Made by a program: the position numbers and the translations under genes
In this document: piece by piece, positions 1 to 64,000 of the stretch
How the letters are laid out: each line of letters opens with the position of its first letter
Position numbering within the stretch: position 1 is the first letter of the stretch
Notes under the pieces: generated by a model
Told to the model about the DNA's origin: nothing
The model's database searches: none
What the model saw: the letters and a program-made list of their open reading frames with translations, nothing else
Origin: Dehalococcoidia bacterium
GTDB taxonomy: Bacteria; Chloroflexota; Dehalococcoidia; Bin125
Reading direction: 5' to 3'
Assembly (NCBI GenBank): GCA_963555985.3
Contig: OY820591.1
Span: 1,664,001 to 1,728,000 of the forward strand
DNA length: 64,000 nt

Positions 1-92
1 AACCATTTGTCAGATTATGTCAGGTAAAGACTGGGACGCGAGTGATTGAGGAAGAGCAGGCTCTTGAAGCGCTAGTGGCTCGGTTCGCCCCA

Positions 93-1532
93 CTACCGAA
101 TTCCTTGGCTGCGCAGTTTGGCCACCAACTCCTCCTGCGTCCCCGTACCCTTTGTCGAGTTGCAGGCACCACAGAGGAGTTGGAGATTCTCGATATGGTC
201 AGTGCCGCCGCGCGAGCGCGGAACGATGTGGTCAACTGTCATGTTGCGGAACGGGAAGGACGTCAGACACCCCATACATTTCCCTTCCTGTTGTCCGAAG
301 AGTCTTCGTCGATTGATAACCGACGCCGGGGGTGGAATAGGGCCGAGGTCCGTTCGCTTCGGGATGTCAGTGCGATGCGAACCGGTGAAGAACAGCCCGA
401 GTTCATCCTTGAGCCGCGTGACTACGAGGTCCGCCGCTTTGGGGGCAATGTCGATCCCTACCCATTGTCGTTCAAGATCCTCAGCCGCGACGCATGCGGT
501 AGCGCAGCCACAGAACGGGTCGAGCACCACATCGCCGGGATTCGAGGACGCGGCAATAAGTCTCTTGACGAGGTCCACGGGCTTCTGTGTGGGGTAGCCG
601 GTGTCCTCCGCACCAGTTACACGAAAAATGTCGATGATGATGTCGCCAACATGCACCCCCTCGCGCATCGAGAGGTAGCTCTTGTAGCGAGGGTTTCCTG
701 TCTGTGACCAGTGAATCAGACTGGCGGAATCCAGCGCCTCGCATTTTGCGATCGGGCCGAGCTGCTCGTAGTTGTTCGGAAGGAGGGCTTGTGCATCAGG
801 TGGAAATTTCTCACGCCGTGGAGGCGCCCAAGCACGCCCTGCCGATGGCAAGATTCCTCTGAACTCTCCGTAGGCCTCTGGTCCGCCCGGTCGACCGCCC
901 GTCAGCGGCTGCGTGTTGTACTTCCCAAGGTCATCCTCGTACCGAAACGTCGCCAGGTACTTCTCGGAGAATTCGACATACTGCTGATTCCATGTAGATT
1001 CCTTGCTCATGCGGTAATACAGGATGCGGTCGGAATTTCTCGCGTACTTCCGAATACTCAGAGCCTTACTCGAATGGCGCTGCCAAGTGAGCGCATTGCA
1101 GAACGCATCACTTCCGAAAATGGAGTCCAGTGTGAGTTTCAGATATGCGTCTGCGTAATCGTCGCAGTGCAGATAGATGCTCCCCGTCGGCTTGAGCAAG
1201 CGCCTCATTTCGAGGAGTCTGACCGACATCATCACCAAGTACGCCTTCATGCTGTCGCCATTGGCGGCCCCCGCCGCCTCGATTACTCGATAGAGACCCG
1301 GTTCGACATCAGCGATTTCACCGTGCCAAGCGAGATCGACGTCTTCGAGTGTCCACACATCCTTGAATTGAGCACCTTCCGCTGGGCTCCCAATGGGCGC
1401 TTCGTAGTCCTGGTCTGAGTTGTAGGGCGGATCCAGATAGATGAGGTCGACCGACTCAGAGTTCATGCCGCGCATGACATCGAGATTGTCGCCAGTCCAG
1501 ATTGTCTGATTTACCCAGTTCGGTTCACCCAC
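93..1532 (-). CDS. Amino-type (beta-class) DNA methyltransferase fused to a C-terminal HNH endonuclease domain
   Basis: DLIYLDPPY catalytic motif, YPTQKP..L and VLDPFCGCAT SAM-binding motif in beta order; C-terminal CMGC...VDHIVPRSRGG...NLQLLCGACNSTKG. GTG start at 1532 preferred; the ORF track opens at 1550. Confidence 0.9.
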   Translation of the reverse strand: MGEPNWVNQTIWTGDNLDVMRGMNSESVDLIYLDPPYNSDQDYEAPIGSPAEGAQFKDVWTLEDVDLAWHGEIADVEPGLYRVIEAAGAANGDSMKAYLVMMSVRLLEMRRLLKPTGSIYLHCDDYADAYLKLTLDSIFGSDAFCNALTWQRHSSKALSIRKYARNSDRILYYRMSKESTWNQQYVEFSEKYLATFRYEDDLGKYNTQPLTGGRPGGPEAYGEFRGILPSAGRAWAPPRREKFPPDAQALLPNNYEQLGPIAKCEALDSASLIHWSQTGNPRYKSYLSMREGVHVGDIIIDIFRVTGAEDTGYPTQKPVDLVKRLIAASSNPGDVVLDPFCGCATACVAAEDLERQWVGIDIAPKAADLVVTRLKDELGLFFTGSHRTDIPKRTDLGPIPPPASVINRRRLFGQQEGKCMGCLTSFPFRNMTVDHIVPRSRGGTDHIENLQLLCGACNSTKGTGTQEELVAKLRSQGIR

Positions 1533-1568
1533 GGCGCTGGAGCCTCTCAACGTCGTTCGTCCGATGAG

Positions 1569-2753
1569 TCACCGCGGCAACCCCAGACCCCTCGTCGCAA
1601 TAATGTTCCGCTGAATCTCGCTCGTACCCGCCGCAATCGTCAGCGGTACCGCGTTCAGGTATTCGTCGGGCATTCGGCCGTGGAGGGGAGCGTGCTCGTG
1701 CTCTCCGGCGATGTTGCCTCTGAGTCCGAACATGTTGATCATTCCGGCCAGGCGCTGGTTGATCATCGTGCCGTAGAGCTTCGACATCGACGCCTCGTGG
1801 TTCGGGACCAGCCCCTGCGACTGCATCCAGGCGACGCGATAGGCGAGCCAGCGACCGACCGTGAACTCGATCTGCAAATCGGCGAGCTTGTTGCGCACGC
1901 GCACATCCTCGTCGGGACGCCGACCGTCGGGGCCGGGGATTGAGGCCAGCTCGGTCAGCTCGTTCAGCAAGCGCACCCCCGAAACGACGCGGCTAATCCC
2001 GGAGCGCTCGAAGTCGAGCGTGGTCGTCGCCACATACCAGCCGCGATTGACCTCGCCGACCATGTTCGCGCTGGGCACGCGCACATCCTCGAAGAAGACC
2101 TCGTTGAAGTGGTGGCGGTTGGCCATATTGACCAGCGGTCGCACGGTGATCCCGGGCGTCTGCATGTCGATCAGGAAAAACGAGATCCCGCGATGTTTGG
2201 GCGCGTCCGGCTCCGTGCGGGCGAGCATGAAGATCCAGTCGGCGTGCTGCGCGCCGGAGGTCCAGATCTTCTGACCGTTGATGATGTAGTCGTCGCCGTC
2301 GCGCTGAGCGCGGGTCTGGAGCGAGGCGAGGTCGGAGCCGCTGCCCGGCTCGGAGAAGCCCTGGCACCACTGGATGTCGGCGCTGCGGATGCGCGGGAGG
2401 AAATACTCCTTCTGCTGATCGGAGCCGTACATGATCAGGGTCGGCCCGACGCGGTCGACGCCCTGGTTGTAGGTGGGCGCACGGTGGTGCGCCATCGTTT
2501 CATTGAACATCGCTTGACGAACGGGACCTGCGCCTGCGCCGCCATGCTCGACCGGCCAGCCGAGCGTGAGCCAGCCGCGGTCGGCAAGCCGGTGATGGAA
2601 CTGTCGCGTGAACTGCCAGCGCGCCTCATTCGCCGCGCCGTCCTCAGCCGGCCCCTCGGAGAGGTCAGCCCAACCGGGTGGCAGTTCGTCGGCGAGGAAA
2701 TCGATCACTTCCTCACGAAAGGCGAGGTCGGCGTCGGAGAAGCGGAAGTCCAT
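1569..2753 (-). CDS. Acyl-CoA dehydrogenase family protein
   Basis: MDFRFS start with GGAG RBS; WCQGFSEPGSGSDLASL, INGQKIWTS, TIAAGTSEIQRNII. Confidence 0.93.
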   Translation of the reverse strand: MDFRFSDADLAFREEVIDFLADELPPGWADLSEGPAEDGAANEARWQFTRQFHHRLADRGWLTLGWPVEHGGAGAGPVRQAMFNETMAHHRAPTYNQGVDRVGPTLIMYGSDQQKEYFLPRIRSADIQWCQGFSEPGSGSDLASLQTRAQRDGDDYIINGQKIWTSGAQHADWIFMLARTEPDAPKHRGISFFLIDMQTPGITVRPLVNMANRHHFNEVFFEDVRVPSANMVGEVNRGWYVATTTLDFERSGISRVVSGVRLLNELTELASIPGPDGRRPDEDVRVRNKLADLQIEFTVGRWLAYRVAWMQSQGLVPNHEASMSKLYGTMINQRLAGMINMFGLRGNIAGEHEHAPLHGRMPDEYLNAVPLTIAAGTSEIQRNIIATRGLGLPR

Positions 2754-2832
2754 CTCGGGCTCCATCGTTGCGGCTGCTCGGCGTGCTCTGAGAGTATCAG
2801 CGACCGGAGCGGCTGACGTTAGACTCTCGCGC

Positions 2833-3990
2833 ATGGCAATCGCGAATACGGGCGCGCTGGCGCAGGTGCGGGTGCTCGATCTCACCGACGACCGCGCCAT
2901 CTACGCGGGTAAGTTGCTGGGCGATCTAGGCGCGGAGGTGGTGCGCCTGGAACCGCCCGGCGGCGATCCGCTGCGCGAGCGCGCGCCCTTCCACGCTGAG
3001 AGCGGCGCATCGCTCTGGCACGCCTTCTTCGCCAGCTCTCGCCGTTTCGTCGCAGTCGCAGACGAGCCCGCCGCAATTCGCGCACTCGCCTCCGAAGCCG
3101 ACATCGTGCTCGATTGCGGGCGGCTCGCCGCCGCGGGATTGAGCGGCGAGCAGCTAATCGCGGCGAATCCGCCACTTGTAGTGGTGGATGTCAGTTCGTT
3201 CGGCCCGGACGGGCCGTGGGCCGACTATCTCGCGCCCGGGTTAGTGGCCGAGGCGCTCGGTGGCGTCGCGGCAACGAGCGGCGACGCGGACACGCCGCCG
3301 CTCAAGCTCTACGGAGACCAGTACGCCTTCGTCGCCGGAACCTACGCAGCCGTGGGGGCGCTGTCGGCGCTGCGACATGCGAGAGTGGCCGGAGCAGGTC
3401 AGGTCGTTCGGCTATCGGTGCATGAGGCGTTGTCGAGCATCCTCGAGCACGTGTTGATGTGGGCTTGGTATCACGAGTTACTGCCCTTTGCCGACGGTCC
3501 GGTCTTGCCGCGCCAGGGATCGCTGCACTGGTCGGGCGCCTATGTGGTGATGCAGGCGCTCGGCGGCTCGATCATGATCACGCCGACGCCCGACTTTCAG
3601 AAGCAAGTCGTCTGGCTGATTGAGGAGGACACCGGACTGGAGCTGCTGGATGAACGCTTCCTCGACCCGGCCAATCTGGCTGAGATGGTCGAACTGACCA
3701 TGAACACGCTGCGCGAATGGGTCGGAACGAAGGAGGTGGAGCCGTTCTTCCACGAGGCGCAGGGGCGGCATCACCCCTACGGCTGGGTGATGACGACGCC
3801 GGAAGTCGCCGCCAATCCGCAACTGGAGGCGCGCGATTGGTGGACGGACTACCAAGCCGACGGCGCGTCTGTAACGGGACCGGGCGCGCCCTATCACTTC
3901 TCGGCGACTCCGTGGTCGCTCGCGGACGGCGGAGACACGCGCTCGGTCTCGGCGGACGAAGTGATCAACGCAGTGGGTTGGGGCGACTGA
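2833..3990 (+). CDS. CoA-transferase family III (CaiB/BaiF) subunit, probably the non-catalytic partner
   Basis: VRVLDL...AGKLLGDLGAEVVRLEPPGGD; stop overlaps next start (TGATG); the usual catalytic Asp position reads F. Confidence 0.88.
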   Translation: MAIANTGALAQVRVLDLTDDRAIYAGKLLGDLGAEVVRLEPPGGDPLRERAPFHAESGASLWHAFFASSRRFVAVADEPAAIRALASEADIVLDCGRLAAAGLSGEQLIAANPPLVVVDVSSFGPDGPWADYLAPGLVAEALGGVAATSGDADTPPLKLYGDQYAFVAGTYAAVGALSALRHARVAGAGQVVRLSVHEALSSILEHVLMWAWYHELLPFADGPVLPRQGSLHWSGAYVVMQALGGSIMITPTPDFQKQVVWLIEEDTGLELLDERFLDPANLAEMVELTMNTLREWVGTKEVEPFFHEAQGRHHPYGWVMTTPEVAANPQLEARDWWTDYQADGASVTGPGAPYHFSATPWSLADGGDTRSVSADEVINAVGWGD

Positions 3991-5183
3991 TGGCAGGGCC
4001 GCTTGAGGGCGTGCGCATTCTCGATTTCACGCACGTACTGGCGGGCCCGTTCTGCACGCGCGTGCTCGGCGACATGGGCGCGGATGTGGTCAAGATCATG
4101 ACGTCGACGCGGGCGGGGCTCGCGGGCGGGCCGGAGCATCCGTACCACGTGATGTGGAATCGCAACAAGCGGGTGCTGCAATTGGATCTCAGCCGCGACG
4201 AAGCGCGTGCGATCGCACGCGACCTCGCGCTCAAGGCCGATGTGGTGATCGACAACTTCTCAGTCGGCGTGCTCGACCGCTGGGGGCTGGGCTACGAATC
4301 GGTTGCGGCGGAACATCCCGGCGTGATCTACGTCGGCATGAGCGGCATGGGTGTGACCGGGCCGTGGGCGTCGTATGTGACCTACGCGCCGACCGTTCAC
4401 GCGCTGGCGGGGCTGACCTATCTGACCGGCGTTCCGGGGCGGAATGACATCGGGATTGGCTTCTCCTACAACGACCACATGGCTGGACTGCACGGAGCGG
4501 TCGCGGTGCTGGCGGCGCTCGAAGCTCGGCGGGCAACCGGCCGCGGCCAACGAGTAGACATGTCGCAGTTCGAGGTCGGGGTGACGTTCTCAGGCGTGGC
4601 CCTGTTGGACTGGTTCGCTAATGGGATCGCAGCGGAACCGGTCGGGAACGATCCGGCCTGGGAGCGCTGGGCGCCTCATGCGGTCTACCCGTGCAGCGGA
4701 GAAGACGCCTGGGTTGCGATCGCGGTCGTGTCGGATGATCAGTGGCGTTCATTATGTCGTGTTCTAGACGCTTCGGACTGGGCGGCGGACGCGAGCTTGG
4801 CGACCACGGAAGGTCGCTGGGGGCGGCGATCCGAATTGGATGAACGCATCGCCGAATGGACCTCGGTTCGTAACCGATATGAGATTATGGAAATCTTGCA
4901 AGCGGCCGGAGTCCCGGCCGGAGTCGTGCAGACCGGCGAAGACCTGACCACCCGCGATCCGCAGCTTCGACACGCCGAGATGTACTTCACGTTCGAGGAG
5001 ACGCATCCAGCCCTGGGAGAGGTACATGGCGACCGTTTACCGCTGCAATTTTCAGCGACGCCGGTGAGCGAGTACCGGCGCAGCGAGATGTTCGGCGAGT
5101 CGAATGCGTCGGTCGCGGCGGACTGGCTGGGCATGAGCGCCGACGAGGTGGCCAAGCTCGAAGCCGACGGCATCTTCGAATAA
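3990..5183 (+). CDS. CoA-transferase family III (CaiB/BaiF)
   Basis: GPLEGVRILDFTHVLAGPFCT, NRNKR, YNDHMAG with catalytic Asp, GRGQRVDMSQ. Confidence 0.93.
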   Translation: MAGPLEGVRILDFTHVLAGPFCTRVLGDMGADVVKIMTSTRAGLAGGPEHPYHVMWNRNKRVLQLDLSRDEARAIARDLALKADVVIDNFSVGVLDRWGLGYESVAAEHPGVIYVGMSGMGVTGPWASYVTYAPTVHALAGLTYLTGVPGRNDIGIGFSYNDHMAGLHGAVAVLAALEARRATGRGQRVDMSQFEVGVTFSGVALLDWFANGIAAEPVGNDPAWERWAPHAVYPCSGEDAWVAIAVVSDDQWRSLCRVLDASDWAADASLATTEGRWGRRSELDERIAEWTSVRNRYEIMEILQAAGVPAGVVQTGEDLTTRDPQLRHAEMYFTFEETHPALGEVHGDRLPLQFSATPVSEYRRSEMFGESNASVAADWLGMSADEVAKLEADGIFE

Positions 5184-5184
5184 C

Positions 5185-6171
5185 TCATCCACGCTCCAAG
5201 GCCTGGTATGAGTCGGCGATCCGGCGGAAGTTGACGATTCGTACGTCGAGTCCGCTCTCGGCGCAGAGCTCGAAGGCTCGATTCATTGCACTGACGATCC
5301 AGCGTTCGTCATTGCCGAAGACGCCGCCGCCAACGCTGGTGAGGTAGACGGGCGCGCCCGGGTAGCGATCGGCGTTCTCAATCGCAGCCAACAGCGTCGC
5401 CTCGTACAGCGCTTCGAGGATGAGCGCCGCAAAGCGATTGGCCTGCCCACTTGACTCAGGCCAATACGCGAGCGGCAACGCTGAGCAATAGGCCTGCGAG
5501 ACGAGATGTCCCGCGTTGGGATGTGTGACTTCAACGTCCCAGTGAAGACCAATGCGGAGCCGCGAGCGGAGTTCGTCCTCGTCGCTCAAATTCATCGCCG
5601 CGAGCTTCGCGCCAAGCGCTTCCAAACCGCCAGGGGCAGGCATGGCGTATCCGTTGCGCAGCTCGAACAGCGGCTCTCCGCTGCCAGAGAGCCAGTCCTG
5701 GACGTCACGCAGACAGTCGATCTGCTGGTCGGCGGTCTGTCCAACTTGATCGCCGAGCGGCACGAAGTAGTTGCGATACACCGTTCCCGCCCCGGCAGCG
5801 ACCGCACAGGCAGGCCCCTGAGTGCGGTCGTGGGCGTAGCCGCTGATCCCTGCTTCGGGAGTGACGTCCGGACTAATCATTTCGAGCAGGTTGAATTGGG
5901 AGGCGGCCTGGATCAGTGCGTGGGCGTTGGCGGGGTCGCGGTGGAGCGCGCCGGCTTCGCCGACGGCGTTGCGAACGCGGATTGGGGTTCCGCGCCGAGT
6001 GTCAACCCGCTCACGCAGTTCGGCGAGAGTTGGGGTTTCGAGTCGGCCAATGGCGAAGGAGCGTCCGTTGGCGCGAGAGCGCAGGCTGTCGCCGACGACC
6101 GTGAGATGGGCGTAGACGGCGTCCGAGGTCTCCTGGAAGCCGAAGAGTCGCTCGAACCAGTCAGCGGGCAT
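5185..6171 (-). CDS. Conserved hypothetical protein, macrodomain/PARG-like motifs
   Basis: GGAGGAG RBS; QAASQFNLLEM, YAHDRTQGPAC, LTSVGGGVFGN; function inferred. Confidence 0.65.
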   Translation of the reverse strand: MPADWFERLFGFQETSDAVYAHLTVVGDSLRSRANGRSFAIGRLETPTLAELRERVDTRRGTPIRVRNAVGEAGALHRDPANAHALIQAASQFNLLEMISPDVTPEAGISGYAHDRTQGPACAVAAGAGTVYRNYFVPLGDQVGQTADQQIDCLRDVQDWLSGSGEPLFELRNGYAMPAPGGLEALGAKLAAMNLSDEDELRSRLRIGLHWDVEVTHPNAGHLVSQAYCSALPLAYWPESSGQANRFAALILEALYEATLLAAIENADRYPGAPVYLTSVGGGVFGNDERWIVSAMNRAFELCAESGLDVRIVNFRRIADSYQALERG

Positions 6172-6191
6172 CGGCGGCGCTCCTCCCCGGC

Positions 6192-6292
6192 GTGTTCAGG
6201 GTGTTCAGCGATAAATTTTTTGGGCGGCGTTCGATCCGCTTCGCCTTGGAATTTGCAGGGTTTTGGCGTTCAGGCCGTTCAGGGATGTTCAG
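6192..6292 (-). repeat. Phased short direct repeats (CTGAAC core on the - strand), 9-10 bp period, with an A-tract
   Basis: GTGTTCAG at 6192 and 6201; GTTCAG at 6268, 6277 and 6287. Confidence 0.7.
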
Positions 6293-6437
6293 CATGGGTT
6301 TGAGGGCTGCCAAGAAAAAAAACGGAGACAGGCAGAAAAACAGCCGCACGCGGGCAGAACACCCACACCAGGACCAGGAGAAGGAGGTAGTAGGCATGAG
6401 CGGCACCTTTCGGTTGATCTTTTCTAGAACGGGACAT
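6279..6437 (-). CDS. Putative 52-aa hydrophobic small protein (not in ORF track)
   Basis: MSRSRKDQPKGAAHAYYLLLLVLVWVFCPRAAVFLPVSVFFLGSPQTHAEHP, just downstream of a TATAAT. Confidence 0.3.
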   Translation of the reverse strand: MSRSRKDQPKGAAHAYYLLLLVLVWVFCPRAAVFLPVSVFFLGSPQTHAEHP

Positions 6438-6446
6438 CTAATTATA
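6425..6446 (-). promoter_or_regulatory. -10 box TATAAT with adjacent degenerate SOS-like palindrome
   Basis: ATTATA at 6441-6446; TAGAAC-GGGA-CATCTA at 6425-6440. Confidence 0.45.
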
Positions 6447-6592
6447 TCGCGCTAGGAGTTGGATGGGGCGTCAGCGGGCGGTTTCGCGCCAATTGCAGAT
6501 GTAGTTGGACTGCTCAGTCTTATCGCTCGGGTAGTTGCCGGCGAAGAACTGGTCGGGAAGGACCCAGAAGGACTCTGAACGAGGGAGTGCCG

Positions 6593-7582
6593 TCATGCAG
6601 GTACGAGGCCAGGTTTGAGACCTAGCCGGTCGCGGATTTCGTCCGACATTTCCGACCAGTGCTCCACGAGTAGTTCTACGAGCTGATTGCCGTTGATCAG
6701 CTCGATCGGCTGGAATCCCTCTGCCGTCGCCCGTTTCTTTGTACGCTTTGCAAAGTCAGAGGTGGTGATGATCGCTCCGCGCCCGCCGTCCGGGATTCCA
6801 CCACGTAGTTCTTGCACCGTCTTAGGGTTGACGTTCCGCCCGACCTCGTATCGTTTTGCCTGAACGAACACCCGAACGCGAGCGAAACTCGCACCAGATA
6901 GCACGCCAACGACATCAACCCCTTCATCGCCGGAGCCTCCAGTTCGCTCAACGTCCTCGTATCCCACCGCGGTCATCAAGTCTTTCACGAAGAACTCGAA
7001 CTCGGTTGGGTCAAGCGTCAGGATTCGCTCAATGACGGCCTTCGTGGCATCCACTTGCTGAACTACGAGTTCCGGCGATCGCCCTTCGGACATCGCGACT
7101 ATCGCGAGAAAGTCGCGACGACTGTTCACGGAGAAGACGGTTATGCGTCCGCGAAGATTGTTCTGAAGCGCGATCGGCAGCGCCCACCGATCCAATGGCT
7201 GCTCCCTCCACTCGACGGTGCGTCGGTGTCGGAATTCGCATCCGTCGGAGCCACTGAAGAAGCGGTAGGCACCTGCGGAACCGATCTGGCCATAGAAGAG
7301 CCAGCGCGAGTCAGCCGCCGGGGTAATCACCCAATCTCCCTCGCGCATCTCAAATCCGAACCTGCGGATCTGACCTGCGGCCTGCCCAAGCTCCATCTGG
7401 GTACTCCACGACCACTGATTGCTCAGCGCGTCTTGGATCGCATCTGGCCCGCCGAGATCCTCCAAATCGCCGATTTCGTTCCAACCGATGGCAATGTAAC
7501 CGCCCTCTACCCAGAGGTCGGTGAATCTACCGCCGTCGGCCCGGACGACCCAGACGTTCGGTATCCGCGCTGCCGTGGCCAT
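6593..7582 (-). CDS. mrr: Mrr-family (type IV) restriction endonuclease
   Basis: N-terminal WVVRA...IAIGW domain; C-terminal EFEFFV..L...GY...DEGVDV...QAKRY...IITTSDF...LINGNQL. Confidence 0.85.
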   Translation of the reverse strand: MATAARIPNVWVVRADGGRFTDLWVEGGYIAIGWNEIGDLEDLGGPDAIQDALSNQWSWSTQMELGQAAGQIRRFGFEMREGDWVITPAADSRWLFYGQIGSAGAYRFFSGSDGCEFRHRRTVEWREQPLDRWALPIALQNNLRGRITVFSVNSRRDFLAIVAMSEGRSPELVVQQVDATKAVIERILTLDPTEFEFFVKDLMTAVGYEDVERTGGSGDEGVDVVGVLSGASFARVRVFVQAKRYEVGRNVNPKTVQELRGGIPDGGRGAIITTSDFAKRTKKRATAEGFQPIELINGNQLVELLVEHWSEMSDEIRDRLGLKPGLVPA

Positions 7583-7592
7583 CGGGTGCCCC

Positions 7593-9239
7593 CTAGTGCC
7601 GATTGGAGTAGTCGATCTCCTTCGACGTGATCACCTCGATCAGCGCCGGCTGACCTTCCTCCGTCGCCGCGATCCCGCGCTTGAACGCCTCCTTCAGATC
7701 ACCAGGCGACTCCACTCGCTCTCCGTAGCCGCCGAAGGCCTTGGCCATATCGGCGTAGTGACCGGAGATATCGGTCGCCCGATACTTCTCCGTCGCCGTC
7801 TTCATGATTGGAAGCTCGATCGCCATCGAGAAGTTGTTGAGCAGCACACTGAGGATCGGGATGTTTTCGCGCACCGCCGTCTCGAAGTCCATCCCGGTCA
7901 TGCCGATCGCGGCGTCGCCCCAGACGTTGAGACAGGTCTTCTCGGGGGCGGCGACTTTTGCGCCCATCGCGTAACCGAGGCCGGTGCCGAGTTGGGTGGT
8001 CTTGCCCCAGCCGATGTAGCTCAGCGGCGTGGTCGAGTTCCAGAACGGCGACATCTGGTCGCGCGGCGAGCCGGCGTCGTGGGTAGCGACCACGTTGTCG
8101 ATCCCGACCGTCTCGTCCAGCGTCGCGTGCAGATCCTTCAGCGCCCGGTACGGGTTGATCGGAGCTTCATTGTGGTCGCTCTTGTGCGACCAGTCCGCGC
8201 GCCACTCACCGTTGATCCGGGCGATCTCGGCGGCGATGGCGTCGGCGCGTCCGCGCGGTCCCGAGATCAGCTCCCGCACCTCGCCGATGATCGCGTCAAG
8301 CACGAGCCCTGCATCGCCGACGATGCCCTCCGAGATCTCCACCTCGTTGTTGAAGTCCTCAGGGTCGAGCGTCGAGTGGATGTAGTACGGACCCTTCGGC
8401 ATCGCCAGACCGAAGCCGGTCTTGGCGAAGGAGCAGCCGATCCCGAAGATCACGTCGGCATTCTGGACGAATTGATGCACTGCGCGCGGGAAGGCGCGAC
8501 CACCCGAGCCCAGCGAGAGCGGATGCGTTTCCGGGAACGCGCTCTTGCCCTGGAGCGAGGTCGTGACCGGCGCTTCGAGCAGCTCGGCCAGTTCCTTGAG
8601 CTGATCCCAAGCCTTGGCGTAATGCACGCCCTGCCCTGCGTAGATCACTGGGCGCTCGGCGTTGACCAGCGTCTGGGCGGCTTTGCGGGCGTCAGCCGGG
8701 TCGGGGCCGGTGCGGTGTGATGGCGTGGGCCGGTAGTCGATCGGCTCCTCGTGCTCAGCGCCCCAAATGTCGCCGGGAATCTCAAGCACTACCGGTCGCG
8801 GACGACCGTTGCGGGCGTGGGTGAAGGCGCGGCGCACGGCGTTGGAGAGATCGTTGGGGTCGGTGAGCTGCTCGGTCCACTTGCTCACGTGCTGGAAGTT
8901 GACCAGGCCGCTGAAGTTGGGCGCGACGTTTGTCTGCGCGCGGGCGTAGCCACCGGGAATGGCGACCATTGGAGCGGACTCGCTGTAGGCCTGGGCGAGA
9001 CCGCCGAATGAGTTCTCGGAACCGGGGCCGTTCTGGGTCAAGTAGACGCCGACCTGATCGCCCGACGTCATCCGGCCGAAGGCGTCGGCCATATGGATCG
9101 CCGTGCGCTCCTGCCGCACGACAATCGTGCGGATGTCGGCTTCGGCGGCGGCTTCGAAGATCGGATTGACGGGGTAGCCGACTACAAAGTCGACCCCCTC
9201 ACGCTTCAACATCTCGGCGATCGCGTTTGCGGTTCTCAT
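7593..9239 (-). CDS. Thiamine pyrophosphate-requiring enzyme (acetolactate synthase-like)
   Basis: RQERTAIHMAD, NGPGSEN, RPRPVVLEIP, GDAA...NN ThDP motif. Confidence 0.92.
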   Translation of the reverse strand: MRTANAIAEMLKREGVDFVVGYPVNPIFEAAAEADIRTIVVRQERTAIHMADAFGRMTSGDQVGVYLTQNGPGSENSFGGLAQAYSESAPMVAIPGGYARAQTNVAPNFSGLVNFQHVSKWTEQLTDPNDLSNAVRRAFTHARNGRPRPVVLEIPGDIWGAEHEEPIDYRPTPSHRTGPDPADARKAAQTLVNAERPVIYAGQGVHYAKAWDQLKELAELLEAPVTTSLQGKSAFPETHPLSLGSGGRAFPRAVHQFVQNADVIFGIGCSFAKTGFGLAMPKGPYYIHSTLDPEDFNNEVEISEGIVGDAGLVLDAIIGEVRELISGPRGRADAIAAEIARINGEWRADWSHKSDHNEAPINPYRALKDLHATLDETVGIDNVVATHDAGSPRDQMSPFWNSTTPLSYIGWGKTTQLGTGLGYAMGAKVAAPEKTCLNVWGDAAIGMTGMDFETAVRENIPILSVLLNNFSMAIELPIMKTATEKYRATDISGHYADMAKAFGGYGERVESPGDLKEAFKRGIAATEEGQPALIEVITSKEIDYSNRH

Positions 9240-9290
9240 GCGTGCTCCTCGTGCATTCGCGCTCAGGGGCGCGGATTTGGGCGGCTAGGA

Positions 9291-10721
9291 CTATCCGTCT
9301 GAGTGTACGGGAGGTTTCCGGTTCGCCCAGGGCTGCAACTGCTCCAGCGCCGAACCGATCCGAATCAGCGACGCTTCGTCGGCATAGGGCGCGATGAAGT
9401 GGGTACCGATCGGCAGGCCGTCCTCGTTCCAGTAGAGCGGGATCGAGGCGGCGGGGTTGCCGGCTGAGTTGAAGGTAGAGGTGTAGGCGACGGTGTAGGC
9501 GACGTCCTCGCCTTGGGCGCGCATGTCGTCGCGGTCGAGGTTGAGGTGACCAAGCGGGAACGGCGGCATCGCCATCGTCGGCGTCAGCATCAGGTCATAG
9601 CCGGTAAAGAAACCGGCCACGATCCGCCCGATCGCGTGGACGGCGCGAGTAGCGCGGATGTAATCGGCGGCGCTGGGCTGTTCGGAGTTGATCATCTGCC
9701 ACGTGATCGGCTCGACGTCTTCGGGATTAGGTTCGCGGCCAAGTTGGGCAGCGCGATCTTGGACGGCGACAAGCGTGCTGGGGCGAACGACATTCCAGAG
9801 GGCAATCCGCAGTTCTTCGGGAATCTCCAACTCCGCCTCTTCAACCTCAAGCCCAAGCTGGCGGCAGAGGTCGGCGGCGTGATCAACTGCCGCGATGCAG
9901 TCAGGATGCGTCTCAACGCCGTTAAAGGCGTTCGTGATCACGCCAATCCGCATTTGACCAAGATCACGTCCAACCTCCTCAGCCCACGGGCGCTCGGGCG
10001 GCGGCGCATAGTACGGAGCGCCAAGATCGGGACCGGCAGTCGCATCGAGCAACGCCGCAGAGTCGCGCACGCTGCGAGAGACCGCGTGAATCGTCGACTG
10101 CCCCGCCCAACCTTCGCCCACATCGGGACCCGAGGGAGTACGCGCCCGGGTCGGCTTGAGCCCAAACAGGCCGCAGCAGGAGGCGGGAATGCGAATGCTG
10201 CCGCCCCCATCGGAGGCGTTCGCAATCGGCAAGATTCCCGCCGCCACCGCCGCGGCCGCGCCCCCGGACGATCCGCCCGCCGTGTGCTCGAGATTCCACG
10301 GGTTGCGAGTCTTGCCGTGAACGATCGACTCGGTCGTCGCGGTGATCCCGAACTCAGGCGAGGTGGAGCGTCCAAAGATGGACAATCCCGCCGCCTTGTA
10401 TCGCGCCGTCAGCTCATGGTCGTGATCGGGCACGTAGTCGACGAAGATCCGCGAGCCGTTGCTCATTGGCTGACCCGCATAGAGCAGGTAGAGGTCCTTG
10501 AGCAGAAAAGGCACGCCCGTGAACGGTCCCTCGGGCAGACCGGCGTAGGCGCGTTCTCGCGCCTCGTCGTAGTAGGGATAGACCACTGCGTTGATCTGCG
10601 GGTTGACCCGTTCCGTGCGCTCGATCGCTTCTTCGAGCAGCTCGGCCGCTGAAACCTGCCCGCTGCGAACCATTTCGGCGAGGTCGGTCGCGTCATAGTC
10701 GGAGTAGTTCTGAATAGCCAT
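9291..10721 (-). CDS. Amidase signature family protein
   Basis: [31 protein letters not shown]; start MAIQNY with GGAGG RBS. Confidence 0.93.
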
Positions 10722-10810
10722 GACAATCCTCCACGTGGCGTAAATGGCGCGTTCGCTTCGAGCAGGATACCGAGTAGGCGTAGGCTGGCGGCAGTGCCGA
10801 AGGAGCCACA

Positions 10811-11518
10811 ATGCGCGTCGATGGCCGCCGAACCAGCGAAATCCGTCCGCTCTCCTTCGAGACCAACGTGCAGATGCACGCCGCAGGCTCCTGCATCGTC
10901 AGCGCGGGTAACACCCGCGTGCTCTGCGCCGTCTCGTTCGAGGACAGCGTGCCCCGCTTCCTGCGCGGTACCGGTTCCGGCTGGGTCACAGCCGAGTACA
11001 ACATGCTCCCGGCCAGCACCAACACACGCACGAACCGCGAGCGCGCCCTTTCCTCCGGACGCACGCACGAGATTCAGCGCCTGATCGGGCGCAGCCTGCG
11101 CGCCGCGCTCGACCTCGATCGGCTCGGCGAACGCACCTTCACCATCGATTGCGATGTGCTCCAAGCCGACGGCGGCACCCGTACAGCCGCCATCACAGGC
11201 AGTTGGGTCGCTCTGCGCCTGGCCCTAGCCCGCGTCGGCATGGCAAACCCGCCTCTGAACGGAGCGGTCGCCGCAATCTCAGTCGGGATCGTCGCCGGCG
11301 AGGTCCTGGTTGATCTCTGCTACGAGGAGGATTCCGCCGCCGAAGTCGACTTCAACGTCGTCGCTCTGGACACCGGCAGCCTGATCGAGGTCCAGGGCAC
11401 AGCCGAAGGCGCTGTCTTCAGCCGCGATCAGTTGAACGAAATGGTGCGCGCCGCCGAGTCCGCTTTGCCCGGCATCTTCGCCGCGCAAGAGCAGGCAATC
11501 GAGGCCGCTCAGAAATAG
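10811..11518 (+). CDS. rph: Ribonuclease PH
   Basis: GWVTAEYNMLP, GRTHEIQRLIGRSLR, DCDVLQADGGTRTAAITG. Confidence 0.97.
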   Translation: MRVDGRRTSEIRPLSFETNVQMHAAGSCIVSAGNTRVLCAVSFEDSVPRFLRGTGSGWVTAEYNMLPASTNTRTNRERALSSGRTHEIQRLIGRSLRAALDLDRLGERTFTIDCDVLQADGGTRTAAITGSWVALRLALARVGMANPPLNGAVAAISVGIVAGEVLVDLCYEEDSAAEVDFNVVALDTGSLIEVQGTAEGAVFSRDQLNEMVRAAESALPGIFAAQEQAIEAAQK

Positions 11519-12378
11519 TCCGCGTAGAGACCGAGGTAGTCGCCGCCCACGACCAGGATGTGCGCAGGACCGGATTCCTCGTCAGCCTGCTGCCCGGGGA
11601 AATTGCTCAGCAGACGGAACCCGCCGGGCGATCGCTCCTCGGCAAAGTCAACCACATCAGCCCCGACCTGGCCCACATCCTCCCACAGCGCCCGCTGCGA
11701 CACTCCGCTGCGCGGAACCGCCAATACAGCCAGTGGCGGCAGCGCCCGATTGGGACTGGAGAACCCCACCGAAACCGTCACCTGCCACAGATTCGACCTG
11801 CCCGCCGCCAGCACCGGCAGCGCGTTGTAGAAGACCGTCGATTCGGTCTCGTGAACGACTTCCCGGCCGTTCGCCCTCACAGCCTCTAGCCACGGCTCTC
11901 CGGTCGGTGCAAACCTCGAGACGTCAAGCTCAGGCGCCGCGTGAACCTGCAAGTGCGCATGCGGCTGCGACTGCTCGCCCATCGAGCCGAAGTTGCAAAA
12001 CACGCGAAAACCGGAAGCCGCCCGCTGCGGATTGCGATCTTGCATCCACTCGATCACCTGAAGCGCGTGATCTCGAGCGGTGCGTCCCACCTCGCCTAAA
12101 TCCCGCCACAGCTCCGACTGTTGCGAGTAGAAGCGCCGCCCGTTCGTGGGCGGATGCTCAAGCGGGATCACCAGCGACGTCAGATCGAAAAAGAGGAACT
12201 GATTCTCGAAGACGAAGACCTCGGGCCGCTCATCCGACCAGGGCGAACTCGGATCACCCCGCCGCGAATCGATAAACCCTCGATGACCGTCCCGAAAAAA
12301 GAGCGCAGACTCCCGCCCCTCGGCAATGCCGCAGAAGACGCAATAGCGCGTGTGCTCTTGTCCCGGCTTAAGTGGCAT
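11509..12378 (-). CDS. HIT-superfamily protein with two tandem HIT-like halves
   Basis: CVFC N-terminus; GFRVFCNFG...EQSQPHAHLQV; second GFRLLSN...PAHILVVGG. Confidence 0.65.
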   Translation of the reverse strand: MPLKPGQEHTRYCVFCGIAEGRESALFFRDGHRGFIDSRRGDPSSPWSDERPEVFVFENQFLFFDLTSLVIPLEHPPTNGRRFYSQQSELWRDLGEVGRTARDHALQVIEWMQDRNPQRAASGFRVFCNFGSMGEQSQPHAHLQVHAAPELDVSRFAPTGEPWLEAVRANGREVVHETESTVFYNALPVLAAGRSNLWQVTVSVGFSSPNRALPPLAVLAVPRSGVSQRALWEDVGQVGADVVDFAEERSPGGFRLLSNFPGQQADEESGPAHILVVGGDYLGLYADYF

Positions 12379-12465
12379 GAATGCAGCGTCGCACTGAACG
12401 CGCGGGCGATCAATCGGGGCGTTGATACGCTCTACACATCCGACGCGCTCGAAAGGCGGTGCTCA

Positions 12466-13689
12466 ATGGTCCGCGTAATCCCGTTTCGCGGTCTGCGCTA
12501 CGACCCGACGGTCGTCGGAGACTGGGGAGCAGTCTTGGGGCCGCCCTACGACATCGTCGACGCAGCCCAGACGGCAGCTCTGAGATCAGCGAGCCCCTAC
12601 CAAATCGCGCACATCGAGATGGCGACCGGAGAAGACGAGATCGCGACTGCCGCACAGCGGCTCAGGGACTGGCAAAACGCAGGCGCGATCGTCCGCGACG
12701 CACAGCCCGCGTTCTACCTGCACGAGCATCGATTCACCGCCGGCGGCAAGGAGCAGACCCGGCGCGCCCTCTTCGGTGCGGTAGAACTGTCCGACTGGGG
12801 CATCGGGGGCGTCATGGCGCACGAACGCACGATGCCCGGCCCAAAAGCGACCCGCACCGCGCTGCGCTCAATCGTCGGCGCGGATGTCTCGCCGCTGATG
12901 GCCTTCGTCCCCGACACAGAGGGCGCGCTTGCAGCCCTGATCGACACCGCGGCGCAATCGCAGCCTGTCTGCGAGGGAGTCGATCCAATGGGAGACGCCC
13001 ACACCTTGCGAGTGCTGGACGAACCCTCCGCCGTCGCCGCCATTGAAACAGCCTTCGCCTCCCAGCGCGTCTACATGGCCGACGGTCACCACCGCTACGA
13101 GTCCGCCCTCGCCTCCCAGGACGAACGCCCAGGCTCACGAAGTGTCCTCATGGGAATCGTCTGCGCGGGCGATCCGGCGCTGGCGGTCGGCGCAACCCAC
13201 CGCGTCGTCCACACCCCCGCCCCACCCGATCTGCTCGACCGAATCGCCGAATCGTTCACCGTCCAAGCGGTCGCCGAAGCCGTCATCCAAACCGAACTGC
13301 CCGACGGCAGCGCCACAATCGGCATGATCCTCGCCGACACCGCATATGTGCTCACACCAACAGAACGCGCCTACGCGGAAATGCCGAATACCGTGCCTGA
13401 ATCCTGGCGCGAACTTGCCCCTGCCCTCCTGCAATACGCAATCTTGGAACCTGTCTGGAGGATCGACGCCGAAGCGCTCGCGGGAGGCCAAGCCGTCACC
13501 TACACCCACCATCTCTCCGAGGGCCTGGACGCCCTCAAAGAAAGCGCAGCCTCCGCCGTCTTCGCACTCCCGGCCCCAACCTTGCAAGACGTGATCAGCA
13601 CCGCCGACGCCGGCGGCTTCATGCCCCAAAAATCGACCTACTTCGTCCCCAAGCTCCCCACCGGCCTCGTCCTCCACCCGCTCGGCTGA
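12466..13689 (+). CDS. DUF1015 family protein
   Basis: IPFRGLRY, PPYDIV, HERT, YMADGHHRYE, MPQKSTYFVPKLPTG. Confidence 0.92.
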   Translation: MVRVIPFRGLRYDPTVVGDWGAVLGPPYDIVDAAQTAALRSASPYQIAHIEMATGEDEIATAAQRLRDWQNAGAIVRDAQPAFYLHEHRFTAGGKEQTRRALFGAVELSDWGIGGVMAHERTMPGPKATRTALRSIVGADVSPLMAFVPDTEGALAALIDTAAQSQPVCEGVDPMGDAHTLRVLDEPSAVAAIETAFASQRVYMADGHHRYESALASQDERPGSRSVLMGIVCAGDPALAVGATHRVVHTPAPPDLLDRIAESFTVQAVAEAVIQTELPDGSATIGMILADTAYVLTPTERAYAEMPNTVPESWRELAPALLQYAILEPVWRIDAEALAGGQAVTYTHHLSEGLDALKESAASAVFALPAPTLQDVISTADAGGFMPQKSTYFVPKLPTGLVLHPLG

Positions 13690-13696
13690 GCCACCC

Positions 13697-15295
13697 CTAC
13701 ATCTGCGCCTGAGCCAACGCCTCAATCCCGTCAATCTCCACGATCGCCCGCTCCTCGGCAGGCGTCAGCGCACGCGAGATCGTCAGCGCCATCAACGCCT
13801 GTCCACTCGGATCGTCCGGGTTGAAACCCACATCCATCGCCGCAATGTTCACGTCCAGCCGACCCAGCGCCAGCCCCACCTCCCCAATCCGTCCCGGCCG
13901 ATCCTCGTTCCGCAGCACCAGCAAATGCAGATGCTCAAGCCTCCGCCGTTGCGGACCGGCGATGTGTACGTGAAACCCGTTGATCTCAACCGTCGCCGCG
14001 CGTCCGTGCTCCAGCGTGCCCATCAGCGAGGTTTCACCATCGGCGGTGTGCAGTTCCACCGTGATCGCCGACGTATACGGCTCCGCGTCAGGCGACTTCC
14101 GCTCCGTGATCCTCCAACCGCGATGACTGATCACGTTGTTCACATTGACCAGGTTCACATGTTCATCGGAGATCGGCGCAAGCAGCCCCGCAATCACCGA
14201 GGCCTTGAGCGGCGTCACATCGTGATTCGCGATCTCGCCCCGATAGTCAATCGCAATATCGCCCCACTGACCCGAAGCGAGCTGGGTCGCCAGCCGCCCG
14301 CACATCTCCGCAACTGCGAGATACGGCCCCACCACTTCCAGCGACTCAGGATCAATAAACGGCGCGTTCACAGCCGCCGCCGTCGGTTCCCCCCGCAGCA
14401 CACGCAGGCTCTCCCGCGCAATCTCAACCGCGACCCGCTCCTGAGCTTCCTGCGTAGACGCGCCCAGATGCGGCGTCGCCAGCACCCGCGGATGCCGAAC
14501 CAGCGGATTCTCGACCGCAGGTTCCTCAGCGAAGACATCAAGCGCAGCCCCGCCGAGCGGCCCCTGATCCAGCGCAGCGCCCAAAGCGGCTTCGTCGATC
14601 AGACGCCCCCTGGCCGTGTTGACCAGCAGCGCCCCCTGCTTCATCCGCCCAAATTCCCGAGCCCCAAGCAGCGGCGGCGCATCCGGCGCAGCGGAGCTAT
14701 GCAGCGTGACCACATCCGACTCCGCCAGCAGATCATCGAGCAATCTGAGTTCGACCCCGACCGCCCGCGCTCGCTCCTCCGGCAGAAACGGATCAAACGC
14801 CAGCACTCGCATCTCCATCGCCTGGAGCCGCCGCGCCACCGCCGAGCCAACTAGTCCCAACCCGATAATCCCGGCCGTCTTGCCCCGCAACTCCGCCCCC
14901 ACAAACTCCGCCCGCGCCCAGCGACCGCCGCGCAGCGCGGCATTCGCGTCAGCCAAATGCCGCGCCAGCGACAGCATCAGGCCAATCGTCAGCTCCGCCG
15001 CCGAGACCGTGTTCCCCCCGGCCGCGTTGATCACCGTGATCCCCTGCTGGCTCGCCGCATCCAGATCAATGTTGTCCACCCCCGCCCCAGCTCGCGCGAT
15101 CAGCCGAAGCTTCGGCGCAGCCCGAATCAGCCCTGCATCAACGCGAGTCCCGCTCCGCACGATCAATCCGTGATACGGCCCAATCGCCTCCCGCAACGCG
15201 ACCGGACCCAGCTCGTAGCACAGATCAACATCCGCCTCTGCCGAGAGCAGAGCGACCCCCTCCTGCGACAGCGGCTCGGTGACGAGGATGCGCAC
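13697..15295 (-). CDS. serA: D-3-phosphoglycerate dehydrogenase with ASB and ACT domains
   Basis: RAGAGVDNID, GLGLVG, NTARG, TPHLGAST.EAQ, C-terminal NEDRPG...NIAAM. Confidence 0.95.
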   Translation of the reverse strand: MRILVTEPLSQEGVALLSAEADVDLCYELGPVALREAIGPYHGLIVRSGTRVDAGLIRAAPKLRLIARAGAGVDNIDLDAASQQGITVINAAGGNTVSAAELTIGLMLSLARHLADANAALRGGRWARAEFVGAELRGKTAGIIGLGLVGSAVARRLQAMEMRVLAFDPFLPEERARAVGVELRLLDDLLAESDVVTLHSSAAPDAPPLLGAREFGRMKQGALLVNTARGRLIDEAALGAALDQGPLGGAALDVFAEEPAVENPLVRHPRVLATPHLGASTQEAQERVAVEIARESLRVLRGEPTAAAVNAPFIDPESLEVVGPYLAVAEMCGRLATQLASGQWGDIAIDYRGEIANHDVTPLKASVIAGLLAPISDEHVNLVNVNNVISHRGWRITERKSPDAEPYTSAITVELHTADGETSLMGTLEHGRAATVEINGFHVHIAGPQRRRLEHLHLLVLRNEDRPGRIGEVGLALGRLDVNIAAMDVGFNPDDPSGQALMALTISRALTPAEERAIVEIDGIEALAQAQM

Positions 15296-15323
15296 TGGCC
15301 CGCTTCCCCCGCGCTCTTCGGAG

Positions 15324-16451
15324 CTAGCTGCCGGTGATCCCCGGAATCATCGCTCCCGCAGCAGGAGTGAAACCCTCTTCCACCAGGGCGGATTGGAGCG
15401 CCGCAAAGCACGCCGCCATCTCGCCCTCGTCAAGCCAGCCCAGATGACCAATCCGGAAAATGTCGCTCGCCAGCTTGCCCTGACCGCCCGCGATCACCAC
15501 GTCGTACTGCTCCCGCAGCCGCTTCGACAGCGCCGACTGAACTACGCCCTCGGGCACCCGCACAGCAGTCACCGTGTCGGAGGCGTACCGCTCGTCCGCC
15601 AGCAATTCCAGCCCCATCGCCTTCACCGCAGCGCGGGTCCAACTCGCAAAGCGGTGATGACGCGCATAGATCGCCTCAGTCCCCTCCGCAGCAAGCAGCG
15701 GCAGCGCCGCATCCATCGCGTAGAGCGTTGGCAGCGCCGGCGTCCACGGCGGTTGACCGCGCGTCGCGTACTCGTGGTGAGTCGTGAGATCGAAGTAAAA
15801 CTTGGGCATCGTCGACGCTTCCGCCGCCGCCCAACCGCGCTCCGAGAGCGCCGCCATCGCAATCCCGGGCGGCGAGAGCCAGCCCTTCTGCGAAGCCGTC
15901 ACCACCGCATCCAGACCCCACTCGTCCATCTGCATGTCGATCGAGCCGAGCGACGAAACCGCGTCAACGATGATCAGCGGATCCGCGACCTCCCGCACCG
16001 CCGCCGCGATCGCCGCGATCGGATTCGTGACCCCGGTCGACGTCTCGTTATGTGTAATCAGCAGCGCGTCGTAGTCGTCCTCAGCGATCAGTTCCGCCAC
16101 CAACTCAGGCGTCGCCGCATCCCCCCACTCGATCTGCGACCGCTCCACATCGGCCCCGTACTGCTCGGCAATGCTGGCGAAACGATCCCCGAACGAGCCG
16201 ACCGTCACGCAGAGCGCCTTGTCCCCGGGCGAGAGCGTGTTCACGACCGCCGCTTCCATCGCTCCGGTACCGCTGCTGGAGAGAATCAGAATCTCTTGCT
16301 CAGTCCCGAAAAACGGCTGAATTCCGCAAGTCAGCCGCTCGAGCAGCTCCGCGAACTCGGGGCCGCGATGGTTGATCATCTCCCCCGCCGCCGCCGCGAG
16401 CACATCGGGCGGGCACGGCGTGGGACCGGGAATGCGAAGGTTGGTAGGCAT
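15324..16451 (-). CDS. Class V PLP aminotransferase (alanine-glyoxylate/serine-pyruvate or phosphoserine type)
   Basis: LRIPGPT, SSGTGAMEA, HNETSTGV, VDAVSS, ASQKG, FRIGHLG; upstream of serA. Confidence 0.9.
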   Translation of the reverse strand: MPTNLRIPGPTPCPPDVLAAAAGEMINHRGPEFAELLERLTCGIQPFFGTEQEILILSSSGTGAMEAAVVNTLSPGDKALCVTVGSFGDRFASIAEQYGADVERSQIEWGDAATPELVAELIAEDDYDALLITHNETSTGVTNPIAAIAAAVREVADPLIIVDAVSSLGSIDMQMDEWGLDAVVTASQKGWLSPPGIAMAALSERGWAAAEASTMPKFYFDLTTHHEYATRGQPPWTPALPTLYAMDAALPLLAAEGTEAIYARHHRFASWTRAAVKAMGLELLADERYASDTVTAVRVPEGVVQSALSKRLREQYDVVIAGGQGKLASDIFRIGHLGWLDEGEMAACFAALQSALVEEGFTPAAGAMIPGITGS

Positions 16452-16528
16452 GGTGCGGCGACAGGCCTTCTCTACGATGTGATCTGCGCGTACTGCACTG
16501 AGCCTAGTCAGCGCTTGGAGTGGCGACA

Positions 16529-17920
16529 ATGTCGGATTTGTCAGCCGCGTTGCGGCAGTTGCCCAGCGTCGATCGGCTGCTCTCCGATCCCGCACTCTCG
16601 GAGCTCCGCGCCCGGCTCCCCCACGACCTCTGCGTAGCGGCCGTGCGTGACGCACTCGCGCAGGCCCGCGCCGAAATTCAGGCAGGACGGAATCCCGTCC
16701 CGACCGCCGAGACCCTTGCGAGACAAACGGCCGCAACCCTGGAGCGCCGCTACGGCCGCTCGCTCCGCTCAGTCGTGAATGCGACCGGCGTCGTCATCCA
16801 CACCAATCTCGGGCGCGCTCCGCTCTCGCAAGCCGCGACCCAAGCGATGACCCAGGCCGCGGCCGCTTACTCCAATCTCGAATTCGAACTCTCCACAGGC
16901 ACGCGCGGCTCGCGTGCGACTCATCTCGATTCACTGCTCACGGCCGCGACCGGCGCAGAAGCCGGCATCGCCGTCAACAACAACGCCGCCGCCCTCTACT
17001 TCGTGATGTCGGTGTTCGCGGCCGGCCGCGATCTGATCGTGAGCCGCGGTCAGGCGGTCGAGATCGGCGGCGGCTTCCGCATCCCCGACGTCATCCGTCA
17101 GAGCGGGGCGCGCCTGGTCGAAGTCGGCACGACCAACCGCACTCGAGCCCAGGACTACCGCGACGCCCTGAGCGACGAGACCGCTGCCCTCCTCCGCGTC
17201 CACTCCTCCAACTTCCGCATCATCGGCTTTGTCGAAGAGACCACCGTCGCCGAACTGCGCGCCGTAGCAGACGATCACGAGACCCAAACCGCATCGCCCC
17301 CGCTGCTCATCGACGACGTAGGCAGCGGCTGCCTGCTCGACACCCGAAACTACGGACTCGCCTACGAACCGCGCCCCCAAGACTCCGTCGCGGCCGGCGC
17401 GGACCTGGTGCTGTTCTCGGGCGACAAGCTGCTCGGCGGCCCCCAGGCAGGAATCATCGTCGGCCGCGAATCGGCAATCGCCCCGCTCCGCCGGCATCCC
17501 CTCATGCGAGCCTTGAGACCGGACAAGACCACGATCGCCGGACTCGCCGCAACCCTGGAACACTACTTGGCCGGCGAAGCCGAAACCCAAATCCCGATCT
17601 GGCAAATGATCGCCGCCGAGCCGGCAACTCTCCGCAAACGCGCGGAATCATGGCAGGCAACCCTCGGTGCGGGCCAAGTCTCCCAATCGGAATCCGCCAT
17701 CGGCGGCGGCTCACTCCCCGGCGAAACCAGGCCAACCTGGGTCTGGAGCATTCGCCGCGAACACCCCTCCAAATTCGCCGAAGCCCTGCGCCGCTCGAAT
17801 CCCCCCGTAATCGCCCGCGTAACCGACGACCAAATCCTCCTCGATCCCAGAACCGTCCTCCCCGGCCAAGACCAACTCGTAATCGCCGCCCTCCGAGCAG
17901 CGCTCGGAGAGGTCGCATGA
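16529..17920 (+). CDS. selA: L-seryl-tRNA(Sec) selenium transferase
   Basis: VNATGVVIHTNLGRAPL, VNNNAAA, VEIGGGFRIPD, EVGTTNRT, FSGDKLLGGPQAG. Confidence 0.97.
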   Translation: MSDLSAALRQLPSVDRLLSDPALSELRARLPHDLCVAAVRDALAQARAEIQAGRNPVPTAETLARQTAATLERRYGRSLRSVVNATGVVIHTNLGRAPLSQAATQAMTQAAAAYSNLEFELSTGTRGSRATHLDSLLTAATGAEAGIAVNNNAAALYFVMSVFAAGRDLIVSRGQAVEIGGGFRIPDVIRQSGARLVEVGTTNRTRAQDYRDALSDETAALLRVHSSNFRIIGFVEETTVAELRAVADDHETQTASPPLLIDDVGSGCLLDTRNYGLAYEPRPQDSVAAGADLVLFSGDKLLGGPQAGIIVGRESAIAPLRRHPLMRALRPDKTTIAGLAATLEHYLAGEAETQIPIWQMIAAEPATLRKRAESWQATLGAGQVSQSESAIGGGSLPGETRPTWVWSIRREHPSKFAEALRRSNPPVIARVTDDQILLDPRTVLPGQDQLVIAALRAALGEVA

Positions 17921-18705
17921 TCGTCTTCGCCGCGATCCTCCCCCACCCCCCAATCCTGCTGCCCGAAATCGGACAAGGACGCGAAGCGGCAGCCTCCGCC
18001 ACTCTCAACGCCTACGTCCAAATCGCGCAGCGACTCAGACAACTCAATGTCGACCGCTGCATCCTGATTTCATCGCACGGAATCGTGACCCTGCGCCGCT
18101 TCCACCTCCTGACCGCGCCAATGCGCGGCAACTTGGGAACCTTCGGCACGCCCGGCCTAGAATTCTCCATCAGCCTCGATCACCAACTCGTCACAGCCAT
18201 CGCTGAAGCATCCCGAGAGGCGGGAATACCGCTCACACCAGTAGCCGCGTGGGAGACAAGCGATCACGCCAGCGCCGTACCGCTCACCTTGCTCGCAGAC
18301 GTAATCCCACCCCAAATCGCAGTCGTCAGCATGAGCTTCCTTGACGGTTCCGCGCACTACGAGTTTGGCCAAGCAATCGGCGCGGCGGCGGCAACCGTAG
18401 ATGGAAATCTCGCAATCCTCGCCTCGGGCGACGCCGTTCACACCCTCTCCGAAGCATCCCCCTATGGCTCCCATCCGCTCGCGCCGGAAACGCAAGCGCG
18501 GATCGAGCGAGCCATCGAGAACTGGGATCCCGCCGATCTGATCAGCCTGGATCCCGCAGTGCGGGAAGCCGTAGACGAATCGATCGTCTCGCCCACGCTC
18601 ATTCTGATGGGCGCATTGCACGCGCTGACCTGCCGCCCGCGTATTCTGTCCACTGAAGCGCCTTGGGGCGTGGGGTACCTCTGTGTCGCTGTAGAGATGG
18701 ATTGA
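17917..18705 (+). CDS. LigB/MEMO1-like (class III extradiol dioxygenase fold) protein
   Basis: PHPPILLPEIG, ISSHG, DHASAVPL, ASGD..H, PWGVGY; ATGA-coupled to selA. Confidence 0.8.
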   Translation: MIVFAAILPHPPILLPEIGQGREAAASATLNAYVQIAQRLRQLNVDRCILISSHGIVTLRRFHLLTAPMRGNLGTFGTPGLEFSISLDHQLVTAIAEASREAGIPLTPVAAWETSDHASAVPLTLLADVIPPQIAVVSMSFLDGSAHYEFGQAIGAAAATVDGNLAILASGDAVHTLSEASPYGSHPLAPETQARIERAIENWDPADLISLDPAVREAVDESIVSPTLILMGALHALTCRPRILSTEAPWGVGYLCVAVEMD

Positions 18706-18707
18706 GC

Positions 18708-21119
18708 GTGGACGCCAAGAGCGCAACAGCGCTGGAGTTCCCCAAGGTGATCGCTCGCCTCGCCGAGCACTGCGCTACCCCCGCAGGACGCGAACTCGCG
18801 CTCGCCTTGACTCCAAGCGCCGACTCCGACGAAGTCCGCCGCCGGCTCTCCGCCACAGCCGAAGCCCGAACCTTGGCCAGGGTCAAGCCCAACTTCTACA
18901 TCGGCCAAGCCCCCGATGTCGCCGGATCGCTTCTCGCCGCCAGTCGCGGCAGCGTCCTCCCCGCGATCGACATCCTCGAAATCAAGGTCCTCCTCCGCTC
19001 CGCCAGGCACACCCGCAACCACTTGGCCCCGCTCACCCGCGAGTTGCCCCAACTCGGACGGGTCGCCCAGCGCATCGCCGACTTCTCCCCCTTAATCCGC
19101 GAAATCGAAGACACCATTGACGAGCGCGGAGAAGTCCCCGACCGGGCCAGCCCCAGACTCGCGGAAGCGCGCGCCGAAGTCCGCACGATGCAGAGCCGCC
19201 TCGAACAGCAACTCGAACGCATCCTCCGCCGCGCGGTTGGCGAGGGCGTCGCCCAGGAAGCGCTCGTCACCGAGCGCGACGGCCGCTACGTGATCCCGGT
19301 CAAGGCCGAAGCGCGGGGCGCGCTGCCCAGCGTCGTCCACGACGTCTCCGCCAGCGGCGCAACCCTCTTCGTCGAACCGCTCGCCGTCGTCGAACTGGGC
19401 AATCGCCTGCGCGAGGCGCAGCGCGAAGAACAGCGCGAGATCGAGCGCATCCTGCGCGAGCTCTGTAAGGCGATCGGCGCGGAGGCAGGCGCGATCCGCG
19501 CCGCTGTGCGCTGTCTCGCCGAGATCGATCTCGCCCGCGCCAAAGCGCTGTTCGGCGGAGCGCTCGACGCCCCCCTGCCCTCGGAGAACGACGCCCTCAA
19601 CTGGGTCGGAGCCGACGCCGCTGAACTGATCTTGCACTCCGCTCGCCACCCCTTGCTCAGCGGCGAAGTCGTTCCGATCTCGCTCGCCCTCACGCCGGAC
19701 GCTCGCTGCGTCCTGATCACCGGCCCCAACACCGGCGGCAAGACCGTCGCGCTCAAGACCGTCGGCCTGCTCTGCCTGATGGCCCAGGCCGGACTGCCCG
19801 TACCCGCCGAACGCGGCACCCAGCTGCCCATCTTCGCCGACATCTTCGCCGACATCGGCGACGAACAGAGCATCGAACAGTCGCTCTCGACCTTCTCCGC
19901 CCACATGACCAACATCATCCGCATCCTCCGTGAGGCCAGCCCGCACACGCTCGTGCTGCTCGACGAACTCGGCGCCGGCACCGATCCCGCCGAAGGCTCC
20001 GCGCTCGCGCGGGCCTTGCTCGAGCAACTGCTCGAACAGGACGCCGCCGTCGTCGCCACTACCCACCACGGCGAACTCAAGATCTTCGCCCATTCCACCC
20101 CGGGCATCGTCAACGCCAGCGCAGAGTTCGACTCCGAATCCCTCCAACCCACCTACCGCCTCCTGATGGGAATGCCCGGCCGCTCCAACGCGCTCGCCAT
20201 CGCCGAACGCCTGGGGATGCCGCCGGAGGTCCTCTCCCGCGCCCGCACCGACGCATCCGCCGACGCAGCCTCGATCGAGCAGCTGCTCGGCGAGTTGCAG
20301 CACGAACGCGACGCGCTCGCAGACGCCCGCCGCGCAGAAGAAGTCGCGCGCGCCGAAGCTGAAGAGATCCGCAAGAACCTCAGCGAGCGGCGCGACGCCA
20401 TCGAAACCGAGCGCGAAGCCATGCTCGCCCGCACCGAACGGATCATGGAGGACGAACTCGCCGCCTTGCGGCGAGCCTCCCGCGACGCCCTCAAAGAACT
20501 CTCCCGCCAGCGCTCCCGCGAACAGGCGGAAGCGCTCGCCGAGCATCGCGCCGACGAAGCCAGAGATCGCCTGCAACGAGTGCGCCGCGAGCGTTCGCGC
20601 CGCCGACGCCGGCGCACATCCGACGCAAGCGGCCAGGCGTTCGATCCCGAACGCCTCGCGGCAGGCGATTTCATCTACCTACGCGGAATCGCCGAGCCGG
20701 GCGAAGTCCTCTCGAAGATCGACGACGGCTCGCTCGAGGTGCGGCTCGGCTCCTTGCGTACTCGCGTACGCACCGAGCAAGTCGAACGGCTCGCACCCCG
20801 CGAGCAAGCCAACCCGCGAACCGCCTCCCGCGCCCGCAGCGAGCGCGTGCAAATGCCCAAACCCCCGATCGACCCCGGCTCCAAGATCGACGTGCGCGGA
20901 CATACCACCGACGAAGCCTCAACGATGGTCGACTCCTTCCTCGATCTCGCCTACCGCGCCGGTCAGTCCCGCCTCGAAGTCGTCCACGGCAAAGGCACCG
21001 GCGCGCTCCGCAAGGCGATCCGCGAACTTTTGCAGGGGCACCCCCAGGTCGCCTCCTACCAGAGCGCCGAGCCGAAAGCGGGCGGCGAAGGCGTTACCGT
21101 CGTGCAACTGGTGCGCTGA
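18708..21119 (+). CDS. mutS2: MutS2 family endonuclease
   Basis: LEFPKV, HDVSASGATLFVEP, ITGPNTGGKT, DIGDEQSIEQSLSTFS, DELGAGTDP, C-terminal Smr HGKGTGALR. Confidence 0.96.
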   Translation: MDAKSATALEFPKVIARLAEHCATPAGRELALALTPSADSDEVRRRLSATAEARTLARVKPNFYIGQAPDVAGSLLAASRGSVLPAIDILEIKVLLRSARHTRNHLAPLTRELPQLGRVAQRIADFSPLIREIEDTIDERGEVPDRASPRLAEARAEVRTMQSRLEQQLERILRRAVGEGVAQEALVTERDGRYVIPVKAEARGALPSVVHDVSASGATLFVEPLAVVELGNRLREAQREEQREIERILRELCKAIGAEAGAIRAAVRCLAEIDLARAKALFGGALDAPLPSENDALNWVGADAAELILHSARHPLLSGEVVPISLALTPDARCVLITGPNTGGKTVALKTVGLLCLMAQAGLPVPAERGTQLPIFADIFADIGDEQSIEQSLSTFSAHMTNIIRILREASPHTLVLLDELGAGTDPAEGSALARALLEQLLEQDAAVVATTHHGELKIFAHSTPGIVNASAEFDSESLQPTYRLLMGMPGRSNALAIAERLGMPPEVLSRARTDASADAASIEQLLGELQHERDALADARRAEEVARAEAEEIRKNLSERRDAIETEREAMLARTERIMEDELAALRRASRDALKELSRQRSREQAEALAEHRADEARDRLQRVRRERSRRRRRRTSDASGQAFDPERLAAGDFIYLRGIAEPGEVLSKIDDGSLEVRLGSLRTRVRTEQVERLAPREQANPRTASRARSERVQMPKPPIDPGSKIDVRGHTTDEASTMVDSFLDLAYRAGQSRLEVVHGKGTGALRKAIRELLQGHPQVASYQSAEPKAGGEGVTVVQLVR

Positions 21120-21143
21120 ATGCGCTGAATTTGGTGCGTCGAG

Positions 21144-21773
21144 ATGGTCTTGCGCCGAATCGCAGAAGCAATCGACCGCCGCCCCCAGAGCGGGCGGGTG
21201 CGCCGCTCGATCCTCGCCATCGCCGCCCAGGACTTCAGCTCGCAACTGCCCCAAAAGCGGGGGCGCTCAGGCGCAGTCGGCGCAAGCGGCTGGGACATCA
21301 GCAACCTCGCCCATCCTGCCTTCTGGACGATGGCCTTGCTCTCCCAGCGCCGCGAGCGCTTTGCCATGACCCTGCTCGGACAGATCTACGTCGATCGCGC
21401 CGCCGTCACTCCTTATGTCCAGGAGAAGCGAGCCGCCGAGCAGGTCCTGAACGCAATCGGAACCGTAGATCCCGATTCCCTCGTCGGCTTCGTCGACGCC
21501 GCCGTGATGCTGTTCCAACCCCCAGGCTCCAGCGGAGCGCCGCTCGTACCGCTTGACCAAGCCTCGGAAATTCTGCGTCTCGCCCTCCTCAGAGGCGCAA
21601 TGGTGGGCGAACTCCGCCCAGACGAGATCGCAGCGGCCTGGAGCACAGCCCACCCCGATCAGCTCGCCGAACTCGGCGGCGAGCGAGCCTGGAAAAAAGC
21701 CCAAGGACGAGCCGAGATGCTCTTCCAAGACTGGCAGCAAACCCGCCGCGGCGCCGGCCGCCGCCTGATCTGA
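21144..21773 (+). CDS. Hypothetical protein
   Basis: 209-aa ORF with normal codon usage filling the gap between mutS2 and rarA. Confidence 0.6.
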   Translation: MVLRRIAEAIDRRPQSGRVRRSILAIAAQDFSSQLPQKRGRSGAVGASGWDISNLAHPAFWTMALLSQRRERFAMTLLGQIYVDRAAVTPYVQEKRAAEQVLNAIGTVDPDSLVGFVDAAVMLFQPPGSSGAPLVPLDQASEILRLALLRGAMVGELRPDEIAAAWSTAHPDQLAELGGERAWKKAQGRAEMLFQDWQQTRRGAGRRLI

Positions 21774-21851
21774 TCCCAATCCCACAGTACGCACGTATCT
21801 GCTGTCGTCAAATGATGTAGGGCTGCGGCCCGATCCGCCTACAGTGAACCC

Positions 21852-23153
21852 ATGACCAGCACCCGCCGGCGATCCAACCCCGACCAGGGCATGCCCCGCA
21901 TGTTCGATCAGGACGCCGGCCTCGATCACAACGCCCCGCTCGCTGCCCGAATGCGGCCCCGCACGCTCGACGAAATCGTCGGCCAGCAGCACCTGCTCGG
22001 AGCCGACGGCCCCATCCGCCGCGCGCTCGAGACCGACTTCCTCCCCTCCTTCATCCTCTGGGGGCCGCCGGGCTGCGGCAAGACCACGCTCGCCCGCGTG
22101 ATCGCCCAGCACACCCACTCCCGCTTCGCCACCCTCTCCGCCGTCAGCAGCGGCGTCGGCGACTTGCGCAAAGTGATCGACGCCGCCGAGCAGGGAAGGC
22201 GCGCCGGCCTCGCCCGCTCCGTCCTCTTCATCGACGAAATCCACCGCTTCAACAAAGCCCAGCAGGACGCGATCCTGCACGCGGTCGAAGACGGGGTCGT
22301 CACCCTGATCGGCGCGACCACCGAAAATCCCTCCTTCGAGGTGATCTCTCCGCTGCTCAGCCGCGCGCGGGTGTTCAAGCTGGAGCCGCTCGCCACCGGC
22401 GACGTGCGCGCCCTGCTCCTGCGCGCCCTCCACGACCGCGAGCGCGGTTTCGGCGCGACGGAGACCCAAGTCAGCGAAGACGCGCTCGAGCTCTTGGCCG
22501 AACTCGGCGGCGGCGACGCCCGCGTCTCCCTCAACGCCCTCGAAGCCGCAGTCCGCCAGGCGGGACGCGGCGGATCGGTCGAACCAGCGCTCGTGGCCAG
22601 CGTCGCCGAACGTCCGCTCCGCTACGACAAAGGCGGCGAACACCACTACGACACGATCTCCGCCTTCATCAAGTCGGTGCGCGGTTCCGACCCCGATGCG
22701 GCGGTCTACTGGCTCGCGCGGATGCTCGAAGCGGGCGAAGACCCGATGTTCGTCGCCCGCCGCATGGTGATCCTGGCGGCGGAAGATGTCGGACTCGCGG
22801 ACGCCAACGCCTTGCCCGTCGCCGTCGCCGCTCAGCAAGCCGCGCACTTCATCGGCCTGCCCGAAGCCACGCTGGTCTTGTCCGAGGCCGCCCTCTACCT
22901 GGCTCGCGCGCCCAAGTCCAACTCCGCCATGACCGCCTACGCCGCCGCCGCCGGAGCCGTCCGCGAGCACGGCGATCTCCCCGTTCCCCTGCACCTGCGC
23001 AACGCCGTCACCGGACTGATGACCAGCATGGGCTACGGGCGCGGCTACCAGTACGCGCACGACTTCAAGGGCGGCGTCGCACAGGATCAAGTCCACCTCC
23101 CCGACCAGCTTGCGGGCGCCAAGTTCTACCAACCGAATGAGCGCGACCGATGA
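21852..23153 (+). CDS. rarA: Replication-associated recombination protein A (RarA/MgsA)
   Basis: PLAARMRP, WGPPGCGKTT, FIDEIHRFNKAQQD, GATTENP, SAFIKSVRGSDPDAA. Confidence 0.97.
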   Translation: MTSTRRRSNPDQGMPRMFDQDAGLDHNAPLAARMRPRTLDEIVGQQHLLGADGPIRRALETDFLPSFILWGPPGCGKTTLARVIAQHTHSRFATLSAVSSGVGDLRKVIDAAEQGRRAGLARSVLFIDEIHRFNKAQQDAILHAVEDGVVTLIGATTENPSFEVISPLLSRARVFKLEPLATGDVRALLLRALHDRERGFGATETQVSEDALELLAELGGGDARVSLNALEAAVRQAGRGGSVEPALVASVAERPLRYDKGGEHHYDTISAFIKSVRGSDPDAAVYWLARMLEAGEDPMFVARRMVILAAEDVGLADANALPVAVAAQQAAHFIGLPEATLVLSEAALYLARAPKSNSAMTAYAAAAGAVREHGDLPVPLHLRNAVTGLMTSMGYGRGYQYAHDFKGGVAQDQVHLPDQLAGAKFYQPNERDR

Positions 23154-23500
23154 CGCAGCAGACCCGATTCAGCGGCGTCACCCTGGAGAGCGTCAGCGCC
23201 GTCGCCGAACTCTTCGGCGTCCCCGCCGAGCGCCAGGCCTACGCCCCGCCGGACGACACCGAGGGCGTCTGGGCGGTGCATCATCGCGGCGAATCGGGCA
23301 ATCTGCGCGTGCTGCTCTGGCCGTCGCTGGATCGAATCGACGTGAGCTGCGGCCCGCACATGTGGATCGTGCGCGGCGTGGACGAACTCGAGATCCTCGA
23401 AGACATCGAATTCATCGCGCGCTTCGGCGAGGGCGGCCTGCTCAGCGCAGCCGTGAGCGGCCAGGTGATGATGGTCGCGCCCCGCTCCGACTCGGACTAA
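23150..23500 (+). CDS. Hypothetical protein coupled to rarA
   Basis: ATGA overlap with the rarA stop; 116 aa. Confidence 0.65.
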   Translation: MTQQTRFSGVTLESVSAVAELFGVPAERQAYAPPDDTEGVWAVHHRGESGNLRVLLWPSLDRIDVSCGPHMWIVRGVDELEILEDIEFIARFGEGGLLSAAVSGQVMMVAPRSDSD

Positions 23501-23512
23501 CCCAAGCAGCCC

Positions 23513-24145
23513 TCAGCCCGGAAGCGGCAGCCCCCGCACCCGCGCAAGGTCGTCCAGCAAGCGCCCCAGCATCGTCGCGGTCGCCCCGAAGATGCGGTGC
23601 CCCTCGTACCAGTACTCGCGCATCTGGAACACCTGCCCCTCGCGTTCCCGCGTCTCGAACGTCAGATTGGCCGGATCGAGCAGGTGCGAGAGCGAGGGCG
23701 TGATCACCTCCCCCACCTCGATTTCGAGCGGCCGGAACGGATAGGGCGCGCGGTCGAGCAGCCCCACGAAGGGCGTGACATGAAAGTCGGTCATGGTGCG
23801 GTAGTGCGACTGCTCGCCCAGGATTTCGACATGCTCGGCGCGAATGCCGACCTCTTCGTCCGCCTCGCGCAAGGCCGCCGCCAGCGGCGTCTCATCGACT
23901 GAATCGAGCGCTCCGCCCGGAAACGAGATTTCGCCCTTGTGATGCTCGACCTGATGCGAGCGCACGGTCAGCACAATCTGCGGATCGTTGTAGGGCAGCA
24001 CCGGAATCAACACCGCCGCCCGCCAGCGGCCAAGCTCAGGAGGCAGCGTCTGGAGGTCATGCAAGACCGCCGCCCGCCGCACTTCGCTCAGCGCAGGCAC
24101 TTCCTCCACCGACTCCGCTACACGGTCAGCGTGAGTACTGGACAT
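23513..24145 (-). CDS. Nudix hydrolase, CoA pyrophosphatase (NudL-like)
   Basis: AAVLIP, LTVRS...HKGEISFPGG, AALREADEEVGI, IFGATA. Confidence 0.92.
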   Translation of the reverse strand: MSSTHADRVAESVEEVPALSEVRRAAVLHDLQTLPPELGRWRAAVLIPVLPYNDPQIVLTVRSHQVEHHKGEISFPGGALDSVDETPLAAALREADEEVGIRAEHVEILGEQSHYRTMTDFHVTPFVGLLDRAPYPFRPLEIEVGEVITPSLSHLLDPANLTFETREREGQVFQMREYWYEGHRIFGATATMLGRLLDDLARVRGLPLPG

Positions 24146-24200
24146 GAGCTCCCATTTCAGCAATGCAGGCCAAACTGTCACTACTGTACTGCGCGCTTTG

Positions 24201-24591
24201 CCCTCCTTGTCCCCTCTCCCTTGAGGGGAGTTGCGCGTACATCACATTCCCGTTGCTCTCGTCATTCCAGCGAACGCTGGAATCTCGCTCCGACCAGATA
24301 ACCTGCAATTCCGGACGAGATTCCAGGTCAAGCCTGGAATGACGGAATTTGGGATTACGCGCAGGTCTCCTTGGGGGGTTGCTTGGGGCTTGGATGCTGG
24401 GGGTGGGTACCCCCTCTGTCCCCCGCCTGCGCGGCATCTCCCTCCCCGCGTGCGCGGGGGCAGGCTCCGCAGAGGGGGGGGAGAGGGGAGGTTGGTTGGG
24501 GGCGTTTGTGCTGGGGGTGGCGTTTCACCCCCTCTGCCCCGTTGGGGCATCTCCCCCTTGAGGGGGAGATTCTTGGGGGCGGGGATGACGG
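24201..24591. repeat. Cluster of REP-like palindromes from two families
   Basis: GTCATTCCAGCGAACGCTGGAATCTC 24261-24286 and GAGATTCCAGGTCAAGCCTGGAATGACGG 24317-24345 (inverted doublet); CCCTCT..CATCTCCC..GGGGG units at 24411-24460 and 24528-24569. Confidence 0.85.
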
Positions 24592-24610
24592 CATTGTGGG
24601 TGGGCATGGG

Positions 24611-26032
24611 TTAGAGCTGATTTCTCATGCTGGCGATGCGGCCGCGGTCGACGGGCGGGAGGTGGAAGAACTCGATCCGGGTGGTTGGCGGTTCGAGTTG
24701 GGGTTGGGCCAGCTCGTGGCAGTAGCGGTCGGCGTCCAGGAGGTCGTCGTCGCGGTCCCGGGGTTGGGGGTTGGCGGCGCGGGGGTCTCGCCACTGGTAC
24801 TCCCTCATGCGGCGCGGGAACTGGACGAGCTCGGGGGTGTAAAAGGACGTCGGCGGGTCGGCGGCGAGCCGCTCTTGCACCAGGCCGATGCCCTGGTGGA
24901 CGGAGCCGGGGCCGCCCCGGCTGGGGCGGATGTCGCGCCCGCGGCGGTGAAGGTGGTCGATCCAGGCGGACTGCGTGCGGTCGGCGTTCCAACTGATTGA
25001 GCCGAAGCGCCGGCGGCACTGGAGCATCCACTGTTCGAGCCGCTGGGTGACGCCCGGGCCTCTGTCCTCGAACTCGGCCAGGCGGATCAAGACGCCCGGT
25101 CCGCAGACGGCATGGCGGGTGGTGAGGCCGGCGACGATGCCGGCGGTGTAGTGGGCCTGTTCGGTCTGGGCGCCGAAGTCGAGGCCGCCGAGGTAGCGCT
25201 CGAAGCTGGGCAGGCGCTTGTCCCAGAGATGCAGTTTGGGGTCGAACTTGGGGTAGACGAGGCCCTCGAAGGCGTCGAAGCGTCCTTCGATGAAGCGTTC
25301 GACCCAGTCGGGCGGGAGCAGGGCGCGTTGCTGCTCGGCGTAGTTCTCGGGTAGGTGGGGGTTGTCTTCGATCTTGGCGGGGATGAAGCGGGCTTGTCCG
25401 CCGGCGTGCTCGAGTTCAGCTTTGTTCAGTTCGCGTTGGACGAACCAGCGCTCGAACCAGCCCGGGTGCGGATTGGAGGCGGCCACGAACCAGCGTTGGG
25501 GCTGGGCCGGGTGACGCAGGCGAGTGAGCAGCATCTGGGCGGCTTCTTCGGCCACTTCGCCGGCTTCGTCTATGAGCACGGTTCCGTACTGCTGGGAGCC
25601 GAGGCCGGTCCAGTCGGAGAGATGGCGAAAGTGGATCGTGGAGGGTTCGCTCGAGTACTGGAGGCTGCTGACCGTGAGGGAATGGGTGGGTGAACTGCGG
25701 CGTTGGATGGTGAGGTCGGGGTCTGCGGTGCAGATGCGCAGGAACTCGCCCATGGTCGTGGTGTAGAGGTCTGTGAACGTGTCGCGTGCGAGCAGGATGT
25801 TGTTGCCCGGGAAGATCAAGGCCGCGTCCAGGGCGAGCTCGGCCAGGGCGCGGGTCTTGCCGCCGCCCATGGCGCCGCCGTAGCCGACCAGGGCGAGGCC
25901 GGGATTGGGCACGGTAGCGACTGCGCAACAGAGCTCGCGCTGTCTGTCCGTCGGAAAAAAACCGCGAGACTTGTGCAAGCGGTCGAACGCAACGACCGCC
26001 CGCTTTGAGCTGGGGGTATTACTGTGGCTCAT
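24611..26032 (-). CDS. Phage terminase large subunit (orphan)
   Basis: Walker A YGGAMGGGKT, Walker B VLIDEAGE, TRLR, ASNP, DNPHLP..Y, RNase H-like GLDFG and DDDLLDADRY. Confidence 0.88.
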   Translation of the reverse strand: MSHSNTPSSKRAVVAFDRLHKSRGFFPTDRQRELCCAVATVPNPGLALVGYGGAMGGGKTRALAELALDAALIFPGNNILLARDTFTDLYTTTMGEFLRICTADPDLTIQRRSSPTHSLTVSSLQYSSEPSTIHFRHLSDWTGLGSQQYGTVLIDEAGEVAEEAAQMLLTRLRHPAQPQRWFVAASNPHPGWFERWFVQRELNKAELEHAGGQARFIPAKIEDNPHLPENYAEQQRALLPPDWVERFIEGRFDAFEGLVYPKFDPKLHLWDKRLPSFERYLGGLDFGAQTEQAHYTAGIVAGLTTRHAVCGPGVLIRLAEFEDRGPGVTQRLEQWMLQCRRRFGSISWNADRTQSAWIDHLHRRGRDIRPSRGGPGSVHQGIGLVQERLAADPPTSFYTPELVQFPRRMREYQWRDPRAANPQPRDRDDDLLDADRYCHELAQPQLEPPTTRIEFFHLPPVDRGRIASMRNQL

Positions 26033-26375
26033 CCTCTTCCTCTTCGCTTTCCTCGTCCTCCGTCAGGGGGACGTCTTCGCCGCGCATGAGGGCGGCTGCT
26101 TGGGCGTGGACCGAGTGGAGGTGGAACTCCTTCTGCTGCTCAGCGGTGAGCGGGGCTTCGGGCAGGTGGGGGGAATGGTTGGGCCGGGGCGGGGGCTCGG
26201 GGTGGGGTTCGATGCCGAGCGCGTAGTGGATCTCGCGGCTCTTGGGGTTGGCGGGGGAGAGTTCGCGGCGCAGGATGGCGAAGGCTTGGGCGCGGACGTA
26301 GCCGGGTTCGCGCTTGGAGAAGGCGAGCTCGCCGACGCCGGCCATGGCGGACTGGTAGCTGTAGTTGAAGGGCAT
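26019..26375 (-). CDS. Hypothetical acidic-tailed protein upstream of the terminase
   Basis: 118 aa, GAGAGGA RBS, overlaps the terminase start by 14 bp. Confidence 0.6.
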   Translation of the reverse strand: MPFNYSYQSAMAGVGELAFSKREPGYVRAQAFAILRRELSPANPKSREIHYALGIEPHPEPPPRPNHSPHLPEAPLTAEQQKEFHLHSVHAQAAALMRGEDVPLTEDEESEEEEDEPQ

Positions 26376-26413
26376 GGGTCGGGGTTCCTCTCTTGCTGAA
26401 TGAAGGACACTTG

Positions 26414-26434
26414 ATCTTATATGGATGGGTGTTC
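26414..26434 (-). promoter_or_regulatory. Putative promoter of the terminase operon with degenerate LexA-like box
   Basis: - strand reads GAAC-ACCC-ATCC-ATA-TAAGAT. Confidence 0.4.
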
Positions 26435-26490
26435 GGGTGGGTAATTTGGGGTGTGTCGTGGTTGACTGAGGGTTGGGTGCTGGTCACGGC

Positions 26491-26571
26491 GAGATACCCG
26501 CGACGGGGCGCGGGTATGACGGAGCTTGTTTGGGGCGGGTATGGCGGAGCTCTGGGCGCGGGTATGACGGA
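26491..26571 (+). repeat. REP-like palindrome plus two tandem half copies
   Basis: GAGATACCCGCGACGGGGCGCGGGTATGACGG, then GGGCGGGTATGGCGGA and GGGCGCGGGTATGACGGA. Confidence 0.85.
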
Positions 26572-26626
26572 AATGGGGATTTAGGCGCAGGTCTCCAAAC
26601 GACAGAGCGACAACTTGACCAACTAT

Positions 26627-26702
26627 TGGTGGGCCGGGCTGGATTCGAACCAGCGACCGAGCGGTTATGAGCCGCCTGCTCTGACCCCTGAGCTACCGGC
26701 CC
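26627..26702 (-). tRNA. tRNA with CAU anticodon, most likely tRNA-Ile2 (lysidine)
   Basis: GGGCCGGTAGCTCAGGGGTCAGAGCAGGCGGCTCATAACCGCTCGGTCGCTGGTTCGAATCCAGCCCGGCCCACCA, 76 nt, encoded CCA; paired 1-72 and body resemble Ile2 rather than fMet. Confidence 0.93.
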
Positions 26703-26767
26703 CGTGTTCGTGGCAATCTGGAGCGAGTCTACAGGGGAGTTGCGGGGGCTGTCTTAGGCTGCGGCGT

Positions 26768-27346
26768 ATGTGGCGTTGCCGGCCGGTCTCTGTGCTCTCG
26801 CTTGTGGCGGTTGCGTTTGCGGTGTTGGCCTGTGGGCCGGTGCCGGGCATTTCGGGGGAGTCGGCCAATCTGGGCGGGGTGCTGCCGCCCGCGACCGCGC
26901 GACCGAGCGGTCTAGACGCCTATCTCGAACTCCCCGACGACGTCGAACAGGTCGTCTTCCCCTACTCGGAGGTGACGATTGAACGGGAGGCCGGCGTTCT
27001 CACCCTGGGCGTACTCGTGGCGAACACGGGCGAGCGGCGTCAGCGCGGGCTGATGTACTGGACCGGTTTGCCCGCGCAGATGGGCATGATCTTCATTTGG
27101 GAAGGCGGCGGCGAGCGTTACGGCGGGTTCTGGAACCAGAACGTGCCGATGGACTTGAGCGTCGCGTTCCTGGATCGGGACGGCGTCGTGATGGAGTTCG
27201 TCACCCTGTACGCGCAGGACGACGAGGTGAAAGCGCCCGCTCAAGCCTACGCCTACGCGCTCGAGGTTCCGCGCGGCCGCTTCGAGCAACTGGGCATTCG
27301 CGTTGGCGATCGGGTGCGGATTCCGCAGTCGCTCTGGGCGGAGTGA
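26768..27346 (+). CDS. DUF192 family protein, probably a lipoprotein
   Basis: Hydrophobic N-terminus ending VLAC; VANT..RQRGLM, GMIF, FWNQNVPMDLSVAFLD, YALEVPRG. Confidence 0.85.
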   Translation: MWRCRPVSVLSLVAVAFAVLACGPVPGISGESANLGGVLPPATARPSGLDAYLELPDDVEQVVFPYSEVTIEREAGVLTLGVLVANTGERRQRGLMYWTGLPAQMGMIFIWEGGGERYGGFWNQNVPMDLSVAFLDRDGVVMEFVTLYAQDDEVKAPAQAYAYALEVPRGRFEQLGIRVGDRVRIPQSLWAE

Positions 27347-27483
27347 GAGTCGCGCTTGCCGGATTTGACGGCGCTCAACATCCGCCTACGTGGTAGACCA
27401 TCGCCGAGAGTGCTAGGATGATTTCGCAAAATAGGCGGTCGGGCACAGCTCGATCCCGACTGGACGCAGATACGGAGCGCAAG

Positions 27484-27582
27484 ATGAAACGAATCGTTGG
27501 CATCGGAGCGCTGCTGGCCGTTCTGGCCGCGGTCGCCCGCGTGATTATGGGCCGCCGTCGCGACGCGGAGGATGAAGCGTAG
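27484..27582 (+). CDS. 32-aa single-pass membrane microprotein (not in ORF track)
   Basis: GGAG RBS; MKRIVGIGALLAVLAAVARVIMGRRRDAEDEA; TGCTAGGAT extended -10 about 65 bp upstream. Confidence 0.6.
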   Translation: MKRIVGIGALLAVLAAVARVIMGRRRDAEDEA

Positions 27583-27647
27583 CCAGTCGCCCGAATGGCG
27601 CCAGCCCGCAGCAGCCCCCAGCCCAGTTCACGACCCGGTAGCGGGCC

Positions 27648-29096
27648 GTGAGCGAGCCCCTGTTCCTCGCTCTGGACGCGGGCACGTCCAGTTGCCGCGC
27701 GCTGGTCTTCGACCGACAAGGCCGCCTGCGCGCCAGTGCCCAGCGCCCACTCGCCGTCGGCTTCCCGCAGCCCGGCTGGGTCGAGCAATCCGCGACGGAG
27801 ATCCTGAGCGCGCAGGTCGCGGTCGCGCGGGAGGCGGTCGCGCAAGCCGGCGGCCCCGGCCAGTTCGCAGGCGCCGCCATCGTCAATCAGCGCGAGACCG
27901 CCCTCGTCTGGGAACGCGACAGCCGCAAGCCGATCGCGCCCGCGATCGTCTGGCAGTGCCGCCGCACGGCAGAGCAGGCGGCGGCGCTGTTGCGCGAACA
28001 CGGCGACGAAATCCACACCCGCAGCGGGCTGCGAGCCGATGCGTACTTTTCGGGTCCCAAGATCGCCTGGCTGCTCGAGCACACGCCGGGCGCTCGTGAA
28101 CTCGCCCAGCGCGGAGCGCTGCTCGCAGGCACGGTCGACACCTGGCTGCTGGCCAATCTGTGCGCGGGCAATCCTCATCTGACCGACCGCACCAACGCCT
28201 CGCGCACGATGCTCTGGAACCTGCGCGACGGACATTGGGATGACGAGCTCTGCGAGTGGCAGCGCGTCCCGCGCTCGATGCTGGCCGAAGTGCGACCGAG
28301 TGTCGGCGACTTCGGACGCATCGACCGAGAGCTCCTGGGCCGCGAAATCCCCGTGCTCGCGGTCGCGGGCGACCAGCAGGCGGCGCTGATCGGACACGGC
28401 ATTGCGCAGCCCGGCTCCGCCAAGTGCACCTACGGCACGGGCGCGTTCGTACTCGCCCACGCCGGAACCTCGCGCAGCGCCCCGCCCGGCCTGCTCCTGA
28501 CCGCCTCCGCCGACGGCGGCGTGGCCTACGAGGGCGGTGTCTTCACCGCCGGATCGGTCGTGCAATGGCTGCGCGACCAACTTGGCTTTGCCGAAGACGC
28601 CGCAGGCATCTCGGCGCTCGCCGCCTCCACGCCCGACTCCGGCGGCGTCTCGCTGATTCCGGCGCTCTCCGGCATCGGCGCGCCTCACTGGGCGGCAGCG
28701 GCGCGAGGCGCGATCGTCGGCCTCAGCCGGGGCACGACCAAAGCCCAGATCGCCCGAGCCGCGTTGGAGGGAATCGCCTTCCGCGTGCGCGAGATCGTGG
28801 AGGCGATGGAGGCGGACGGAACCCCAGTCGCCGAACTCAAGACCGACGGCGGCATGAGCGAGAGCGAGATCATGCTCCAAATTCAGGCGAACGCGCTCCA
28901 GCGTCCGGTCGCACGTCCGCAGATGCTGGAGACGACTGCGCTCGGCGGGGCGCGTCTGGCGATGCAGGCGGCGGGCGTGGCCTACGAGGGCGTCGATCAG
29001 GCGGCGATCCGGTTCGAGCCGACCGCCGATCTGGAGGCGGCCTATGCACGCTGGGCCTCGGTGCGCCGCGCTGTGCAACAACTCGACAGCGGCTGA
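27648..29096 (+). CDS. glpK: Glycerol kinase (FGGY family)
   Basis: LDAGTSSCRA, PGWVEQ, NQRET, AIVWQCRRT, GDQQAAL, KCTYGTG, ETTALG. Confidence 0.9.
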   Translation: MSEPLFLALDAGTSSCRALVFDRQGRLRASAQRPLAVGFPQPGWVEQSATEILSAQVAVAREAVAQAGGPGQFAGAAIVNQRETALVWERDSRKPIAPAIVWQCRRTAEQAAALLREHGDEIHTRSGLRADAYFSGPKIAWLLEHTPGARELAQRGALLAGTVDTWLLANLCAGNPHLTDRTNASRTMLWNLRDGHWDDELCEWQRVPRSMLAEVRPSVGDFGRIDRELLGREIPVLAVAGDQQAALIGHGIAQPGSAKCTYGTGAFVLAHAGTSRSAPPGLLLTASADGGVAYEGGVFTAGSVVQWLRDQLGFAEDAAGISALAASTPDSGGVSLIPALSGIGAPHWAAAARGAIVGLSRGTTKAQIARAALEGIAFRVREIVEAMEADGTPVAELKTDGGMSESEIMLQIQANALQRPVARPQMLETTALGGARLAMQAAGVAYEGVDQAAIRFEPTADLEAAYARWASVRRAVQQLDSG

Positions 29097-29114
29097 TCGG
29101 CATAGACTCGACTC

Positions 29115-30737
29115 ATGGCGACGCCTGAATACGACGTGATCATCATCGGCGGCGGGATCAACGGCGCGGCGGTCGCCTCCGCCGTCGCCGCGCGGGGATA
29201 CCGCACGCTGGTGCTCGAACAAGGCGACTTCGCCTCGGGTACGACGGCGGCCTCGACGAAGCTGATTCACGGCGGCCTGCGCTATCTCGAAACGGGCGAT
29301 GCGCGGCTCGTGCACGAGTCGTTGCAGTCGCGCGAGCGGCTCTTGCGCGAGCGTCCGCATCTCGTCCGTCCGCTCGGCTTCGTGCTGCCGGTCTATCGCG
29401 GCGACCCGCGCCCGCCCTGGCTGATTCGAGCCGGGTTGTCGCTCTACGACCTGCTCTCGCCGCGCAAGGTCTCACCCTGGCACTCGTCCTTCTCGGAGCG
29501 AGCACTCCAGCGCTTCGAGCCGGCGATTGCGACGGACGGCCTGCGCGCCGCCTACCTGTACCACGACGCGCAGGTCTGGATGCCGGAGCGGCTCTGCCTC
29601 GAGTATCTGGCCGAGGCGCGCGCGTCGGGAGCGGATCTGCGCAACTACGCGGCGGTCGATTACATCATCGTGGACGGCGGACGGGCGCGAGGCGTGGACT
29701 TCCACGACGTGCTGAGCGGGCGGCGCTCGTCGGCTCAGGGGCGGTTGGTGATCAACGCGGCTGGGCCGTGGGTCGATGCGGTGCTCGATGCGACCGGGCG
29801 GAGCTTGCGCAGGCGGATCGGCGGGACTCGGGGTTCGCATCTGGTCTTGGACTTGCAAGGCCGCGGGCCCAAGCACGCGGTGCTCGCCAGCGCGCGCTCG
29901 GACGGACGCCCGATCTTCGTCACGCCCTGGCTGGATCACCACATCGCAGGCACGACCGATGTGCGCGACGACGATGAACCCAACGATGTTCGCGCCGCGC
30001 CCTGGGAGATCGACTACCTGATCGCAGAGGCGTCGCGGGTGCTACCCGGGATCGGGATCGAGCATCGCAACGTGCTCTACGCCTATAGCGGCGTGCGCCC
30101 GCTGGCGCAGGCGGGCGAAGGCGTGTTCGAGGGCGCGATCACGCGCCGCTCGTTCGTCGTCGACCACGAGTCCGAGGGTGTGCGGCGGCTGGTCTCGGTG
30201 GTAGGCGGGAAGCTGACCACCGCCGCTGAACTGGGCAAGAGCGTCGCCAGCGAAGTCCGCCGGCAGATCGGTCGCCCGCGAGCGCGAGGGGTCGCTGCGC
30301 TGCCTGCGCGCGTGAGCGGGCGGGCGACCTTCCTGGCGGCGGAAACGCAAGAGCATCTGCGCAACGTCTACGGCCCCAGAGCGCCCGAAGTGGCCGCCTA
30401 CACCGCGCTCGATCCGGCGCTGGCCGAGCCGATCTCGCCGCATCACCGCGAGATCGGAGCGCAGGTGGCCTTTGCGGTGGAACATGAAGGCGCGAGAACG
30501 GTCGGCGACGTGCTGCTGCGCCGCACCGCGGTCGGCCTCACCTGGGATCTCGGTCGCGCCGCCGCGCCGCGCACCGCCGAGCTGATGGCGGAGCGCCTGC
30601 GCTGGGACGCAGACGTGCGCGCCCAAGCGGTGCGCGACTACTTCGCCGAGCTGCACCGGCGCTTCGTCATCCTCGACCCGAGCACCGGTTCGGAGACAGC
30701 TCCGCCGCAAGAGCTGCGCGAGCGTCGGTCGGTGTGA
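29115..30737 (+). CDS. glpD: FAD-dependent glycerol-3-phosphate dehydrogenase/oxidase
   Basis: IGGGING, DFASGT...STKLIHGGLRYL, INAAGPW, GTTD, GVRPL, GGKLTT. Confidence 0.92.
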   Translation: MATPEYDVIIIGGGINGAAVASAVAARGYRTLVLEQGDFASGTTAASTKLIHGGLRYLETGDARLVHESLQSRERLLRERPHLVRPLGFVLPVYRGDPRPPWLIRAGLSLYDLLSPRKVSPWHSSFSERALQRFEPAIATDGLRAAYLYHDAQVWMPERLCLEYLAEARASGADLRNYAAVDYIIVDGGRARGVDFHDVLSGRRSSAQGRLVINAAGPWVDAVLDATGRSLRRRIGGTRGSHLVLDLQGRGPKHAVLASARSDGRPIFVTPWLDHHIAGTTDVRDDDEPNDVRAAPWEIDYLIAEASRVLPGIGIEHRNVLYAYSGVRPLAQAGEGVFEGAITRRSFVVDHESEGVRRLVSVVGGKLTTAAELGKSVASEVRRQIGRPRARGVAALPARVSGRATFLAAETQEHLRNVYGPRAPEVAAYTALDPALAEPISPHHREIGAQVAFAVEHEGARTVGDVLLRRTAVGLTWDLGRAAAPRTAELMAERLRWDADVRAQAVRDYFAELHRRFVILDPSTGSETAPPQELRERRSV

Positions 30738-30754
30738 GCGCTGTACTTCGGGCT

Positions 30755-33019
30755 TCAGGCGCCCCGAGGCCGCCAGCGCTGCAATCGAAGCGCATTCGTG
30801 AGCACGGTCAGGGAACTCGCGATCATGGCGATCGCGGCGACGATCGGCTCAAACTGACCGGTAGCGCCGAAGAGCCAGATCAAGCCGCCGGGCACGCCTC
30901 CGGCCAGGTCGAAGATCGGTACGGCGATTCCGGCGGCGAGCGGTATCAGCAGCACGTTGTAGGCGAAGGCGAAAGCCAAGTTCTGGCGCACGATTCGGCG
31001 CGTGTCGCGGGCGAGCAGAAGGCCCCAGGCGGCGCGTTCCGGATCGCTCTGCATCACCGTCACTTGGGCGGTCTCCAGCGCGATGTCGGAACCGGAGCGC
31101 ATCGCCAGCCCGACATCCGCCTGGGCCAGCGCAGGCGCATCGTTAATCCCGTCGCCCACCATCGCCACGACTTCGTCCTGCGCTTGCATTCGCGCGATCT
31201 GGGCCGCCTTCTCCTCGGGCAGCACGCGAGCGTAGAGGTCGTGGATTGCGGCATCGGTAGCGACTCGCCGGGCGGCAGCTTCCGTGTCGCCGGTGATCAG
31301 CGTGGAAGGAATGCTGCTCGATCTGAGCAGATTGACCGCTCGCAGCGCGGACGGCTTGGTCCGATCGGCCAGCCGGATTATGCCGATCAGCTTGCCCTCG
31401 CGGGCGACGTAGACCGGAGTCGCCGGGGAATCCGGCGCGTCTTCGATCGAGACCCGCAAATCGGACATCAGGCGCGCGTTGCCGACCGCGACTTCGCAGC
31501 CGGCGACCGTGGCCACGGCACCCCGCCCCGGGCGTGTCCGGAATTCGTGGGCGGGCGGCACGCTGAGCTCGCGCTCGGCGGCGTACTCACAGATCGCTTG
31601 GGCCAGGGGATGCTCGGAGTGAGCTTCGACTGCTGCCGCTGTGGAGAGCAGGAAGTCCAACTCGGATTCGACCAGTTCGCAGTCCACGACCTCGTGCCGC
31701 GCGGTGGTCAAGGTGCCCGTCTTGTCGAAGACGACGCGCGTCACCCGGCCGGCGGTCTCCAGCGCTTCGGCGTCGCGGAAGAGCACGCCAATCCTGGCCG
31801 CTCGTCCGGATCCGGCCGCAACTGCGGCCGGCGTAGCCAGTCCCAGCGCACAGGGGCAAGCGACCACGAGCACGGCGACGGCGCTGAGCAGCGCTGCGGT
31901 GAAGGCGGGCTGGGGGCCAAACGCGGCCCAAAGTGCGAATGTGAGCAGCGCGACGACTACGACCGCCGGGACGAACACCGACGCGATCTGATCGGCCAGC
32001 CGCTGCACCGGCGCTTTGGACGCCTGCGCCCGGCCGACGGCTGCGGTCACCCGGGCCAGAGCGGTCTGTTCGCCGATCTGGGTGGCGCGGTACTCAAGCG
32101 CGCCGTCCAGGTTGAGCGTGCCGGCGAAAACCGGATCGCCCGGAGACTTCTCGACCGGCAGGCTTTCGCCCGTGAGCAACGCTTCGTCAATCGCAGAAGC
32201 TCCCGCAACTACGATCCCGTCCACTGCAATCTGCTCTCCGGGACGCACGCGCAGCAGGTCGTCGACCTGGACGCGCTCCACCGGCAGCTCTCGTTCGAGT
32301 CCGTCGCTCACGAGGCGAGCGGTCTGCGGGGCCAACTCCAGCAGGCGCGTCAACGCGCTCGCGGCGCGGCGGCGGACTCGCGCTTCCACCGCTCGTCCGA
32401 GGCTGACAAAGCCGACGATGATCAAGGCAGTGTCGAAGAACACATCGCGGGAGGCTCCGGACTCGGAGAACGCGCCCGGCGCGACGGTCGCGGCGACGCT
32501 GTAACTCCAAGCGGCCAACGCGCCCAGCGCGATCAGCGTGTCCATGTCGGCGCGTCTGAGCAGGGCGGCGCGCGCCGCGCGTTGGAAGATCGGCCAAGCG
32601 GCCCAGAAGAGCGTCGGTGTGGTCACAGCCAGCAAGATCGGAAAGAGCAGGTCGGGGCTCCAGCCGAGCTCGGCCCAGCGATTCACCTGCATGGCGATGA
32701 ACACGCCCCAACCGAAGATCAGAGCAGGCAGCGAGCGCTCCAACTGTCTGCGAAATTCGGCTGCGTCATCGGGCGAATCGAGCTCGTCGTCGGCCTCGCC
32801 CAAGCCGCCGGTGAGCTGGTATCCGGCCTTCGAGATAGCAGCCTCGAGCGCGCCCGGCGGAGGCGGCCCATGTACCTCGATCACCGCGCGTCCGGCGAGA
32901 AAGTCAGCCGACGCCTCAGCCACCCCGTCAACGCGAGTGAGGGCGCGTTCCACCCGCCGCACGCACGCCGCGCAGTGCATGCCTTCGATTTGCAGCGTCT
33001 GCGTCTCCATCGCCGTCAT
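30755..33019 (-). CDS. copA: Cu(I)-translocating P1B-type ATPase
   Basis: HMA GMHCAAC, TGES, ACPCALGLATP, DKTGT, HP, GDGIND, YN and MIASS membrane motifs. Confidence 0.93.
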   Translation of the reverse strand: MTAMETQTLQIEGMHCAACVRRVERALTRVDGVAEASADFLAGRAVIEVHGPPPPGALEAAISKAGYQLTGGLGEADDELDSPDDAAEFRRQLERSLPALIFGWGVFIAMQVNRWAELGWSPDLLFPILLAVTTPTLFWAAWPIFQRAARAALLRRADMDTLIALGALAAWSYSVAATVAPGAFSESGASRDVFFDTALIIVGFVSLGRAVEARVRRRAASALTRLLELAPQTARLVSDGLERELPVERVQVDDLLRVRPGEQIAVDGIVVAGASAIDEALLTGESLPVEKSPGDPVFAGTLNLDGALEYRATQIGEQTALARVTAAVGRAQASKAPVQRLADQIASVFVPAVVVVALLTFALWAAFGPQPAFTAALLSAVAVLVVACPCALGLATPAAVAAGSGRAARIGVLFRDAEALETAGRVTRVVFDKTGTLTTARHEVVDCELVESELDFLLSTAAAVEAHSEHPLAQAICEYAAERELSVPPAHEFRTRPGRGAVATVAGCEVAVGNARLMSDLRVSIEDAPDSPATPVYVAREGKLIGIIRLADRTKPSALRAVNLLRSSSIPSTLITGDTEAAARRVATDAAIHDLYARVLPEEKAAQIARMQAQDEVVAMVGDGINDAPALAQADVGLAMRSGSDIALETAQVTVMQSDPERAAWGLLLARDTRRIVRQNLAFAFAYNVLLIPLAAGIAVPIFDLAGGVPGGLIWLFGATGQFEPIVAAIAMIASSLTVLTNALRLQRWRPRGA

Positions 33020-33087
33020 ACTGACTCTCAGGGTACGCCCAATACACTCGCAGCGATCCCTACCAGGGCGCGTTCAGGAGGTGCTCA

Positions 33088-34317
33088 ATGTCCCGCGTGA
33101 TGCTGCTGATCCCGACCGCCTCCTATCGAACGCCGGACTTCATGGCGGCAGCCTCGAAGATGGGCCTGGATGTGGTGGTCGCGTCGGACATCGATCAGCC
33201 GCTCGCGGACATGTATCCAGGACGCTGGTTGACGCTTCCGTATCACGATGTCGAGCAGGGCGCGCAGGTGGTGGCGCGGTATGCAGACCGCTTCCCGCTC
33301 GATGCGGTCGTGGCTGTCGACGATCCGGGCACGGTTCTGGCGGCGCGCGCCTCCACGGCACTCGAACTGGCCTGCAATCCACCGGCTGCGGTCTTGGGTA
33401 CGCGGGACAAGTCGATGCTTCGCGCCCGTCTCGATGCGGCGGGCGTGCTCTCCCCGCCGTGGCGCGTTGTGAGTTTCAGCGAGGACGCCGCGCAGATTGC
33501 CGCCGAGCTGGAGTATCCGCTCGTGGTCAAGCCGCTGGGACTGAACGGATCGCGTGGGGTAATGCGGGCAAACGACGCATCGTCGTTCGTGCGTGCAGTA
33601 GAGCGGTTGCGACGGCTGTTGGCTACCAAAGCGGCGGCCGAGGAGTGCGGCGAGCTCGCCGATCGCTACCTGATCGAGGGCTACATCCCCGGTACCGAGG
33701 TCGCGCTCGAAGGGTTGCTTCGAGACGGCGAACTGCACACGCTCGCGCTCTTCGACAAGCCGGATCCGCTTGAGGGGCCGTTCTTCGAGGAAACGATCTA
33801 CGTCACGCCCTCTCGACTGCCGGAAGAGCGCCAGCGCGAGGTCTCGGAAACGGCGCAAGCGGCGGCGGCGGCGTTGGGGTTGCGAGAAGGCCCGCTGCAC
33901 GCGGAGCTCCGCCTGAACGACGAGGGCGCCTGGCCCGTCGATGTCGCTGCCCGCACGATCGGCGGACTCTGCGCCCGCACGCTCCGCTTCGGAGCGGGGA
34001 TGTCGCTCGAAGAGATCGTCCTGCGGCACGCAGTCGGCGCGCCGTTGGAGACGCTCAATCGTGAAGGGCGCGCAGCCGGCGTGATGATGATGCCGATCGT
34101 CGGTCGGGGAAGGGTGCGCGAGATTCGAGGACTCGATCAGGCGGCGGCGGTGCCGCTGATTGAGAGCATCGAGATGGAAGCGCGAGTCGGCGACATGCTC
34201 GTGCCGCTGCCCGAGGGGGCGGACTATCCGGGCTTCATCTTCGCGCGCGGGGAAGAGCCAGAGTCGGTCGAGGCGGCCCTGCGGGAGGCATGGTCGCAGA
34301 TCGAGTTTGTGTTGTGA
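33088..34317 (+). CDS. ATP-grasp domain protein
   Basis: TRDKS.LR, YPLVVKP...GSRGV, LIEGYIPG.EV, HAELR, ARTIGG. Confidence 0.88.
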   Translation: MSRVMLLIPTASYRTPDFMAAASKMGLDVVVASDIDQPLADMYPGRWLTLPYHDVEQGAQVVARYADRFPLDAVVAVDDPGTVLAARASTALELACNPPAAVLGTRDKSMLRARLDAAGVLSPPWRVVSFSEDAAQIAAELEYPLVVKPLGLNGSRGVMRANDASSFVRAVERLRRLLATKAAAEECGELADRYLIEGYIPGTEVALEGLLRDGELHTLALFDKPDPLEGPFFEETIYVTPSRLPEERQREVSETAQAAAAALGLREGPLHAELRLNDEGAWPVDVAARTIGGLCARTLRFGAGMSLEEIVLRHAVGAPLETLNREGRAAGVMMMPIVGRGRVREIRGLDQAAAVPLIESIEMEARVGDMLVPLPEGADYPGFIFARGEEPESVEAALREAWSQIEFVL

Positions 34318-34820
34318 ATGAAGACGAACTGATTCAGTGGGCAGACTCGTTGGGCGAGGCAGAATTGGAGTACCTCTTTGAGCTCGCATCGAAGGAGCAC
34401 GAGTCGACGATCCGCGAGGCATCGACGCAGGACGGGCGGATCGTCGCGCTGTTTGGGTGGTCCATTGTCGGGATTGGAACACTCGCACTCACGGATGCGT
34501 TGAGCCTGTCCGCCGATCTCCAAGGTGTCGCGTCAATGCTCGCCATTGCCGCCACAGTGATCGCTCTCGTCGCCGGGACGTATGCGATCTGGCCTCGCGA
34601 TCTCGCTCAAGGAATCGAAGTGAGTTGGTATGCGGACAAGGGATCAATGCCGAAGCGTCGAATGCAGATCCTTGCGCTTGCCGCGCTGATCTCTGCCACC
34701 AGCATGAATTACGACTTCTTCGACCTTCGTTCCGCCGCGATCCGATTCATGGCCGCTGCGTTGATGGTGCAGCTAGTGACCATCATTCTTGCTCTGATCG
34801 CTGATGCTGTGTCTCGTTAG
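34314..34820 (+). CDS. Hypothetical three-TM membrane protein
   Basis: GTGA overlap with the ATP-grasp stop; three hydrophobic segments; lower GC. Confidence 0.6.
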   Translation: MNEDELIQWADSLGEAELEYLFELASKEHESTIREASTQDGRIVALFGWSIVGIGTLALTDALSLSADLQGVASMLAIAATVIALVAGTYAIWPRDLAQGIEVSWYADKGSMPKRRMQILALAALISATSMNYDFFDLRSAAIRFMAAALMVQLVTIILALIADAVSR

Positions 34821-34945
34821 AGACTTCGTTTCACAATCTTGATCGGGAGTTTCTTTGACTTTCTGTCAGAGGATGAACCTGTTGAGTTGGTGTCCGCTCG
34901 GCGGGGATCAGCGTTTTCGTTCTGGTTTGATGAATTCACTGGCAT
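34817..34945 (-). CDS. Putative 42-aa peptide convergent with the membrane protein
   Basis: MPVNSSNQNENADPRRADTNSTGSSSDRKSKKLPIKIVKRSL; stop codons overlap (TTAG). Confidence 0.3.
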   Translation of the reverse strand: MPVNSSNQNENADPRRADTNSTGSSSDRKSKKLPIKIVKRSL

Positions 34946-34996
34946 CGTACCGAGCCCAACATCCGCGTGTTTCTGTTCTGGTACGCCAAGCATACG

Positions 34997-36373
34997 TTAG
35001 CTGCCGCCGTTGTGCTGAGGCGAGTTTCGAGCAATCAGGCTCGGTCGAAGTGGAGTTCGAGTCCCTCGTATTGGCGGCCGCGCGAAGTAGATCGGTAAGA
35101 CCGCGGCAAAGGTCAGGATCGCGGTCACGGTGAGCGGCCAGGTGTAGGAGCCGCTGAGGTCGTAGAGGAAGCCGATCATCCAGGGTCCGACCCCCGAGGA
35201 GAGTTGCGTGGCCATCGCGATCAGTCCGTAGACGGCACCGAAGCTGACGTAGCCGAAGACATCGGACGTCAGCAGCGACTGGAGCATGTAGATGTTGCCG
35301 ATGGTGAAGCCGAAGACGAGGATGGCGACGAATGTGGAGGCGGCGTGATCGATGTGGATGACCATCAGCGCGGCTGCGCCCTGGACGACGAACATGATCG
35401 CGGTGAGGACGCGGAGATCAACCCGATCGGCGAAGAAGCGGCCCACGATCAGGCGGGCGACGATGCTGCCGAAGGCGGTCACGGAGAGTGTGGTGGTCGC
35501 AGCGGTGAGCGAGCCGAGCCGCTCTTCGAGGAACGCGGTCTGATGGAGGATGAATCCGGTTTGGGCGAGTAAGACGATCAGAAACGAGAGCAGAATCGCC
35601 CAGAACGCAGGCGTGCGGGTCGCGGCGCGGATAGACCAAGTTCGGGTCTGGTTGGCGAGGGAACGCGCTGCGCTGCTCGCCAGCGGACGGGCGTAGCTGC
35701 CGAATCCATCCTGCGGCAGCCCCATCTGTTTCGGGTCCCAGACCAGCACGAAGGCGACGATGGGCAAACCAACGACGACGATCAGCGCGCCCATGATCGG
35801 CGTTGCGACATCGAGGCCGAAGCCCTCGATCAGGAAGCCGTTGAGCGGGGAGAGCACGACTCCGCCAAGCGAGACGCCGGTGGAGGAGACGGCCATCGCC
35901 CAGGCTCGACGGTGCAGGAACCAGCGCGCCAGGGTTGCGTTGACCGCAACCCCGGCGCTCATGCCGGTGCCGATCGCGAGTCCCAGGTAGACGAGGTAGA
36001 GTTGCCAGAGCTGATCGACCTGACCGATGCCGAGCGACGAGAGGCCGATCAGGATCAGGCCGGGTCCCATCCAGCGGCGCGCTCCGTAACGGTCGATCAA
36101 GGGTCCGACGACGGCTCCGGCGAGTCCGGAGGCGGCGAAGTAGAGGCCGGTGGCGAGCGAGACCTGGCCGTTGCTCCAGCCGTGAAGCTCTTGCAACGGC
36201 CCTAGGTAGACAGCGAGTCCGTAGTAGCCGACGCCGACGGAGACGAAGAGGAGCGTGCTGCACGCAAAGACGATCGCCCAGCCGTAGTAGATATGGCTCG
36301 GAAGCAGGCGGGCAGCGAGCGGCCGCTGGGCGCGCAGCTCGGGCGGCGGGGTAAGGCTGGACGCGGTGGGCAA
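34997..36373 (-). CDS. MFS transporter
   Basis: IYYGWAIV, GPLIDRYGAR motif A, about 12 TM segments. Confidence 0.9.
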   Translation of the reverse strand: MPTASSLTPPPELRAQRPLAARLLPSHIYYGWAIVFACSTLLFVSVGVGYYGLAVYLGPLQELHGWSNGQVSLATGLYFAASGLAGAVVGPLIDRYGARRWMGPGLILIGLSSLGIGQVDQLWQLYLVYLGLAIGTGMSAGVAVNATLARWFLHRRAWAMAVSSTGVSLGGVVLSPLNGFLIEGFGLDVATPIMGALIVVVGLPIVAFVLVWDPKQMGLPQDGFGSYARPLASSAARSLANQTRTWSIRAATRTPAFWAILLSFLIVLLAQTGFILHQTAFLEERLGSLTAATTTLSVTAFGSIVARLIVGRFFADRVDLRVLTAIMFVVQGAAALMVIHIDHAASTFVAILVFGFTIGNIYMLQSLLTSDVFGYVSFGAVYGLIAMATQLSSGVGPWMIGFLYDLSGSYTWPLTVTAILTFAAVLPIYFARPPIRGTRTPLRPSLIARNSPQHNGGS

Positions 36374-36511
36374 GCGGCGTCGCGATCCGGTTTGCGTTGA
36401 TTGGGCGGGAGTGGGCTGAGCATATCGGGGGTCTGTCTCGCCGCCGGCGGTCTGGGCGACGCCTAGACTGCGCAGTGCCCGCAGACGAACTCAGAGAGAT
36501 GGGTGCGCGTC

Positions 36512-37639
36512 ATGGCCGAACGACAGACGGGTTGGGTGTTTCACGAGGCGTACATGTGGCACGACACCGGCCGCACGCGGGCGTTCGATCCCGTCTTGCG
36601 CAAGTGGATGCAAGCGTGGGAGCACTGGGAGAATCCCGACACCAAGCGGCGATTGCAGAATCTGCTGGACTTCAGCGAGTTCTCGGAGGAGCTCGTCCAG
36701 CTCAAGCCGCGTCCTGCGAACCTGGAGCAGATCCTGCGGTTCCATACACCGGAGTACGTCGACCGCGTGCGCGAGCTGAGCGAGGCCGAAGGCGGCGACG
36801 CCGGCGAGGGCGCGCATTTCTCGGCGGGCGGGTATGAGATTGCGCTACTGGCCGTTGGGGGGACGATTGCGGCGATCAACGCGGTGCTCGACGGGACGGT
36901 CGACAACGCCTACGCGCTCACGCGGCCGCCCGGCCATCACGCGGAGCGGGATCGGGGGCGGGGATTCTGCATCTTCGGCAACGCTGCGATCGGGGCGATG
37001 CACGCGCTGGCAGACCGCGGACTCGAGCGGATCGCGACGCTCGATTGGGATGTGCATCACGGGAACGGCACCGAGCAGGCTTTCTACGACCGCAACGACG
37101 GACTGACGATTTCAATCCACCAAGATCATCTCTACCCGCGCGGACGCGGGTTCATGGCCGACAACGGCGAGGGCGCGGGCGAGGGTTACAACATCAATAT
37201 CCCCTTGCCGCCCGGCTCGGGGCACGGCGCGTATGTCGCGGCTGTGGAGCAGGTCGTAGTTCCGGCTCTGCGCGCCTATCGACCGGACTTGATCATCGTG
37301 CCGTCGGGATTCGACGGGGGCATGTACGACCCGCTGGGCCGGATGATGGCCTACTCGGAGACGTTCCGCGAGATGACGCGCCTGCTGCTGGAGGCGGCGG
37401 ACGAGCTGTGCGGCGGGCGTCTGGTGCTGACGCATGAGGGCGGGTATTCGCCGACATACGTACCGTTCTGCGGTCTGGCGGTGGTGGAGGAGCTGCGGGG
37501 CAAGCGATCGGTAGCGGGCGATCCGTTTGCGGAGACGGCTGCGGGGGTCGGCGGGCAGGATTTGCAGCCGCATCAGCAGGCGGTGCTTGATGATGCGAAG
37601 CAGCTGGTTGAGCGGTTGCGTGGGCTTGAGGGGGTCTAG
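36512..37639 (+). CDS. Class II histone deacetylase family amidohydrolase
   Basis: RPPGHHA, GFCIFGN, DWDVHHGNGT, GFDGG..DPLG, HEGGY. Confidence 0.94.
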   Translation: MAERQTGWVFHEAYMWHDTGRTRAFDPVLRKWMQAWEHWENPDTKRRLQNLLDFSEFSEELVQLKPRPANLEQILRFHTPEYVDRVRELSEAEGGDAGEGAHFSAGGYEIALLAVGGTIAAINAVLDGTVDNAYALTRPPGHHAERDRGRGFCIFGNAAIGAMHALADRGLERIATLDWDVHHGNGTEQAFYDRNDGLTISIHQDHLYPRGRGFMADNGEGAGEGYNINIPLPPGSGHGAYVAAVEQVVVPALRAYRPDLIIVPSGFDGGMYDPLGRMMAYSETFREMTRLLLEAADELCGGRLVLTHEGGYSPTYVPFCGLAVVEELRGKRSVAGDPFAETAAGVGGQDLQPHQQAVLDDAKQLVERLRGLEGV

Positions 37640-38994
37640 AACTCGACCAGAGTGAGGGGAGCCAACTGCTCCCCGGTTGGCTCCGCTCAACAGAACCAGT
37701 CTTCGGTCAGGCCTGGGCGGTGTAGGTGGGGAGCGGGGATGTCGGGCCAGGGAGTGGTTTCGAGCGCAGTACAGGTGGCTTGCTTGATTTCGGCAAACGA
37801 CGCGCCGCGCTCGGCTAGGGCGGCGATCTGCGATTGGAGGCGATCCAGCCGTTCGTCGGGGTGCCGCCAGATCCAGGTCAGACCGTCGGCGTCGTATTCG
37901 GTCAGGGCGTTGAGCTCGCGCATGGGTTGCACCAGGGGTGAGTCCGACGGCGCGAGCAGACGCAGGCCGAGCTGCACCGGAGGGGTCACGTCGATGAGTT
38001 GGCGGGTTTCCACGAACTTGAGCAGATCGAGGTAGTCGGCGGCGGTTGTCCAGGGCGTGAAGGGGAGCCAGGTGGGGCGGATGGCGATTCCGGCGGACGC
38101 GGTCAGTTCCAGGGCAATATCCAAATCGGCTGCCGTGTGTCCTTTGTCGAGCAGCGCGAGCAGCGAATCGTCTACCGACTCGAACGCGGAGGTGACGAAC
38201 GTGACGCCGAGTGCGGCCATTTCGGGCAGCAACGCGCGGTGTTCGAGCAGATGCTCAACCTTGATCGTCACGTCGTAGGTCATGTTCGGGTGCCGCTGCC
38301 TGCTCTCGCGCAGCAGGCCGACTGCGAGTTGGGGAGCGTTGAGGAAGTCGGGGTCTCCGAAGGTGATGTGTTCAGCGCCGCTCGCGGCCTGCTGCTCGAT
38401 GTCCGCGAGCACGGTCGCTGCGCCGTTGAGTCGGAGCCGACCCGCGTAGACGGGCGTAATTGGGCAGTGGGTGCATTGGTGCGCGCAGCCGCGCGTCGCT
38501 TCGACGTAGCCGGCCAGATGGGAGTTTCCGTTCGCATCGCGGTAGCGGGCGTACTGATCAAGCGAAGGCAGAGCGGATCTGTCGGGCAACGGGCGGTCGC
38601 GGCGATCGAAGATCGGCACGGGCGCGGGAGTCTCGCCGTTCGCCAACGCCACGAGCTGATAGTCGGTGTCGCCGGAGATTGTGCGTCCAAGATCGAGGTC
38701 GCCGAGAGCGCTGGCAATGAGACCGTAGAAGACGATCTTGTCGGACATGCCTCCCAGCGAACGCGCGACACGGATACCGAGGCGCGCGGCGGTGTGCATC
38801 GGAGTTGAGATGCCGACGAGGTCGGCCTCCTCCGCAAGCGTGCGCAGGTCCTCTGCCGAGATGGACTGGACATCGAGGTCGACGACGGTGACCTCGTGGC
38901 CTGCGGAGATCAGCGCCGCTGCGGGCGCGGCGATGCCGAGCGGTTGATGGCCTTGTTCGTAGGTGGAGATCAGGAGGACGGACACCACTGACAA
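37636..38994 (-). CDS. CUAEP-tail radical SAM selenoprotein (B12-binding-like N-terminus); UGA at 37687-37689 read as Sec
   Basis: RGCAHQCTHC motif; frame continues TGT TGA GCG GAG CCA = C-U-A-E-P-TGEQLAPLTLVEF to TAG at 37636-37638; hairpin right after UGA; selA present. Confidence 0.9.
37653..37689 (-). promoter_or_regulatory. Putative SECIS element
   Basis: UGA-GCGGAGCCAACC-GGGGAGC-AGUUG-GCUCCCC-UCA: 7-bp stem whose loop starts 19 nt after UGA; alternative 9-bp stem GGAGCCAAC/GUUGGCUCC. Confidence 0.75.
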
Positions 38995-39021
38995 GCCACA
39001 ATCAGCCTAAGCGCACGGCTG

Positions 39022-39054
39022 CCCTCACCCTAACCCTCTCCCAGAGGGAGAGGG
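39022..39054 (+). repeat. REP-like palindrome, family 2
   Basis: CCCTCACCCTAACCCTCTCCCAGAGGGAGAGGG. Confidence 0.8.
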
Positions 39055-39063
39055 AACAAGAGA

Positions 39064-39672
39064 CTACTTCTTGGAGGGCTTGTAATAGGGGTTGTCGCCG
39101 GAGGCGTGGTCGGTCACGTCGACCAACTCTTCGATCTCGGGGAGCTGCTCCTTGACCGCGACCTCGACACCCTGCTTGAGGGTCACGTTGGCCATGCCGC
39201 AGCCCTGGCAGCCGCCGCCCATTTCGATGTAGGCGCGGTTGCCCTGGACTTCGAGCAACTGGACGTAGCCGCCATGCGCCGCGATCTGCGGGTTGACCTG
39301 TTCGTCGAAGATGCGCTGGATTTGGGCGGCGAGCGGGTCGCGCCAGACGGGATTGGGGTTGTCGAACTCCAGGCCGGAGACGTTGGGGCCTTTGAACTCG
39401 TAGTGGATGGAGGTGCCGCGCAGGTCTTCGATATGGTCGCCGTCGACGAAGAGGAGGAAATCGGGGAACTGCACCTGCGCGTCGCCGTGCGGCTCGATGC
39501 CTCGCTCAACGATGGTGAGCACATGCTCGAAGCCGTATGAGCTGCGGCCCACGATCTTGAGGCGCAGTCCGGCGACGGGTTCCGGATATCCGTTCAAGAC
39601 CTCGAGCAGCTTTTCCCGCGCGATTTCGGAGAACGTGATCTTGAGGTCTTCGGCGTGTACATCGGTCGTCAT
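39064..39672 (-). CDS. nfuA: Fe-S biogenesis protein NfuA
   Basis: Cys-less A-type carrier N-domain, NPN linker, VNPQIAAHGG, GGGCQGC, DVTDH. Confidence 0.9.
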   Translation of the reverse strand: MTTDVHAEDLKITFSEIAREKLLEVLNGYPEPVAGLRLKIVGRSSYGFEHVLTIVERGIEPHGDAQVQFPDFLLFVDGDHIEDLRGTSIHYEFKGPNVSGLEFDNPNPVWRDPLAAQIQRIFDEQVNPQIAAHGGYVQLLEVQGNRAYIEMGGGCQGCGMANVTLKQGVEVAVKEQLPEIEELVDVTDHASGDNPYYKPSKK

Positions 39673-39760
39673 CGTTCGCTCCTGCTCGTCTGGCGTTATC
39701 TAGCATAGCGTCGCGCGCCGGAGTGTTTGGGCACGGCGCGGAAGAGATTGGGAGAGACGG

Positions 39761-41494
39761 ATGTCTGTTGATCGAGTAGTGGTCGAGAAGAACGTTGAGA
39801 TCCCGATGCGCGACGGGGTGATTCTGCGAGCGGACGTGTACCGGCCCGCCGACTCGCACGAACCGGGCCAGGCCGTGCCGGGAGTGGTGACGCGCACGCC
39901 CTACGACAAGGAGGTCTTCGGCGCGGCGGTGGTCGGGGTAATGCCGAATGCGCTCAAGCTGGCGGAACGCGGCTACGCCGTCGTGGTCTGCGACACGCGG
40001 GGGCGCTATGCCTCGGAGGGCGAGTTCAAGCCCTTCCACCAGGAGGGTCCGGACGGCTACGACACGCTGGAATGGGTGGCGGCGCAGGACTGGTGCGACG
40101 GCGGTACGGCGATCTACGGGGCGTCGTACGTGGGCGCGACCACCTTGCTCGCCGCGCGCGAGCGACCGCCCTCGCTGCGCTGCGCGATCCCGATCATCAC
40201 GGCAGACGATTACTACGACGGCTGGACCTACCAGGGCGGCGCGTTTCAGCTGGGATTTATCGGTCTGTGGGGCAGCGGTCTCGCGGCGACGGGGTATCTG
40301 CAACAGAATCACGGCCGTCCGGCTGAGGCGGCGGGGGAGATGACGGACGCGGTGACGGGGAATTCGTTCCGGTTATTGGGCAGCCGTCCGCTGTCCTCGA
40401 TGCCGGGCATTTCGCAGGAGGGCGTCGCGCCGTACTGGCACGAGTGGCTCTCGCATGAGACGCGCGACGAGTACTGGGAGTCGGTGCGGCACTCCGCCGA
40501 CTACTCGCGCTACACCGTGCCGATGCTGCACATCGGCGGCTGGTTCGACATCTTCGGGATCGGTACCGTACGCAATTTCCGGGGGATGTCGGCGGCGGGC
40601 AATGCGCCCCAACACCTGATCATGGGCCCGTGGGCGCACACCAACTACGACCGCTGGTTGGGCGAGCTTGAGTTCGGTCCCAGCGGCCCGGCCGCCGGCG
40701 CGAATGTGCTGGCCGACCTCAACGCTTTCCTCGATCGGCACCTGAAGGGGAGAGGGCAGGAACTGCCGAGCGTGCGCTGGTTCCTGATGGGAGCGAACGA
40801 GTGGCGCACGGCCGAGTCGTGGCCGCCGCCGAACGCCGAAGAGCGGACACTGTATCTCGCCTCCAACGGGGGCGCGACCATGCATTACGGCGACGGCCGG
40901 CTGTTGGACGAATGCCCGGCCGAGGATCAGCGCTGGGACGAGTACATGTTCAGCGGCTACAAGCCGGTGATCACCGAAGGCGGCTCACTCCTTCAGATCG
41001 CGATTGGGATGCCGGGCCCGCGCGATCAGACCCGCGTGGAGAGCCGCGACGACGTGCTCTGCTACACCAGCGAGCCGCTGACCGCGCCGCTTGTTGCGGC
41101 GGGGCCGGTTGAAGTGGACATCTGGTTCTCCAGCGACCGGCCGGACACGGACATCACGGCCAAGCTGGTGGATGTGCATCCCGACGGCAAACCGGTCTCG
41201 CTGACGGACGGGATCATGCGGGCGCGCTTCCGTGAGGGCTTCGACCGGGAGGTGGCGCTGACGCCGGGTGAAGTGGCCAAGGTGACCGTCGATCTCGCCT
41301 CGATCGGTCACCGGTTTGAGGCTGGACACCGGATTCGGCTGGAAGTCTCCAGCAGCAACTACCCTCGCTTCATGGTGAACTCGAACGATGGCGGTTCGGT
41401 CAACTCGTCTACGGAGTGCCTGACCGCCATCAACCAGATTCGCCGCGGCGGAGAGTATCCGTCGGCGCTGAGATTGCACGTCCTGAGCGACTAG
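39761..41494 (+). CDS. CocE/NonD family hydrolase
   Basis: IPMRDGVILRADVYRP, RTPY, GASYVG, GGWFD, GPWAH, GHRIRLEVSSSNYP. Confidence 0.93.
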   Translation: MSVDRVVVEKNVEIPMRDGVILRADVYRPADSHEPGQAVPGVVTRTPYDKEVFGAAVVGVMPNALKLAERGYAVVVCDTRGRYASEGEFKPFHQEGPDGYDTLEWVAAQDWCDGGTAIYGASYVGATTLLAARERPPSLRCAIPIITADDYYDGWTYQGGAFQLGFIGLWGSGLAATGYLQQNHGRPAEAAGEMTDAVTGNSFRLLGSRPLSSMPGISQEGVAPYWHEWLSHETRDEYWESVRHSADYSRYTVPMLHIGGWFDIFGIGTVRNFRGMSAAGNAPQHLIMGPWAHTNYDRWLGELEFGPSGPAAGANVLADLNAFLDRHLKGRGQELPSVRWFLMGANEWRTAESWPPPNAEERTLYLASNGGATMHYGDGRLLDECPAEDQRWDEYMFSGYKPVITEGGSLLQIAIGMPGPRDQTRVESRDDVLCYTSEPLTAPLVAAGPVEVDIWFSSDRPDTDITAKLVDVHPDGKPVSLTDGIMRARFREGFDREVALTPGEVAKVTVDLASIGHRFEAGHRIRLEVSSSNYPRFMVNSNDGGSVNSSTECLTAINQIRRGGEYPSALRLHVLSD

Positions 41495-41512
41495 CACAGA
41501 GAGGAACGACTG

Positions 41513-41839
41513 ATGATCTACGAACTGCGGATTTACACGGCGCATCCGGGCAAGATGGGGCCGCTGCTGGCGCGCTTCCGCGATCACACGATGGAGCTGT
41601 TCGAGCGCCATGGGATCAAGAACATCGGCTATTGGCTCAACGGCGTCGGCGGGCGCTCGGACGAGCTCTGGTACATCGTGGCGTTCGAGGACGCGGGTCA
41701 GCGCGACCGCGCCTGGGCGGCGTTCGGCGCCGATCCCGAGTGGCAGGCGGCGCGGGCCGCGTCGGAGGCGGACGGTCCGCTGGTGCACCACATCGAGAAT
41801 CGGATTCTGAATCCGTTGGAATGGTCGCCGCTGAACTAG
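41513..41839 (+). CDS. NIPSNAP family protein
   Basis: MIYELRIY..HPGK, F.ADPEW, LNP...SPL. Confidence 0.92.
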   Translation: MIYELRIYTAHPGKMGPLLARFRDHTMELFERHGIKNIGYWLNGVGGRSDELWYIVAFEDAGQRDRAWAAFGADPEWQAARAASEADGPLVHHIENRILNPLEWSPLN

Positions 41840-41893
41840 GCCATGCCTGATACTCTCGTTAGCCCGCCATCTGGCAGCTGACGGAGTTCGACC

Positions 41894-43498
41894 ATGCGCA
41901 TCATCACCTCGTACGCCTGCACGCTTGACGTGGAGACCAGTGAGGAAGCTGTCTGGCGATTCAACCTCTACCGAGGCGTGATGGATGATTGGCTGCGCGA
42001 TCAGGGAATCGGCGATCCGAGGGTAGACTCGCCAGCCGACACCTTCATCCAGCTGACGCGACGGGATGTATCGCACGAAGGAGCGGAAATCAACGGGTTC
42101 CTGCTCAAGGAGCCCATCCTCGAATCGAGCCATATCCTGCACACGCGATTCGATCTCGCATTCAGCGACCGGTCGCTCGCATTGTTCCTCCAATTCAGCG
42201 TCGAGCGCCTGACGAGCCGGATCGCGCCAGTCAGTTACCAGGTCAGCTGTCCGCGAGCCTTGCAGACCATTCTCGACGCAGGCAACTGGAAGTCAGGTCA
42301 GGCCCGCGTGCGGCCCCACTGCCGCCGGGCTTTTGGAACGGAGGCAGGGCACCAACTCAAAAATGAGATCTGGGATCCAAACCGTGCGCTGCCAATAGTC
42401 TTGATAGCCAATCTCGAAGCACCTGAATGGGCACCCGAATTTAACCATCCAGAGCCTTATCCAGAAGCCGAATGGCAGGTGTTTGCAGACGCTCTCGAAG
42501 CAGACATCGGCGCAGTCGCCCAAATCGTCGAAGTTGACTCCTTAGCCTCCCAATCGCTGGACCCAGACATGGAAGGGATACTCCTGTGGGTAGTCTGGCC
42601 TTTCGGCAGCGAGGGGTTCTTGCCCAACCGGCATCCTGCGTGGGCGCCGTTCGACTATTACTACGAAGTCGAAGAGGGCGACTACAACTACGACATCCAC
42701 TATGGCGGCTCAGGAATGACTCACCGCGAGTGGACCACCCTCTTCCGTCGGCATGAGTTGATGGGGCTGAGACCAACGATACGGAACACGATTTACGAAC
42801 AGGCAGCCTTACAGCCCATTCCTGGGCTGATCGAGGATATTCGAAGAGCCTACGAACAGGCGGAACGCAAACGCCTTGCCGACACTGGTGATTGGGAACA
42901 GATGGCTCAAAGCTATGAGCGTGACGTGGCTCGCGAACGGGAACGAGCCGACTATGCGGAAGAAAGAAGAGACGAGCTCGAACGAAAGTTGGACGAAGAG
43001 AGGCGCAGGAACGGCGAATTGCAACGCACGCTCGACCGGCGGGGCGCGCGTTCGGCATCATCCGCCGCGACTCTCACTCCTACAGCAACCACCGAACCTG
43101 ATACGGTCGTTAGCGCTTTGCACCGTGCAACGCAAACGTGTCAACACTTGGTATTCGGCAAGGACGTTTGGAATTCTGCGAACGAGATCGAGTCCGAACC
43201 GGCGTTGGCAAAGAAGGTGCTCACGGCTCTCCAAGCGTTGAACGAAGGAACTGAATCGGCTGCGCAGGGAACGCTCGGCACCGCGCTAGCGAGCTGGATC
43301 TACGAACGGCACGCGATCGAATCCTCCTCCGAGCACGAGCCTCAGACATTCAAAGATGAACAGGGCAAAGCGCGGAAGTTCTCCATGCATCTCAAACTCA
43401 AAGAGGCTACCGCCGCCAACAAAGCAGCGCGGATCTACTATGACCACCTGTCCGACGAAGGGAAGACGCTTGTCGGATACATCGGTCCACATCTCTAG
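41894..43498 (+). CDS. Hypothetical protein with coiled coil and RelE-like C-terminal domain
   Basis: Lower GC; charged helical stretch; C-terminal HLKL...RIYY...LVGYIGPHL. Confidence 0.65.
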   Translation: MRIITSYACTLDVETSEEAVWRFNLYRGVMDDWLRDQGIGDPRVDSPADTFIQLTRRDVSHEGAEINGFLLKEPILESSHILHTRFDLAFSDRSLALFLQFSVERLTSRIAPVSYQVSCPRALQTILDAGNWKSGQARVRPHCRRAFGTEAGHQLKNEIWDPNRALPIVLIANLEAPEWAPEFNHPEPYPEAEWQVFADALEADIGAVAQIVEVDSLASQSLDPDMEGILLWVVWPFGSEGFLPNRHPAWAPFDYYYEVEEGDYNYDIHYGGSGMTHREWTTLFRRHELMGLRPTIRNTIYEQAALQPIPGLIEDIRRAYEQAERKRLADTGDWEQMAQSYERDVARERERADYAEERRDELERKLDEERRRNGELQRTLDRRGARSASSAATLTPTATTEPDTVVSALHRATQTCQHLVFGKDVWNSANEIESEPALAKKVLTALQALNEGTESAAQGTLGTALASWIYERHAIESSSEHEPQTFKDEQGKARKFSMHLKLKEATAANKAARIYYDHLSDEGKTLVGYIGPHL

Positions 43499-43605
43499 CC
43501 GTGAGCTCAATCCATTGCCCTGGACTGAGACCGGAGAACAGACATGGCGTTCAGGAAGACTCACGACGAACCGAGCCTCACGCTCAAGGCCGAAGAATGG
43601 CGCGT

Positions 43606-44059
43606 CCGTCATTCCAGGCTCAGCCTGGAATCTCGCCCCATGTCCCCGGCTTGCCCTCCGACGGACAACGAAGTACACTTGTGCTTATCCATCGCCAGAG
43701 CCGGATCAATCCCATGCTCGCGCACCCTGTCCCGCCCGCCAACGACCACTCCCGACACCAACGAACCAGGCCCGAACGACGCCGACCAGACCTGTACGGT
43801 ACCGAACAAAATCGACCAAATCCGAACGAAATCGAACACCCAAACTTTCCAGGACTAACCACCGCCTACCACCCGGATCTCACGATCTCCCGTAAAACAC
43901 TGGGTTTCCTCCACCAACTCGCTCGGAAAAAAATTCGGCCTCCACTCAGCGCGCGCCGAAACATCTCCCCTCCGAACAACGCCCTCCGACAAGCTCGACA
44001 CATCTGCGACGACAGCCTAGAACGCGGCGAGATACTCGCGACAAGCGCGAGTATGACGG
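43606..44059. repeat. Element bounded by inverted REP copies (43606-43634, 44029-44059) enclosing a promoter and 10-bp phased repeats
   Basis: CCGTCATTCCAGGCTCAGCCTGGAATCTC and GAGATACTCGCGACAAGCGCGAGTATGACGG; units CGAACAAAAT/CGACCAAATC/CGAACGAAAT/CGAACACCCA at 43803-43842. Confidence 0.75.
43651..43686 (+). promoter_or_regulatory. sigma70-type promoter overlapped by a LexA-like palindrome
   Basis: TTGCCC-N17-TACACT; AAGTAC-ACTT-GTGCTT at 43671-43686. Confidence 0.6.
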
Positions 44060-44081
44060 AGTGGGTGTGAGTGAGTCCGGC

Positions 44082-44888
44082 CTAACTACGATGCCTTAGC
44101 CGCGCAACGAGCACTGGTGGAATGTGGGGGATGTCGGCCCACTGTAGGCGGGGCTTCCGGTCTGGGTCTGGCCCGTCGGCCATTGACGGCTCACGAATGC
44201 CGTCAATGGCCCAGCCGTGTTCGAATGCGGCGCTGAACAGTTCGGACAGGGTGCGGTCGAAGTAGGGCTGCTGTTGGGGTTGCCCGACCACGGCCACGCC
44301 GTAGTTGACGCCCAGGTTGAGGTAGCGCGAGATCCGCACGCCCGACTCTTCGATGAAGTCGCCGTCGGGCGTCTCGATCCGCTCGCGGAAGAGTCTGACG
44401 TTGGTTCCCGGAGCCCAGGCGGGGTGGAGCACGGAGAAGACGAACGGCGCATCGGGCGTGAGCAGTCGCGGCAGGGTGGCGAAGAGCGGTGAGAGTTCGG
44501 CGATGTCCATCAGCGCCATGTTGCAGACGGCCGCATCGAACGGCGCGCCCGGAATTGCGGTCAGCTGAGCGGAGTCGGTCACGTCCACCTGGCGCCAGGT
44601 GATCTGGTCTGCGTGCGAGCGTCGTTGCGCGAGTTCGAGCAGCTCGGGGGCGGCGTCGGTTGCGGTGACGCTCATTCCCAGCGCAGCGGCTGCGCGGGCG
44701 AAGTTGCCGTTGCCGCAGGCCAGTTCGAGCAGCTTCGCAGGGCGCGGCTCGAGCAGCTCGAGCGTGGACGGAAACACCAGCGTGCGCTGCCAGTGGTTGC
44801 CGTGATCGCCCTGGACCTCGTCCCAGAATTCGGCGTTGGTTCGCCAAGCGTGGATCGAGTCGGCGTTGTGCTCGGGGAAATCGCTCAT
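44082..44888 (-). CDS. Class I SAM-dependent methyltransferase
   Basis: LLELACGNG, FDAAVCNMALMDI, FVFSVLHP. Confidence 0.9.
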   Translation of the reverse strand: MSDFPEHNADSIHAWRTNAEFWDEVQGDHGNHWQRTLVFPSTLELLEPRPAKLLELACGNGNFARAAAALGMSVTATDAAPELLELAQRRSHADQITWRQVDVTDSAQLTAIPGAPFDAAVCNMALMDIAELSPLFATLPRLLTPDAPFVFSVLHPAWAPGTNVRLFRERIETPDGDFIEESGVRISRYLNLGVNYGVAVVGQPQQQPYFDRTLSELFSAAFEHGWAIDGIREPSMADGPDPDRKPRLQWADIPHIPPVLVARLRHRS

Positions 44889-44946
44889 GTCGTTTGTCGC
44901 ATCTTTCGTAGGGGGAAGGGCTGTGGCCGGGCGGACTGTTTAGCGT

Positions 44947-47847
44947 ATGCCGGTGGAGTTGCCCATGACAGCCAATGACTTGGGAGCGGACTATCGAAAC
45001 GCTGCCGCCTCGGTTGCGGGGGTGCGCCGTTGGCTCAACCGACTCGGTGGCGGGTTCACGCGGGTCGCCGTGAGCGGTGAGACGGTGCGGTTCGAGAGTG
45101 GGATCGAGGGAGTGTCTGAGGTCGAGCTTGGGAGCATTGATGCAGTGGGACAGGAGCGCGGATGGTTGGGGACGCGATTTTGGATCGACGTTGCCGGCGG
45201 GCGGACGATTTCGGTTGGCGGTCTTGGGGCCGATGAGGTTGCGGAACTGATTGAGGCGATCGAGGGCAATGTTGCAGTGTCGGCGCGGCGGTTCGAGGCT
45301 TGGATTGGTGAACAGACTGCCGAAGTTGAGGGTTGGTTTCCTCAGGATGCCTATCTGCGGTACTCGGCGACGGAACCGCTGCGGGCAGGTTTGGAGTCTG
45401 TCGCCTCTCGCTTGTCCCGATATTCGGGGGCGCTGGTGTTGAGGAAGCTGTCGCCAGCGGCGCGGAACGCGCGTGAGCGGCTGGCTGATTTGTGCTCGGA
45501 CGACGGTTTCGAGCGAGCGCGGACATCGGCGAACGACCGTTATGTGAGCAGGGTGTCCGAGCGTGCCGCTGCGTCGATGCAGGCCGTGAGCGGCTTCGCG
45601 CCAATCGCCGAACAGGCAGAGGCTGTCGCCACGGACGAGGATGCGACGCTGGTGCTGGCGGGCGCGGGTACCGGCAAGACAGCGGTGATCACGGGCAAAG
45701 TTGCGCATCTTGTGGACGATCTTGGGGTTCCTGCCGAGGAGATCCTGGTGCTCGCGTTCAACCGCAAGGCGGCGAACGAGATTCGAGTGCGCCTCGGGGG
45801 GCGCTTGGCGGGCGTGGATGTGGCGACGTTTCATGCCTTCGGGCGGCACATTGTGGCAACGAGCGAAGTCGCCCCGTCGCTCTCGCGCTTTGCGGAGGAC
45901 GAAGCCCAATTGCGACTGGAGATCGATCGCATCCTCGTCGATCTAGTCAACGATCCGGAACAGGGCATGGAGTTGCGGACGTTCGTGCTCTACAACCTCG
46001 GCCAATACCGCGCTCCGCATGACTTCGATTCGCCGTCGGACTACTTCGAGTATCTGCATCAAGTCGAGCTGCGCACGCTGAACGGCGAACTGGTCAAGAG
46101 TCTGGAGGAACTCAAGCTCGCGAACTTCCTGGCAGTGAGCGGCATTCCCTACGAATACGAAGCCACATATCCGGTTGCGACCGCTACGCGCGCGCATCGG
46201 CAGTACAAACCGGATTTCTATCTGCCTGATCACGATCTCTACATCGAGCACTTCGGGGTGAATCGGCAAGGCGAGCCGCCGCCGCAGTGGAGCGATGCAG
46301 AGCGATCCGAGTATCGGCGCGGGATCGAGTGGAAGCGGGAGCTTCACGCCGAATACGGGACGCGCTTGATCGAGACCTACAGCTGGCAGCATCGGGAAGG
46401 GGTCTGGCAGCACACGCTGAAAGCGCGGCTTGAGCACGAAGGGGTCGGCATGTCTCAGCAGACCCCGAGGCAACTGACTCAGCGCCTACAAGAACTGATG
46501 ACAACCTCGCAATTGAGCCGGTTGCTGGTCTCGTTTCTGCGCCACGTCAAGTCGGGGGATCAGCAGCTGCCGGAGCTGCGCGCTCGCGCCGCGAAGTCGC
46601 CTGATCCGGAACGCAGCGCCGCATTTCTGGACGTGTTTGAGCAGATCAAGCGCGAGTATGAAGACACGCTCGCAGGGGAGTCCGACTTCGACGATCTGAT
46701 CAACCGCGCCGCTGAGCACGTTCGCGCCGGGCGTTGGAGCGTTCCCTATCGCTATGCGCTCGTGGATGAATTTCAGGACATCTCGCGTGGACGGATGCAA
46801 CTGCTAGCCGCGTTGCGGCGGCCGGGACTCGCGTACTTCCTGGTCGGCGACGACTGGCAGTCGATCTATCGGTTTGCGGGCAGCGATGTCTGGCTCTTGC
46901 GAGAGTGCCAGGAGTGGTTGGGGCACGTGCGCGAACGCTCGCTGAGCCAGACGTTTCGCTTCGGGCGCGGGATCTTGCAACCATCGAGCGCGTTCGTGCA
47001 GCGCAATCCGGCGCAGACGGCGCGCAGCTTGCGACCCGCCGAGCGAACGCCGGATTATGGCATCACCGTGATCTGGGCGACTGATGCGCGTGCCGGGATG
47101 GCGCAGTCGCTGGCCGATCTTGATGCGATTGGAGCCGAGACCGAGGCAACAGTAATGGCATTGACGCGGTATCGGAGGCGCGGACAGGCCGACGCTGCTG
47201 GCCGGCGCAAGGTTGAATTCAGCACGGTTCATGCGGCGAAAGGCCGCGAAGCGGACTATGTGCTGGTGTTCGATCTGGTTGACGTCCGGCGCGGCTTTCC
47301 TTCGCAGATGGAGGACGACCCACTATTGGATCTCGTCGCCCCGCCGGACGAGCCGTTCGCGTTCGCGGAGGAGCGGCGGCTCTTCTATGTAGCGCTCACG
47401 CGGGCGCGGCACGGGGTATATCTGATCGCGGATCCAACCCATCCGTCGCGATTCGTCACCGAGCTTCTTGAACAATCCGGCAATGCGATCCGGGTGATTG
47501 GGGACGCTGAGGCGATCGCGTCGGTTGAGGCTCCGCAGTGTCCCCGCTGCGGCGGGGGGCGCATGATCCGTTCGCAGAGCGGGCGCACTCTGCGCTGTAC
47601 GAACTATCCGCAGTGCGACCAGTTGGCTCCCTCCTGCGCGTGCGGAAACGGATATCTGATCGTGAATTCCGACGGCAACACGCGATGCACTGAAGCCGAT
47701 TGCAACCGGCGGCCGCGAAACTGTCCGGGATGCGGCTTTGGGGTGCTGCTGGAACGCGACGGGATCTACGGGCCGTTCTGGGGATGTTCGCGCTTTACCT
47801 CCGATCCGCCGTGCGGCTATACGCAAAACCGCTCTCCCCGCTCGTGA
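44947..47847 (+). CDS. UvrD-like DNA helicase IV (HelD type) with inserted nuclease-like domain and C-terminal Zn ribbons
   Basis: AGAGTGKT, LVDEFQD, VGDDWQSIYRF, STVHAAKGREAD, EERRLFYVALTR; insert KSLEE..IANFL-like...YKPDFYL...IEHFG; CPRC/CPGC ribbons. Confidence 0.9.
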   Translation: MPVELPMTANDLGADYRNAAASVAGVRRWLNRLGGGFTRVAVSGETVRFESGIEGVSEVELGSIDAVGQERGWLGTRFWIDVAGGRTISVGGLGADEVAELIEAIEGNVAVSARRFEAWIGEQTAEVEGWFPQDAYLRYSATEPLRAGLESVASRLSRYSGALVLRKLSPAARNARERLADLCSDDGFERARTSANDRYVSRVSERAAASMQAVSGFAPIAEQAEAVATDEDATLVLAGAGTGKTAVITGKVAHLVDDLGVPAEEILVLAFNRKAANEIRVRLGGRLAGVDVATFHAFGRHIVATSEVAPSLSRFAEDEAQLRLEIDRILVDLVNDPEQGMELRTFVLYNLGQYRAPHDFDSPSDYFEYLHQVELRTLNGELVKSLEELKLANFLAVSGIPYEYEATYPVATATRAHRQYKPDFYLPDHDLYIEHFGVNRQGEPPPQWSDAERSEYRRGIEWKRELHAEYGTRLIETYSWQHREGVWQHTLKARLEHEGVGMSQQTPRQLTQRLQELMTTSQLSRLLVSFLRHVKSGDQQLPELRARAAKSPDPERSAAFLDVFEQIKREYEDTLAGESDFDDLINRAAEHVRAGRWSVPYRYALVDEFQDISRGRMQLLAALRRPGLAYFLVGDDWQSIYRFAGSDVWLLRECQEWLGHVRERSLSQTFRFGRGILQPSSAFVQRNPAQTARSLRPAERTPDYGITVIWATDARAGMAQSLADLDAIGAETEATVMALTRYRRRGQADAAGRRKVEFSTVHAAKGREADYVLVFDLVDVRRGFPSQMEDDPLLDLVAPPDEPFAFAEERRLFYVALTRARHGVYLIADPTHPSRFVTELLEQSGNAIRVIGDAEAIASVEAPQCPRCGGGRMIRSQSGRTLRCTNYPQCDQLAPSCACGNGYLIVNSDGNTRCTEADCNRRPRNCPGCGFGVLLERDGIYGPFWGCSRFTSDPPCGYTQNRSPRS

Positions 47848-47898
47848 CTGGCTCGCATACCCTGAACGGCGTGCGACGGAGATGCAGGGAGAGATTTG

Positions 47899-48861
47899 AT
47901 GACTGCTCCACTTCCGGTGATCGTGCAGGGACTTGGCCCGATCGGACTGCGGATTGCGAAGGCGGCGCTTGGCGACTCCTTCCTTGAATTGGTAGGCGCG
48001 GTCGAGATCAACCCAGAGATGGCGGGTGAACCGCTGAGCAAGTTTGTCGATGGCGCCCCGGACGAGATCGTGATTCGGCGTTCGCTGGCGCAGGCTCGAG
48101 TGGACGCGCTGGCCGAAGGCGGCATTCTGCTGCATTGCACAGGGTCGTATCTCGACAGGGTGTCAACGCAGATCGAGGAGGCGCTACGCCAGGAGCTCCA
48201 CGTAGTGTCCACCTGCGAGGAGCTCTCGTTCGCGCACGCGCGGCACCCGGAGATCGCGGCGGGGCTTGACGTGCTCGCACGCCGGGCGGATCGGACCGTG
48301 GTCGGAACCGGCGTCAATCCGGGTTTCTTGATGGATGCGCTGCCGGCCTCGCTGTCGTCGATCAGCTATGGGATTCGCTCGGTCTCGGTGAAGCGGGTGC
48401 AGGATCCGAGCCGCCGGCGCGTGCCGTTTCAGGAGAAGGTGGGGCTGGGGTTGTCGGTAGCTCAGTGGGAGGAGAAGCGAGACGCGGGCGGGTTCGGGCA
48501 TGTGGGGCTTGAGGAGAGCGCGCGGCTGCTGGCGTATGCGCTGGGTTGGAAACTGGTTGACTGGCGTCACGAGATGGTTCCCTGCGAAGCGCCCGGTCAG
48601 GAACTGGTGCAGGGAACGCTGGAGACGCTTGAGGGAAGCACGTTCGACGGGCAGACAGTGCGGCTCCACTTCGAGGCGAACGCGGCCGCAGGTGAGGAGT
48701 ACGACGAGATCGCGGTGGAGGGGACGCCGCCGTTGCGATTGCGGTTTGAGGGCGGGGTCTTCGGCGACGACGCAACTGCGGCGTCGGTGTTGCGCGCAGC
48801 GCGGGTGATTCCACACACGCGCCGGGGGTTGGCGACCGTGCTGGATCTGCCGTTGCGGTAG
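47899..48861 (+). CDS. Dihydrodipicolinate reductase-like / diaminopentanoate dehydrogenase-like oxidoreductase
   Basis: GLGPIG, VVSTCEEL, GTGVNPGFLMD, GHVGL.ES, GDDAT. Confidence 0.82.
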   Translation: MTAPLPVIVQGLGPIGLRIAKAALGDSFLELVGAVEINPEMAGEPLSKFVDGAPDEIVIRRSLAQARVDALAEGGILLHCTGSYLDRVSTQIEEALRQELHVVSTCEELSFAHARHPEIAAGLDVLARRADRTVVGTGVNPGFLMDALPASLSSISYGIRSVSVKRVQDPSRRRVPFQEKVGLGLSVAQWEEKRDAGGFGHVGLEESARLLAYALGWKLVDWRHEMVPCEAPGQELVQGTLETLEGSTFDGQTVRLHFEANAAAGEEYDEIAVEGTPPLRLRFEGGVFGDDATAASVLRAARVIPHTRRGLATVLDLPLR

Positions 48862-48890
48862 ACGCGGGCGCGGGAGCGGAGTTTGCCGGA

Positions 48891-48940
48891 CCCCCCTCTG
48901 TCACTTCGTGACATCTCCCCCCGCGGTGCGGGGGGAGAGA
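48891..48940 (+). repeat. REP-like palindrome, family 2
   Basis: CCCCCTCTGTCACTTCGTGACATCTCCCCCCGCGGTGCGGGGGGAGAG; same layout as 24411 and 24528. Confidence 0.8.
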
Positions 48941-49034
48941 GTATCAGCGAGCTTCCGAAGAGAGGGGTGAACAACGCTTGTATCATGCAGGCCGCAGGCA
49001 GACGATTCCGCATCGCGGAGTGGAGGATGCGATC

Positions 49035-49547
49035 ATGGAGTTTGACGACCGAGAGTTCCGCGACATGCTGGGGCAGTTCCCCAGCGGCGTGACCGTGATC
49101 ACGACGGGTACCGAACCGAATTTCGTGGGCATGACGGCGCAGTCGTTTTCTTCGCTCTCACTCGATCCGCCCCTGGTGCTCGTCTGTGTCGACAAGAGCG
49201 CGAGTGTGCTGCCGCTGCTCAAGGAGACGGGCGCGTACACGGTGAACATCCTGCCCGACACGGAGATGAACACCTCCAACTTCTTCGCATCGAGCAAGCG
49301 CCCGGCGCCGCCGCATCAGTTCGATGACCACCCGCACGAACTCGGCGAGACCGGACAACCGCGTCTGGCTTGCGCGACGACCGTGTTCGACTGCGACATC
49401 TACGCAGTGCTGGACGGCGGCGATCACGAGATCATCGTGGGCGAGGTGAAGGCGTTCGCGCAGCAGAGCGAGGATGCGGAACCGATCATCTTCTACGGCG
49501 GCCAGTACCGAAAGCTTGGCCCGCCCGATCCGTCGATGAGCTGGTAG
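49035..49547 (+). CDS. Flavin reductase family protein
   Basis: FPSGVTVIT, SFSSLSLDPPLV, GGDHEIIVGEV. Confidence 0.94.
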   Translation: MEFDDREFRDMLGQFPSGVTVITTGTEPNFVGMTAQSFSSLSLDPPLVLVCVDKSASVLPLLKETGAYTVNILPDTEMNTSNFFASSKRPAPPHQFDDHPHELGETGQPRLACATTVFDCDIYAVLDGGDHEIIVGEVKAFAQQSEDAEPIIFYGGQYRKLGPPDPSMSW

Positions 49548-49552
49548 GAGCG

Positions 49553-50095
49553 ATGGACGAAGGTTCGCTGCTGGCGACGGAGCCACCGCTTCCGGCAGAC
49601 GATTTCGCGCCGGCGATCTGGGTGCCGTTGACGCGAGCGCTGCGCGCGCGCCGACGCCTGGTGACGATGGTGGACGCACTCCCAACGGATCTGTGGTCTA
49701 CGCCCAGCCGCGCGCCGGGCTGGTTGCGGCGGGATGTATTGGCGCACCTCGCCGCCTGTGATCGGCGCTATCACGACGTGTTGATCGCCGCGCTGAACGG
49801 ATCACCATTGCGGGAATGGTCGCCCGATCCGTCGTGGCCGAGCCCGGAGTTGGATCGAGCGAACACGCTTGGGCTGGAACGCTACGGCGACTTTTCGGCG
49901 GCGGAGCTCGCGGCGGAATTGCAAGCCGGAGCGGACAAGACCGTCAAGTTCCTCTCCGGCATGAGCGAAGAGCAAGTGTTGATGCGGATGGGTTTCGCGG
50001 CGAACGGGCTAGCGCTGCTGGAAGCCTGGACGACTCACGATCATCAGCACGCAGACGACGTGATCAACGGTCCGACGATGATGCGGGACTTCTGA
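49553..50095 (+). CDS. DinB/MDMPI-like metalloprotein
   Basis: PGW...DVLAHL and HDHQHADD His motifs. Confidence 0.75.
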   Translation: MDEGSLLATEPPLPADDFAPAIWVPLTRALRARRRLVTMVDALPTDLWSTPSRAPGWLRRDVLAHLAACDRRYHDVLIAALNGSPLREWSPDPSWPSPELDRANTLGLERYGDFSAAELAAELQAGADKTVKFLSGMSEEQVLMRMGFAANGLALLEAWTTHDHQHADDVINGPTMMRDF

Positions 50096-50104
50096 GCCGG
50101 GTGA

Positions 50105-50923
50105 CTACACCCGAGGCGCCCGGAGCAGCCGCTCGGTCGGTTCGGCTTCGACGCGGGCGATCATGGCGTCGACCAGTGCGTTGGCGAGCGAGTCCGCTCC
50201 TTGTTGCATGAGCATTTGCAAGAACGGCCGGCGAGAGCGGATCAGCGTCGTCCGCTTGGGGATACCGGCTTCTTCGGCTGCCCAGGCGACGGCGTCGTTG
50301 AGGTCGCCGAGTTCGTCGACCAGACCGAGTTCGTGCGCCTCTGCCCCAGTGTGGATTTCGCCTGAGGCGAGCTCGGCGACCTGGCCGCGATCGAGTTTGG
50401 GCCGGCCTTCTGCGACGATGTCGATGAAGCGTTGGTAGACCGAGTTGAGCAGCGCGTCAAGCTTGGCGTCCTCGGCGGGGGTGGCGTCGCGGAAGAGCGA
50501 GCCCATGTCTTTATGTTCACCGAGTGCGCGGGTTCGCATTTTGAGGCCGACTCGCTCAAGCAGCTCGGCGACCATCGGGGCCATCCAGATCACGCCAATT
50601 GAGCCGACGATCGAGGTGGGCAAGGCGTAGATGGGGTTGGCGGCGCAGGCGATCATGTAACCGCCCGACGCGCCCACGCCGCGAATGGCGGCGGCGACTG
50701 GCTTACGTTCGGCGAGTCGCTTGACGGTGAGATAGAGCGACTCCGAGGCGGCTGCGCCGCCGCCCGGAGAATCAATGTCGAGCACGACCGCGGGATAGCG
50801 GGGATTGTTGCGCAAACTGTTGAGCGTGCGGGCGAGGTCGCGCGGGTTGATCCGCGCGCCGATCTGTCCGGAGACTTCGACGACAGCGACGCGGGGCGGA
50901 AACAGATACTGATCGAGTTCCAT
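50105..50923 (-). CDS. sppA: Signal peptide peptidase SppA (36K type)
   Basis: IDSPGG, GASGGY, GSIGV, HKD, GLVDELG. Confidence 0.9.
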   Translation of the reverse strand: MELDQYLFPPRVAVVEVSGQIGARINPRDLARTLNSLRNNPRYPAVVLDIDSPGGGAAASESLYLTVKRLAERKPVAAAIRGVGASGGYMIACAANPIYALPTSIVGSIGVIWMAPMVAELLERVGLKMRTRALGEHKDMGSLFRDATPAEDAKLDALLNSVYQRFIDIVAEGRPKLDRGQVAELASGEIHTGAEAHELGLVDELGDLNDAVAWAAEEAGIPKRTTLIRSRRPFLQMLMQQGADSLANALVDAMIARVEAEPTERLLRAPRV

Positions 50924-51106
50924 GAGTGCAGTCCTTCAAACATGGCGGAGACACGGCGGCACTCTGGTCAGTGTATGGGCGCAGCTCGTATCGGATGGCC
51001 AATTCACTCCGGTCTTGCGTTGACTCTGGGCGGATGCGGCGCGATGATCTGTCGCGGGGAATGCACGATCGCCCCGCCCAGCGAGCAGGATCGCGAGGAG
51101 GCCGCC

Positions 51107-51484
51107 GTGAGTGAGACCACTGTTTGCCCGCTGAGCGAGCTACCGCCGGGTTCGGTCACTGCGGCGGAGGTGGACGGCGTGCGGGTCTGTGTAGCGAACG
51201 TGCACGGCGAGGTGTTTGCGGTGCAGGACAAGTGCCCGCACCTGTTCGCGCCGCTCTCGGTGGGCGACCTGAAGGGCGCGCACATCGTCTGTCCCTGGCA
51301 CGACTCCGAGTTCGACATGCGCACGGGCAAGACGAAGAGCTGGCTGCCGACGGGTATGTGGAACGTGATTCACAAACTGTTGCCGACGCCGCCGCCGTTC
51401 ATCAAGAACAAGATCGAGCCCGAGTACATCCAGACGTACAAGACCCGCGTAGCCGACGGGACGGTCTACGTCTCGGACGAGTGA
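51107..51484 (+). CDS. Rieske 2Fe-2S ferredoxin
   Basis: CPH...CPWH; GAGGAGG RBS before GTG. Confidence 0.9.
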   Translation: MSETTVCPLSELPPGSVTAAEVDGVRVCVANVHGEVFAVQDKCPHLFAPLSVGDLKGAHIVCPWHDSEFDMRTGKTKSWLPTGMWNVIHKLLPTPPPFIKNKIEPEYIQTYKTRVADGTVYVSDE

Positions 51485-51496
51485 GCGTTTGGACGA

Positions 51497-52318
51497 TCAG
51501 TCAGCGCGCGGTTGCTGGTAGATCCACCCGTTGACGGCGGTCATGCCTCCGTCGGCGACGATGCACTGTCCGGTGATGAAGGACGAGTCGTCGCAGGCGA
51601 GGAAGAGGGCGAGGCTGGCAATCTCTTCTGCCTCACCGCCGCGGCCCATTGGGGCCAGGTTCGCTTGACGTTCGCGCGTGGCTCGGAGATCTGCTTCGGT
51701 CTGCTCGGCATCACTGGGCAGTCCGAAGCGAGTGACGACCGCGCCCGGCACGATCACGTTGGCGCGAATGTTCAGGTGTGAGAGCTCGGCGGCAGCGGTG
51801 CGGGCGAGGGCATGGGCTCCGGCTTTGCCTGCGCAGTAGGCGGCAGCCCCGGGGACGCCGCTGATGCCGCCAATCGACGATGTGGAGATGATCGAACCGC
51901 CGCCGGCGCGCTCCATCAGGGGGATCGCGTACTTCATGCCCAGGAAGACGGCGCGCAGGTTGACGGCGATGAAGTCGTCGAAGATGTCGGCCGTCATATC
52001 GGCAATCGTGTGCGAGCCGCCGTCGCCTGGTCCTGCATTGTTGAACACGACGTGGAGTTCGCCCCACCGTTCTTCTGCGATATCGAAGGCGGCCTTGAGC
52101 TGTGATGCGTCTCGGACATCAGCGACAACGGGAACTGCCTGGTCGCCGATCTGGTCGGCAGCTTCCTGTAGGCGTTGCTGGTTGCGTCCAACCATGATGA
52201 CGTTGGCACCGTGTTCGGCGAAGAGTCGGGCTGACGCCATTCCCATGCCGGCGCTGGCTCCGACGATGATGGCGGTCTTGCCGTCGAGTTTGGGTTCGGC
52301 TGCGTGAGTGATTGGCAC
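51497..52318 (-). CDS. Short-chain dehydrogenase/reductase
   Basis: GASAGMG, NNAG, YCAGK. Confidence 0.93.
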   Translation of the reverse strand: MPITHAAEPKLDGKTAIIVGASAGMGMASARLFAEHGANVIMVGRNQQRLQEAADQIGDQAVPVVADVRDASQLKAAFDIAEERWGELHVVFNNAGPGDGGSHTIADMTADIFDDFIAVNLRAVFLGMKYAIPLMERAGGGSIISTSSIGGISGVPGAAAYCAGKAGAHALARTAAAELSHLNIRANVIVPGAVVTRFGLPSDAEQTEADLRATRERQANLAPMGRGGEAEEIASLALFLACDDSSFITGQCIVADGGMTAVNGWIYQQPRAD

Positions 52319-52348
52319 CTGTGGTGAAGTCCTCTCAGAACTGTGCGA

Positions 52349-53155
52349 TTAGAAGCCCTGGAAGTTCGGTTCGCGCTTCTCGGCGAAGGCTCGCGGGCCT
52401 TCCTTGGCGTCCTCGGTTGAGCGGGCGATGACCATGGCGTGGTCGGCCATTTCGAGCGATTCGTGCAGGCCGGTTTCGGCGGAGCGATAGGCGAGACGCT
52501 TGATCATCTGGACCGAGACAGCGGGCATCTTAGCGATCTGCTCAGCCAAGTCAAGCGTGGCGGGCATCAGCTCGTCGTGTTCGACGACTTTGCTGACGTA
52601 GCCCATCTCCAGTGCTTCCTGAGCGTTGAACAGCTTGCCCGTCCACATCAGTTCGAGCGCCTTGGACATGCCGACGATACGGGGCAGGTAGTAGGCGCCG
52701 CCGTCGCCGGGGATCAGCGCCATGCGCACGTAGGCCATGCCGAACTTGGCCCGGTCGGAGGCGATCCGCAGATCAGCCATCGAGGCCATGTCCATGCCCG
52801 CGCCGACAGCCGCGCCATTGACGGCGGCGATGTAGGGCTTCTCGCAGTTGAACAACGCTCGCGGAACCCGCTGGACGGAGTTGCGCAGCGAATTGCGGTT
52901 GGCGGCGGGCGCATTGGGGTCGCCGCCGAGCACGTCTGCGCCGGCGCGTTCGCGGCTGACATCTGCGCCGGAGCAGAAGCCGCGGCCCTCACCGGTGACG
53001 ATGATCACGCGGACATTCTGGTCGACCGAGGCGCGAGTGATCGACTCCTGCCAGGCGTCGAGCATCTCGTTGGAGAAGGCGTTGAGCTTCTCCGGGCGGT
53101 TGAGGGTGATCACGGCGATGTGATCCTGGACGTCGTAGAGCAGTTCGTCGGTCAT
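52349..53155 (-). CDS. Enoyl-CoA hydratase/isomerase family protein
   Basis: ITLNRPEKLNA, FCSGAD, AAVNGAAVGAG, AFAEKR.P.F. Confidence 0.93.
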   Translation of the reverse strand: MTDELLYDVQDHIAVITLNRPEKLNAFSNEMLDAWQESITRASVDQNVRVIIVTGEGRGFCSGADVSRERAGADVLGGDPNAPAANRNSLRNSVQRVPRALFNCEKPYIAAVNGAAVGAGMDMASMADLRIASDRAKFGMAYVRMALIPGDGGAYYLPRIVGMSKALELMWTGKLFNAQEALEMGYVSKVVEHDELMPATLDLAEQIAKMPAVSVQMIKRLAYRSAETGLHESLEMADHAMVIARSTEDAKEGPRAFAEKREPNFQGF

Positions 53156-53193
53156 GGTTCTTCTCCTGTTGAGCGGTCTGAGCTGATGGCGAC

Positions 53194-53985
53194 CTAGTTC
53201 ATCCGCATCCCGCCGTCGACGTTGAGCGACTGGCCGGTGATGTTCTTGGCATCATCGGAGGCGAAGAAGACGGCGGCCTTGCCGATGTCCTCGGGCGTCT
53301 GCTCGCGCGCGAGCGGCATGTTGGCGGCGATCACCGCTTCGAAGCGCTCGCGCCGGTCGACGACTTCCTCGGTGTGGTCGCCGGCGAACATGCCTTCGAT
53401 CTGACGCCAGAGATCGGTCCAGAGCAGGCCAGGGCAGATCGCGTTGACGTTGATGTTGAAGCGTCCGAGCTCGGCGGCCTGGGATTGGGTAATGCTGATC
53501 GCGCCGGCTTTGGAAGCCGAGTATGAGGCCATGCCGCCGCCGAGACGACCGGCAATCGAGGCAATGTTGACGATCTTGCCGCCGCCCTGCTCTCGGAAAT
53601 GCGGAGCGACAGCCGACGTGACTTTCCAGATGCCCTTGAGGTTGACCTCGTAGCAGCGATCCCAGTCGGCCTCGGTTTCGTCGGCCCCGAAGTTGTCGGG
53701 CGGGACGCCGGCGTTGTTGACGAGGATGTCGATCCGGCCCATCTGATTGATTGCCTCAGCGACCTGCGAGGCGATCGAGTCTTCGCTGGTGACATCCATC
53801 TCCAACGCGATCGCAGTGACGTCGTGACCATCCTGCAACTCGCCGGCGGTGCGAACGGCCTCGTCGCTCAGGAGGTCGCAGATCACGACGTTGGCGCCCT
53901 CCCTGGCCAGTTCGGTGGCGATGCCTTTGCCGATCCCGCGCGCTGCGCCGGTGACCAGCGCGACTTTCCCGTTCAATCGTCCCAT
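53194..53985 (-). CDS. Short-chain dehydrogenase/reductase (paralog A)
   Basis: TGAARGIG, NNAG, YSASK. Confidence 0.94.
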   Translation of the reverse strand: MGRLNGKVALVTGAARGIGKGIATELAREGANVVICDLLSDEAVRTAGELQDGHDVTAIALEMDVTSEDSIASQVAEAINQMGRIDILVNNAGVPPDNFGADETEADWDRCYEVNLKGIWKVTSAVAPHFREQGGGKIVNIASIAGRLGGGMASYSASKAGAISITQSQAAELGRFNINVNAICPGLLWTDLWRQIEGMFAGDHTEEVVDRRERFEAVIAANMPLAREQTPEDIGKAAVFFASDDAKNITGQSLNVDGGMRMN

Positions 53986-54055
53986 GAATTGACTCCAGTT
54001 CTAGCTAGCGATCAGCCTAACGGCCGTCTGCGTACGCGAGTCAGCAGGAGCAGAA

Positions 54056-54082
54056 GTGGTCGGATTTGTTCGGTCCTGTTCG
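54056..54082 (-). repeat. Short 10-bp phased repeat array
   Basis: - strand CGAACAGGAC CGAACAAATC CGACCAC. Confidence 0.55.
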
Positions 54083-54091
54083 GGTTCCGGC

Positions 54092-54883
54092 TCAGTTCAT
54101 GCGGATGCCGCCGTCAACGTTCAGCGCCTGCCCGGTGATGTTCCTGGCGTCGTCGGAGACCAGGAACGCGACCGCCTTGCCGATATCTTCGGGCGTCTGT
54201 TCACGACCCAACGGACAGGCGGCGGCGAGCGCAGCCTCAAAGCGGGCGCGGCGGTCGACCACCTCGTCGGCGTCATCACCGACCAGCATCCCCTCGAGCT
54301 TGCGCCACATATCGGTCCAGAGCAAGCCGGGGCAGATCGCGTTGACGTTGATGTTGAAGCGGCCAAGCTGGGAGGCCTGCGATTGGGTGATGCTAATCGC
54401 GCCGGATTTGGACGCGGAATAGGCCGCGATATTGCCGCTGCCGCCGCGACCGGCGATCGAGGCGATGTTGACGATCTTGCCCCCTCCCTGTTCTTTGAGA
54501 TGAGGAACGAGCGCGCTGCTGACCTTCCAGATCGCCTTCAAGTTGACCTCGAAGCAGCGATCCCAGTCCGACTCGACCTCGTTCTGGCTGAGATGGTCGG
54601 GAGCGACACCGGCGTTGTTGACCAAGATCTGAATGTCGCCCAGTTCGGCGCGAGCGCGTTCCACAGCGGACTCGATCGAGTCCTCGCTGGTGACATCCAT
54701 CTCGACCGCCATCGCTCGGCGTCCCAGAGCTCGGATCTCGCCGGCCGTAGCTTCGGCGGTCTCGAACAACAAGTCGCCGATGATCACGTCTGCGCCTTCT
54801 TTGGCGAGTTCCAGTGCGATCCCGCGTCCAATGCCGCGCGCGCCGCCGGTGACGAGGGCGGTGCGATCATCGAGTCGGCCCAT
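54092..54883 (-). CDS. Short-chain dehydrogenase/reductase (paralog B)
   Basis: TGGARGIG, NNAG, YSASK; strongly similar to paralog A. Confidence 0.94.
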   Translation of the reverse strand: MGRLDDRTALVTGGARGIGRGIALELAKEGADVIIGDLLFETAEATAGEIRALGRRAMAVEMDVTSEDSIESAVERARAELGDIQILVNNAGVAPDHLSQNEVESDWDRCFEVNLKAIWKVSSALVPHLKEQGGGKIVNIASIAGRGGSGNIAAYSASKSGAISITQSQASQLGRFNINVNAICPGLLWTDMWRKLEGMLVGDDADEVVDRRARFEAALAAACPLGREQTPEDIGKAVAFLVSDDARNITGQALNVDGGIRMN

Positions 54884-54913
54884 CCGATCATCCCTGTCCA
54901 AGTCCAAGCGCGT

Positions 54914-56230
54914 TCAGAGGCGCTCAGGGCGCTGTTTCGCCCGTTTCTGCGGTGCGTATCGGCTGCCGATCAGGCTAGCGGCCAGTTGGGTCAGAGGTTT
55001 GCGATGCATCTTCGCCATCAGGATCAGCAGCGCCAGTGTGAGCGCGTTCACCGCGGCGATCACGACCAGCACCGGTCGGTAGTTGTCGTCCACCGCATCC
55101 AGCAGCACACCGGCGGCGAACGGCCCGATCGCGAGCGCGACATTGCCCATCGCGGTCTGCAAGGCCATCAGCGTGCCCAAGCGACGCAGCCCGAACACGT
55201 CGGACGCGATCAATCCTTGTAAGGGCATCGTCTGTCCCCAGACCAGCCCGGCGATGATCGCGGAGAGATAGATCCAGAAGATCGGACCCGCCGCCAGCAA
55301 CGCTAGCGTGCCCAGCAGCATCACCGCGTAGCCCACGCCGAGCGCGGGACGCAAACCGAGCAACGAAGCCATCGGACCGATCAGAGCACGCCCAGGGATC
55401 GAAAGAAAGCCCCGCAGACCAGTCAGCGCAGCGGCCGCGGTGATCGACATACCCGCCGCCGTAGACGCCGGCACAAAGTGATTGAGCAGCGCGCCCAGAC
55501 CGAAGGAACTGGCGATCACCATCGCCAGCATCACTTGCACCTCGCGCGACCGCAGCGCCTCCCGTACGCCGCCGAACCCATGCTGATCCGCTGGACGACC
55601 GGCGCCCGCCGCTGTTGGCTCCGGCGGCGGGATCGGCGGCAGGCGACGAACGCTCAGCGCGGCCGGCAACGAGATGGCGGCCGCCACGATCAAGAGGATT
55701 CGCACCGCCCAGCGCCAGCCGAATTCGTCGGTAAAGAGCCCGGTCAGCGGCATGAAGATCACCGAGGAAAAGCCGCCCGTCGTGACCAGCACCGTCATCG
55801 CGGCAGTCTGGCGCTGGGGGAAGAGCCGCGCCGCGATCGGCATGGTGACGTTGTAAAACAGCCCCGCGATCGTGACCGCGCCGCCGAGCGTCCAGAGCAC
55901 GATGAACAGCCAGATATTCCCGGAAAACGAGGCGGCCATCAGGAAGACGGTGCCGGCGATCAGTCCGCTCCAGAGCACCGGTCGCGGACCGAATGCGTCG
56001 AGGATGCGTCCTGAGACCAGTGATGCGGCCGCGCCGAGCAGGTACGAGCCCATGAAGGCAGCGTTCACTGCCGCCGACGACCAGCCTTCGTCTTCCTGGA
56101 TCGGACCGGCGATGATCCCAAAGCCATAGAGCACCAGTCCGTAAGCGCCGCATGTCAAGATGCCGAGATAGATGATCTGCCGCCACGCCAAGAGCCAACT
56201 GGCGACCTCGCGCGGCGGTGGCAGCTTCAT
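54914..56230 (-). CDS. MFS transporter
   Basis: GRILDAFGPR motif A, about 12 TM segments; leaderless start MKLPPP. Confidence 0.88.
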   Translation of the reverse strand: MKLPPPREVASWLLAWRQIIYLGILTCGAYGLVLYGFGIIAGPIQEDEGWSSAAVNAAFMGSYLLGAAASLVSGRILDAFGPRPVLWSGLIAGTVFLMAASFSGNIWLFIVLWTLGGAVTIAGLFYNVTMPIAARLFPQRQTAAMTVLVTTGGFSSVIFMPLTGLFTDEFGWRWAVRILLIVAAAISLPAALSVRRLPPIPPPEPTAAGAGRPADQHGFGGVREALRSREVQVMLAMVIASSFGLGALLNHFVPASTAAGMSITAAAALTGLRGFLSIPGRALIGPMASLLGLRPALGVGYAVMLLGTLALLAAGPIFWIYLSAIIAGLVWGQTMPLQGLIASDVFGLRRLGTLMALQTAMGNVALAIGPFAAGVLLDAVDDNYRPVLVVIAAVNALTLALLILMAKMHRKPLTQLAASLIGSRYAPQKRAKQRPERL

Positions 56231-56255
56231 GGGCGCAGGGTACGCTGCGCCTATG
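56228..56255. promoter_or_regulatory. Bidirectional leaderless promoter
   Basis: CATGGGCGCAGGGTACGCTGCGCCTATG: TACGCT (+) and TACCCT (-), each 6 nt before an ATG. Confidence 0.7.
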
Positions 56256-56750
56256 CAAGATCGGTCCTCAAGCCACAGCGTCACGGTCGAACGCCAGCGA
56301 CTGCGTTTCGCTGCCGGACACTTCGCCACCTTCGCCGACGAACTCGAACCGATTCACGGGCACAACTACGACGTCTTCGTCGAGGTGATCGGCCCGCTTA
56401 CCGAAGAGTCGTGGGTGATCGACTTCTCCCTGCTCAAGCGCCTCACGCGCGAGGTCTGCGAGACGCTCGATCACAAGTTTCTGCTGCAAATGGACTCGCG
56501 CACGCTCACGATCACCGACGACCACACCCACTACCTCATCCAGTACCGCGACGAACTCTCCTACCGCCTGCCCAAGCACGATGTGGCCGCGCTGCCCATC
56601 GACAACAGCACGGCGGAGCGCCTGGCCCAGTACATCGCGGGCCAGCTGATGGCCTCGCTGGAGGCCGCCGGGCCGCCTGGTCTCGCCCGCCTGCGCGTGG
56701 GCGTGGAGGAGATGCCCGGTCAGGCGGCCTGGTTCGAGACGGAGCTCTGA
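56253..56750 (+). CDS. 6-pyruvoyl-tetrahydropterin synthase family, PTPS-III signature
   Basis: FAAGH...EPIHGHNY (ExxHGH, no Cys), VIDF..LK, LDHK, STAERLA. Confidence 0.85.
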   Translation: MQDRSSSHSVTVERQRLRFAAGHFATFADELEPIHGHNYDVFVEVIGPLTEESWVIDFSLLKRLTREVCETLDHKFLLQMDSRTLTITDDHTHYLIQYRDELSYRLPKHDVAALPIDNSTAERLAQYIAGQLMASLEAAGPPGLARLRVGVEEMPGQAAWFETEL

Positions 56751-57301
56751 TGCCGGACAGCAACGGCAAGACTATCGTCCTGGTGCTCTACGACTCGCAA
56801 GGCCTGGTGGCGGAACTGGCCAAGTCGATCGTGGCGGGCGCGGCCTCGGTCGAAGGCGTGGAAGTCTGGGATCGACCGCTCGACAGCGCCGACAAAGACG
56901 AGTTGGTCAAATGCGACGCGCTGATTCTGGGCAGCCCCAACTGGACGGGCATCACCGGGCGGCTTAAGCACTGGTGGGACTACACGGGCGACCTCTGGGA
57001 GTCGGGCGAGCTCGCGGGCAAACCCGCCGCCGCCTTCAGCGCCGGCTGGAGTCCCTCTGGCGGCCTCGAGGCGACGCTGCTACAGCTGGTGCATCTGCTT
57101 ATCGGTCACGGGATGCTCATCGTCGGTCTGCCCTGGACCTCAACGATGAACCACAGCGGCAGCTACTACGGAGCAACAGCCGTCCGCAAAGTGACCGATC
57201 TGGATCGGGAGCAGGCCCGGAACCTAGGCGCGCGAGTATCCGAGTACGCGCTGCGATTGCGTGAGGAGGAAGCGAGTGGAGCCAAACAGGCAGATCTTTA
57301 G
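56750..57301 (+). CDS. Flavodoxin-like WrbA family protein
   Basis: DALILGSP, LAGKPAAAF, GGLEATL, GSYYGA; TGATG-coupled. Confidence 0.85.
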   Translation: MPDSNGKTIVLVLYDSQGLVAELAKSIVAGAASVEGVEVWDRPLDSADKDELVKCDALILGSPNWTGITGRLKHWWDYTGDLWESGELAGKPAAAFSAGWSPSGGLEATLLQLVHLLIGHGMLIVGLPWTSTMNHSGSYYGATAVRKVTDLDREQARNLGARVSEYALRLREEEASGAKQADL

Positions 57302-57352
57302 AGCTCTCACTCGCGCTCCATCGCAACAACATCGAGGGCGTTCACCAGGACA

Positions 57353-57928
57353 TCAGTCGGAACGATGTTCTCTGATTGCGGAAACAATCGCCTCTCTCGA
57401 CTCATCTCGATCCCGAAGGTGCTCAGCGAATTCCCTGCCCGGATGCAAAGTGTCCCACTGGGATCGCCTCTGATTCCGGCGTCCTCTGCCGGGGTCCTTG
57501 ACGCCGAACCCGTCCACCGCAACATTCCAAAGCGGCTGGTAGCGGGCGATCAGCACTTGCTCAGTCAGCCCTATCCATACCGGGTCGAGGACCAGCCAGC
57601 GGCAAGTGAAATCATCCAGGTCCAGATTCCTCGCAGCCGCAATCGAGCGGGCGTGTTGCGTGAGCCGTTGGTAGAGCGTGGAGGCTCGTCGCGCTGTAGC
57701 GGCTACGCGCCCCTGTCGGCGTCCGGGCGGGGCGGCCTTGCCTACGTAGATCGGCTCATTGGGATCCATGTCGGCGTAGGCGTGGAACGAGCCAGCGCAA
57801 TGCAGCGTGTAGACCCCAGGGCCGAAAAACGACTCGGGCGGCGGCAGTGTCGCCGGCGGATACTCCATCAACGCCAGAGCCGCATTGCGCCCAATCTCGT
57901 CAACGCTGAGCGGGTTGTACTCCCGCAT
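57353..57928 (-). CDS. Eco29kI-family GIY-YIG restriction endonuclease
   Basis: YNPL, FFGPGVYTL, PIYVGKA, RLTQHARSI, E..LI....PLWN..VDGFG..DPG.GR, SQWDTLHPGR. Confidence 0.88.
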   Translation of the reverse strand: MREYNPLSVDEIGRNAALALMEYPPATLPPPESFFGPGVYTLHCAGSFHAYADMDPNEPIYVGKAAPPGRRQGRVAATARRASTLYQRLTQHARSIAAARNLDLDDFTCRWLVLDPVWIGLTEQVLIARYQPLWNVAVDGFGVKDPGRGRRNQRRSQWDTLHPGREFAEHLRDRDESREAIVSAIREHRSD

Positions 57929-57931
57929 ACG

Positions 57932-58621
57932 CTATCTCTCGCAACTACGGTCGTTGCGGCAGACGATCCAGAAGCAGTGGCGCTTGCGGGCGTGATGGGC
58001 TGTCTTCCACTTCGTTGAGACCATCGGTCCGGTACGCACCTTGACGATCAGGTCGCAGACGGTGAATCCGGCCTCCTCGGCCATGCGCATAAAGTCCACG
58101 TGCGCCCACTGGGAGCGGTGAGAGTTCACCATGTCCGTGATCTTCGCCAGCAGCAGACCTCGAGGTTTGAGCACCCGCCTCGATTGCTCGAGGAACGGCG
58201 GATAGAGGTAGCTCAGCGTCCAGCCGTGCTCCTTACCGCATTCGACGGTCGCCCCAAAGTCCTCGTCGAACCGCTTGCTGCTCTTGCCGCGCCCCTGCGG
58301 GCCGACGTGGGGCGGGTCATAGACGACGACCCCATAGGCATCGTCAGGAACGCCGATCATTTTGCGGTTGTCGCCGACAATCATCGGCTTGAACTTGGGA
58401 TCGATGTCCATCGACACCACATCGCGAGTGGACCCCTTCCAGAACCGGCCTCGGTTGTAGGTCGCGTCCAGGATCGGCTCTGGCGGGATCGACGAATAGA
58501 AGTTCAGCATCTGCTCGATCAGGTCGCCATCATTTCCCTCCCACACGCTGCTCAGAGGCCGGTACTGCTCTGTCTCAGTCGGAAGCTGCGGCTCGACGCC
58601 TTGTCTGAGAAGACCACTCAT
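57932..58621 (-). CDS. Short SAM-dependent DNA methyltransferase-like protein with DPPH motif
   Basis: ILDATYNRGRFW, MDID, VVYDPPH, RVLKPRGLLLAK; 3 bp from the nuclease start. Confidence 0.75.
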   Translation of the reverse strand: MSGLLRQGVEPQLPTETEQYRPLSSVWEGNDGDLIEQMLNFYSSIPPEPILDATYNRGRFWKGSTRDVVSMDIDPKFKPMIVGDNRKMIGVPDDAYGVVVYDPPHVGPQGRGKSSKRFDEDFGATVECGKEHGWTLSYLYPPFLEQSRRVLKPRGLLLAKITDMVNSHRSQWAHVDFMRMAEEAGFTVCDLIVKVRTGPMVSTKWKTAHHARKRHCFWIVCRNDRSCER

Positions 58622-58638
58622 GATCACTCTCCCGCAGT

Positions 58639-58666
58639 CATTCTAGCTATTGCGTTCCGTCTGGCA
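58639..58666 (-). promoter_or_regulatory. sigma70-type promoter of the MTase-nuclease operon
   Basis: - strand TTGCCA-N16-TAGAAT upstream of a GGAGA RBS. Confidence 0.55.
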
Positions 58667-58867
58667 AGAACAGCAGAGCAGAGCGTTCTCAGCCCCGAGT
58701 TGCCCCCGGAACATCATCATCCTACACCCCATATGAGGAAGGTGCATAAGCCGTATCTCATTCTATGGGCAACGAGAGACGCCGTAAGATTCGCAGGAGT
58801 GGATATGAACCAAGGAATCGACTAAGACTTATCTCGGACAGCTCTGCTGTCGAGCGAGGATTGTTGA

Positions 58868-59311
58868 ATGCCCGACGCCTACGATCCGCACCAACTGCTC
58901 GGCGTCTCCCCAAGCGCATCGGAAGCGGAGATTCGCAGCGCCTACCGGCGCAAGGCCAAGTCCGTGCATCCGGACGTGAACGACGCGCCCGACGCGGCTG
59001 CCCAGTTCGTGGCCCTGCAAGCCGCCTTCGACCTGCTGCTGGAGCGCACCCGCCATCCGCAGGGAGCAGGATCGCCGCAGCCGCCGCTAGACCCGGAGGC
59101 CGAAGCGGAACGGCGCGAGCGCGTGCTGCGCACAAACCAGCGCAAGCGCGAGCGCGACCGCCGCAGACGAACCTCGAGAGGCGGACGAGCCCGCGCAGAG
59201 GCCCACCGCGCGCAGTCCGAGAACGAGCGCCTGCGCCAGGAAGTCGAACGCCGCCGCGCCGCCCGCCGGCAGGCAAGAGGGCAATCCGCAGAACGGGAAC
59301 GCGACCTGTAA
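58868..59311 (+). CDS. Small J-domain protein with charged C-terminal helix
   Basis: DPHQLLGV...EIRSAYR...HPDVN...F..LQAAFDLL. Confidence 0.85.
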   Translation: MPDAYDPHQLLGVSPSASEAEIRSAYRRKAKSVHPDVNDAPDAAAQFVALQAAFDLLLERTRHPQGAGSPQPPLDPEAEAERRERVLRTNQRKRERDRRRRTSRGGRARAEAHRAQSENERLRQEVERRRAARRQARGQSAERERDL

Positions 59312-59356
59312 CAGCCGCGACAAACGCCCGCTCCCGCTCAGATCCGGATCCGTCGC

Positions 59357-59378
59357 AGAACGCTCGTACGCATATAAT
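59357..59378 (+). promoter_or_regulatory. LexA-like box abutting a TATAAT -10
   Basis: AGAAC-GCTC-GTACG-CA-TATAAT. Confidence 0.65.
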
Positions 59379-59440
59379 CGGCCAAGCTCAGCCCCTCCCT
59401 ACCGCCAACGAGACCCGGCATGACCACTCCAACCAGTCTG

Positions 59441-59546
59441 GACAAACCGAGACAAACCCGGACACACAGCCTAATTTCACTCAAAAACACCGACCAAATC
59501 TATACAGATCTGGACAAATCTGGACTTTTCCGGACTACCTACCGCC
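59441..59546 (+). repeat. 10-bp phased direct-repeat arrays
   Basis: GACAAACCGA/GACAAACCCG/GACACACAGC, then CGACCAAATC/TATACAGATC/TGGACAAATC/TGGACTTTTC/CGGACTACCT. Confidence 0.8.
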
Positions 59547-59696
59547 CAATTTCCCGCCCACAACGGCAAATTCGCTCTATCCGCTCAGAAATTCCCTCAT
59601 ACCCCAGCCAAACCTGCGATCCCCGTGCTTCGTCCATCTGCACAGACCCTAGAATCCCAAGCCAAGCGTCCGTTGAGCGACAGCGAGGAAACGCAT

Positions 59697-60581
59697 ATGG
59701 CTGATTACGCGAACCTCCTCGTTGATGTTGACGGGCCGGTGGCCACGATCACGCTCAACCGGCCCGAAAAGCTGAATGCCCTCTCGGAGGCGCTGCGCGG
59801 CGATCTCGCGGCGGCGTTGCGCGAGTTGAATCCAGGCGACGCCGTGCGCGTAATTCGGATCAAAGGCGCGGGGCGGGCGTTCTGCGCCGGCTACGACATC
59901 ACGCCCAGCGACAACGATTTCCAGTTCATTCCCAGCCGACGCACGGGCGACCAGGCCTGGGAGCTGGGCGAGTCAATGGCGGCGATGAACCGCGAGCATC
60001 TGCGCGATTCCATCGAACGCTGGCTCTGGATCTGGTCCTACCGCAAACCGATCATCGCCCAAGTCCACGGCTGGTGTCTGGCCGGCGGCAACGACCTGGT
60101 CGGCACCTGCGACCTCATCTTCGCCGCCGAAACCGCTCGCTTCGGTCACCCCGCCGGCCGGGCGTTAGGCCAACCGCCCACCCTCGGCATGTGGCCCCTC
60201 AAGATCGGCCTGCTCAAGGCGAAGGAACTGCTCTTCAGCGGCGACACGATCGACGGCCTCGAAGCCGAGCGGATCGGCATGATCAACCGCGCCTATCCGC
60301 AAGCAGACCTCGATCGGGAAGCCATGGCCTACTGCCAGCGCATCGCCCAAGTGCCGATGGACGGCCTCACCGTCCACAAGCACTCCACCAACCGCTGGGC
60401 CGAGCTGATGGGCGTGCGCATGTCGGCGATCGAGGGAGCGGAATTCAACGCCATCTTCGCCGAAGCCCCCACCATCGCCGAATTCGGCAAGATCTCTCGC
60501 TCGAAAGGCCTCAAAGCAGCCCTGGAGTGGCGCGACAATCCCTTCGGCGATGGCCGCGGGGCGGTTCAGCGTTCGGAGTAG
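59697..60581 (+). CDS. Crotonase/enoyl-CoA hydratase family (paralog A)
   Basis: ITLNRPEKLNA, FCAGYD, KPIIAQVHGWCLAGG, FGHP. Confidence 0.92.
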   Translation: MADYANLLVDVDGPVATITLNRPEKLNALSEALRGDLAAALRELNPGDAVRVIRIKGAGRAFCAGYDITPSDNDFQFIPSRRTGDQAWELGESMAAMNREHLRDSIERWLWIWSYRKPIIAQVHGWCLAGGNDLVGTCDLIFAAETARFGHPAGRALGQPPTLGMWPLKIGLLKAKELLFSGDTIDGLEAERIGMINRAYPQADLDREAMAYCQRIAQVPMDGLTVHKHSTNRWAELMGVRMSAIEGAEFNAIFAEAPTIAEFGKISRSKGLKAALEWRDNPFGDGRGAVQRSE

Positions 60582-60595
60582 CGATATCGGATCTC

Positions 60596-60729
60596 GTCAT
60601 GCCCGCGAAGGGAGACCTTTGCGTAAATCAAAGATCGTCATACCCGCGCCTGTCGCGGGTATCTCACCATGATCTGCACCGTCGTCGCGAACACGGCGAG
60701 ATTGCCGCGGCGGAGCGCGGCAATGACGG
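60596..60729. repeat. REP-like inverted doublet plus partial copy
   Basis: CGTCATACCCGCGCCTGTCGCGGGTATCTC 60636-60665; GAGATTGCCGCGGCGGAGCGCGGCAATGACGG 60698-60729. Confidence 0.85.
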
Positions 60730-60779
60730 AAGCAGGCTGCCCAGTACCATTCGATCGATTCCCATTGAAGGAGCGCGGC

Positions 60780-61664
60780 ATGGCTGAATACGAAAACGTC
60801 CTCATCGACATCGACGGACCGGTGGCGACGATCACGCTGAACCGGCCCGAAAAGCTGAACGCGATCTCGGGCGAACTGCGCGACGATCTCGAAGCGGCGC
60901 TGCGTGAGCTCAATCCGGGCGACGCCGTGCGCGTGATCCGGCTCAAGGGCGCCGGACGCGCATTCTGTGCCGGCTACGACCTCTCGCCGGAACGCGGCGC
61001 GCTTGGTTGGCGTCCGAACGATCGCACGGGCGATCAGGCCTGGGAGCTGGGCGAGTCGCGGATCGCGCTCGACCGCGAGGGTCTGCGCGCGAGCGTTGAC
61101 CGCTGGCTCTGGATGTGGTCCTACCGCAAACCGATCATCGCCCAAGTTCACGGCTGGTGTCTGGCCGGCGGCGGCGAGATGATCGGCGCTTGCGATCTGG
61201 TCTTCGCCACCGAGACGGCGCGGTTTGGTCACCCCGCCGGGCGTGCACTCGGCATCCCGCCCACACTCGGCATGTGGCCGATCAAGATCGGGCTGCTGAA
61301 AACGAAGGAACTGCTCTTCAGCGGCGACACGGTCGACGGTCTGGAGGCGGAGCGGATCGGCATGATCAACCGCGCCTATCCCGAAGATCGTCTGGACGAA
61401 GAGACGATGGCCTACTGCCAGCGGATCGCGCAGGTGCCGCTGGACGGTCTGACCGTGCATAAGCACTCGGCCAACCGCTGGTTCGAGCTGATGGGACTGC
61501 GCACCGCCGCCGCCGAGGGCGCAGAGTTCGACGCGATCTGGCACGAAGCGCCGACGATCAACGAGTTCGTCCAGATTTCGCGCGAAAAGGGCCTCAAAGT
61601 CGCCTTGGAGTGGCGCGACGACCCGTTCGGCGACGGCCGCGGCGCACTCCGCCGGCGGACGTAG
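60780..61664 (+). CDS. Crotonase/enoyl-CoA hydratase family (paralog B)
   Basis: Same motifs and same 885-bp length as paralog A; AAGGAG RBS. Confidence 0.92.
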   Translation: MAEYENVLIDIDGPVATITLNRPEKLNAISGELRDDLEAALRELNPGDAVRVIRLKGAGRAFCAGYDLSPERGALGWRPNDRTGDQAWELGESRIALDREGLRASVDRWLWMWSYRKPIIAQVHGWCLAGGGEMIGACDLVFATETARFGHPAGRALGIPPTLGMWPIKIGLLKTKELLFSGDTVDGLEAERIGMINRAYPEDRLDEETMAYCQRIAQVPLDGLTVHKHSANRWFELMGLRTAAAEGAEFDAIWHEAPTINEFVQISREKGLKVALEWRDDPFGDGRGALRRRT

Positions 61665-61670
61665 CGTCCG

Positions 61671-62552
61671 ATGCGAGCGTTACCGACAGCCTCAACCGCT
61701 CAAGTCCGCGGCTACGCGCTGCGGGTCTGGGAGTGGTCCGCAATGGGCGCTCCCGCACGGACAGCGGTGCTCGTCCACGCGACCGGGTTTCATGCTCGCA
61801 CTTGGGATGCGGTCGTCCGCCTGCTGCCCGATGATTGGCGCGTCTTCGCGCTCGACATGCGCGGACACGGCGCGTCGCAGTCGCCACCCGACAAAGCGGG
61901 CGCAGACTGGCGCGAAATGGCCGCAGATCTGAACGAATGGCTAGCCCAGCGAGAGTTGACGGATGTAGTCGCCGCCGGACACTCAATGGGCGGCTGCATC
62001 TGCACGATCGCGGCGGCGAACAGCGAGCGGATCGAGTCCCTAGCGCTGATCGATCCGGTGCTGGTCAATCCGCGCGGCCCGATGCCGCCGACTCCGCCGG
62101 ACGGTCTAGCCATCGCCGCTCGCAAGCGGCGGCGGATCTGGGGCAGTCCGCAGGAGATGTCGGAGTCGCTCACCGGTCGGGGCGCGTTCACGCATTGGCC
62201 GCGAGAGGCGGTCGAGAGTTATGTCCGCTACGCCCTCAAGCCGACAAGTCGCTTGGGCGAGTGGGAGTTGGCTTGCGATCCCGAGGTTGAGGCCTGGTGC
62301 TTCGAGTACGCGCCGACGGTCGATCCCTGGCCGGAGATGGCGCAAGTGTCGCAGCCGACGCTGATCCTGCGCGCGGGTGAGGCGTTCGGGCACGGCTCGC
62401 CGACTGGCCAAAACGCGGTGGACGTGTTCCCCAACGCCTTCGAGACCCTGATCGAGGACTCGGATCACTTCATCCCGATGCGCCGCCCCGACGCCGTCGC
62501 AGAGGCGATGATCACGGTGGCGCGGGACTGCTCAGTAGAAACTCAGGCCTGA
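61671..62552 (+). CDS. Alpha/beta hydrolase
   Basis: VHATGF, DMRGHG, GHSMGG, HFIPM. Confidence 0.9.
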   Translation: MRALPTASTAQVRGYALRVWEWSAMGAPARTAVLVHATGFHARTWDAVVRLLPDDWRVFALDMRGHGASQSPPDKAGADWREMAADLNEWLAQRELTDVVAAGHSMGGCICTIAAANSERIESLALIDPVLVNPRGPMPPTPPDGLAIAARKRRRIWGSPQEMSESLTGRGAFTHWPREAVESYVRYALKPTSRLGEWELACDPEVEAWCFEYAPTVDPWPEMAQVSQPTLILRAGEAFGHGSPTGQNAVDVFPNAFETLIEDSDHFIPMRRPDAVAEAMITVARDCSVETQA

Positions 62553-63333
62553 AGCCGGCCTCGCCCTCTCGGATGTTCGGAGCAAGTCGCCCCAGGAGCA
62601 GATCACGCGCTGAGACGTAGGCGTTGTCGTCCCAGCCGAACTCCCTGGATAACTCACGCGCTTGGCCGCCCGTTCCAGCGCGGAAATGGCTTGTGGACGG
62701 CGTGAAGGATTCGGTGACGAAGCGGCGCGCGCCGGTCGCTTGCACGCGATCCGCAAATCCAGCCGCGTCCTCAAGCGGCAGCAACGGCGTCATCGTGATC
62801 GCCACGGGTATGCCTGCATCGGCGAGCTGGCGAGCCGCCGCCAACCGATCCGGAATGGGCGGATTGCGCGGCTCGAACGCTCGCCGGACTGCCTCGCTGT
62901 CGGTCGTGATGCTGAGGTTGACGCAGACCTGTTCGAACCGCCGCAAGAGATCGATGTCGCGTGTGGCAAGCGGGCTGCGAGTCTGTACCACCAACTGCGC
63001 GCCCTTCGCGGCGAGGATGGGCAGGATCGCACGAGTGAGCTGCAATCGCCGCTCGATTGGCTGATAGGGGTCCGTGGCGCTGCTGAGGTAGATCGTTCGC
63101 CCGCGCAGCTCGCGCCTGAGCCGTTGCAGCTTCTTGGCTGTGTTCTGCTTGACTCGCAACCAATTGCCCCATTCCGCCTGCTGCTGTGGCGGGGCGAAGA
63201 AGGCGGCGTAGCAGTAGCTGCATCCGAAGGCGCAGCCGACATAGGGGTTGAGCGTGTAGTCGTAGCAAGAGAGATAGCCCGCGCCCGGAGTCAAGATTTG
63301 ATGGGCGTCGTAGAACTCGACCGATACCGTCAT
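62512..63333 (-). CDS. Radical SAM protein, spore photoproduct lyase-like family
   Basis: LNPYVGCAFGCSYCYA, SSATDPYQPIE, QTRSPL..RDIDLL, FEP. Confidence 0.88.
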   Translation of the reverse strand: MTVSVEFYDAHQILTPGAGYLSCYDYTLNPYVGCAFGCSYCYAAFFAPPQQQAEWGNWLRVKQNTAKKLQRLRRELRGRTIYLSSATDPYQPIERRLQLTRAILPILAAKGAQLVVQTRSPLATRDIDLLRRFEQVCVNLSITTDSEAVRRAFEPRNPPIPDRLAAARQLADAGIPVAITMTPLLPLEDAAGFADRVQATGARRFVTESFTPSTSHFRAGTGGQARELSREFGWDDNAYVSARDLLLGRLAPNIREGEAGFRPEFLLSSPAPP

Positions 63334-63351
63334 CGTCCGCGGCCGGCCGAT

Positions 63352-64000
63352 CTAGTTGAGCACGCCGCTGACCAGATGCTCAATGTACTCCTCGTCAGAC
63401 ATGCCGACGATGTCCTTGTAGACGTACTCGTTGTCTTCGCCCAGCAGCGGCGCGGCCTTGTGCAGATTGGCCGGCGTCTCGGACAGGCGGAAGGAGGGAC
63501 CGTCGTAGGCGCGATGTCCCATCGTGGGGTGATCGAGCATCCAGAAGTGGCCGCGATGGTCGAGCTGTGGGTCGTTGCGGAGATCTTCTGGCGTCTGCAC
63601 GACTCCAGCGGGAATGCCCACTTGCTGGAGCGTTCGCATCAGCGCTTCCGCGGGCTGAGCGCGAGTCCACTGCCCGATCAACGCATCGAGTTCGTCTTGG
63701 CGCTTCAGCCGTTCAACAGCCGTGGCAAAGCGTGGATCATCCGCCCATTCGGGATGTCCGGCGATCTGCGCGAGGCTGCGCCATTCATCCTCGGAAGTAC
63801 AGACGATCGCGATCCAACGATCATCGTCATTCTCACCGCGTGCGGCGCACTGATAGGTGCCGTGCGGCGCGTGATCGAGGTGGCGCGTGCCGAGGGCATC
63901 CTGTTCGCGGCCGTTGACGGTGTAGTCGAGGACCATTGACTCGGTCGCGTGGATTGCGGCCTCCAGTTGGCCGAAGTCGATGTTCTGGCCTTCGCCAGTG
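63352..64000 (-). CDS. CoA-transferase family III, 5'-truncated by the window edge
   Basis: TGEGQNIDFGQLE, APHGTY.C, DPRF, DPQL.HRG, APLLGE. Confidence 0.88.
   Translation of the reverse strand, partial: TGEGQNIDFGQLEAAIHATESMVLDYTVNGREQDALGTRHLDHAPHGTYQCAARGENDDDRWIAIVCTSEDEWRSLAQIAGHPEWADDPRFATAVERLKRQDELDALIGQWTRAQPAEALMRTLQQVGIPAGVVQTPEDLRNDPQLDHRGHFWMLDHPTMGHRAYDGPSFRLSETPANLHKAAPLLGEDNEYVYKDIVGMSDEEYIEHLVSGVLN

Follow-up and report, generated by a model that had tools for sequence, protein, structure and literature searches.

Solitary, multi-copy terminase modules with a constant small partner gene and a candidate LexA-type operator in Chloroflexota

Tailed viruses are commonly recognised by their large terminases, taken as hallmark genes, and a terL gene on its own is usually interpreted as prophage debris. 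The stretch of DNA analysed here, a 64-kb window of a Dehalococcoidia genome (referred to below as the window), carries an apparently complete terL-like gene that lies beside a tRNA gene and is overlapped by a small gene. The question raised by this locus is whether the pair is what remains of a prophage, or a viral DNA motor that the host lineage has kept for some purpose of its own. The original prediction, made from the DNA letters, favoured a domesticated and possibly damage-induced terminase, which might serve as a dispersed gene-transfer agent, a packaging hijacker or an anti-phage decoy. The features of the locus are collected in Table 1.

Table 1. Features of the terL locus, with positions counted from the first nucleotide of the 64-kb window.
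Feature	Position	Strand	Evidence or remark
terL-like gene, 473 aa	24611..26032	-	ORF, Pfam, PHROG, family alignment, AF2 and PDB folds
Small partner gene, 118 aa	26019..26375	-	ORF, GC3, homologues, predicted structure
tRNA-Met(CAT)	26627-26702	-	tRNA and Rfam scans; neighbour only, without att-like repeat
Shine-Dalgarno-like GAGAGGA	26386..26392	-	10 nt ahead of the small-gene ATG
-10-like hexamer TAAGAT	26414..26419	-	aligned with TATGAT/TACCAT of other loci
Degenerate LexA-type box GAACACCCATCC	26423..26434	-	two right-half mismatches to GAAC-N4-GTTC
Upstream intergenic region, three CCGTCATACCCGCGCC-type REP-like units	26440..26626	.	generic repeats, not module ends
Downstream intergenic region, dense REP-like palindromic units (CCGTCAT type and CCCCTCAAGGGGGAGATGCC type)	24182..24610	.	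generic repeats

On the evidence of its sequence and predicted structure, the 473-aa protein is a complete large-terminase motor, with predicted ATPase and nuclease activities. The ATPase and nuclease motifs are all present, as the original prediction noted, and Pfam, PHROG and fold matches agree with one another. Among Pfam families, the protein matches Terminase_6N (7.6e-10, 39.2 bits; cut-off 22) and Terminase_3 (3.4e-7, 30.4 bits; cut-off 23.2); PHROG_2, terminase large subunit, is matched over residues 51–440 (5.6e-26). The best PDB folds found by Foldseek for the AF2 model (pLDDT 90.5) are all large terminases, headed by that of phage D6E (7e-23) and followed by Sf6, HK97, T4 and the SPP1 nuclease. 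The D6E TerL (5OE8) is the nearest solved structure, and a PDB profile match gives 4e-14. The N-terminal ASCE ATPase contains Q31, Walker A (52–60), R83, Walker B (152–156) and the ASN motif (185–187), and the C-terminal RNase-H-type nuclease carries D285, D351 and D430/D433/D435; at the level of folds, the nuclease feature resembles the SPP1 G2P nuclease domain and the full-length TerL proteins of D6E, Sf6 and HK97.

These motifs are conserved throughout the family. In an alignment of 121 family sequences, at least 97% conservation was observed both for GGAMGGGKT (Walker A), LIDEAGE (Walker B) and AASNP (coupling), and for the nuclease acidic motifs LGGLDFG, ADRTQ and DDLLDADRY. Across 63 sequences, no variation occurs at R83, E156, N187, D285, D351 and D430, and almost none at the Walker A lysine. 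The protein nevertheless falls below the TIGR01547 PBSX-family equivalog cut-off (44.9 vs 105.05 bits), and the closest of 50,697 phage records are 23–28% identical to it, with none covering at least 80% of the query. Neither TerL nor the small protein matched any PADLOC v2 family.

Searches for the rest of a phage were negative, in line with the original prediction that portal, capsid, integrase and att duplication are missing from the 64 kb. No portal, capsid, tail or integrase gene was found in the window among 50 ORFs compared with Pfam and 12 compared with PHROGs (nine without a Pfam match and three that were not in the Pfam scan). At 11 related loci terL is likewise solitary, and the ±10 kb around it contain no virion genes; here the scans covered 109 ORFs within about ±5.5 kb of eight loci, 110 outer ORFs of 11 loci, and 21 further ORFs around L009–L011 and the L002/L004 partner genes. 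Over the window and the related loci together, 295 kb were examined and showed neither capsid nor portal nor tail genes. The phage-satellite features looked for at these same loci—integrase, att sites and a replication module—were equally absent. Housekeeping and metabolic genes surround the modules at the window and related loci, where defence islands were not seen, and the window module shows no GC anomaly.

The ends of a mobile element were not found either. The module does adjoin the only tRNA gene of the window, as had been noted, and lies 252 nt downstream of it; the Rfam scan of the window returned no other RNA. The tRNA 3' end is not duplicated at either flank of the module, however, and there is no tRNA-derived att repeat. 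A credible tRNA gene lies near the module at two of the 12 loci, the window and L006 (the calls at L005 and L008 fall inside ORFs); tRNA adjacency is not a trait of the family. Neither terminal inverted repeats nor target-site duplications were found for the module, and no conserved sequence follows terL among nine loci; at L001, L002 and L006, the next gene begins about 35–70 nt past the terL stop codon.

Two repeat features had been put forward as possible marks of the module. REP-like units do flank it, and four of the five window matches of CCGTCATNCCNG are at its flanks (0.23 expected). The same kind of unit recurs at 43606, 44040–44060 and 60636–60730, which marks these as intergenic repeats of a general kind rather than as ends of the module. 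Two pairs of direct repeats, 24346–24370/26572–26596 and 24575–24592/26506–26571, were considered as ends and rejected, as both are members of REP families with further copies elsewhere. The second feature, the 10-mer CGAACACCCA, is indeed present at both 26426 and 43833 (0.13 expected), an excess that is marginal, with two of 100 shuffles reaching two copies. Neither the REP units nor the shared 10-mer is specific to the module, and we give them no weight.

Comparison with other genomes changes the picture most. A search with TerL gave 193 matches; the 120 matches listed are 54–97% identical, and every named relative among the matches listed belongs to Chloroflexota or Chloroflexi. Family members bear the NCBI label 'phage terminase large subunit'. 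Judged by these homologues, the window module is one copy of a multi-copy Chloroflexota family composed of a small acidic-tailed partner and TerL. This is new: the original prediction missed both the multi-copy nature of the module and the small gene as a constant partner. Seven small-protein clusters at 90% identity (65–97% identical) come from contigs of 3,145,412 bp, taken as one, and three from contigs of 1,227,423 bp, again taken as one; two MAGs are each the source of three module loci. Paralogues from one genome fall into at least two deep TerL clades, and the copies within one genome are old (65–88% identical), not near-identical. Literature searches on terminases in SAR202, on orphan or domesticated terminases and on LexA-regulated terminases found nothing on such a family.

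TerL evolves under purifying selection in this family, with dN/dS values of 0.21–0.48 across pairs. L003 and L004 occupy an orthologous, syntenic site in two MAGs (86–90% nucleotide identity), and provide the dN/dS of orthologs that the original prediction had proposed as a check: over the 3' two-thirds of terL, dN/dS is 0.21, and dS is 0.36 vs 0.42 in the flanking genes. The small gene and the first ~138 TerL codons have been swapped as one block between these two loci. Other copies have decayed, and in each of three cases (L009, L010 and L011) the small gene and promoter are kept and TerL is lost just after Walker A; N-terminal TerL fragments also recur in protein sets (P0232, P0227, P0276). 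L009 and L011 lie on the same chromosome with 26 kb between them, and they show 100% identity along a stretch of about 630 nt that reaches from promoter to truncated terL. Where copies are compared, their homology breaks off either at the edge of a gene or promoter or within conserved Walker A DNA, a pattern that looks like gene conversion between paralogues.

It is highly probable that this is a real, selected family rather than a product of decay. The preference of the original prediction for domestication over decay is supported by the conserved catalytic motifs, the TerL dN/dS range, the solitary loci and the one site conserved between two MAGs. A family that is multi-copy, selectively maintained and usually equipped with an operator points to a phage motor kept by the host lineage, not to a dying prophage.

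The small gene is the constant companion of terL. That it is a real gene, as had been claimed, is indicated by its GC3 of 0.87, similar to that of host genes, and by homologues that adjoin terL at 12 of 12 loci (co-directional and overlapping at ten, divergent at two). In the window, it overlaps the start of terL by 14 nt, and the string gagaggaac ahead of it is common to the window module and L006. Its product has a confidently predicted three-helix N-domain (residues 7–53), a proline-rich disordered linker and an acidic tail (...EEEEDEPQ); across the family, an acidic end ...DEDEP(P/Q/L/H) is kept in overlapping and divergent layouts alike. The gene evolves fast (dN/dS 0.26–1.37), faster than TerL.

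Relatives of the small protein outside the family are hard to name. The window protein had no match in Pfam, PHROG, PADLOC or NCBIfam; PHROG searches with 54 family members gave weak, scattered matches (best E 0.0017, none to a terminase), which are attributed to the acidic tail. Structure prediction, suggested in the original prediction, yielded the three-helix domain and linker without a solved-fold match (best Foldseek E against PDB, 2.1); a small terminase of PaP3 was rejected as a fold match (E 8.5 over 27 columns, not meaningful). The middle of the predicted structure is disordered and gives no sign of a ring-forming core. Weak structural neighbours include HTH and Lsr2 DNA-binding proteins (TM 0.46–0.49). 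Language-model neighbours, which serve as a lead only, are small viral proteins (0.90–0.92) and a Terminase_2 cluster (0.84). The predicted complex of TerL with the small protein scored 0.60 (best control 0.00). The mark applied is reached by 116 of 157 solved complexes and two of 215 mismatched pairs; among those past the mark, only 18 of the 157 solved complexes, and both mismatched pairs, score at or below 0.60. Prediction runs share at least 48% of contacts, with small-protein pLDDT of at least 58. From the constant pairing, the joint 5' exchange and this weak complex prediction, we consider that the small protein probably binds TerL.

Upstream of the small gene lies a candidate operator. 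In the window promoter, the box is followed by ATA and then by the -10-like hexamer (Table 1). A box with at most one mismatch to GAAC-N4-GTTC, placed 3 nt ahead of TAYSAT, precedes the small gene at nine of ten independent loci. Perfect GAAC-N4-GTTC boxes fall inside promoter zones in four of four cases, these zones making up 2,000 of 254,956 nt (binomial P 4e-9), and eight of ten GAAC-N4-GTWC boxes fall inside the same zones. At L002, where the genes are divergent, there are two boxes, one facing each gene. GAAC-N4-GTTC is the motif reported for LexA of B. subtilis, M. tuberculosis and Gram-positive bacteria in PMC3323433; the boxes were scored against this Gram-positive consensus, which may not be the host lineage's own LexA box. 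With that reservation, the module family as a whole is likely to be under LexA-type control.

For the window copy itself, LexA-type control is doubtful. With two mismatches, its box is the worst among ten lineages, which makes its inducibility questionable. A consensus sigma-70 scan of positions 24000–26800 returned no promoter, so the promoter assignment rests on homology with the other loci. GAAC-N4-ATCC occurs five times in the window (2.39 expected), which is not beyond chance (ten of 100 shuffles reach five). The second box to which the original prediction pointed, GAACGCTCGTAC at 59358, is followed by GCA and TATAAT, and its spacing of 3 nt does equal that of the window module. The suggestion that the terminase is 'possibly damage-induced' hence stands for the family, whose promoters are enriched in LexA-type boxes, and is uncertain for the window copy.

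Our best guess, at a probability of roughly 0.4, is that the module is a functional two-gene operon coding for an SOS-controlled terminase that would act in trans on capsids encoded elsewhere; the packaging role itself is put forward just as tentatively, from sequence. Under this reading, a small acidic-tailed protein would be translationally coupled to a complete TerL motor. The modules would be Chloroflexota-specific, stand-alone units, with several diverged copies per genome that are inherited with their chromosomal flanks and turn over by duplication, paralogue exchange and decay. A LexA-type repressor would occupy the GAAC-N4-GTTC box abutting the -10 element, and DNA damage would, to judge by the motif, turn the operon on; the window copy, with its weakened box, may be leaky. 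The small protein would bind TerL, probably at the variable N-terminal part of TerL, and would either target or restrain it. TerL, whose motor and nuclease motifs are fully conserved, would then presumably cut and translocate DNA and load procapsids specified elsewhere in the genome, either those of a host-controlled GTA-like particle or those of an SOS-induced prophage. With the small gene as a TerS-like specificity subunit, the dispersed modules could start the packaging of chromosomal DNA.

Packaging is favoured by the retention of all translocating-ring motifs (Q motif, arginine finger and coupling motif) and by the small gene, which occupies the TerS position. The capsids that it requires are hypothetical, given that the 295 kb examined contain no capsid genes. 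It is also hard to see why one particle type should need seven terminase modules, and the decay pattern, in which the small gene is kept, together with the fast evolution of that gene, fits a toxin-antitoxin-like module at least as well. We regard as rather unlikely a related proposal in which the module is a genetic unit of a new kind, a capsid-less, integrase-less 'terminase-only' SOS unit, with a TerS-like partner that recognises its own chromosomal neighbourhood. On DNA damage, such a unit's private TerL would fill whatever procapsids are available (from a resident prophage or GTA-like particle), and dispersed modules of this type would drive the transfer of themselves and of adjoining host genes.

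The principal competitor does without capsids, and we consider it nearly as likely as a terminase acting in trans. It holds that TerL could be an SOS-inducible, ATP-dependent nuclease or translocase acting on cellular or invading DNA, with the small protein as its inhibitor or adaptor; the pair would resemble a type II toxin-antitoxin or abortive-infection module or, less likely, a damage-response enzyme. Much of the material fits: the layout is that of type II toxin-antitoxin operons, with a small upstream gene (folded N-domain, disordered C-terminal part) overlapping a larger enzyme gene; many diverged copies per genome are dispersed amid housekeeping genes; exchange has moved the partner together with the enzyme N-terminus, and the small gene evolves faster than the enzyme gene. 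Turnover is of the birth-and-death kind, with the small gene and promoter outliving a destroyed enzyme gene (three of three cases), truncated TerL fragments are found, and the capsid genes that packaging would need are missing from the 295 kb. LexA-controlled toxin-antitoxin pairs also exist in E. coli. Set against this, neither protein matches PADLOC, and the neighbours are metabolic genes, not defence islands. The arginine finger, coupling motif and Q motif, here invariant or almost so, belong to a translocation apparatus that would be superfluous as a whole in a simple nuclease toxin; a toxin that cuts DNA would, if SOS-controlled, act back on its own induction; and we know of no 470-aa TerL-type toxin. 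Should the box instead be the operator of the small protein, which would then repress its own gene through the three-helix N-domain, there would be no link to DNA damage. The confident prediction of that domain and its weak HTH and Lsr2 neighbours leave some room for such autoregulation. We think it unlikely, since the same GAAC/GTTC half-sites recur where the small proteins are only 19–37% identical, a constancy to be expected more of a conserved host factor than of a private, co-evolving repressor. The box moreover equals the Gram-positive LexA consensus in PMC3323433, and a similar box with TATAAT stands at 59358, away from any module.

Two further readings fare worse. Very unlikely, in our view, is a mobile element that uses the RNase-H-fold nuclease of TerL as its transposase or homing enzyme to spread copies of the module through the chromosome, despite the many copies at unrelated sites, the REP-like repeats around many of them and the perfect identity of L009 and L011 over about 630 nt. 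Inverted repeats, target duplications and a conserved 3' end were all searched for in vain, the next gene follows terL closely at L001, L002 and L006, and within a genome the copies diverged long ago. L003 and L004 share an orthologous site whose dS resembles that of its flanks, and the homology borders between copies look like paralogue gene conversion. An ordinary prophage remnant that is by chance still intact is barely credible. A solitary terL beside a tRNA gene is the classic picture of such a remnant, and the NCBI name of the family members agrees with it; purifying selection, motifs conserved in 121 sequences, host-like GC3, and the lack of a GC anomaly or att repeat all speak against it, as do a conserved operator and the recurrence of the same two-gene unit, alone, at 11 other loci.

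Comparison with known systems places the module between several of them. It shares the two-domain fold and all catalytic motifs with phage TerL of the Terminase_3 or PBSX-SPP1 kind, but the window TerL is at most 28% identical to any of the phage records searched and below the TIGR01547 cut-off, and the module is chromosomal, multi-copy, vertically kept, apart from portal and capsid genes, and preceded by a LexA-type box. As in the terS-terL operons of tailed phages, a small, faster-evolving gene lies directly upstream of terL and overlaps it, and its product joins a helical N-terminal domain to a C-terminal part through which it might contact TerL. Unlike TerS, the small protein has no match to a TerS family or fold, a disordered middle and an acidic DEDEP tail, and its gene is divergent from terL at two of 12 loci. 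Gene transfer agents of the RcGTA type are host-regulated, with LexA involved, and have a single terminase inside a head-tail cluster. The module would be like them in that the host lineage has retained packaging genes and keeps them under its own stress control (suggested, for the module, by the box); it differs in having several paralogous copies and no structural genes in the 295 kb. PICI and PICMI satellites are small chromosomal elements, induced with a helper phage, that capture capsids through a small-terminase-type protein of their own; they carry integrase, att sites and replication genes, and use the helper's TerL. The module, by contrast, has none of these three features and brings its own TerL. 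Lastly, dinJ-yafQ and yafNO of E. coli are LexA-controlled type II toxin-antitoxin operons. Like the module, such operons consist of two overlapping genes of which the small one comes first, have an SOS box (a candidate one in the module), occur as many diverged copies at scattered sites, and include orphaned small genes; the difference is that the putative 'toxin' would be a complete, 473-aa terminase motor, and that no toxin-antitoxin or defence profile is matched.

The analysis describes a lineage that has long kept an intact, stand-alone, multi-copy terL family, with a constant partner and apparent wiring to a DNA-damage repressor. If this is true, virus calling and host linking based on terL would produce false hits among Chloroflexota and SAR202-like MAGs, and the modules would make the domestication of a viral DNA motor away from any virion gene cluster amenable to study. 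They may represent either a new, damage-induced route of DNA transfer in abundant, uncultured marine and sponge-associated bacteria, or a new class of nuclease module. Should the capsid-independent reading prove true, they would be the first case of a complete terminase motor at the core of a toxin-antitoxin or abortive system.

The large protein encoded by the module in the window is a complete large terminase. Both ORFs of the original prediction were confirmed at their coordinates (see table). TerL exceeds the Pfam gathering scores for Terminase_6N and Terminase_3 and matches PHROG_2 over residues 51-440 (5.6e-26), and a profile of its family retrieves the phage D6E TerL from the PDB at 4e-14. 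The best folds for its AF2 model (pLDDT 90.5) are the large terminases of D6E, Sf6, HK97 and T4, together with the SPP1 nuclease domain. The small partner has no match in Pfam, PHROGs, PADLOC or NCBIfam, and both tblastn and a search with a profile of this protein show just one copy in the window. Third-position GC of the two genes is host-like (0.86 and 0.87; 0.62-0.90 in the other called genes), with no GC anomaly in the module region.

The terminase is also solitary, as originally described. Pfam assigns housekeeping functions to its neighbours (MutS2, MgsA/RarA, NUDIX, DUF192, glycerol kinase, glycerol-3-phosphate dehydrogenase) and finds no portal, capsid, tail or integrase gene among 50 window ORFs. 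PHROGs, run on 12 window ORFs (nine without a Pfam match and three previously unscanned), added only a DNA methyltransferase, and no repeat of the tRNA 3' end was found in the window. The window also holds several restriction-modification genes (see table).

Coordinates and promoter boxes of the module and of other features in the window and in the related loci (L001-L011); spacer and -10-like hexamer follow the box where given
Locus	Feature	Position	Strand	Description
Window	terL	24611..26032	-	ORF, 473 aa
Window	small partner gene	26019..26375	-	ORF, 118 aa; 14-nt overlap with terL
Window	tRNA-Met(CAT)	ends 252 nt upstream of small gene	-	sole tRNA in window
Window	REP-like repeats	24182-24610, 26440-26626, 43606-43635, 44040-44060, 60636-60730
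Window	restriction-modification genes	93-1550, 6593-7582, 57353-58627		N6/N4 methylase fused to HNH; Mrr-type endonuclease; Eco29kI endonuclease and adjacent methyltransferase
Window	region upstream of selA (16520-17920)	15296-16519		~1.2 kb; only a doubtful 90-aa ORF; no tRNA, no Rfam match
L004	transposase fragment	2419-2781		PHROG_33747, 6.5e-14; 7 kb from module
L011	chimeric ORF	9992-11068		358 aa; TerL N-terminus to Walker A, REP-derived linker, PHP-domain protein
L001, L010, L003	coiled-coil/membrane-anchor ORFs	9125-9445, 9147-9422, 8883-9440	-
L004, L006	coiled-coil/membrane-anchor ORFs	8883-9398, 11387-11683	-
L001	box			GAACCGGTGTTC-cta-TACCAT
L002	box			GAACTGATGTTC-tca-TACCAT; second box faces terL
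L003	box			GAACACCAGTTC-ata-TATGAT
L004	box			GTACATAGGTTC
L005	box			GAACATTTGTTT
L006	box			GAACACCTGTCC-gca-TACCAT
L007	box			GAACACCAGTAC-gta-TATGAT
L008, L010	box			GAACCCACGTTC-ata-TACCAT
L009, L011	box			GAACATATGTAC
Window	box			GAACACCCATCC; two mismatches

The main new fact is that the module belongs to a multi-locus family. A genome scan returned 11 loci in Chloroflexota and Dehalococcoidia MAGs, with terL full-length in eight and reduced to its 5' end in three; two of the MAGs contribute three loci apiece. At E<=1e-3, the scored candidates include 193 relatives of TerL, and an exhaustive representative search gave 53 clusters at E<=1e-30. The 120 listed relatives are 54-97% identical to it, and all named ones come from Chloroflexota or Chloroflexi MAGs. 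The next relatives (37-48% identity) include some with inteins (LAGLIDADG, Hint); across 34-48% identity, intein-bearing proteins include P0135, P0141, P0143, P0154 and P0192. Inteins are frequent in true phage terminases, and these relatives are therefore probably such enzymes and its closest relatives among viruses. Among 50,697 deposited phage genomes, the closest match reaches 23-28% identity over at most 56% of TerL.

Genomes carry several old copies of the module. Among the clusters formed by the small protein at 90% identity, seven (65-97% identical to the window protein) list the same longest-contig size of 3,145,412 bp and three list 1,227,423 bp, a shared size being a proxy for one contig rather than proof. 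A maximum-likelihood TerL tree was built from 44 rows (the window, eight loci, 30 large-contig proteins and five outgroups), restricted to proteins whose contig label separates genomes. Copies of one genome are spread over at least two deep clades, with a few recent duplications; the window copy forms a group with the relatives that are 97% and 88% identical to it, and this group has its own long branch.

Comparison of related copies bears out the original view that the operon is not a decaying remnant. Loci L003 and L004, from different MAGs, are syntenic and 86-90% identical in nucleotide sequence over ~17 kb. For the 3' two-thirds of terL, dS is 0.36 (0.42 for the flanking acetyl-CoA synthetase and CoA-ligase) and dN/dS is 0.21 (0.03-0.04 for those two genes, 0.26 for a DinB_2 paralogue); in seven other TerL pairs, dN/dS lies at 0.21-0.48. 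In a 121-sequence alignment, Walker A, Walker B, the ASN coupling motif and the nuclease motifs LGGLDFG, ADRTQSAWI and DDLLDADRY are at least 97% conserved, and R83, E156, N187, D285, D351 and D430 are invariant among 63 sequences reaching down to 33% identity. The intact copies are kept by selection, at least partly vertically, and neutral decay is excluded for them.

Other copies are broken. Loci L009, L010 and L011 keep the promoter, box and intact small gene, while terL is broken off just after Walker A. In L010 (87% identical to intact L008 of the same MAG), an internal deletion fuses ...AIDA to the DRY... of the C-terminal nuclease motif; in L011, what is left of terL reads on across a REP-derived linker into a PHP-domain gene. 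On one chromosome, 26 kb separate L009 from L011, and the two are identical over ~630 nt, from promoter to break. The protein sets repeatedly contain N-terminal TerL fragments that end at this point or shortly beyond it (P0232, P0227, P0276), along with frameshifted proteins (P0179, P0202, P0229). The breakpoints fall in the most conserved DNA stretch, which suggests that they arise by recombination between paralogues.

The small partner is constant in place and variable in sequence. By profile, a homologue adjoins terL in all 12 loci (window included); it is upstream, co-directional and overlapping in ten, and divergent at 150-210 nt in L002 and L004. Structure prediction, proposed earlier for the 118-aa protein, gives a confident three-helix N-domain (AF2, residues 7-53, pLDDT about 90); all versions of the small protein have this domain, then a variable, largely disordered middle and a strongly acidic tail ending ...(D/E)EDEP(P/Q/L/H). 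This tail is kept also where the two genes do not overlap, so overlap alone is no explanation for it. Evolution of the small gene outpaces that of terL (dN/dS 0.26-1.37, eight pairs). Between L003 and L004, it and the first ~138 terL codons fail to align, although their surroundings do, and synonymous differences are saturated there; the partner and the N-terminal part of TerL have therefore been replaced together, presumably from a paralogue. Complex prediction for the window pair scores 0.60 (best control 0.00), with runs agreeing in at least 48% of contacts and partner pLDDT of at least 58. Of 157 solved complexes, 116 reach the mark applied, as do 2 of 215 mismatched pairs; only 18 of those 157, and both mismatches, do so at 0.60 or under. 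By itself, the prediction hints at binding of the partner to TerL; since gene linkage supplies a strong prior beside it, such binding is likely.

In nearly every locus, the upstream region of the small gene carries GAAC-N4-GTTC or a one-mismatch variant, with a -10-like hexamer after a 3-nt spacer. LexA of Dehalococcoides reportedly recognizes the same motif. Enrichment was calculated for ten lineages (254,956 nt; near-duplicate promoters L010 and L011 left out), in which 200-nt promoter zones make up 2,000 nt. These zones contain all four perfect boxes (binomial P 4e-9), eight of ten GAAC-N4-GTWC boxes, and 12 of the 110 boxes in which three or all four right-half bases match (0.78 expected). 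In Bacillus subtilis, Mycobacterium tuberculosis and Gram-positive bacteria, LexA binds GAAC-N4-GTTC (PMC3323433). The window box is the sole one of the ten lineages with two mismatches, and GAAC-N4-ATCC is not enriched in the window. The possible damage induction originally proposed is thus supported for the family but doubtful for the window copy, whose expression could be constitutive or under weak repression.

Among the LexA-type boxes of the window, the best is not that of the module: it lies at 59358 (GAACGCTCGTAC-gca-TATAAT), the site of the original comparison, and has the same architecture. It is followed by ~250 nt without a called gene and then an enoyl-CoA hydratase ORF. The stretch 59358-59625, in which Rfam has no match, may encode a small RNA or peptide induced by damage. 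Its leader (~59470-59560) shares short repeats with 43760-43880, the stretch holding CGAACACCCA; this 10-mer, earlier noted as shared between the module promoter and 43833, is present but marginal.

Two REP-like repeat types occur in the intergenic DNA of the window: CCGTCAT(A/T)CC plus a hairpin, and CCCCTCAAGGGGGAGATGCC. They do flank the module, as first described, but also lie elsewhere in the window (at 43606, 44040-44060 and 60636-60730), and such units are spread through the loci of other MAGs, with the GGGGAGATGCC type again present in those from other Chloroflexota; they mark intergenic DNA, not the module. L007 carries an in-frame REP-derived insertion (containing PPAVRRGEMSRR; 10961-11029, TerL residues 321-343) in a nuclease-domain surface loop, with the ORF left open. 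In L008, this loop holds another, different insertion, and an 18-aa insertion directly precedes the Walker A strand in both proteins.

The flanks of the related loci are metabolic and different at each locus, including luciferase-like monooxygenases, family III CoA-transferases, enolase-superfamily enzymes, DinB_2 proteins, ABC transporters and chaperones. Virion genes were absent near the eight full loci (Pfam, 109 ORFs, about ±5.5 kb), near the three short loci and the L002 and L004 partner genes (Pfam, 21 ORFs), and among 18 matchless ORFs at related loci (PHROGs). In the outer parts of the 11 loci (110 ORFs of at least 90 aa, out to ±10 kb), PHROGs gave no head, packaging, connector or tail family at E<=1e-8. 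The sole mobile-element gene seen across these loci is the transposase fragment of L004. Small coiled-coil proteins with a C-terminal membrane anchor, without Pfam or PHROG match, adjoin the module in five of 12 loci, where they could at times supply a third component, and are absent from the window. Three known identities were rejected: (i) a transposon in recognizable form, with neither inverted ends nor target duplications nor a conserved 3' end (the terL stop is followed within ~35-70 nt by the next gene in three loci), (ii) a satellite or island, with no integrase or att site, and (iii) a known defence system, with no PADLOC match or defence-island surroundings.

Two readings of this intact, selected TerL, with its constant partner, solitary multi-copy organization and conserved palindromic promoter box, were weighed. 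In both, LexA would repress the operon and DNA damage induce it, the partner would bind the N-terminal region of TerL, and TerL would cut and translocate DNA. The module could be a capsid-independent SOS nuclease, held or guided by its partner and resembling a toxin-antitoxin or abortive module. The toxin-antitoxin-like operon shape, the many scattered copies, the fast-evolving small gene, the preferential loss of the enzyme with retention of that gene, and the lack of capsid genes at the loci examined all speak for such a nuclease, which we regard as a real possibility that falls short of even odds. We slightly favour, at a probability of roughly 0.35-0.4, a terminase working in trans on capsids encoded elsewhere, because all translocating-ring features are conserved and the partner occupies the TerS position.

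NCBI names family members simply "phage terminase large subunit", and no account of such a stand-alone terminase family was found in the parts of the literature that our search covered. TerL itself is a protein of a known kind, but the system around it is a new variant. At the level of the family, selection and the conserved box support the domesticated, damage-linked terminase originally envisaged, and, if the enzyme does act in trans, SOS control would synchronize it with the production of prophage or GTA-type particles.

Follow-up and report, generated by a model that had tools for sequence, protein, structure and literature searches.

A CUAEP-tail radical SAM gene of a Dehalococcoidia bacterium with an in-frame UGA predicted to encode selenocysteine

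Background

In Escherichia coli fdhF, the SECIS element is a short stem-loop located about 11 nt past the UGA, with a G and a U in its apical loop that contact SelB. Vicinal Cys-Cys or Cys-Sec tails are found at the C-termini of MerA and thioredoxin reductase; in the latter, the GCUG tail is a mobile C-terminal selenenylsulfide that serves as an electron shuttle. Among radical SAM enzymes, AprD4 is cobalamin-independent and has a B12-binding-type domain of the same kind as the protein described below, and cysteines that donate hydrogen atoms are known in radical SAM epimerases and in spore photoproduct lyase.

Two families of radical SAM proteins with C-terminal Cys motifs are of particular relevance here. 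Two reports on ArsL describe cleavage of SAM to MTA and an ACP radical, and binding of As(III) by a Cys tail (10.1101/2024.02.01.577332; 10.64898/2026.04.29.721666). The CUAEP/CCAEP-tail family is called uncharacterised in the Haft preprint (10.1101/2022.07.06.499078), which was the only paper naming the family that our literature search for its function returned; the search yielded no reaction. In the same preprint, CU motifs are connected with the binding of heavy atoms, and a CU motif is reported also in some HgcA proteins (10.1101/2022.07.06.499078).

The subject of this work is a stretch of 64,000 nucleotides from a Dehalococcoidia bacterium (assembly GCA_963555985.3, contig OY820591.1, positions 1,664,001 to 1,728,000), hereafter called the window. 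A preliminary description of it had suggested that a gene for a radical SAM selenoprotein is hidden there, and that its family, known to exist, has no assigned reaction; the preprint cited above agrees with the latter statement.

Results

The open reading frame in question is on the minus strand (38994..37687). It starts with TTG, encodes 435 amino acids, the last of which are TEDWFC, and ends with a TGA at 37689-37687. Past this TGA the frame reads AEPTGEQLAPLTLVEF and closes at a TAG at 37638-37636. The full gene would therefore occupy 37636..38994 of the minus strand and consist of 452 codons counted from TTG 38994, including the Sec codon and a 16-codon tail. An alternative GTG start at 38988, two codons downstream of the TTG, would give a 450-aa product; this is the start used in the corresponding database entry (P0001), which is 433 aa long and 100% identical to the window product. 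The final TAG overlaps the stop codon of a convergent deacetylase gene (TAG 37637-37639, plus strand), the two having the palindrome CTAG in common. The preliminary description had given this same arrangement, and its coordinates all match the sequence; its figure of 452 amino acids corresponds to the TTG start (450 from GTG).

TGA is also an ordinary stop codon in the window, where it terminates 23 of the 47 genes called, and 16 open codons in DNA of 65% G+C carry little weight on their own. It is the occurrence of the same pattern in other sequences that makes the read-through significant, not the length of the open frame. We collected 80 related genomic loci. The codon in question is TGA in 60 of them and TGC or TGT in 19, and the contig ends there in one. 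Among the 79 intact loci, (A/S/T)EP continues in frame in every case, with TxxQ next in most. The AEP itself belonged to the pattern used to search for the loci, and it is the counts beyond this pattern that are informative in this respect: of the 60 Sec sequences, 48 have T at +4 and 57 have Q at +7. The 120 best database clusters consist of 8 Cys forms that continue as CCAEPTxxQ, 111 that end with W[FY]C and one fragment. Hence the exchange of Cys and Sec in the family, claimed earlier, is borne out by 60 TGA against 19 Cys codons, and when the CCAEP homologues are compared, as had been proposed, the Cys forms align and AEP is conserved downstream of the codon. The expectation that gene callers would truncate the product was also right, since the protein is cut at the UGA in 111 of the 120 best clusters, the window's own entry included; the RefSeq protein of Thermomicrobium roseum that is named CUAEP/CCAEP-tail likewise stops at the UGA. 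This comparative evidence establishes the UGA (37687..37689, minus strand) as a predicted selenocysteine codon, U436, immediately after an invariant Cys435.

A hairpin with the sequence GGGGAGC-AGUUG-GCUCCCC is located downstream (37656..37674, minus strand), its stem beginning 12 nt past the UGA, and it appears in the MFE fold of the window RNA. In an alignment of 60 Sec sequences, 80.2% of the cells of this hairpin are paired, compared to 63.1% in shuffles, and not one of 500 shuffles reached the observed value; there are 96 compensatory cells (42 in shuffles), and the pairing register is the best among slides from -3 to +3. The same covariation was sought in 18 Cys sequences and none was found (46.8% versus 46.5%, with 255 of 500 shuffles matching). 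In the loop, G is present in 58 and U in 59 of 59 Sec loci. The loop codons of these loci are the Gln codon CAG (58/59) and a next codon starting U/G-U, while Cys loci have at the same codons CAA (6/18) and CUN (10/18). We regard the hairpin as a predicted SECIS signal of the bacterial type, a prediction that the covariation supports firmly. Its stem of 6-7 bp, its distance of 12 nt from the UGA, its 5-nt loop and the near-invariant G and U are all similar to the fdhF element. It differs from the fdhF type in having no Rfam match (a scan of the window at gathering thresholds returned one tRNA only and no SECIS family) and in that its loop and stem are encoded by the tail codons for TxxQ(L/F/V)xx. 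Because the T-x-x-Q-(L/F/V)-x-x codons form the hairpin, the residues possible at these positions of the tail are constrained by the RNA.

The preliminary description had also placed a hairpin after the UGA. The inverted repeat that it had in mind, GAGCCAAC...GTTGGCTC, is indeed present downstream of the TGA; the conserved covarying element, however, is the overlapping hairpin at 37674-37656. When GAGCCAAC/GUUGGCUC was tried as the SECIS, 66.4% of cells were paired versus 66.3% in shuffles (258 of 500), and this candidate was rejected.

A gene for L-seryl-tRNA(Sec) selenium transferase, selA, is found at 16520..17920 on the plus strand (TIGR00474, 531.4 bits, cutoff 267.9). Its distance from the radical SAM gene is 19.7 kb, in agreement with the 20 kb noted before, and its presence is evidence that the organism makes Sec-tRNA. 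Neither ARAGORN nor Rfam found a tRNA-Sec (selC) in the 64-kb window, no selB or selD was found among its 48 ORFs, and no tRNA-Sec was found in the 33 loci scanned of the 80 related ones.

With U read as C, the best profile match of the protein is NCBIfam NF040546, "CUAEP/CCAEP-tail radical SAM (seleno)protein" (476.6 bits, E 7e-143), which supports the earlier assignment to this family. The match covers residues 6-445 of the protein and positions 1-467 of the 468 in the profile. The score is below the curated cutoff of 500 bits, and for this reason the protein is not named automatically as a member under the NCBI rule. The next family, ArsL (NF040542), is 239 bits behind, with 237.9 bits against a cutoff of 450 bits, and the tail is CUAEP rather than RCCLKC. 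Like the members of NF040546, the protein has a C-(U/C)-AEP tail (WFC-U-AEPT at residues 433-440), a CxxxCxxC motif and an N-terminal B12-binding-like domain. The latter, of the Rossmann type, comprises residues 8-91 (38722..38973, minus strand; Pfam PF02310, 33.6 bits, cutoff 32.1). The three cysteines of the motif, C170, C174 and C177 (38464..38487, minus strand), which correspond to the radical SAM [4Fe-4S] site, are invariant and lie inside the match to Pfam Radical_SAM (PF04055, residues 165-304, 40.6 bits). The conserved C-terminal tail, P427-G-L-T-E-D-W-F-C-U-A-E-P-T-G-E-Q-L-A-P-L-T-L-V-E-F, is encoded at 37639..37716 (minus strand), and its P427, E431, W433 and C435 do not vary among 61 sequences. 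Compared to most members of NF040546, the Chloroflexota clade to which the window protein belongs is shorter, with 433 aa before Sec; the profile of the family has a length of 468. Judged by its sequence, the gene is thus shown to be a newly added member, 450-452 aa in length, of a known family. Relatives of the enzyme are present in at least 558 species-level genomes.

The AF2 model of the enzyme has a pLDDT of 94.6 and a pTM of 0.92. According to Foldseek, the nearest folds to this model are those of AprD4, TsrM, OxsB and MgmA (E 1e-15 to 7e-17, TM 0.57-0.69), and CysS and TokK are also among its structural neighbours. The first four have the same two-domain fold with an N-terminal B12-binding fold, but they are only 14-18% identical to the window enzyme and have no Cys-Sec tail. 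A sequence search of the PDB with the enzyme gave no match at E <= 0.001.

By sequence, the nearest characterised relative is ArsL, and the relationship extends across the full length: there is 32% identity over 424 aa to the RCCLKC-tail enzyme of B. cereus, starting in the N-terminal domain and reaching the C-terminal region (E 3e-69). Both enzymes have a C-terminal motif that contains Cys. The tails are nevertheless different, with three Cys in RCCLKC and two soft ligands in C-U-AEP; the CUAEP tail follows a linker of roughly 35-60 residues, and there are no ars genes nearby. In the N-terminal domain, His16 and the MHT motif (M66-H67-T68) are conserved across the CUAEP family and are replaced in the one RCCLKC sequence that was aligned. 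Because these residues are missing from the aligned enzyme, the N-terminal domain may act in a way unlike that of ArsL.

Of all neighbours of the family, the one conserved most widely is an ATP-grasp gene of the L-amino-acid-ligase type, which is present in 33 of 79 loci from many phyla, directly adjacent to the radical SAM gene in about 22 as read from coordinates, and missing within 6 kb in 46. In the window it is 3.3 kb from the radical SAM gene on the opposite strand (33088..34317, plus; Pfam ATP-grasp_4, LAL_C2 and ATPgrasp_N; the L-amino acid ligase PDB 3vot, E 1.5e-42). Homologous ATP-grasp genes (E 2e-17 and 1e-18) are part of the RCCLKC/ArsM/ArsN1 clusters of B. cereus pAH820_272 and Alicyclobacillus pAACI01, a similarity of context to ArsL. 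A literature search on arsinothricin together with ATP-grasp returned nothing relevant.

Directly upstream of the radical SAM gene is a gene for an NfuA-like Fe-S carrier (39064..39672, minus strand; Pfam NifU and a weak Fe-S_biosyn; TIGR03341, 103.6 bits, below cutoff). The gap of about 70 nt that separates it from the radical SAM start contains a perfect 9-bp hairpin. Direct BLAST found Nfu homologues not more than 6 kb from the radical SAM gene in 25 of 78 other loci. A count of 30/79, obtained with a one-step transitive family, was discarded, since ORFs in alternative frames overlapping the ATP-grasp gene had inflated it. Iron_traffic (YggX) genes are found near the family enzyme in 10 of 79 loci.

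The other two neighbours are conserved beside the radical SAM gene only in the four closest loci (L001-L004). The convergent gene, whose stop overlaps that of the radical SAM gene, encodes an amidohydrolase of the histone deacetylase family (36503..37639, plus strand; Pfam Hist_deacetyl, 287 bits) and is possibly a member of the cluster. The gene between it and the ATP-grasp gene encodes an MFS transporter (34997..36373, minus strand; Pfam MFS_1), which is a possible exporter. This transporter showed no detectable homology to the MFS genes near the CUAEP gene of T. roseum or to those of the ArsL cluster in Alicyclobacillus (E 0.74 and 4.3), so the idea of a shared exporter concerns functional class only. 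No arsM, arsR, ACR3 or arsC gene was found near the window gene or among the recurrent neighbour clusters, and no cobalamin genes were found among the recurrent neighbours.

Discussion

Taken as a whole, the explanation that we favour is a CUAEP-family gene whose UGA is decoded as selenocysteine with the help of a SECIS, and we think that it is quite probably right. What the reaction might be is a more speculative matter. By analogy with ArsL, a tentative suggestion, possible though short of an even chance, is that the enzyme holds a substrate with its Cys-Sec tail and transfers an alkyl group to it. [quoted passage not shown] Cys and Sec, side by side in a mobile tail, would hold this atom in the way that the RCCLKC tail of ArsL holds As(III). 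The resulting amino acid might then be passed to the linked ATP-grasp enzyme of the L-amino-acid-ligase type, and the Nfu- and YggX-type neighbours may supply or repair the Fe-S cluster. It is the ATP-grasp partner, common to the ArsL and CUAEP clusters, that points to an amino acid as the product. Several observations weigh against this mechanism: two soft ligands in the tail where ArsL has three, no arsM, arsR, ACR3 or arsC near the window gene or among the recurrent neighbour clusters, 46 of 79 loci with no ATP-grasp gene within 6 kb, and the replacement of His16 and the MHT motif in the aligned RCCLKC enzyme.

Would an enzyme with this tail need to hold a substrate with it? The Cys-Sec pair could instead be a redox or hydrogen-atom-donor centre in 5'-deoxyadenosyl radical chemistry on an organic substrate, with a mobile selenenylsulfide that shuttles electrons to the active site, as in thioredoxin reductase, or with a selenol that quenches a substrate radical, a part played by Cys in the enzymes mentioned in the Background. 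The tail has just two chalcogen ligands, which would suit such a role, and so would the fold, which is that of class-B-like 5'-deoxyadenosyl enzymes such as AprD4 (TM 0.67-0.69) and OxsB. The resemblance to the tails of MerA and thioredoxin reductase lies in the adjacent soft-ligand residues on a C-terminal extension; the folds are unrelated and the likeness is by analogy only. We consider a redox or donor role unlikely, if not very much so, in view of the closest characterised full-length homologue, ArsL, which binds its substrate with the tail, of the common ATP-grasp partner that points to an amino-acid product, and of the connection between CU motifs and heavy-atom binding made in the Haft preprint (10.1101/2022.07.06.499078). 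Less likely still is a true cobalamin-dependent radical SAM enzyme, in which a methyl group would go from methylcobalamin to a metal or metalloid bound by Cys and Sec of the tail, or cobalt would have the tail as a ligand; the resemblance would be to methylation of the HgcA type. Such an enzyme would account for a Pfam B12-binding domain above the gathering threshold, for TsrM, OxsB, MgmA, CysS and TokK among the structural neighbours, and for the conservation in the family of His16 and M66-H67-T68, replaced in the RCCLKC enzyme; a CU motif is present in some HgcA proteins, according to the same preprint (10.1101/2022.07.06.499078). Yet cobalamin genes are absent from the recurrent neighbours. 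The best structural match, moreover, is AprD4, for which cobalamin is dispensable.

All of the above presupposes that the UGA is translated. If it were a genuine stop, the protein would end with WFC and the frame downstream would be left untranslated, which is the annotation given to 111 of the 120 best clusters in the database and to the T. roseum entry in RefSeq, and selB, selC and selD were not seen in the 64-kb window. Against this stand the (A/S/T)EP-TxxQ that 60 loci have in frame behind the TGA and that 19 others have behind a Cys codon, the covarying hairpin confined to the TGA forms, and selA in the window. Termination at this UGA is accordingly very improbable.

Implications

The gene shows, in textbook fashion, how gene callers shorten a selenoprotein. 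As annotation this matters a little, since the entries cut at the UGA are without the residue that is probably central to what the enzyme does. The SECIS is a clean example of an RNA element dictating amino acids in the tail of a protein.

Returning to the ArsL-like reading, the kinship to ArsL, the shared partner of the L-amino-acid-ligase type and the recurrent Fe-S carriers make the question of function testable in a family that is large and phylogenetically widespread. A bolder suggestion, also made by analogy and in our opinion rather doubtful, is that the CUAEP family represents a second ArsL-type enzyme, one that would move the 3-amino-3-carboxypropyl group of SAM to a chalcogen or metalloid clamped by Cys and Sec and so carry out the first step of a widespread pathway, hitherto unrecognised, that leads to an unusual amino acid or dipeptide. 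The order of the pathway would be the radical SAM enzyme, then the ATP-grasp enzyme of the L-amino-acid-ligase type, then export, with dedicated Fe-S support from Nfu and YggX. If true, the pathway would be spread over Chloroflexota, Acidobacteriota, Gemmatimonadota, Poribacteria, Acidimicrobiia and other largely uncultured phyla, and U436 and its counterparts would be the first case in which a radical SAM enzyme binds its substrate with selenocysteine as a ligand.

The gene and its family

The radical SAM ORF, on the minus strand, starts with TTG at 38994 (or with GTG at 38988); its product ends ...PGLTEDWFC, and a TGA follows at 37689-37687. The preliminary description had placed a WFC-UGA end here with an open frame beyond it, and both are seen. 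When the TGA is read through, the frame goes on AEPTGEQLAPLTLVEF to a TAG at 37638-37636 (minus), giving 452 aa with the UGA as Sec436. This TAG has two bases in common with the stop (TAG, 37637-37639) of a convergent ORF that Pfam assigns to the histone deacetylase family (36503-37639).

With U scored as C, the top NCBIfam match of the read-through protein is NF040546, "CUAEP/CCAEP-tail radical SAM (seleno)protein" (E 7e-143), so that the family named earlier does exist. The match covers the protein from residue 6 to 445 and the profile from position 1 to 467 (of 468). Its 476.6 bits fall just below the curated 500-bit cutoff, and NF040546 is best by far, the second-ranked profile (NF040542, ArsL, a radical SAM enzyme of arsinothricin biosynthesis) scoring 237.9 bits. 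The Haft preprint (10.1101/2022.07.06.499078) names it as one of a small number of CU-motif selenoproteins and describes its structure and function as not well known, in line with the earlier statement that it has no assigned reaction. The searched passages of two prokaryotic selenoproteome reviews (PMC13188914, PMC9312934) do not list it, and our literature search on the CUAEP/CCAEP tail found nothing relevant besides that preprint. NCBIfam curation and this one mention already record the family with its Sec/Cys alternation; hence the gene adds a member to a family that is known but uncharacterised.

Pfam places a B12-binding domain at residues 8-91 and a Radical_SAM domain at residues 165-304 (minus strand). 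A sequence search of the PDB matched no chain. An AlphaFold2 model from a 61-sequence protein alignment, new here, has high confidence (mean pLDDT 94.6, pTM 0.92), with pLDDT in the tail of 86 (residues 421-430), 77 (431-440) and 69 (441-450). Its first Foldseek match in the PDB is AprD4 (E 7e-17, TM 0.67-0.69), followed by TsrM, OxsB, MgmA, MiaB, RimO, CysS and TokK; the predicted fold is that of two-domain radical SAM enzymes whose N-terminal domain is of the B12-binding type. Among the invariant residues of the alignment are C170, C174 and C177 together with H172 and H176, M66-H67-T68-A69, D214-x-D216-F217-x-N219, K245, H248, E272, K284, H286, W315 and Q341, and, in the tail, P427, E431, W433 and C435.

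Conservation beyond the UGA

Of 8000 candidates scored in a protein database search, 7982 are relatives at E <= 0.001. Gene callers truncate the product, as had been anticipated: the sequence breaks off after W[FY]C in 111 of the best 120 clusters, including the window's own entry (P0001, 433 aa, 100% identity), while eight read W[FY]CCAEPTxxQ... with 15-19 more residues and one is a fragment. These Cys forms carry the residues that the window has past its UGA (AEPT-xx-QLAPL against AEPT-GE-QLAPL), which is the alignment that the preliminary description had proposed.

A genomic scan, with one genome per species, yielded at least 577 pattern matches and at least 558 confirmed relatives, from which the best 80 loci were kept. 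Sixty are Sec forms, with TGA at the tail codon (59 C-TGA-(A/S)EP and one, L063, C-TGA-TEP), 19 are Cys forms (C-TG(C/T)-AEP), and one, L076, is cut short by the end of its contig. The suggested Cys/Sec exchange is therefore real, and the refuting case, homologues without AEP past WFC, is answered by (A/S/T)EP in the 60 TGA and 19 Cys loci, AEP itself being part of the search motif. At two positions outside the search motif the forms also agree: T at +4 (48/60 Sec sequences, that is, 59 loci plus the window; 18/19 Cys forms) and Q at +7 (57/60 and 18/19, on the same basis).

Since TGA ends 23 of the 47 called genes of the window, it is not generally reassigned in this organism. The selA gene noticed earlier is present at 16520-17920 (TIGR00474, 531 bits); selB, tRNA-Sec and selD were not found within the 64 kb.

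The SECIS hairpin

We aligned 48 nt from the UGA for 59 Sec loci and the window, and the equal stretch for 18 Cys loci (L072 was dropped as too short, and L063 is not in these alignments). Columns 16-22 pair with columns 28-34 in a helix of seven pairs; in the Sec alignment 80.2% of its cells are paired, where column shuffles give 63.1%. Doubly changed cells number 96 (42 in shuffles), and the covariation score is 0.495 (0.206 in shuffles). Not one of 500 shuffles came up to these values, and the register is better than every slide from -3 to +3. For the Cys loci, pairing in these columns is 46.8%, and shuffling gives 46.5% (255/500). The loop has 5 nt, A-G-(U/G)-U-N. In 60-nt segments from 58 Sec loci and the window, the U is present in all 59 and the G in 58; Cys loci use the corresponding codons freely (Gln as CAA in 6/18, then CUN in 10/18). 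In the window this is GGGGAGC-AGUUG-GCUCCCC (minus, 37674-37656), which begins 12 nt past the UGA and belongs to the minimum-free-energy fold of the 60-nt RNA. We take the spacing and the G/U loop to agree with the E. coli fdhF SECIS and with bacterial SECIS search models.

The preliminary description had pointed to another hairpin, GAGCCAAC/GUUGGCUC. That inverted repeat is in the sequence, but it shows no covariation (66.4% against 66.3% in shuffles, 258/500) and is rejected as the SECIS; it overlaps the covarying hairpin, and the two are mutually exclusive. The correct SECIS, with its covariation and Cys-form control, is new here.

Because SECIS and conservation evidence come together with a selA in the window, decoding of this UGA as Sec appears very probable. 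That it is a true stop, as the truncated database entries have it, is by the same evidence extremely improbable. The gene encodes a CUAEP-family radical SAM enzyme whose penultimate conserved motif very probably carries Sec via a covarying SECIS.

In a plasmid locus of Thermomicrobium roseum (L081, NC_011961.1, gene 7938-9374) the frame goes on U-AEPLEDPSGP..., and a hairpin GGACCC-GUC-GGGUCC lies in the register of the family SECIS; therefore a cultured organism may carry the Sec form. Its neighbours are genes for an MFS transporter, a large GNAT acetyltransferase and a PLP aminotransferase.

Gene neighbourhood

For 78 loci and the window, we clustered every ORF of 70 aa or more that lies up to 6 kb from the radical SAM gene (L063 and L076, whose sites were not placed by the pattern, were left out). 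The commonest neighbour, at 33 of 79 loci, encodes an ATP-grasp protein of about 410 aa; it is missing within 6 kb at the other 46. Read from coordinates, it is directly adjacent at about 22 loci and one gene off at about six; in the window, as in the four loci closest to it (L001-L004), the distance is 2.7-3.8 kb. Among solved structures, the window's copy (33088-34317; Pfam ATP-grasp_4, LAL_C2, ATPgrasp_N) is nearest to the L-amino acid ligase BL00235 (3vot; full-length match, E 1.5e-42) and to BacD. Directly upstream of the radical SAM gene is one for an Nfu-type Fe-S carrier (39064-39672, Pfam NifU); of the 78 other loci, 25 have a homologue within 6 kb. Also recurrent are an Iron_traffic (YggX) protein, at 10/79 loci, and DUF169, at 12/79. 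The deacetylase and MFS genes beside the window enzyme are conserved only in L001-L004. The conserved partnership with a predicted L-amino-acid ligase and Fe-S carriers is new here.

In five Acidimicrobiia loci (L018, L021, L029, L041, L047) an ABC-transporter ATP-binding gene directly downstream, within about 90-1000 nt, replaces the ligase gene, a lineage-specific alternative neighbour. The gap between the nfu-like stop (39066-39064) and the radical SAM start holds an inverted repeat whose 9-bp arms match perfectly, CCCTCTCCC-tct-GGGAGAGGG (39030-39050, minus), and which no T-run follows. Lying between two co-oriented genes, it may serve in processing or attenuation, or be a repeat element.

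Elsewhere in the window, G+C falls to 57-59% at 42000-44000, against 65% overall, and a 532-aa ORF there (41900-43495, plus) has no Pfam match; this may be a foreign island. An ORF at 24611-26032 (minus) weakly matches a PBSX-type phage terminase large subunit (44.9 bits, below cutoff) and adjoins the only tRNA gene of the window, tRNA-Met (26627-26702, minus), so a prophage remnant at a tRNA site may be present. Tandem paralogous crotonase-family genes (59625-60581, 60669-61664), three SDR genes in a row (51497-54907) and several CaiB-type CoA-transferase genes (2608-5183, 63352-63936) make the window, by annotation, rich in acyl-CoA metabolism.

Kinship with ArsL and possible function

More distant relatives, at about 32% identity, number 36 records. 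One is the RCCLKC-tail protein of Bacillus cereus pAH820_272 (32% over 424 residues, E 3e-69), whose alignment extends from the first strand to just short of the tail. RCCLKC-tail enzymes include ArsL. [quoted passage not shown] As(III) is bound by the C-terminal Cys motif of ArsL, which the enzyme needs for product but not for SAM cleavage. The B. cereus cluster (L082) contains ATP-grasp, ArsR, MIP, GNAT, ACR3 and ArsC genes, and that of Alicyclobacillus pAACI01 (L083) ATP-grasp, MFS, ArsM, ArsL-type and ArsN1 genes. The two ATP-grasp genes share homology with that of the window (E 2e-17 and 1e-18), and a putative L-amino-acid ligase common to CUAEP and ArsL-type clusters is new here; our literature search turned up nothing on an ATP-grasp step in arsinothricin-type clusters. 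No homology was found between the MFS transporter of the window and those of the T. roseum locus and the Alicyclobacillus cluster. Both plasmid clusters also carry carboxymuconolactone-decarboxylase (AhpD-like) and GTP-binding (COG0523-like) genes.

By analogy, the window enzyme might perform ArsL-like chemistry, a suggestion we make tentatively. It is weakened because ars genes, present in the ArsL-type clusters, are not found near the window gene, because the tail offers only two ligands (Cys-Sec), because the N-terminal domain has family-specific conserved His residues missing from the aligned RCCLKC sequence, and because so many loci have no ligase within 6 kb. The same Cys-Sec pair could instead form a selenenylsulfide acting as a redox or H-donor centre in ordinary 5'-dA chemistry, which we think unlikely. 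Cobalamin-dependent methyl transfer, for an enzyme with a B12-binding fold, seems quite improbable.

If the ArsL-like reading is correct, the ACP group of SAM would be transferred to a soft atom clamped by the Cys-Sec pair of the mobile tail. In work on LipA and MiaB, NfuA is reported to re-load radical SAM clusters, and Nfu and YggX would keep the [4Fe-4S] cluster of the enzyme loaded. The product would be a 2-amino-4-X-butanoate, which the L-amino-acid ligase would condense with another amino acid.
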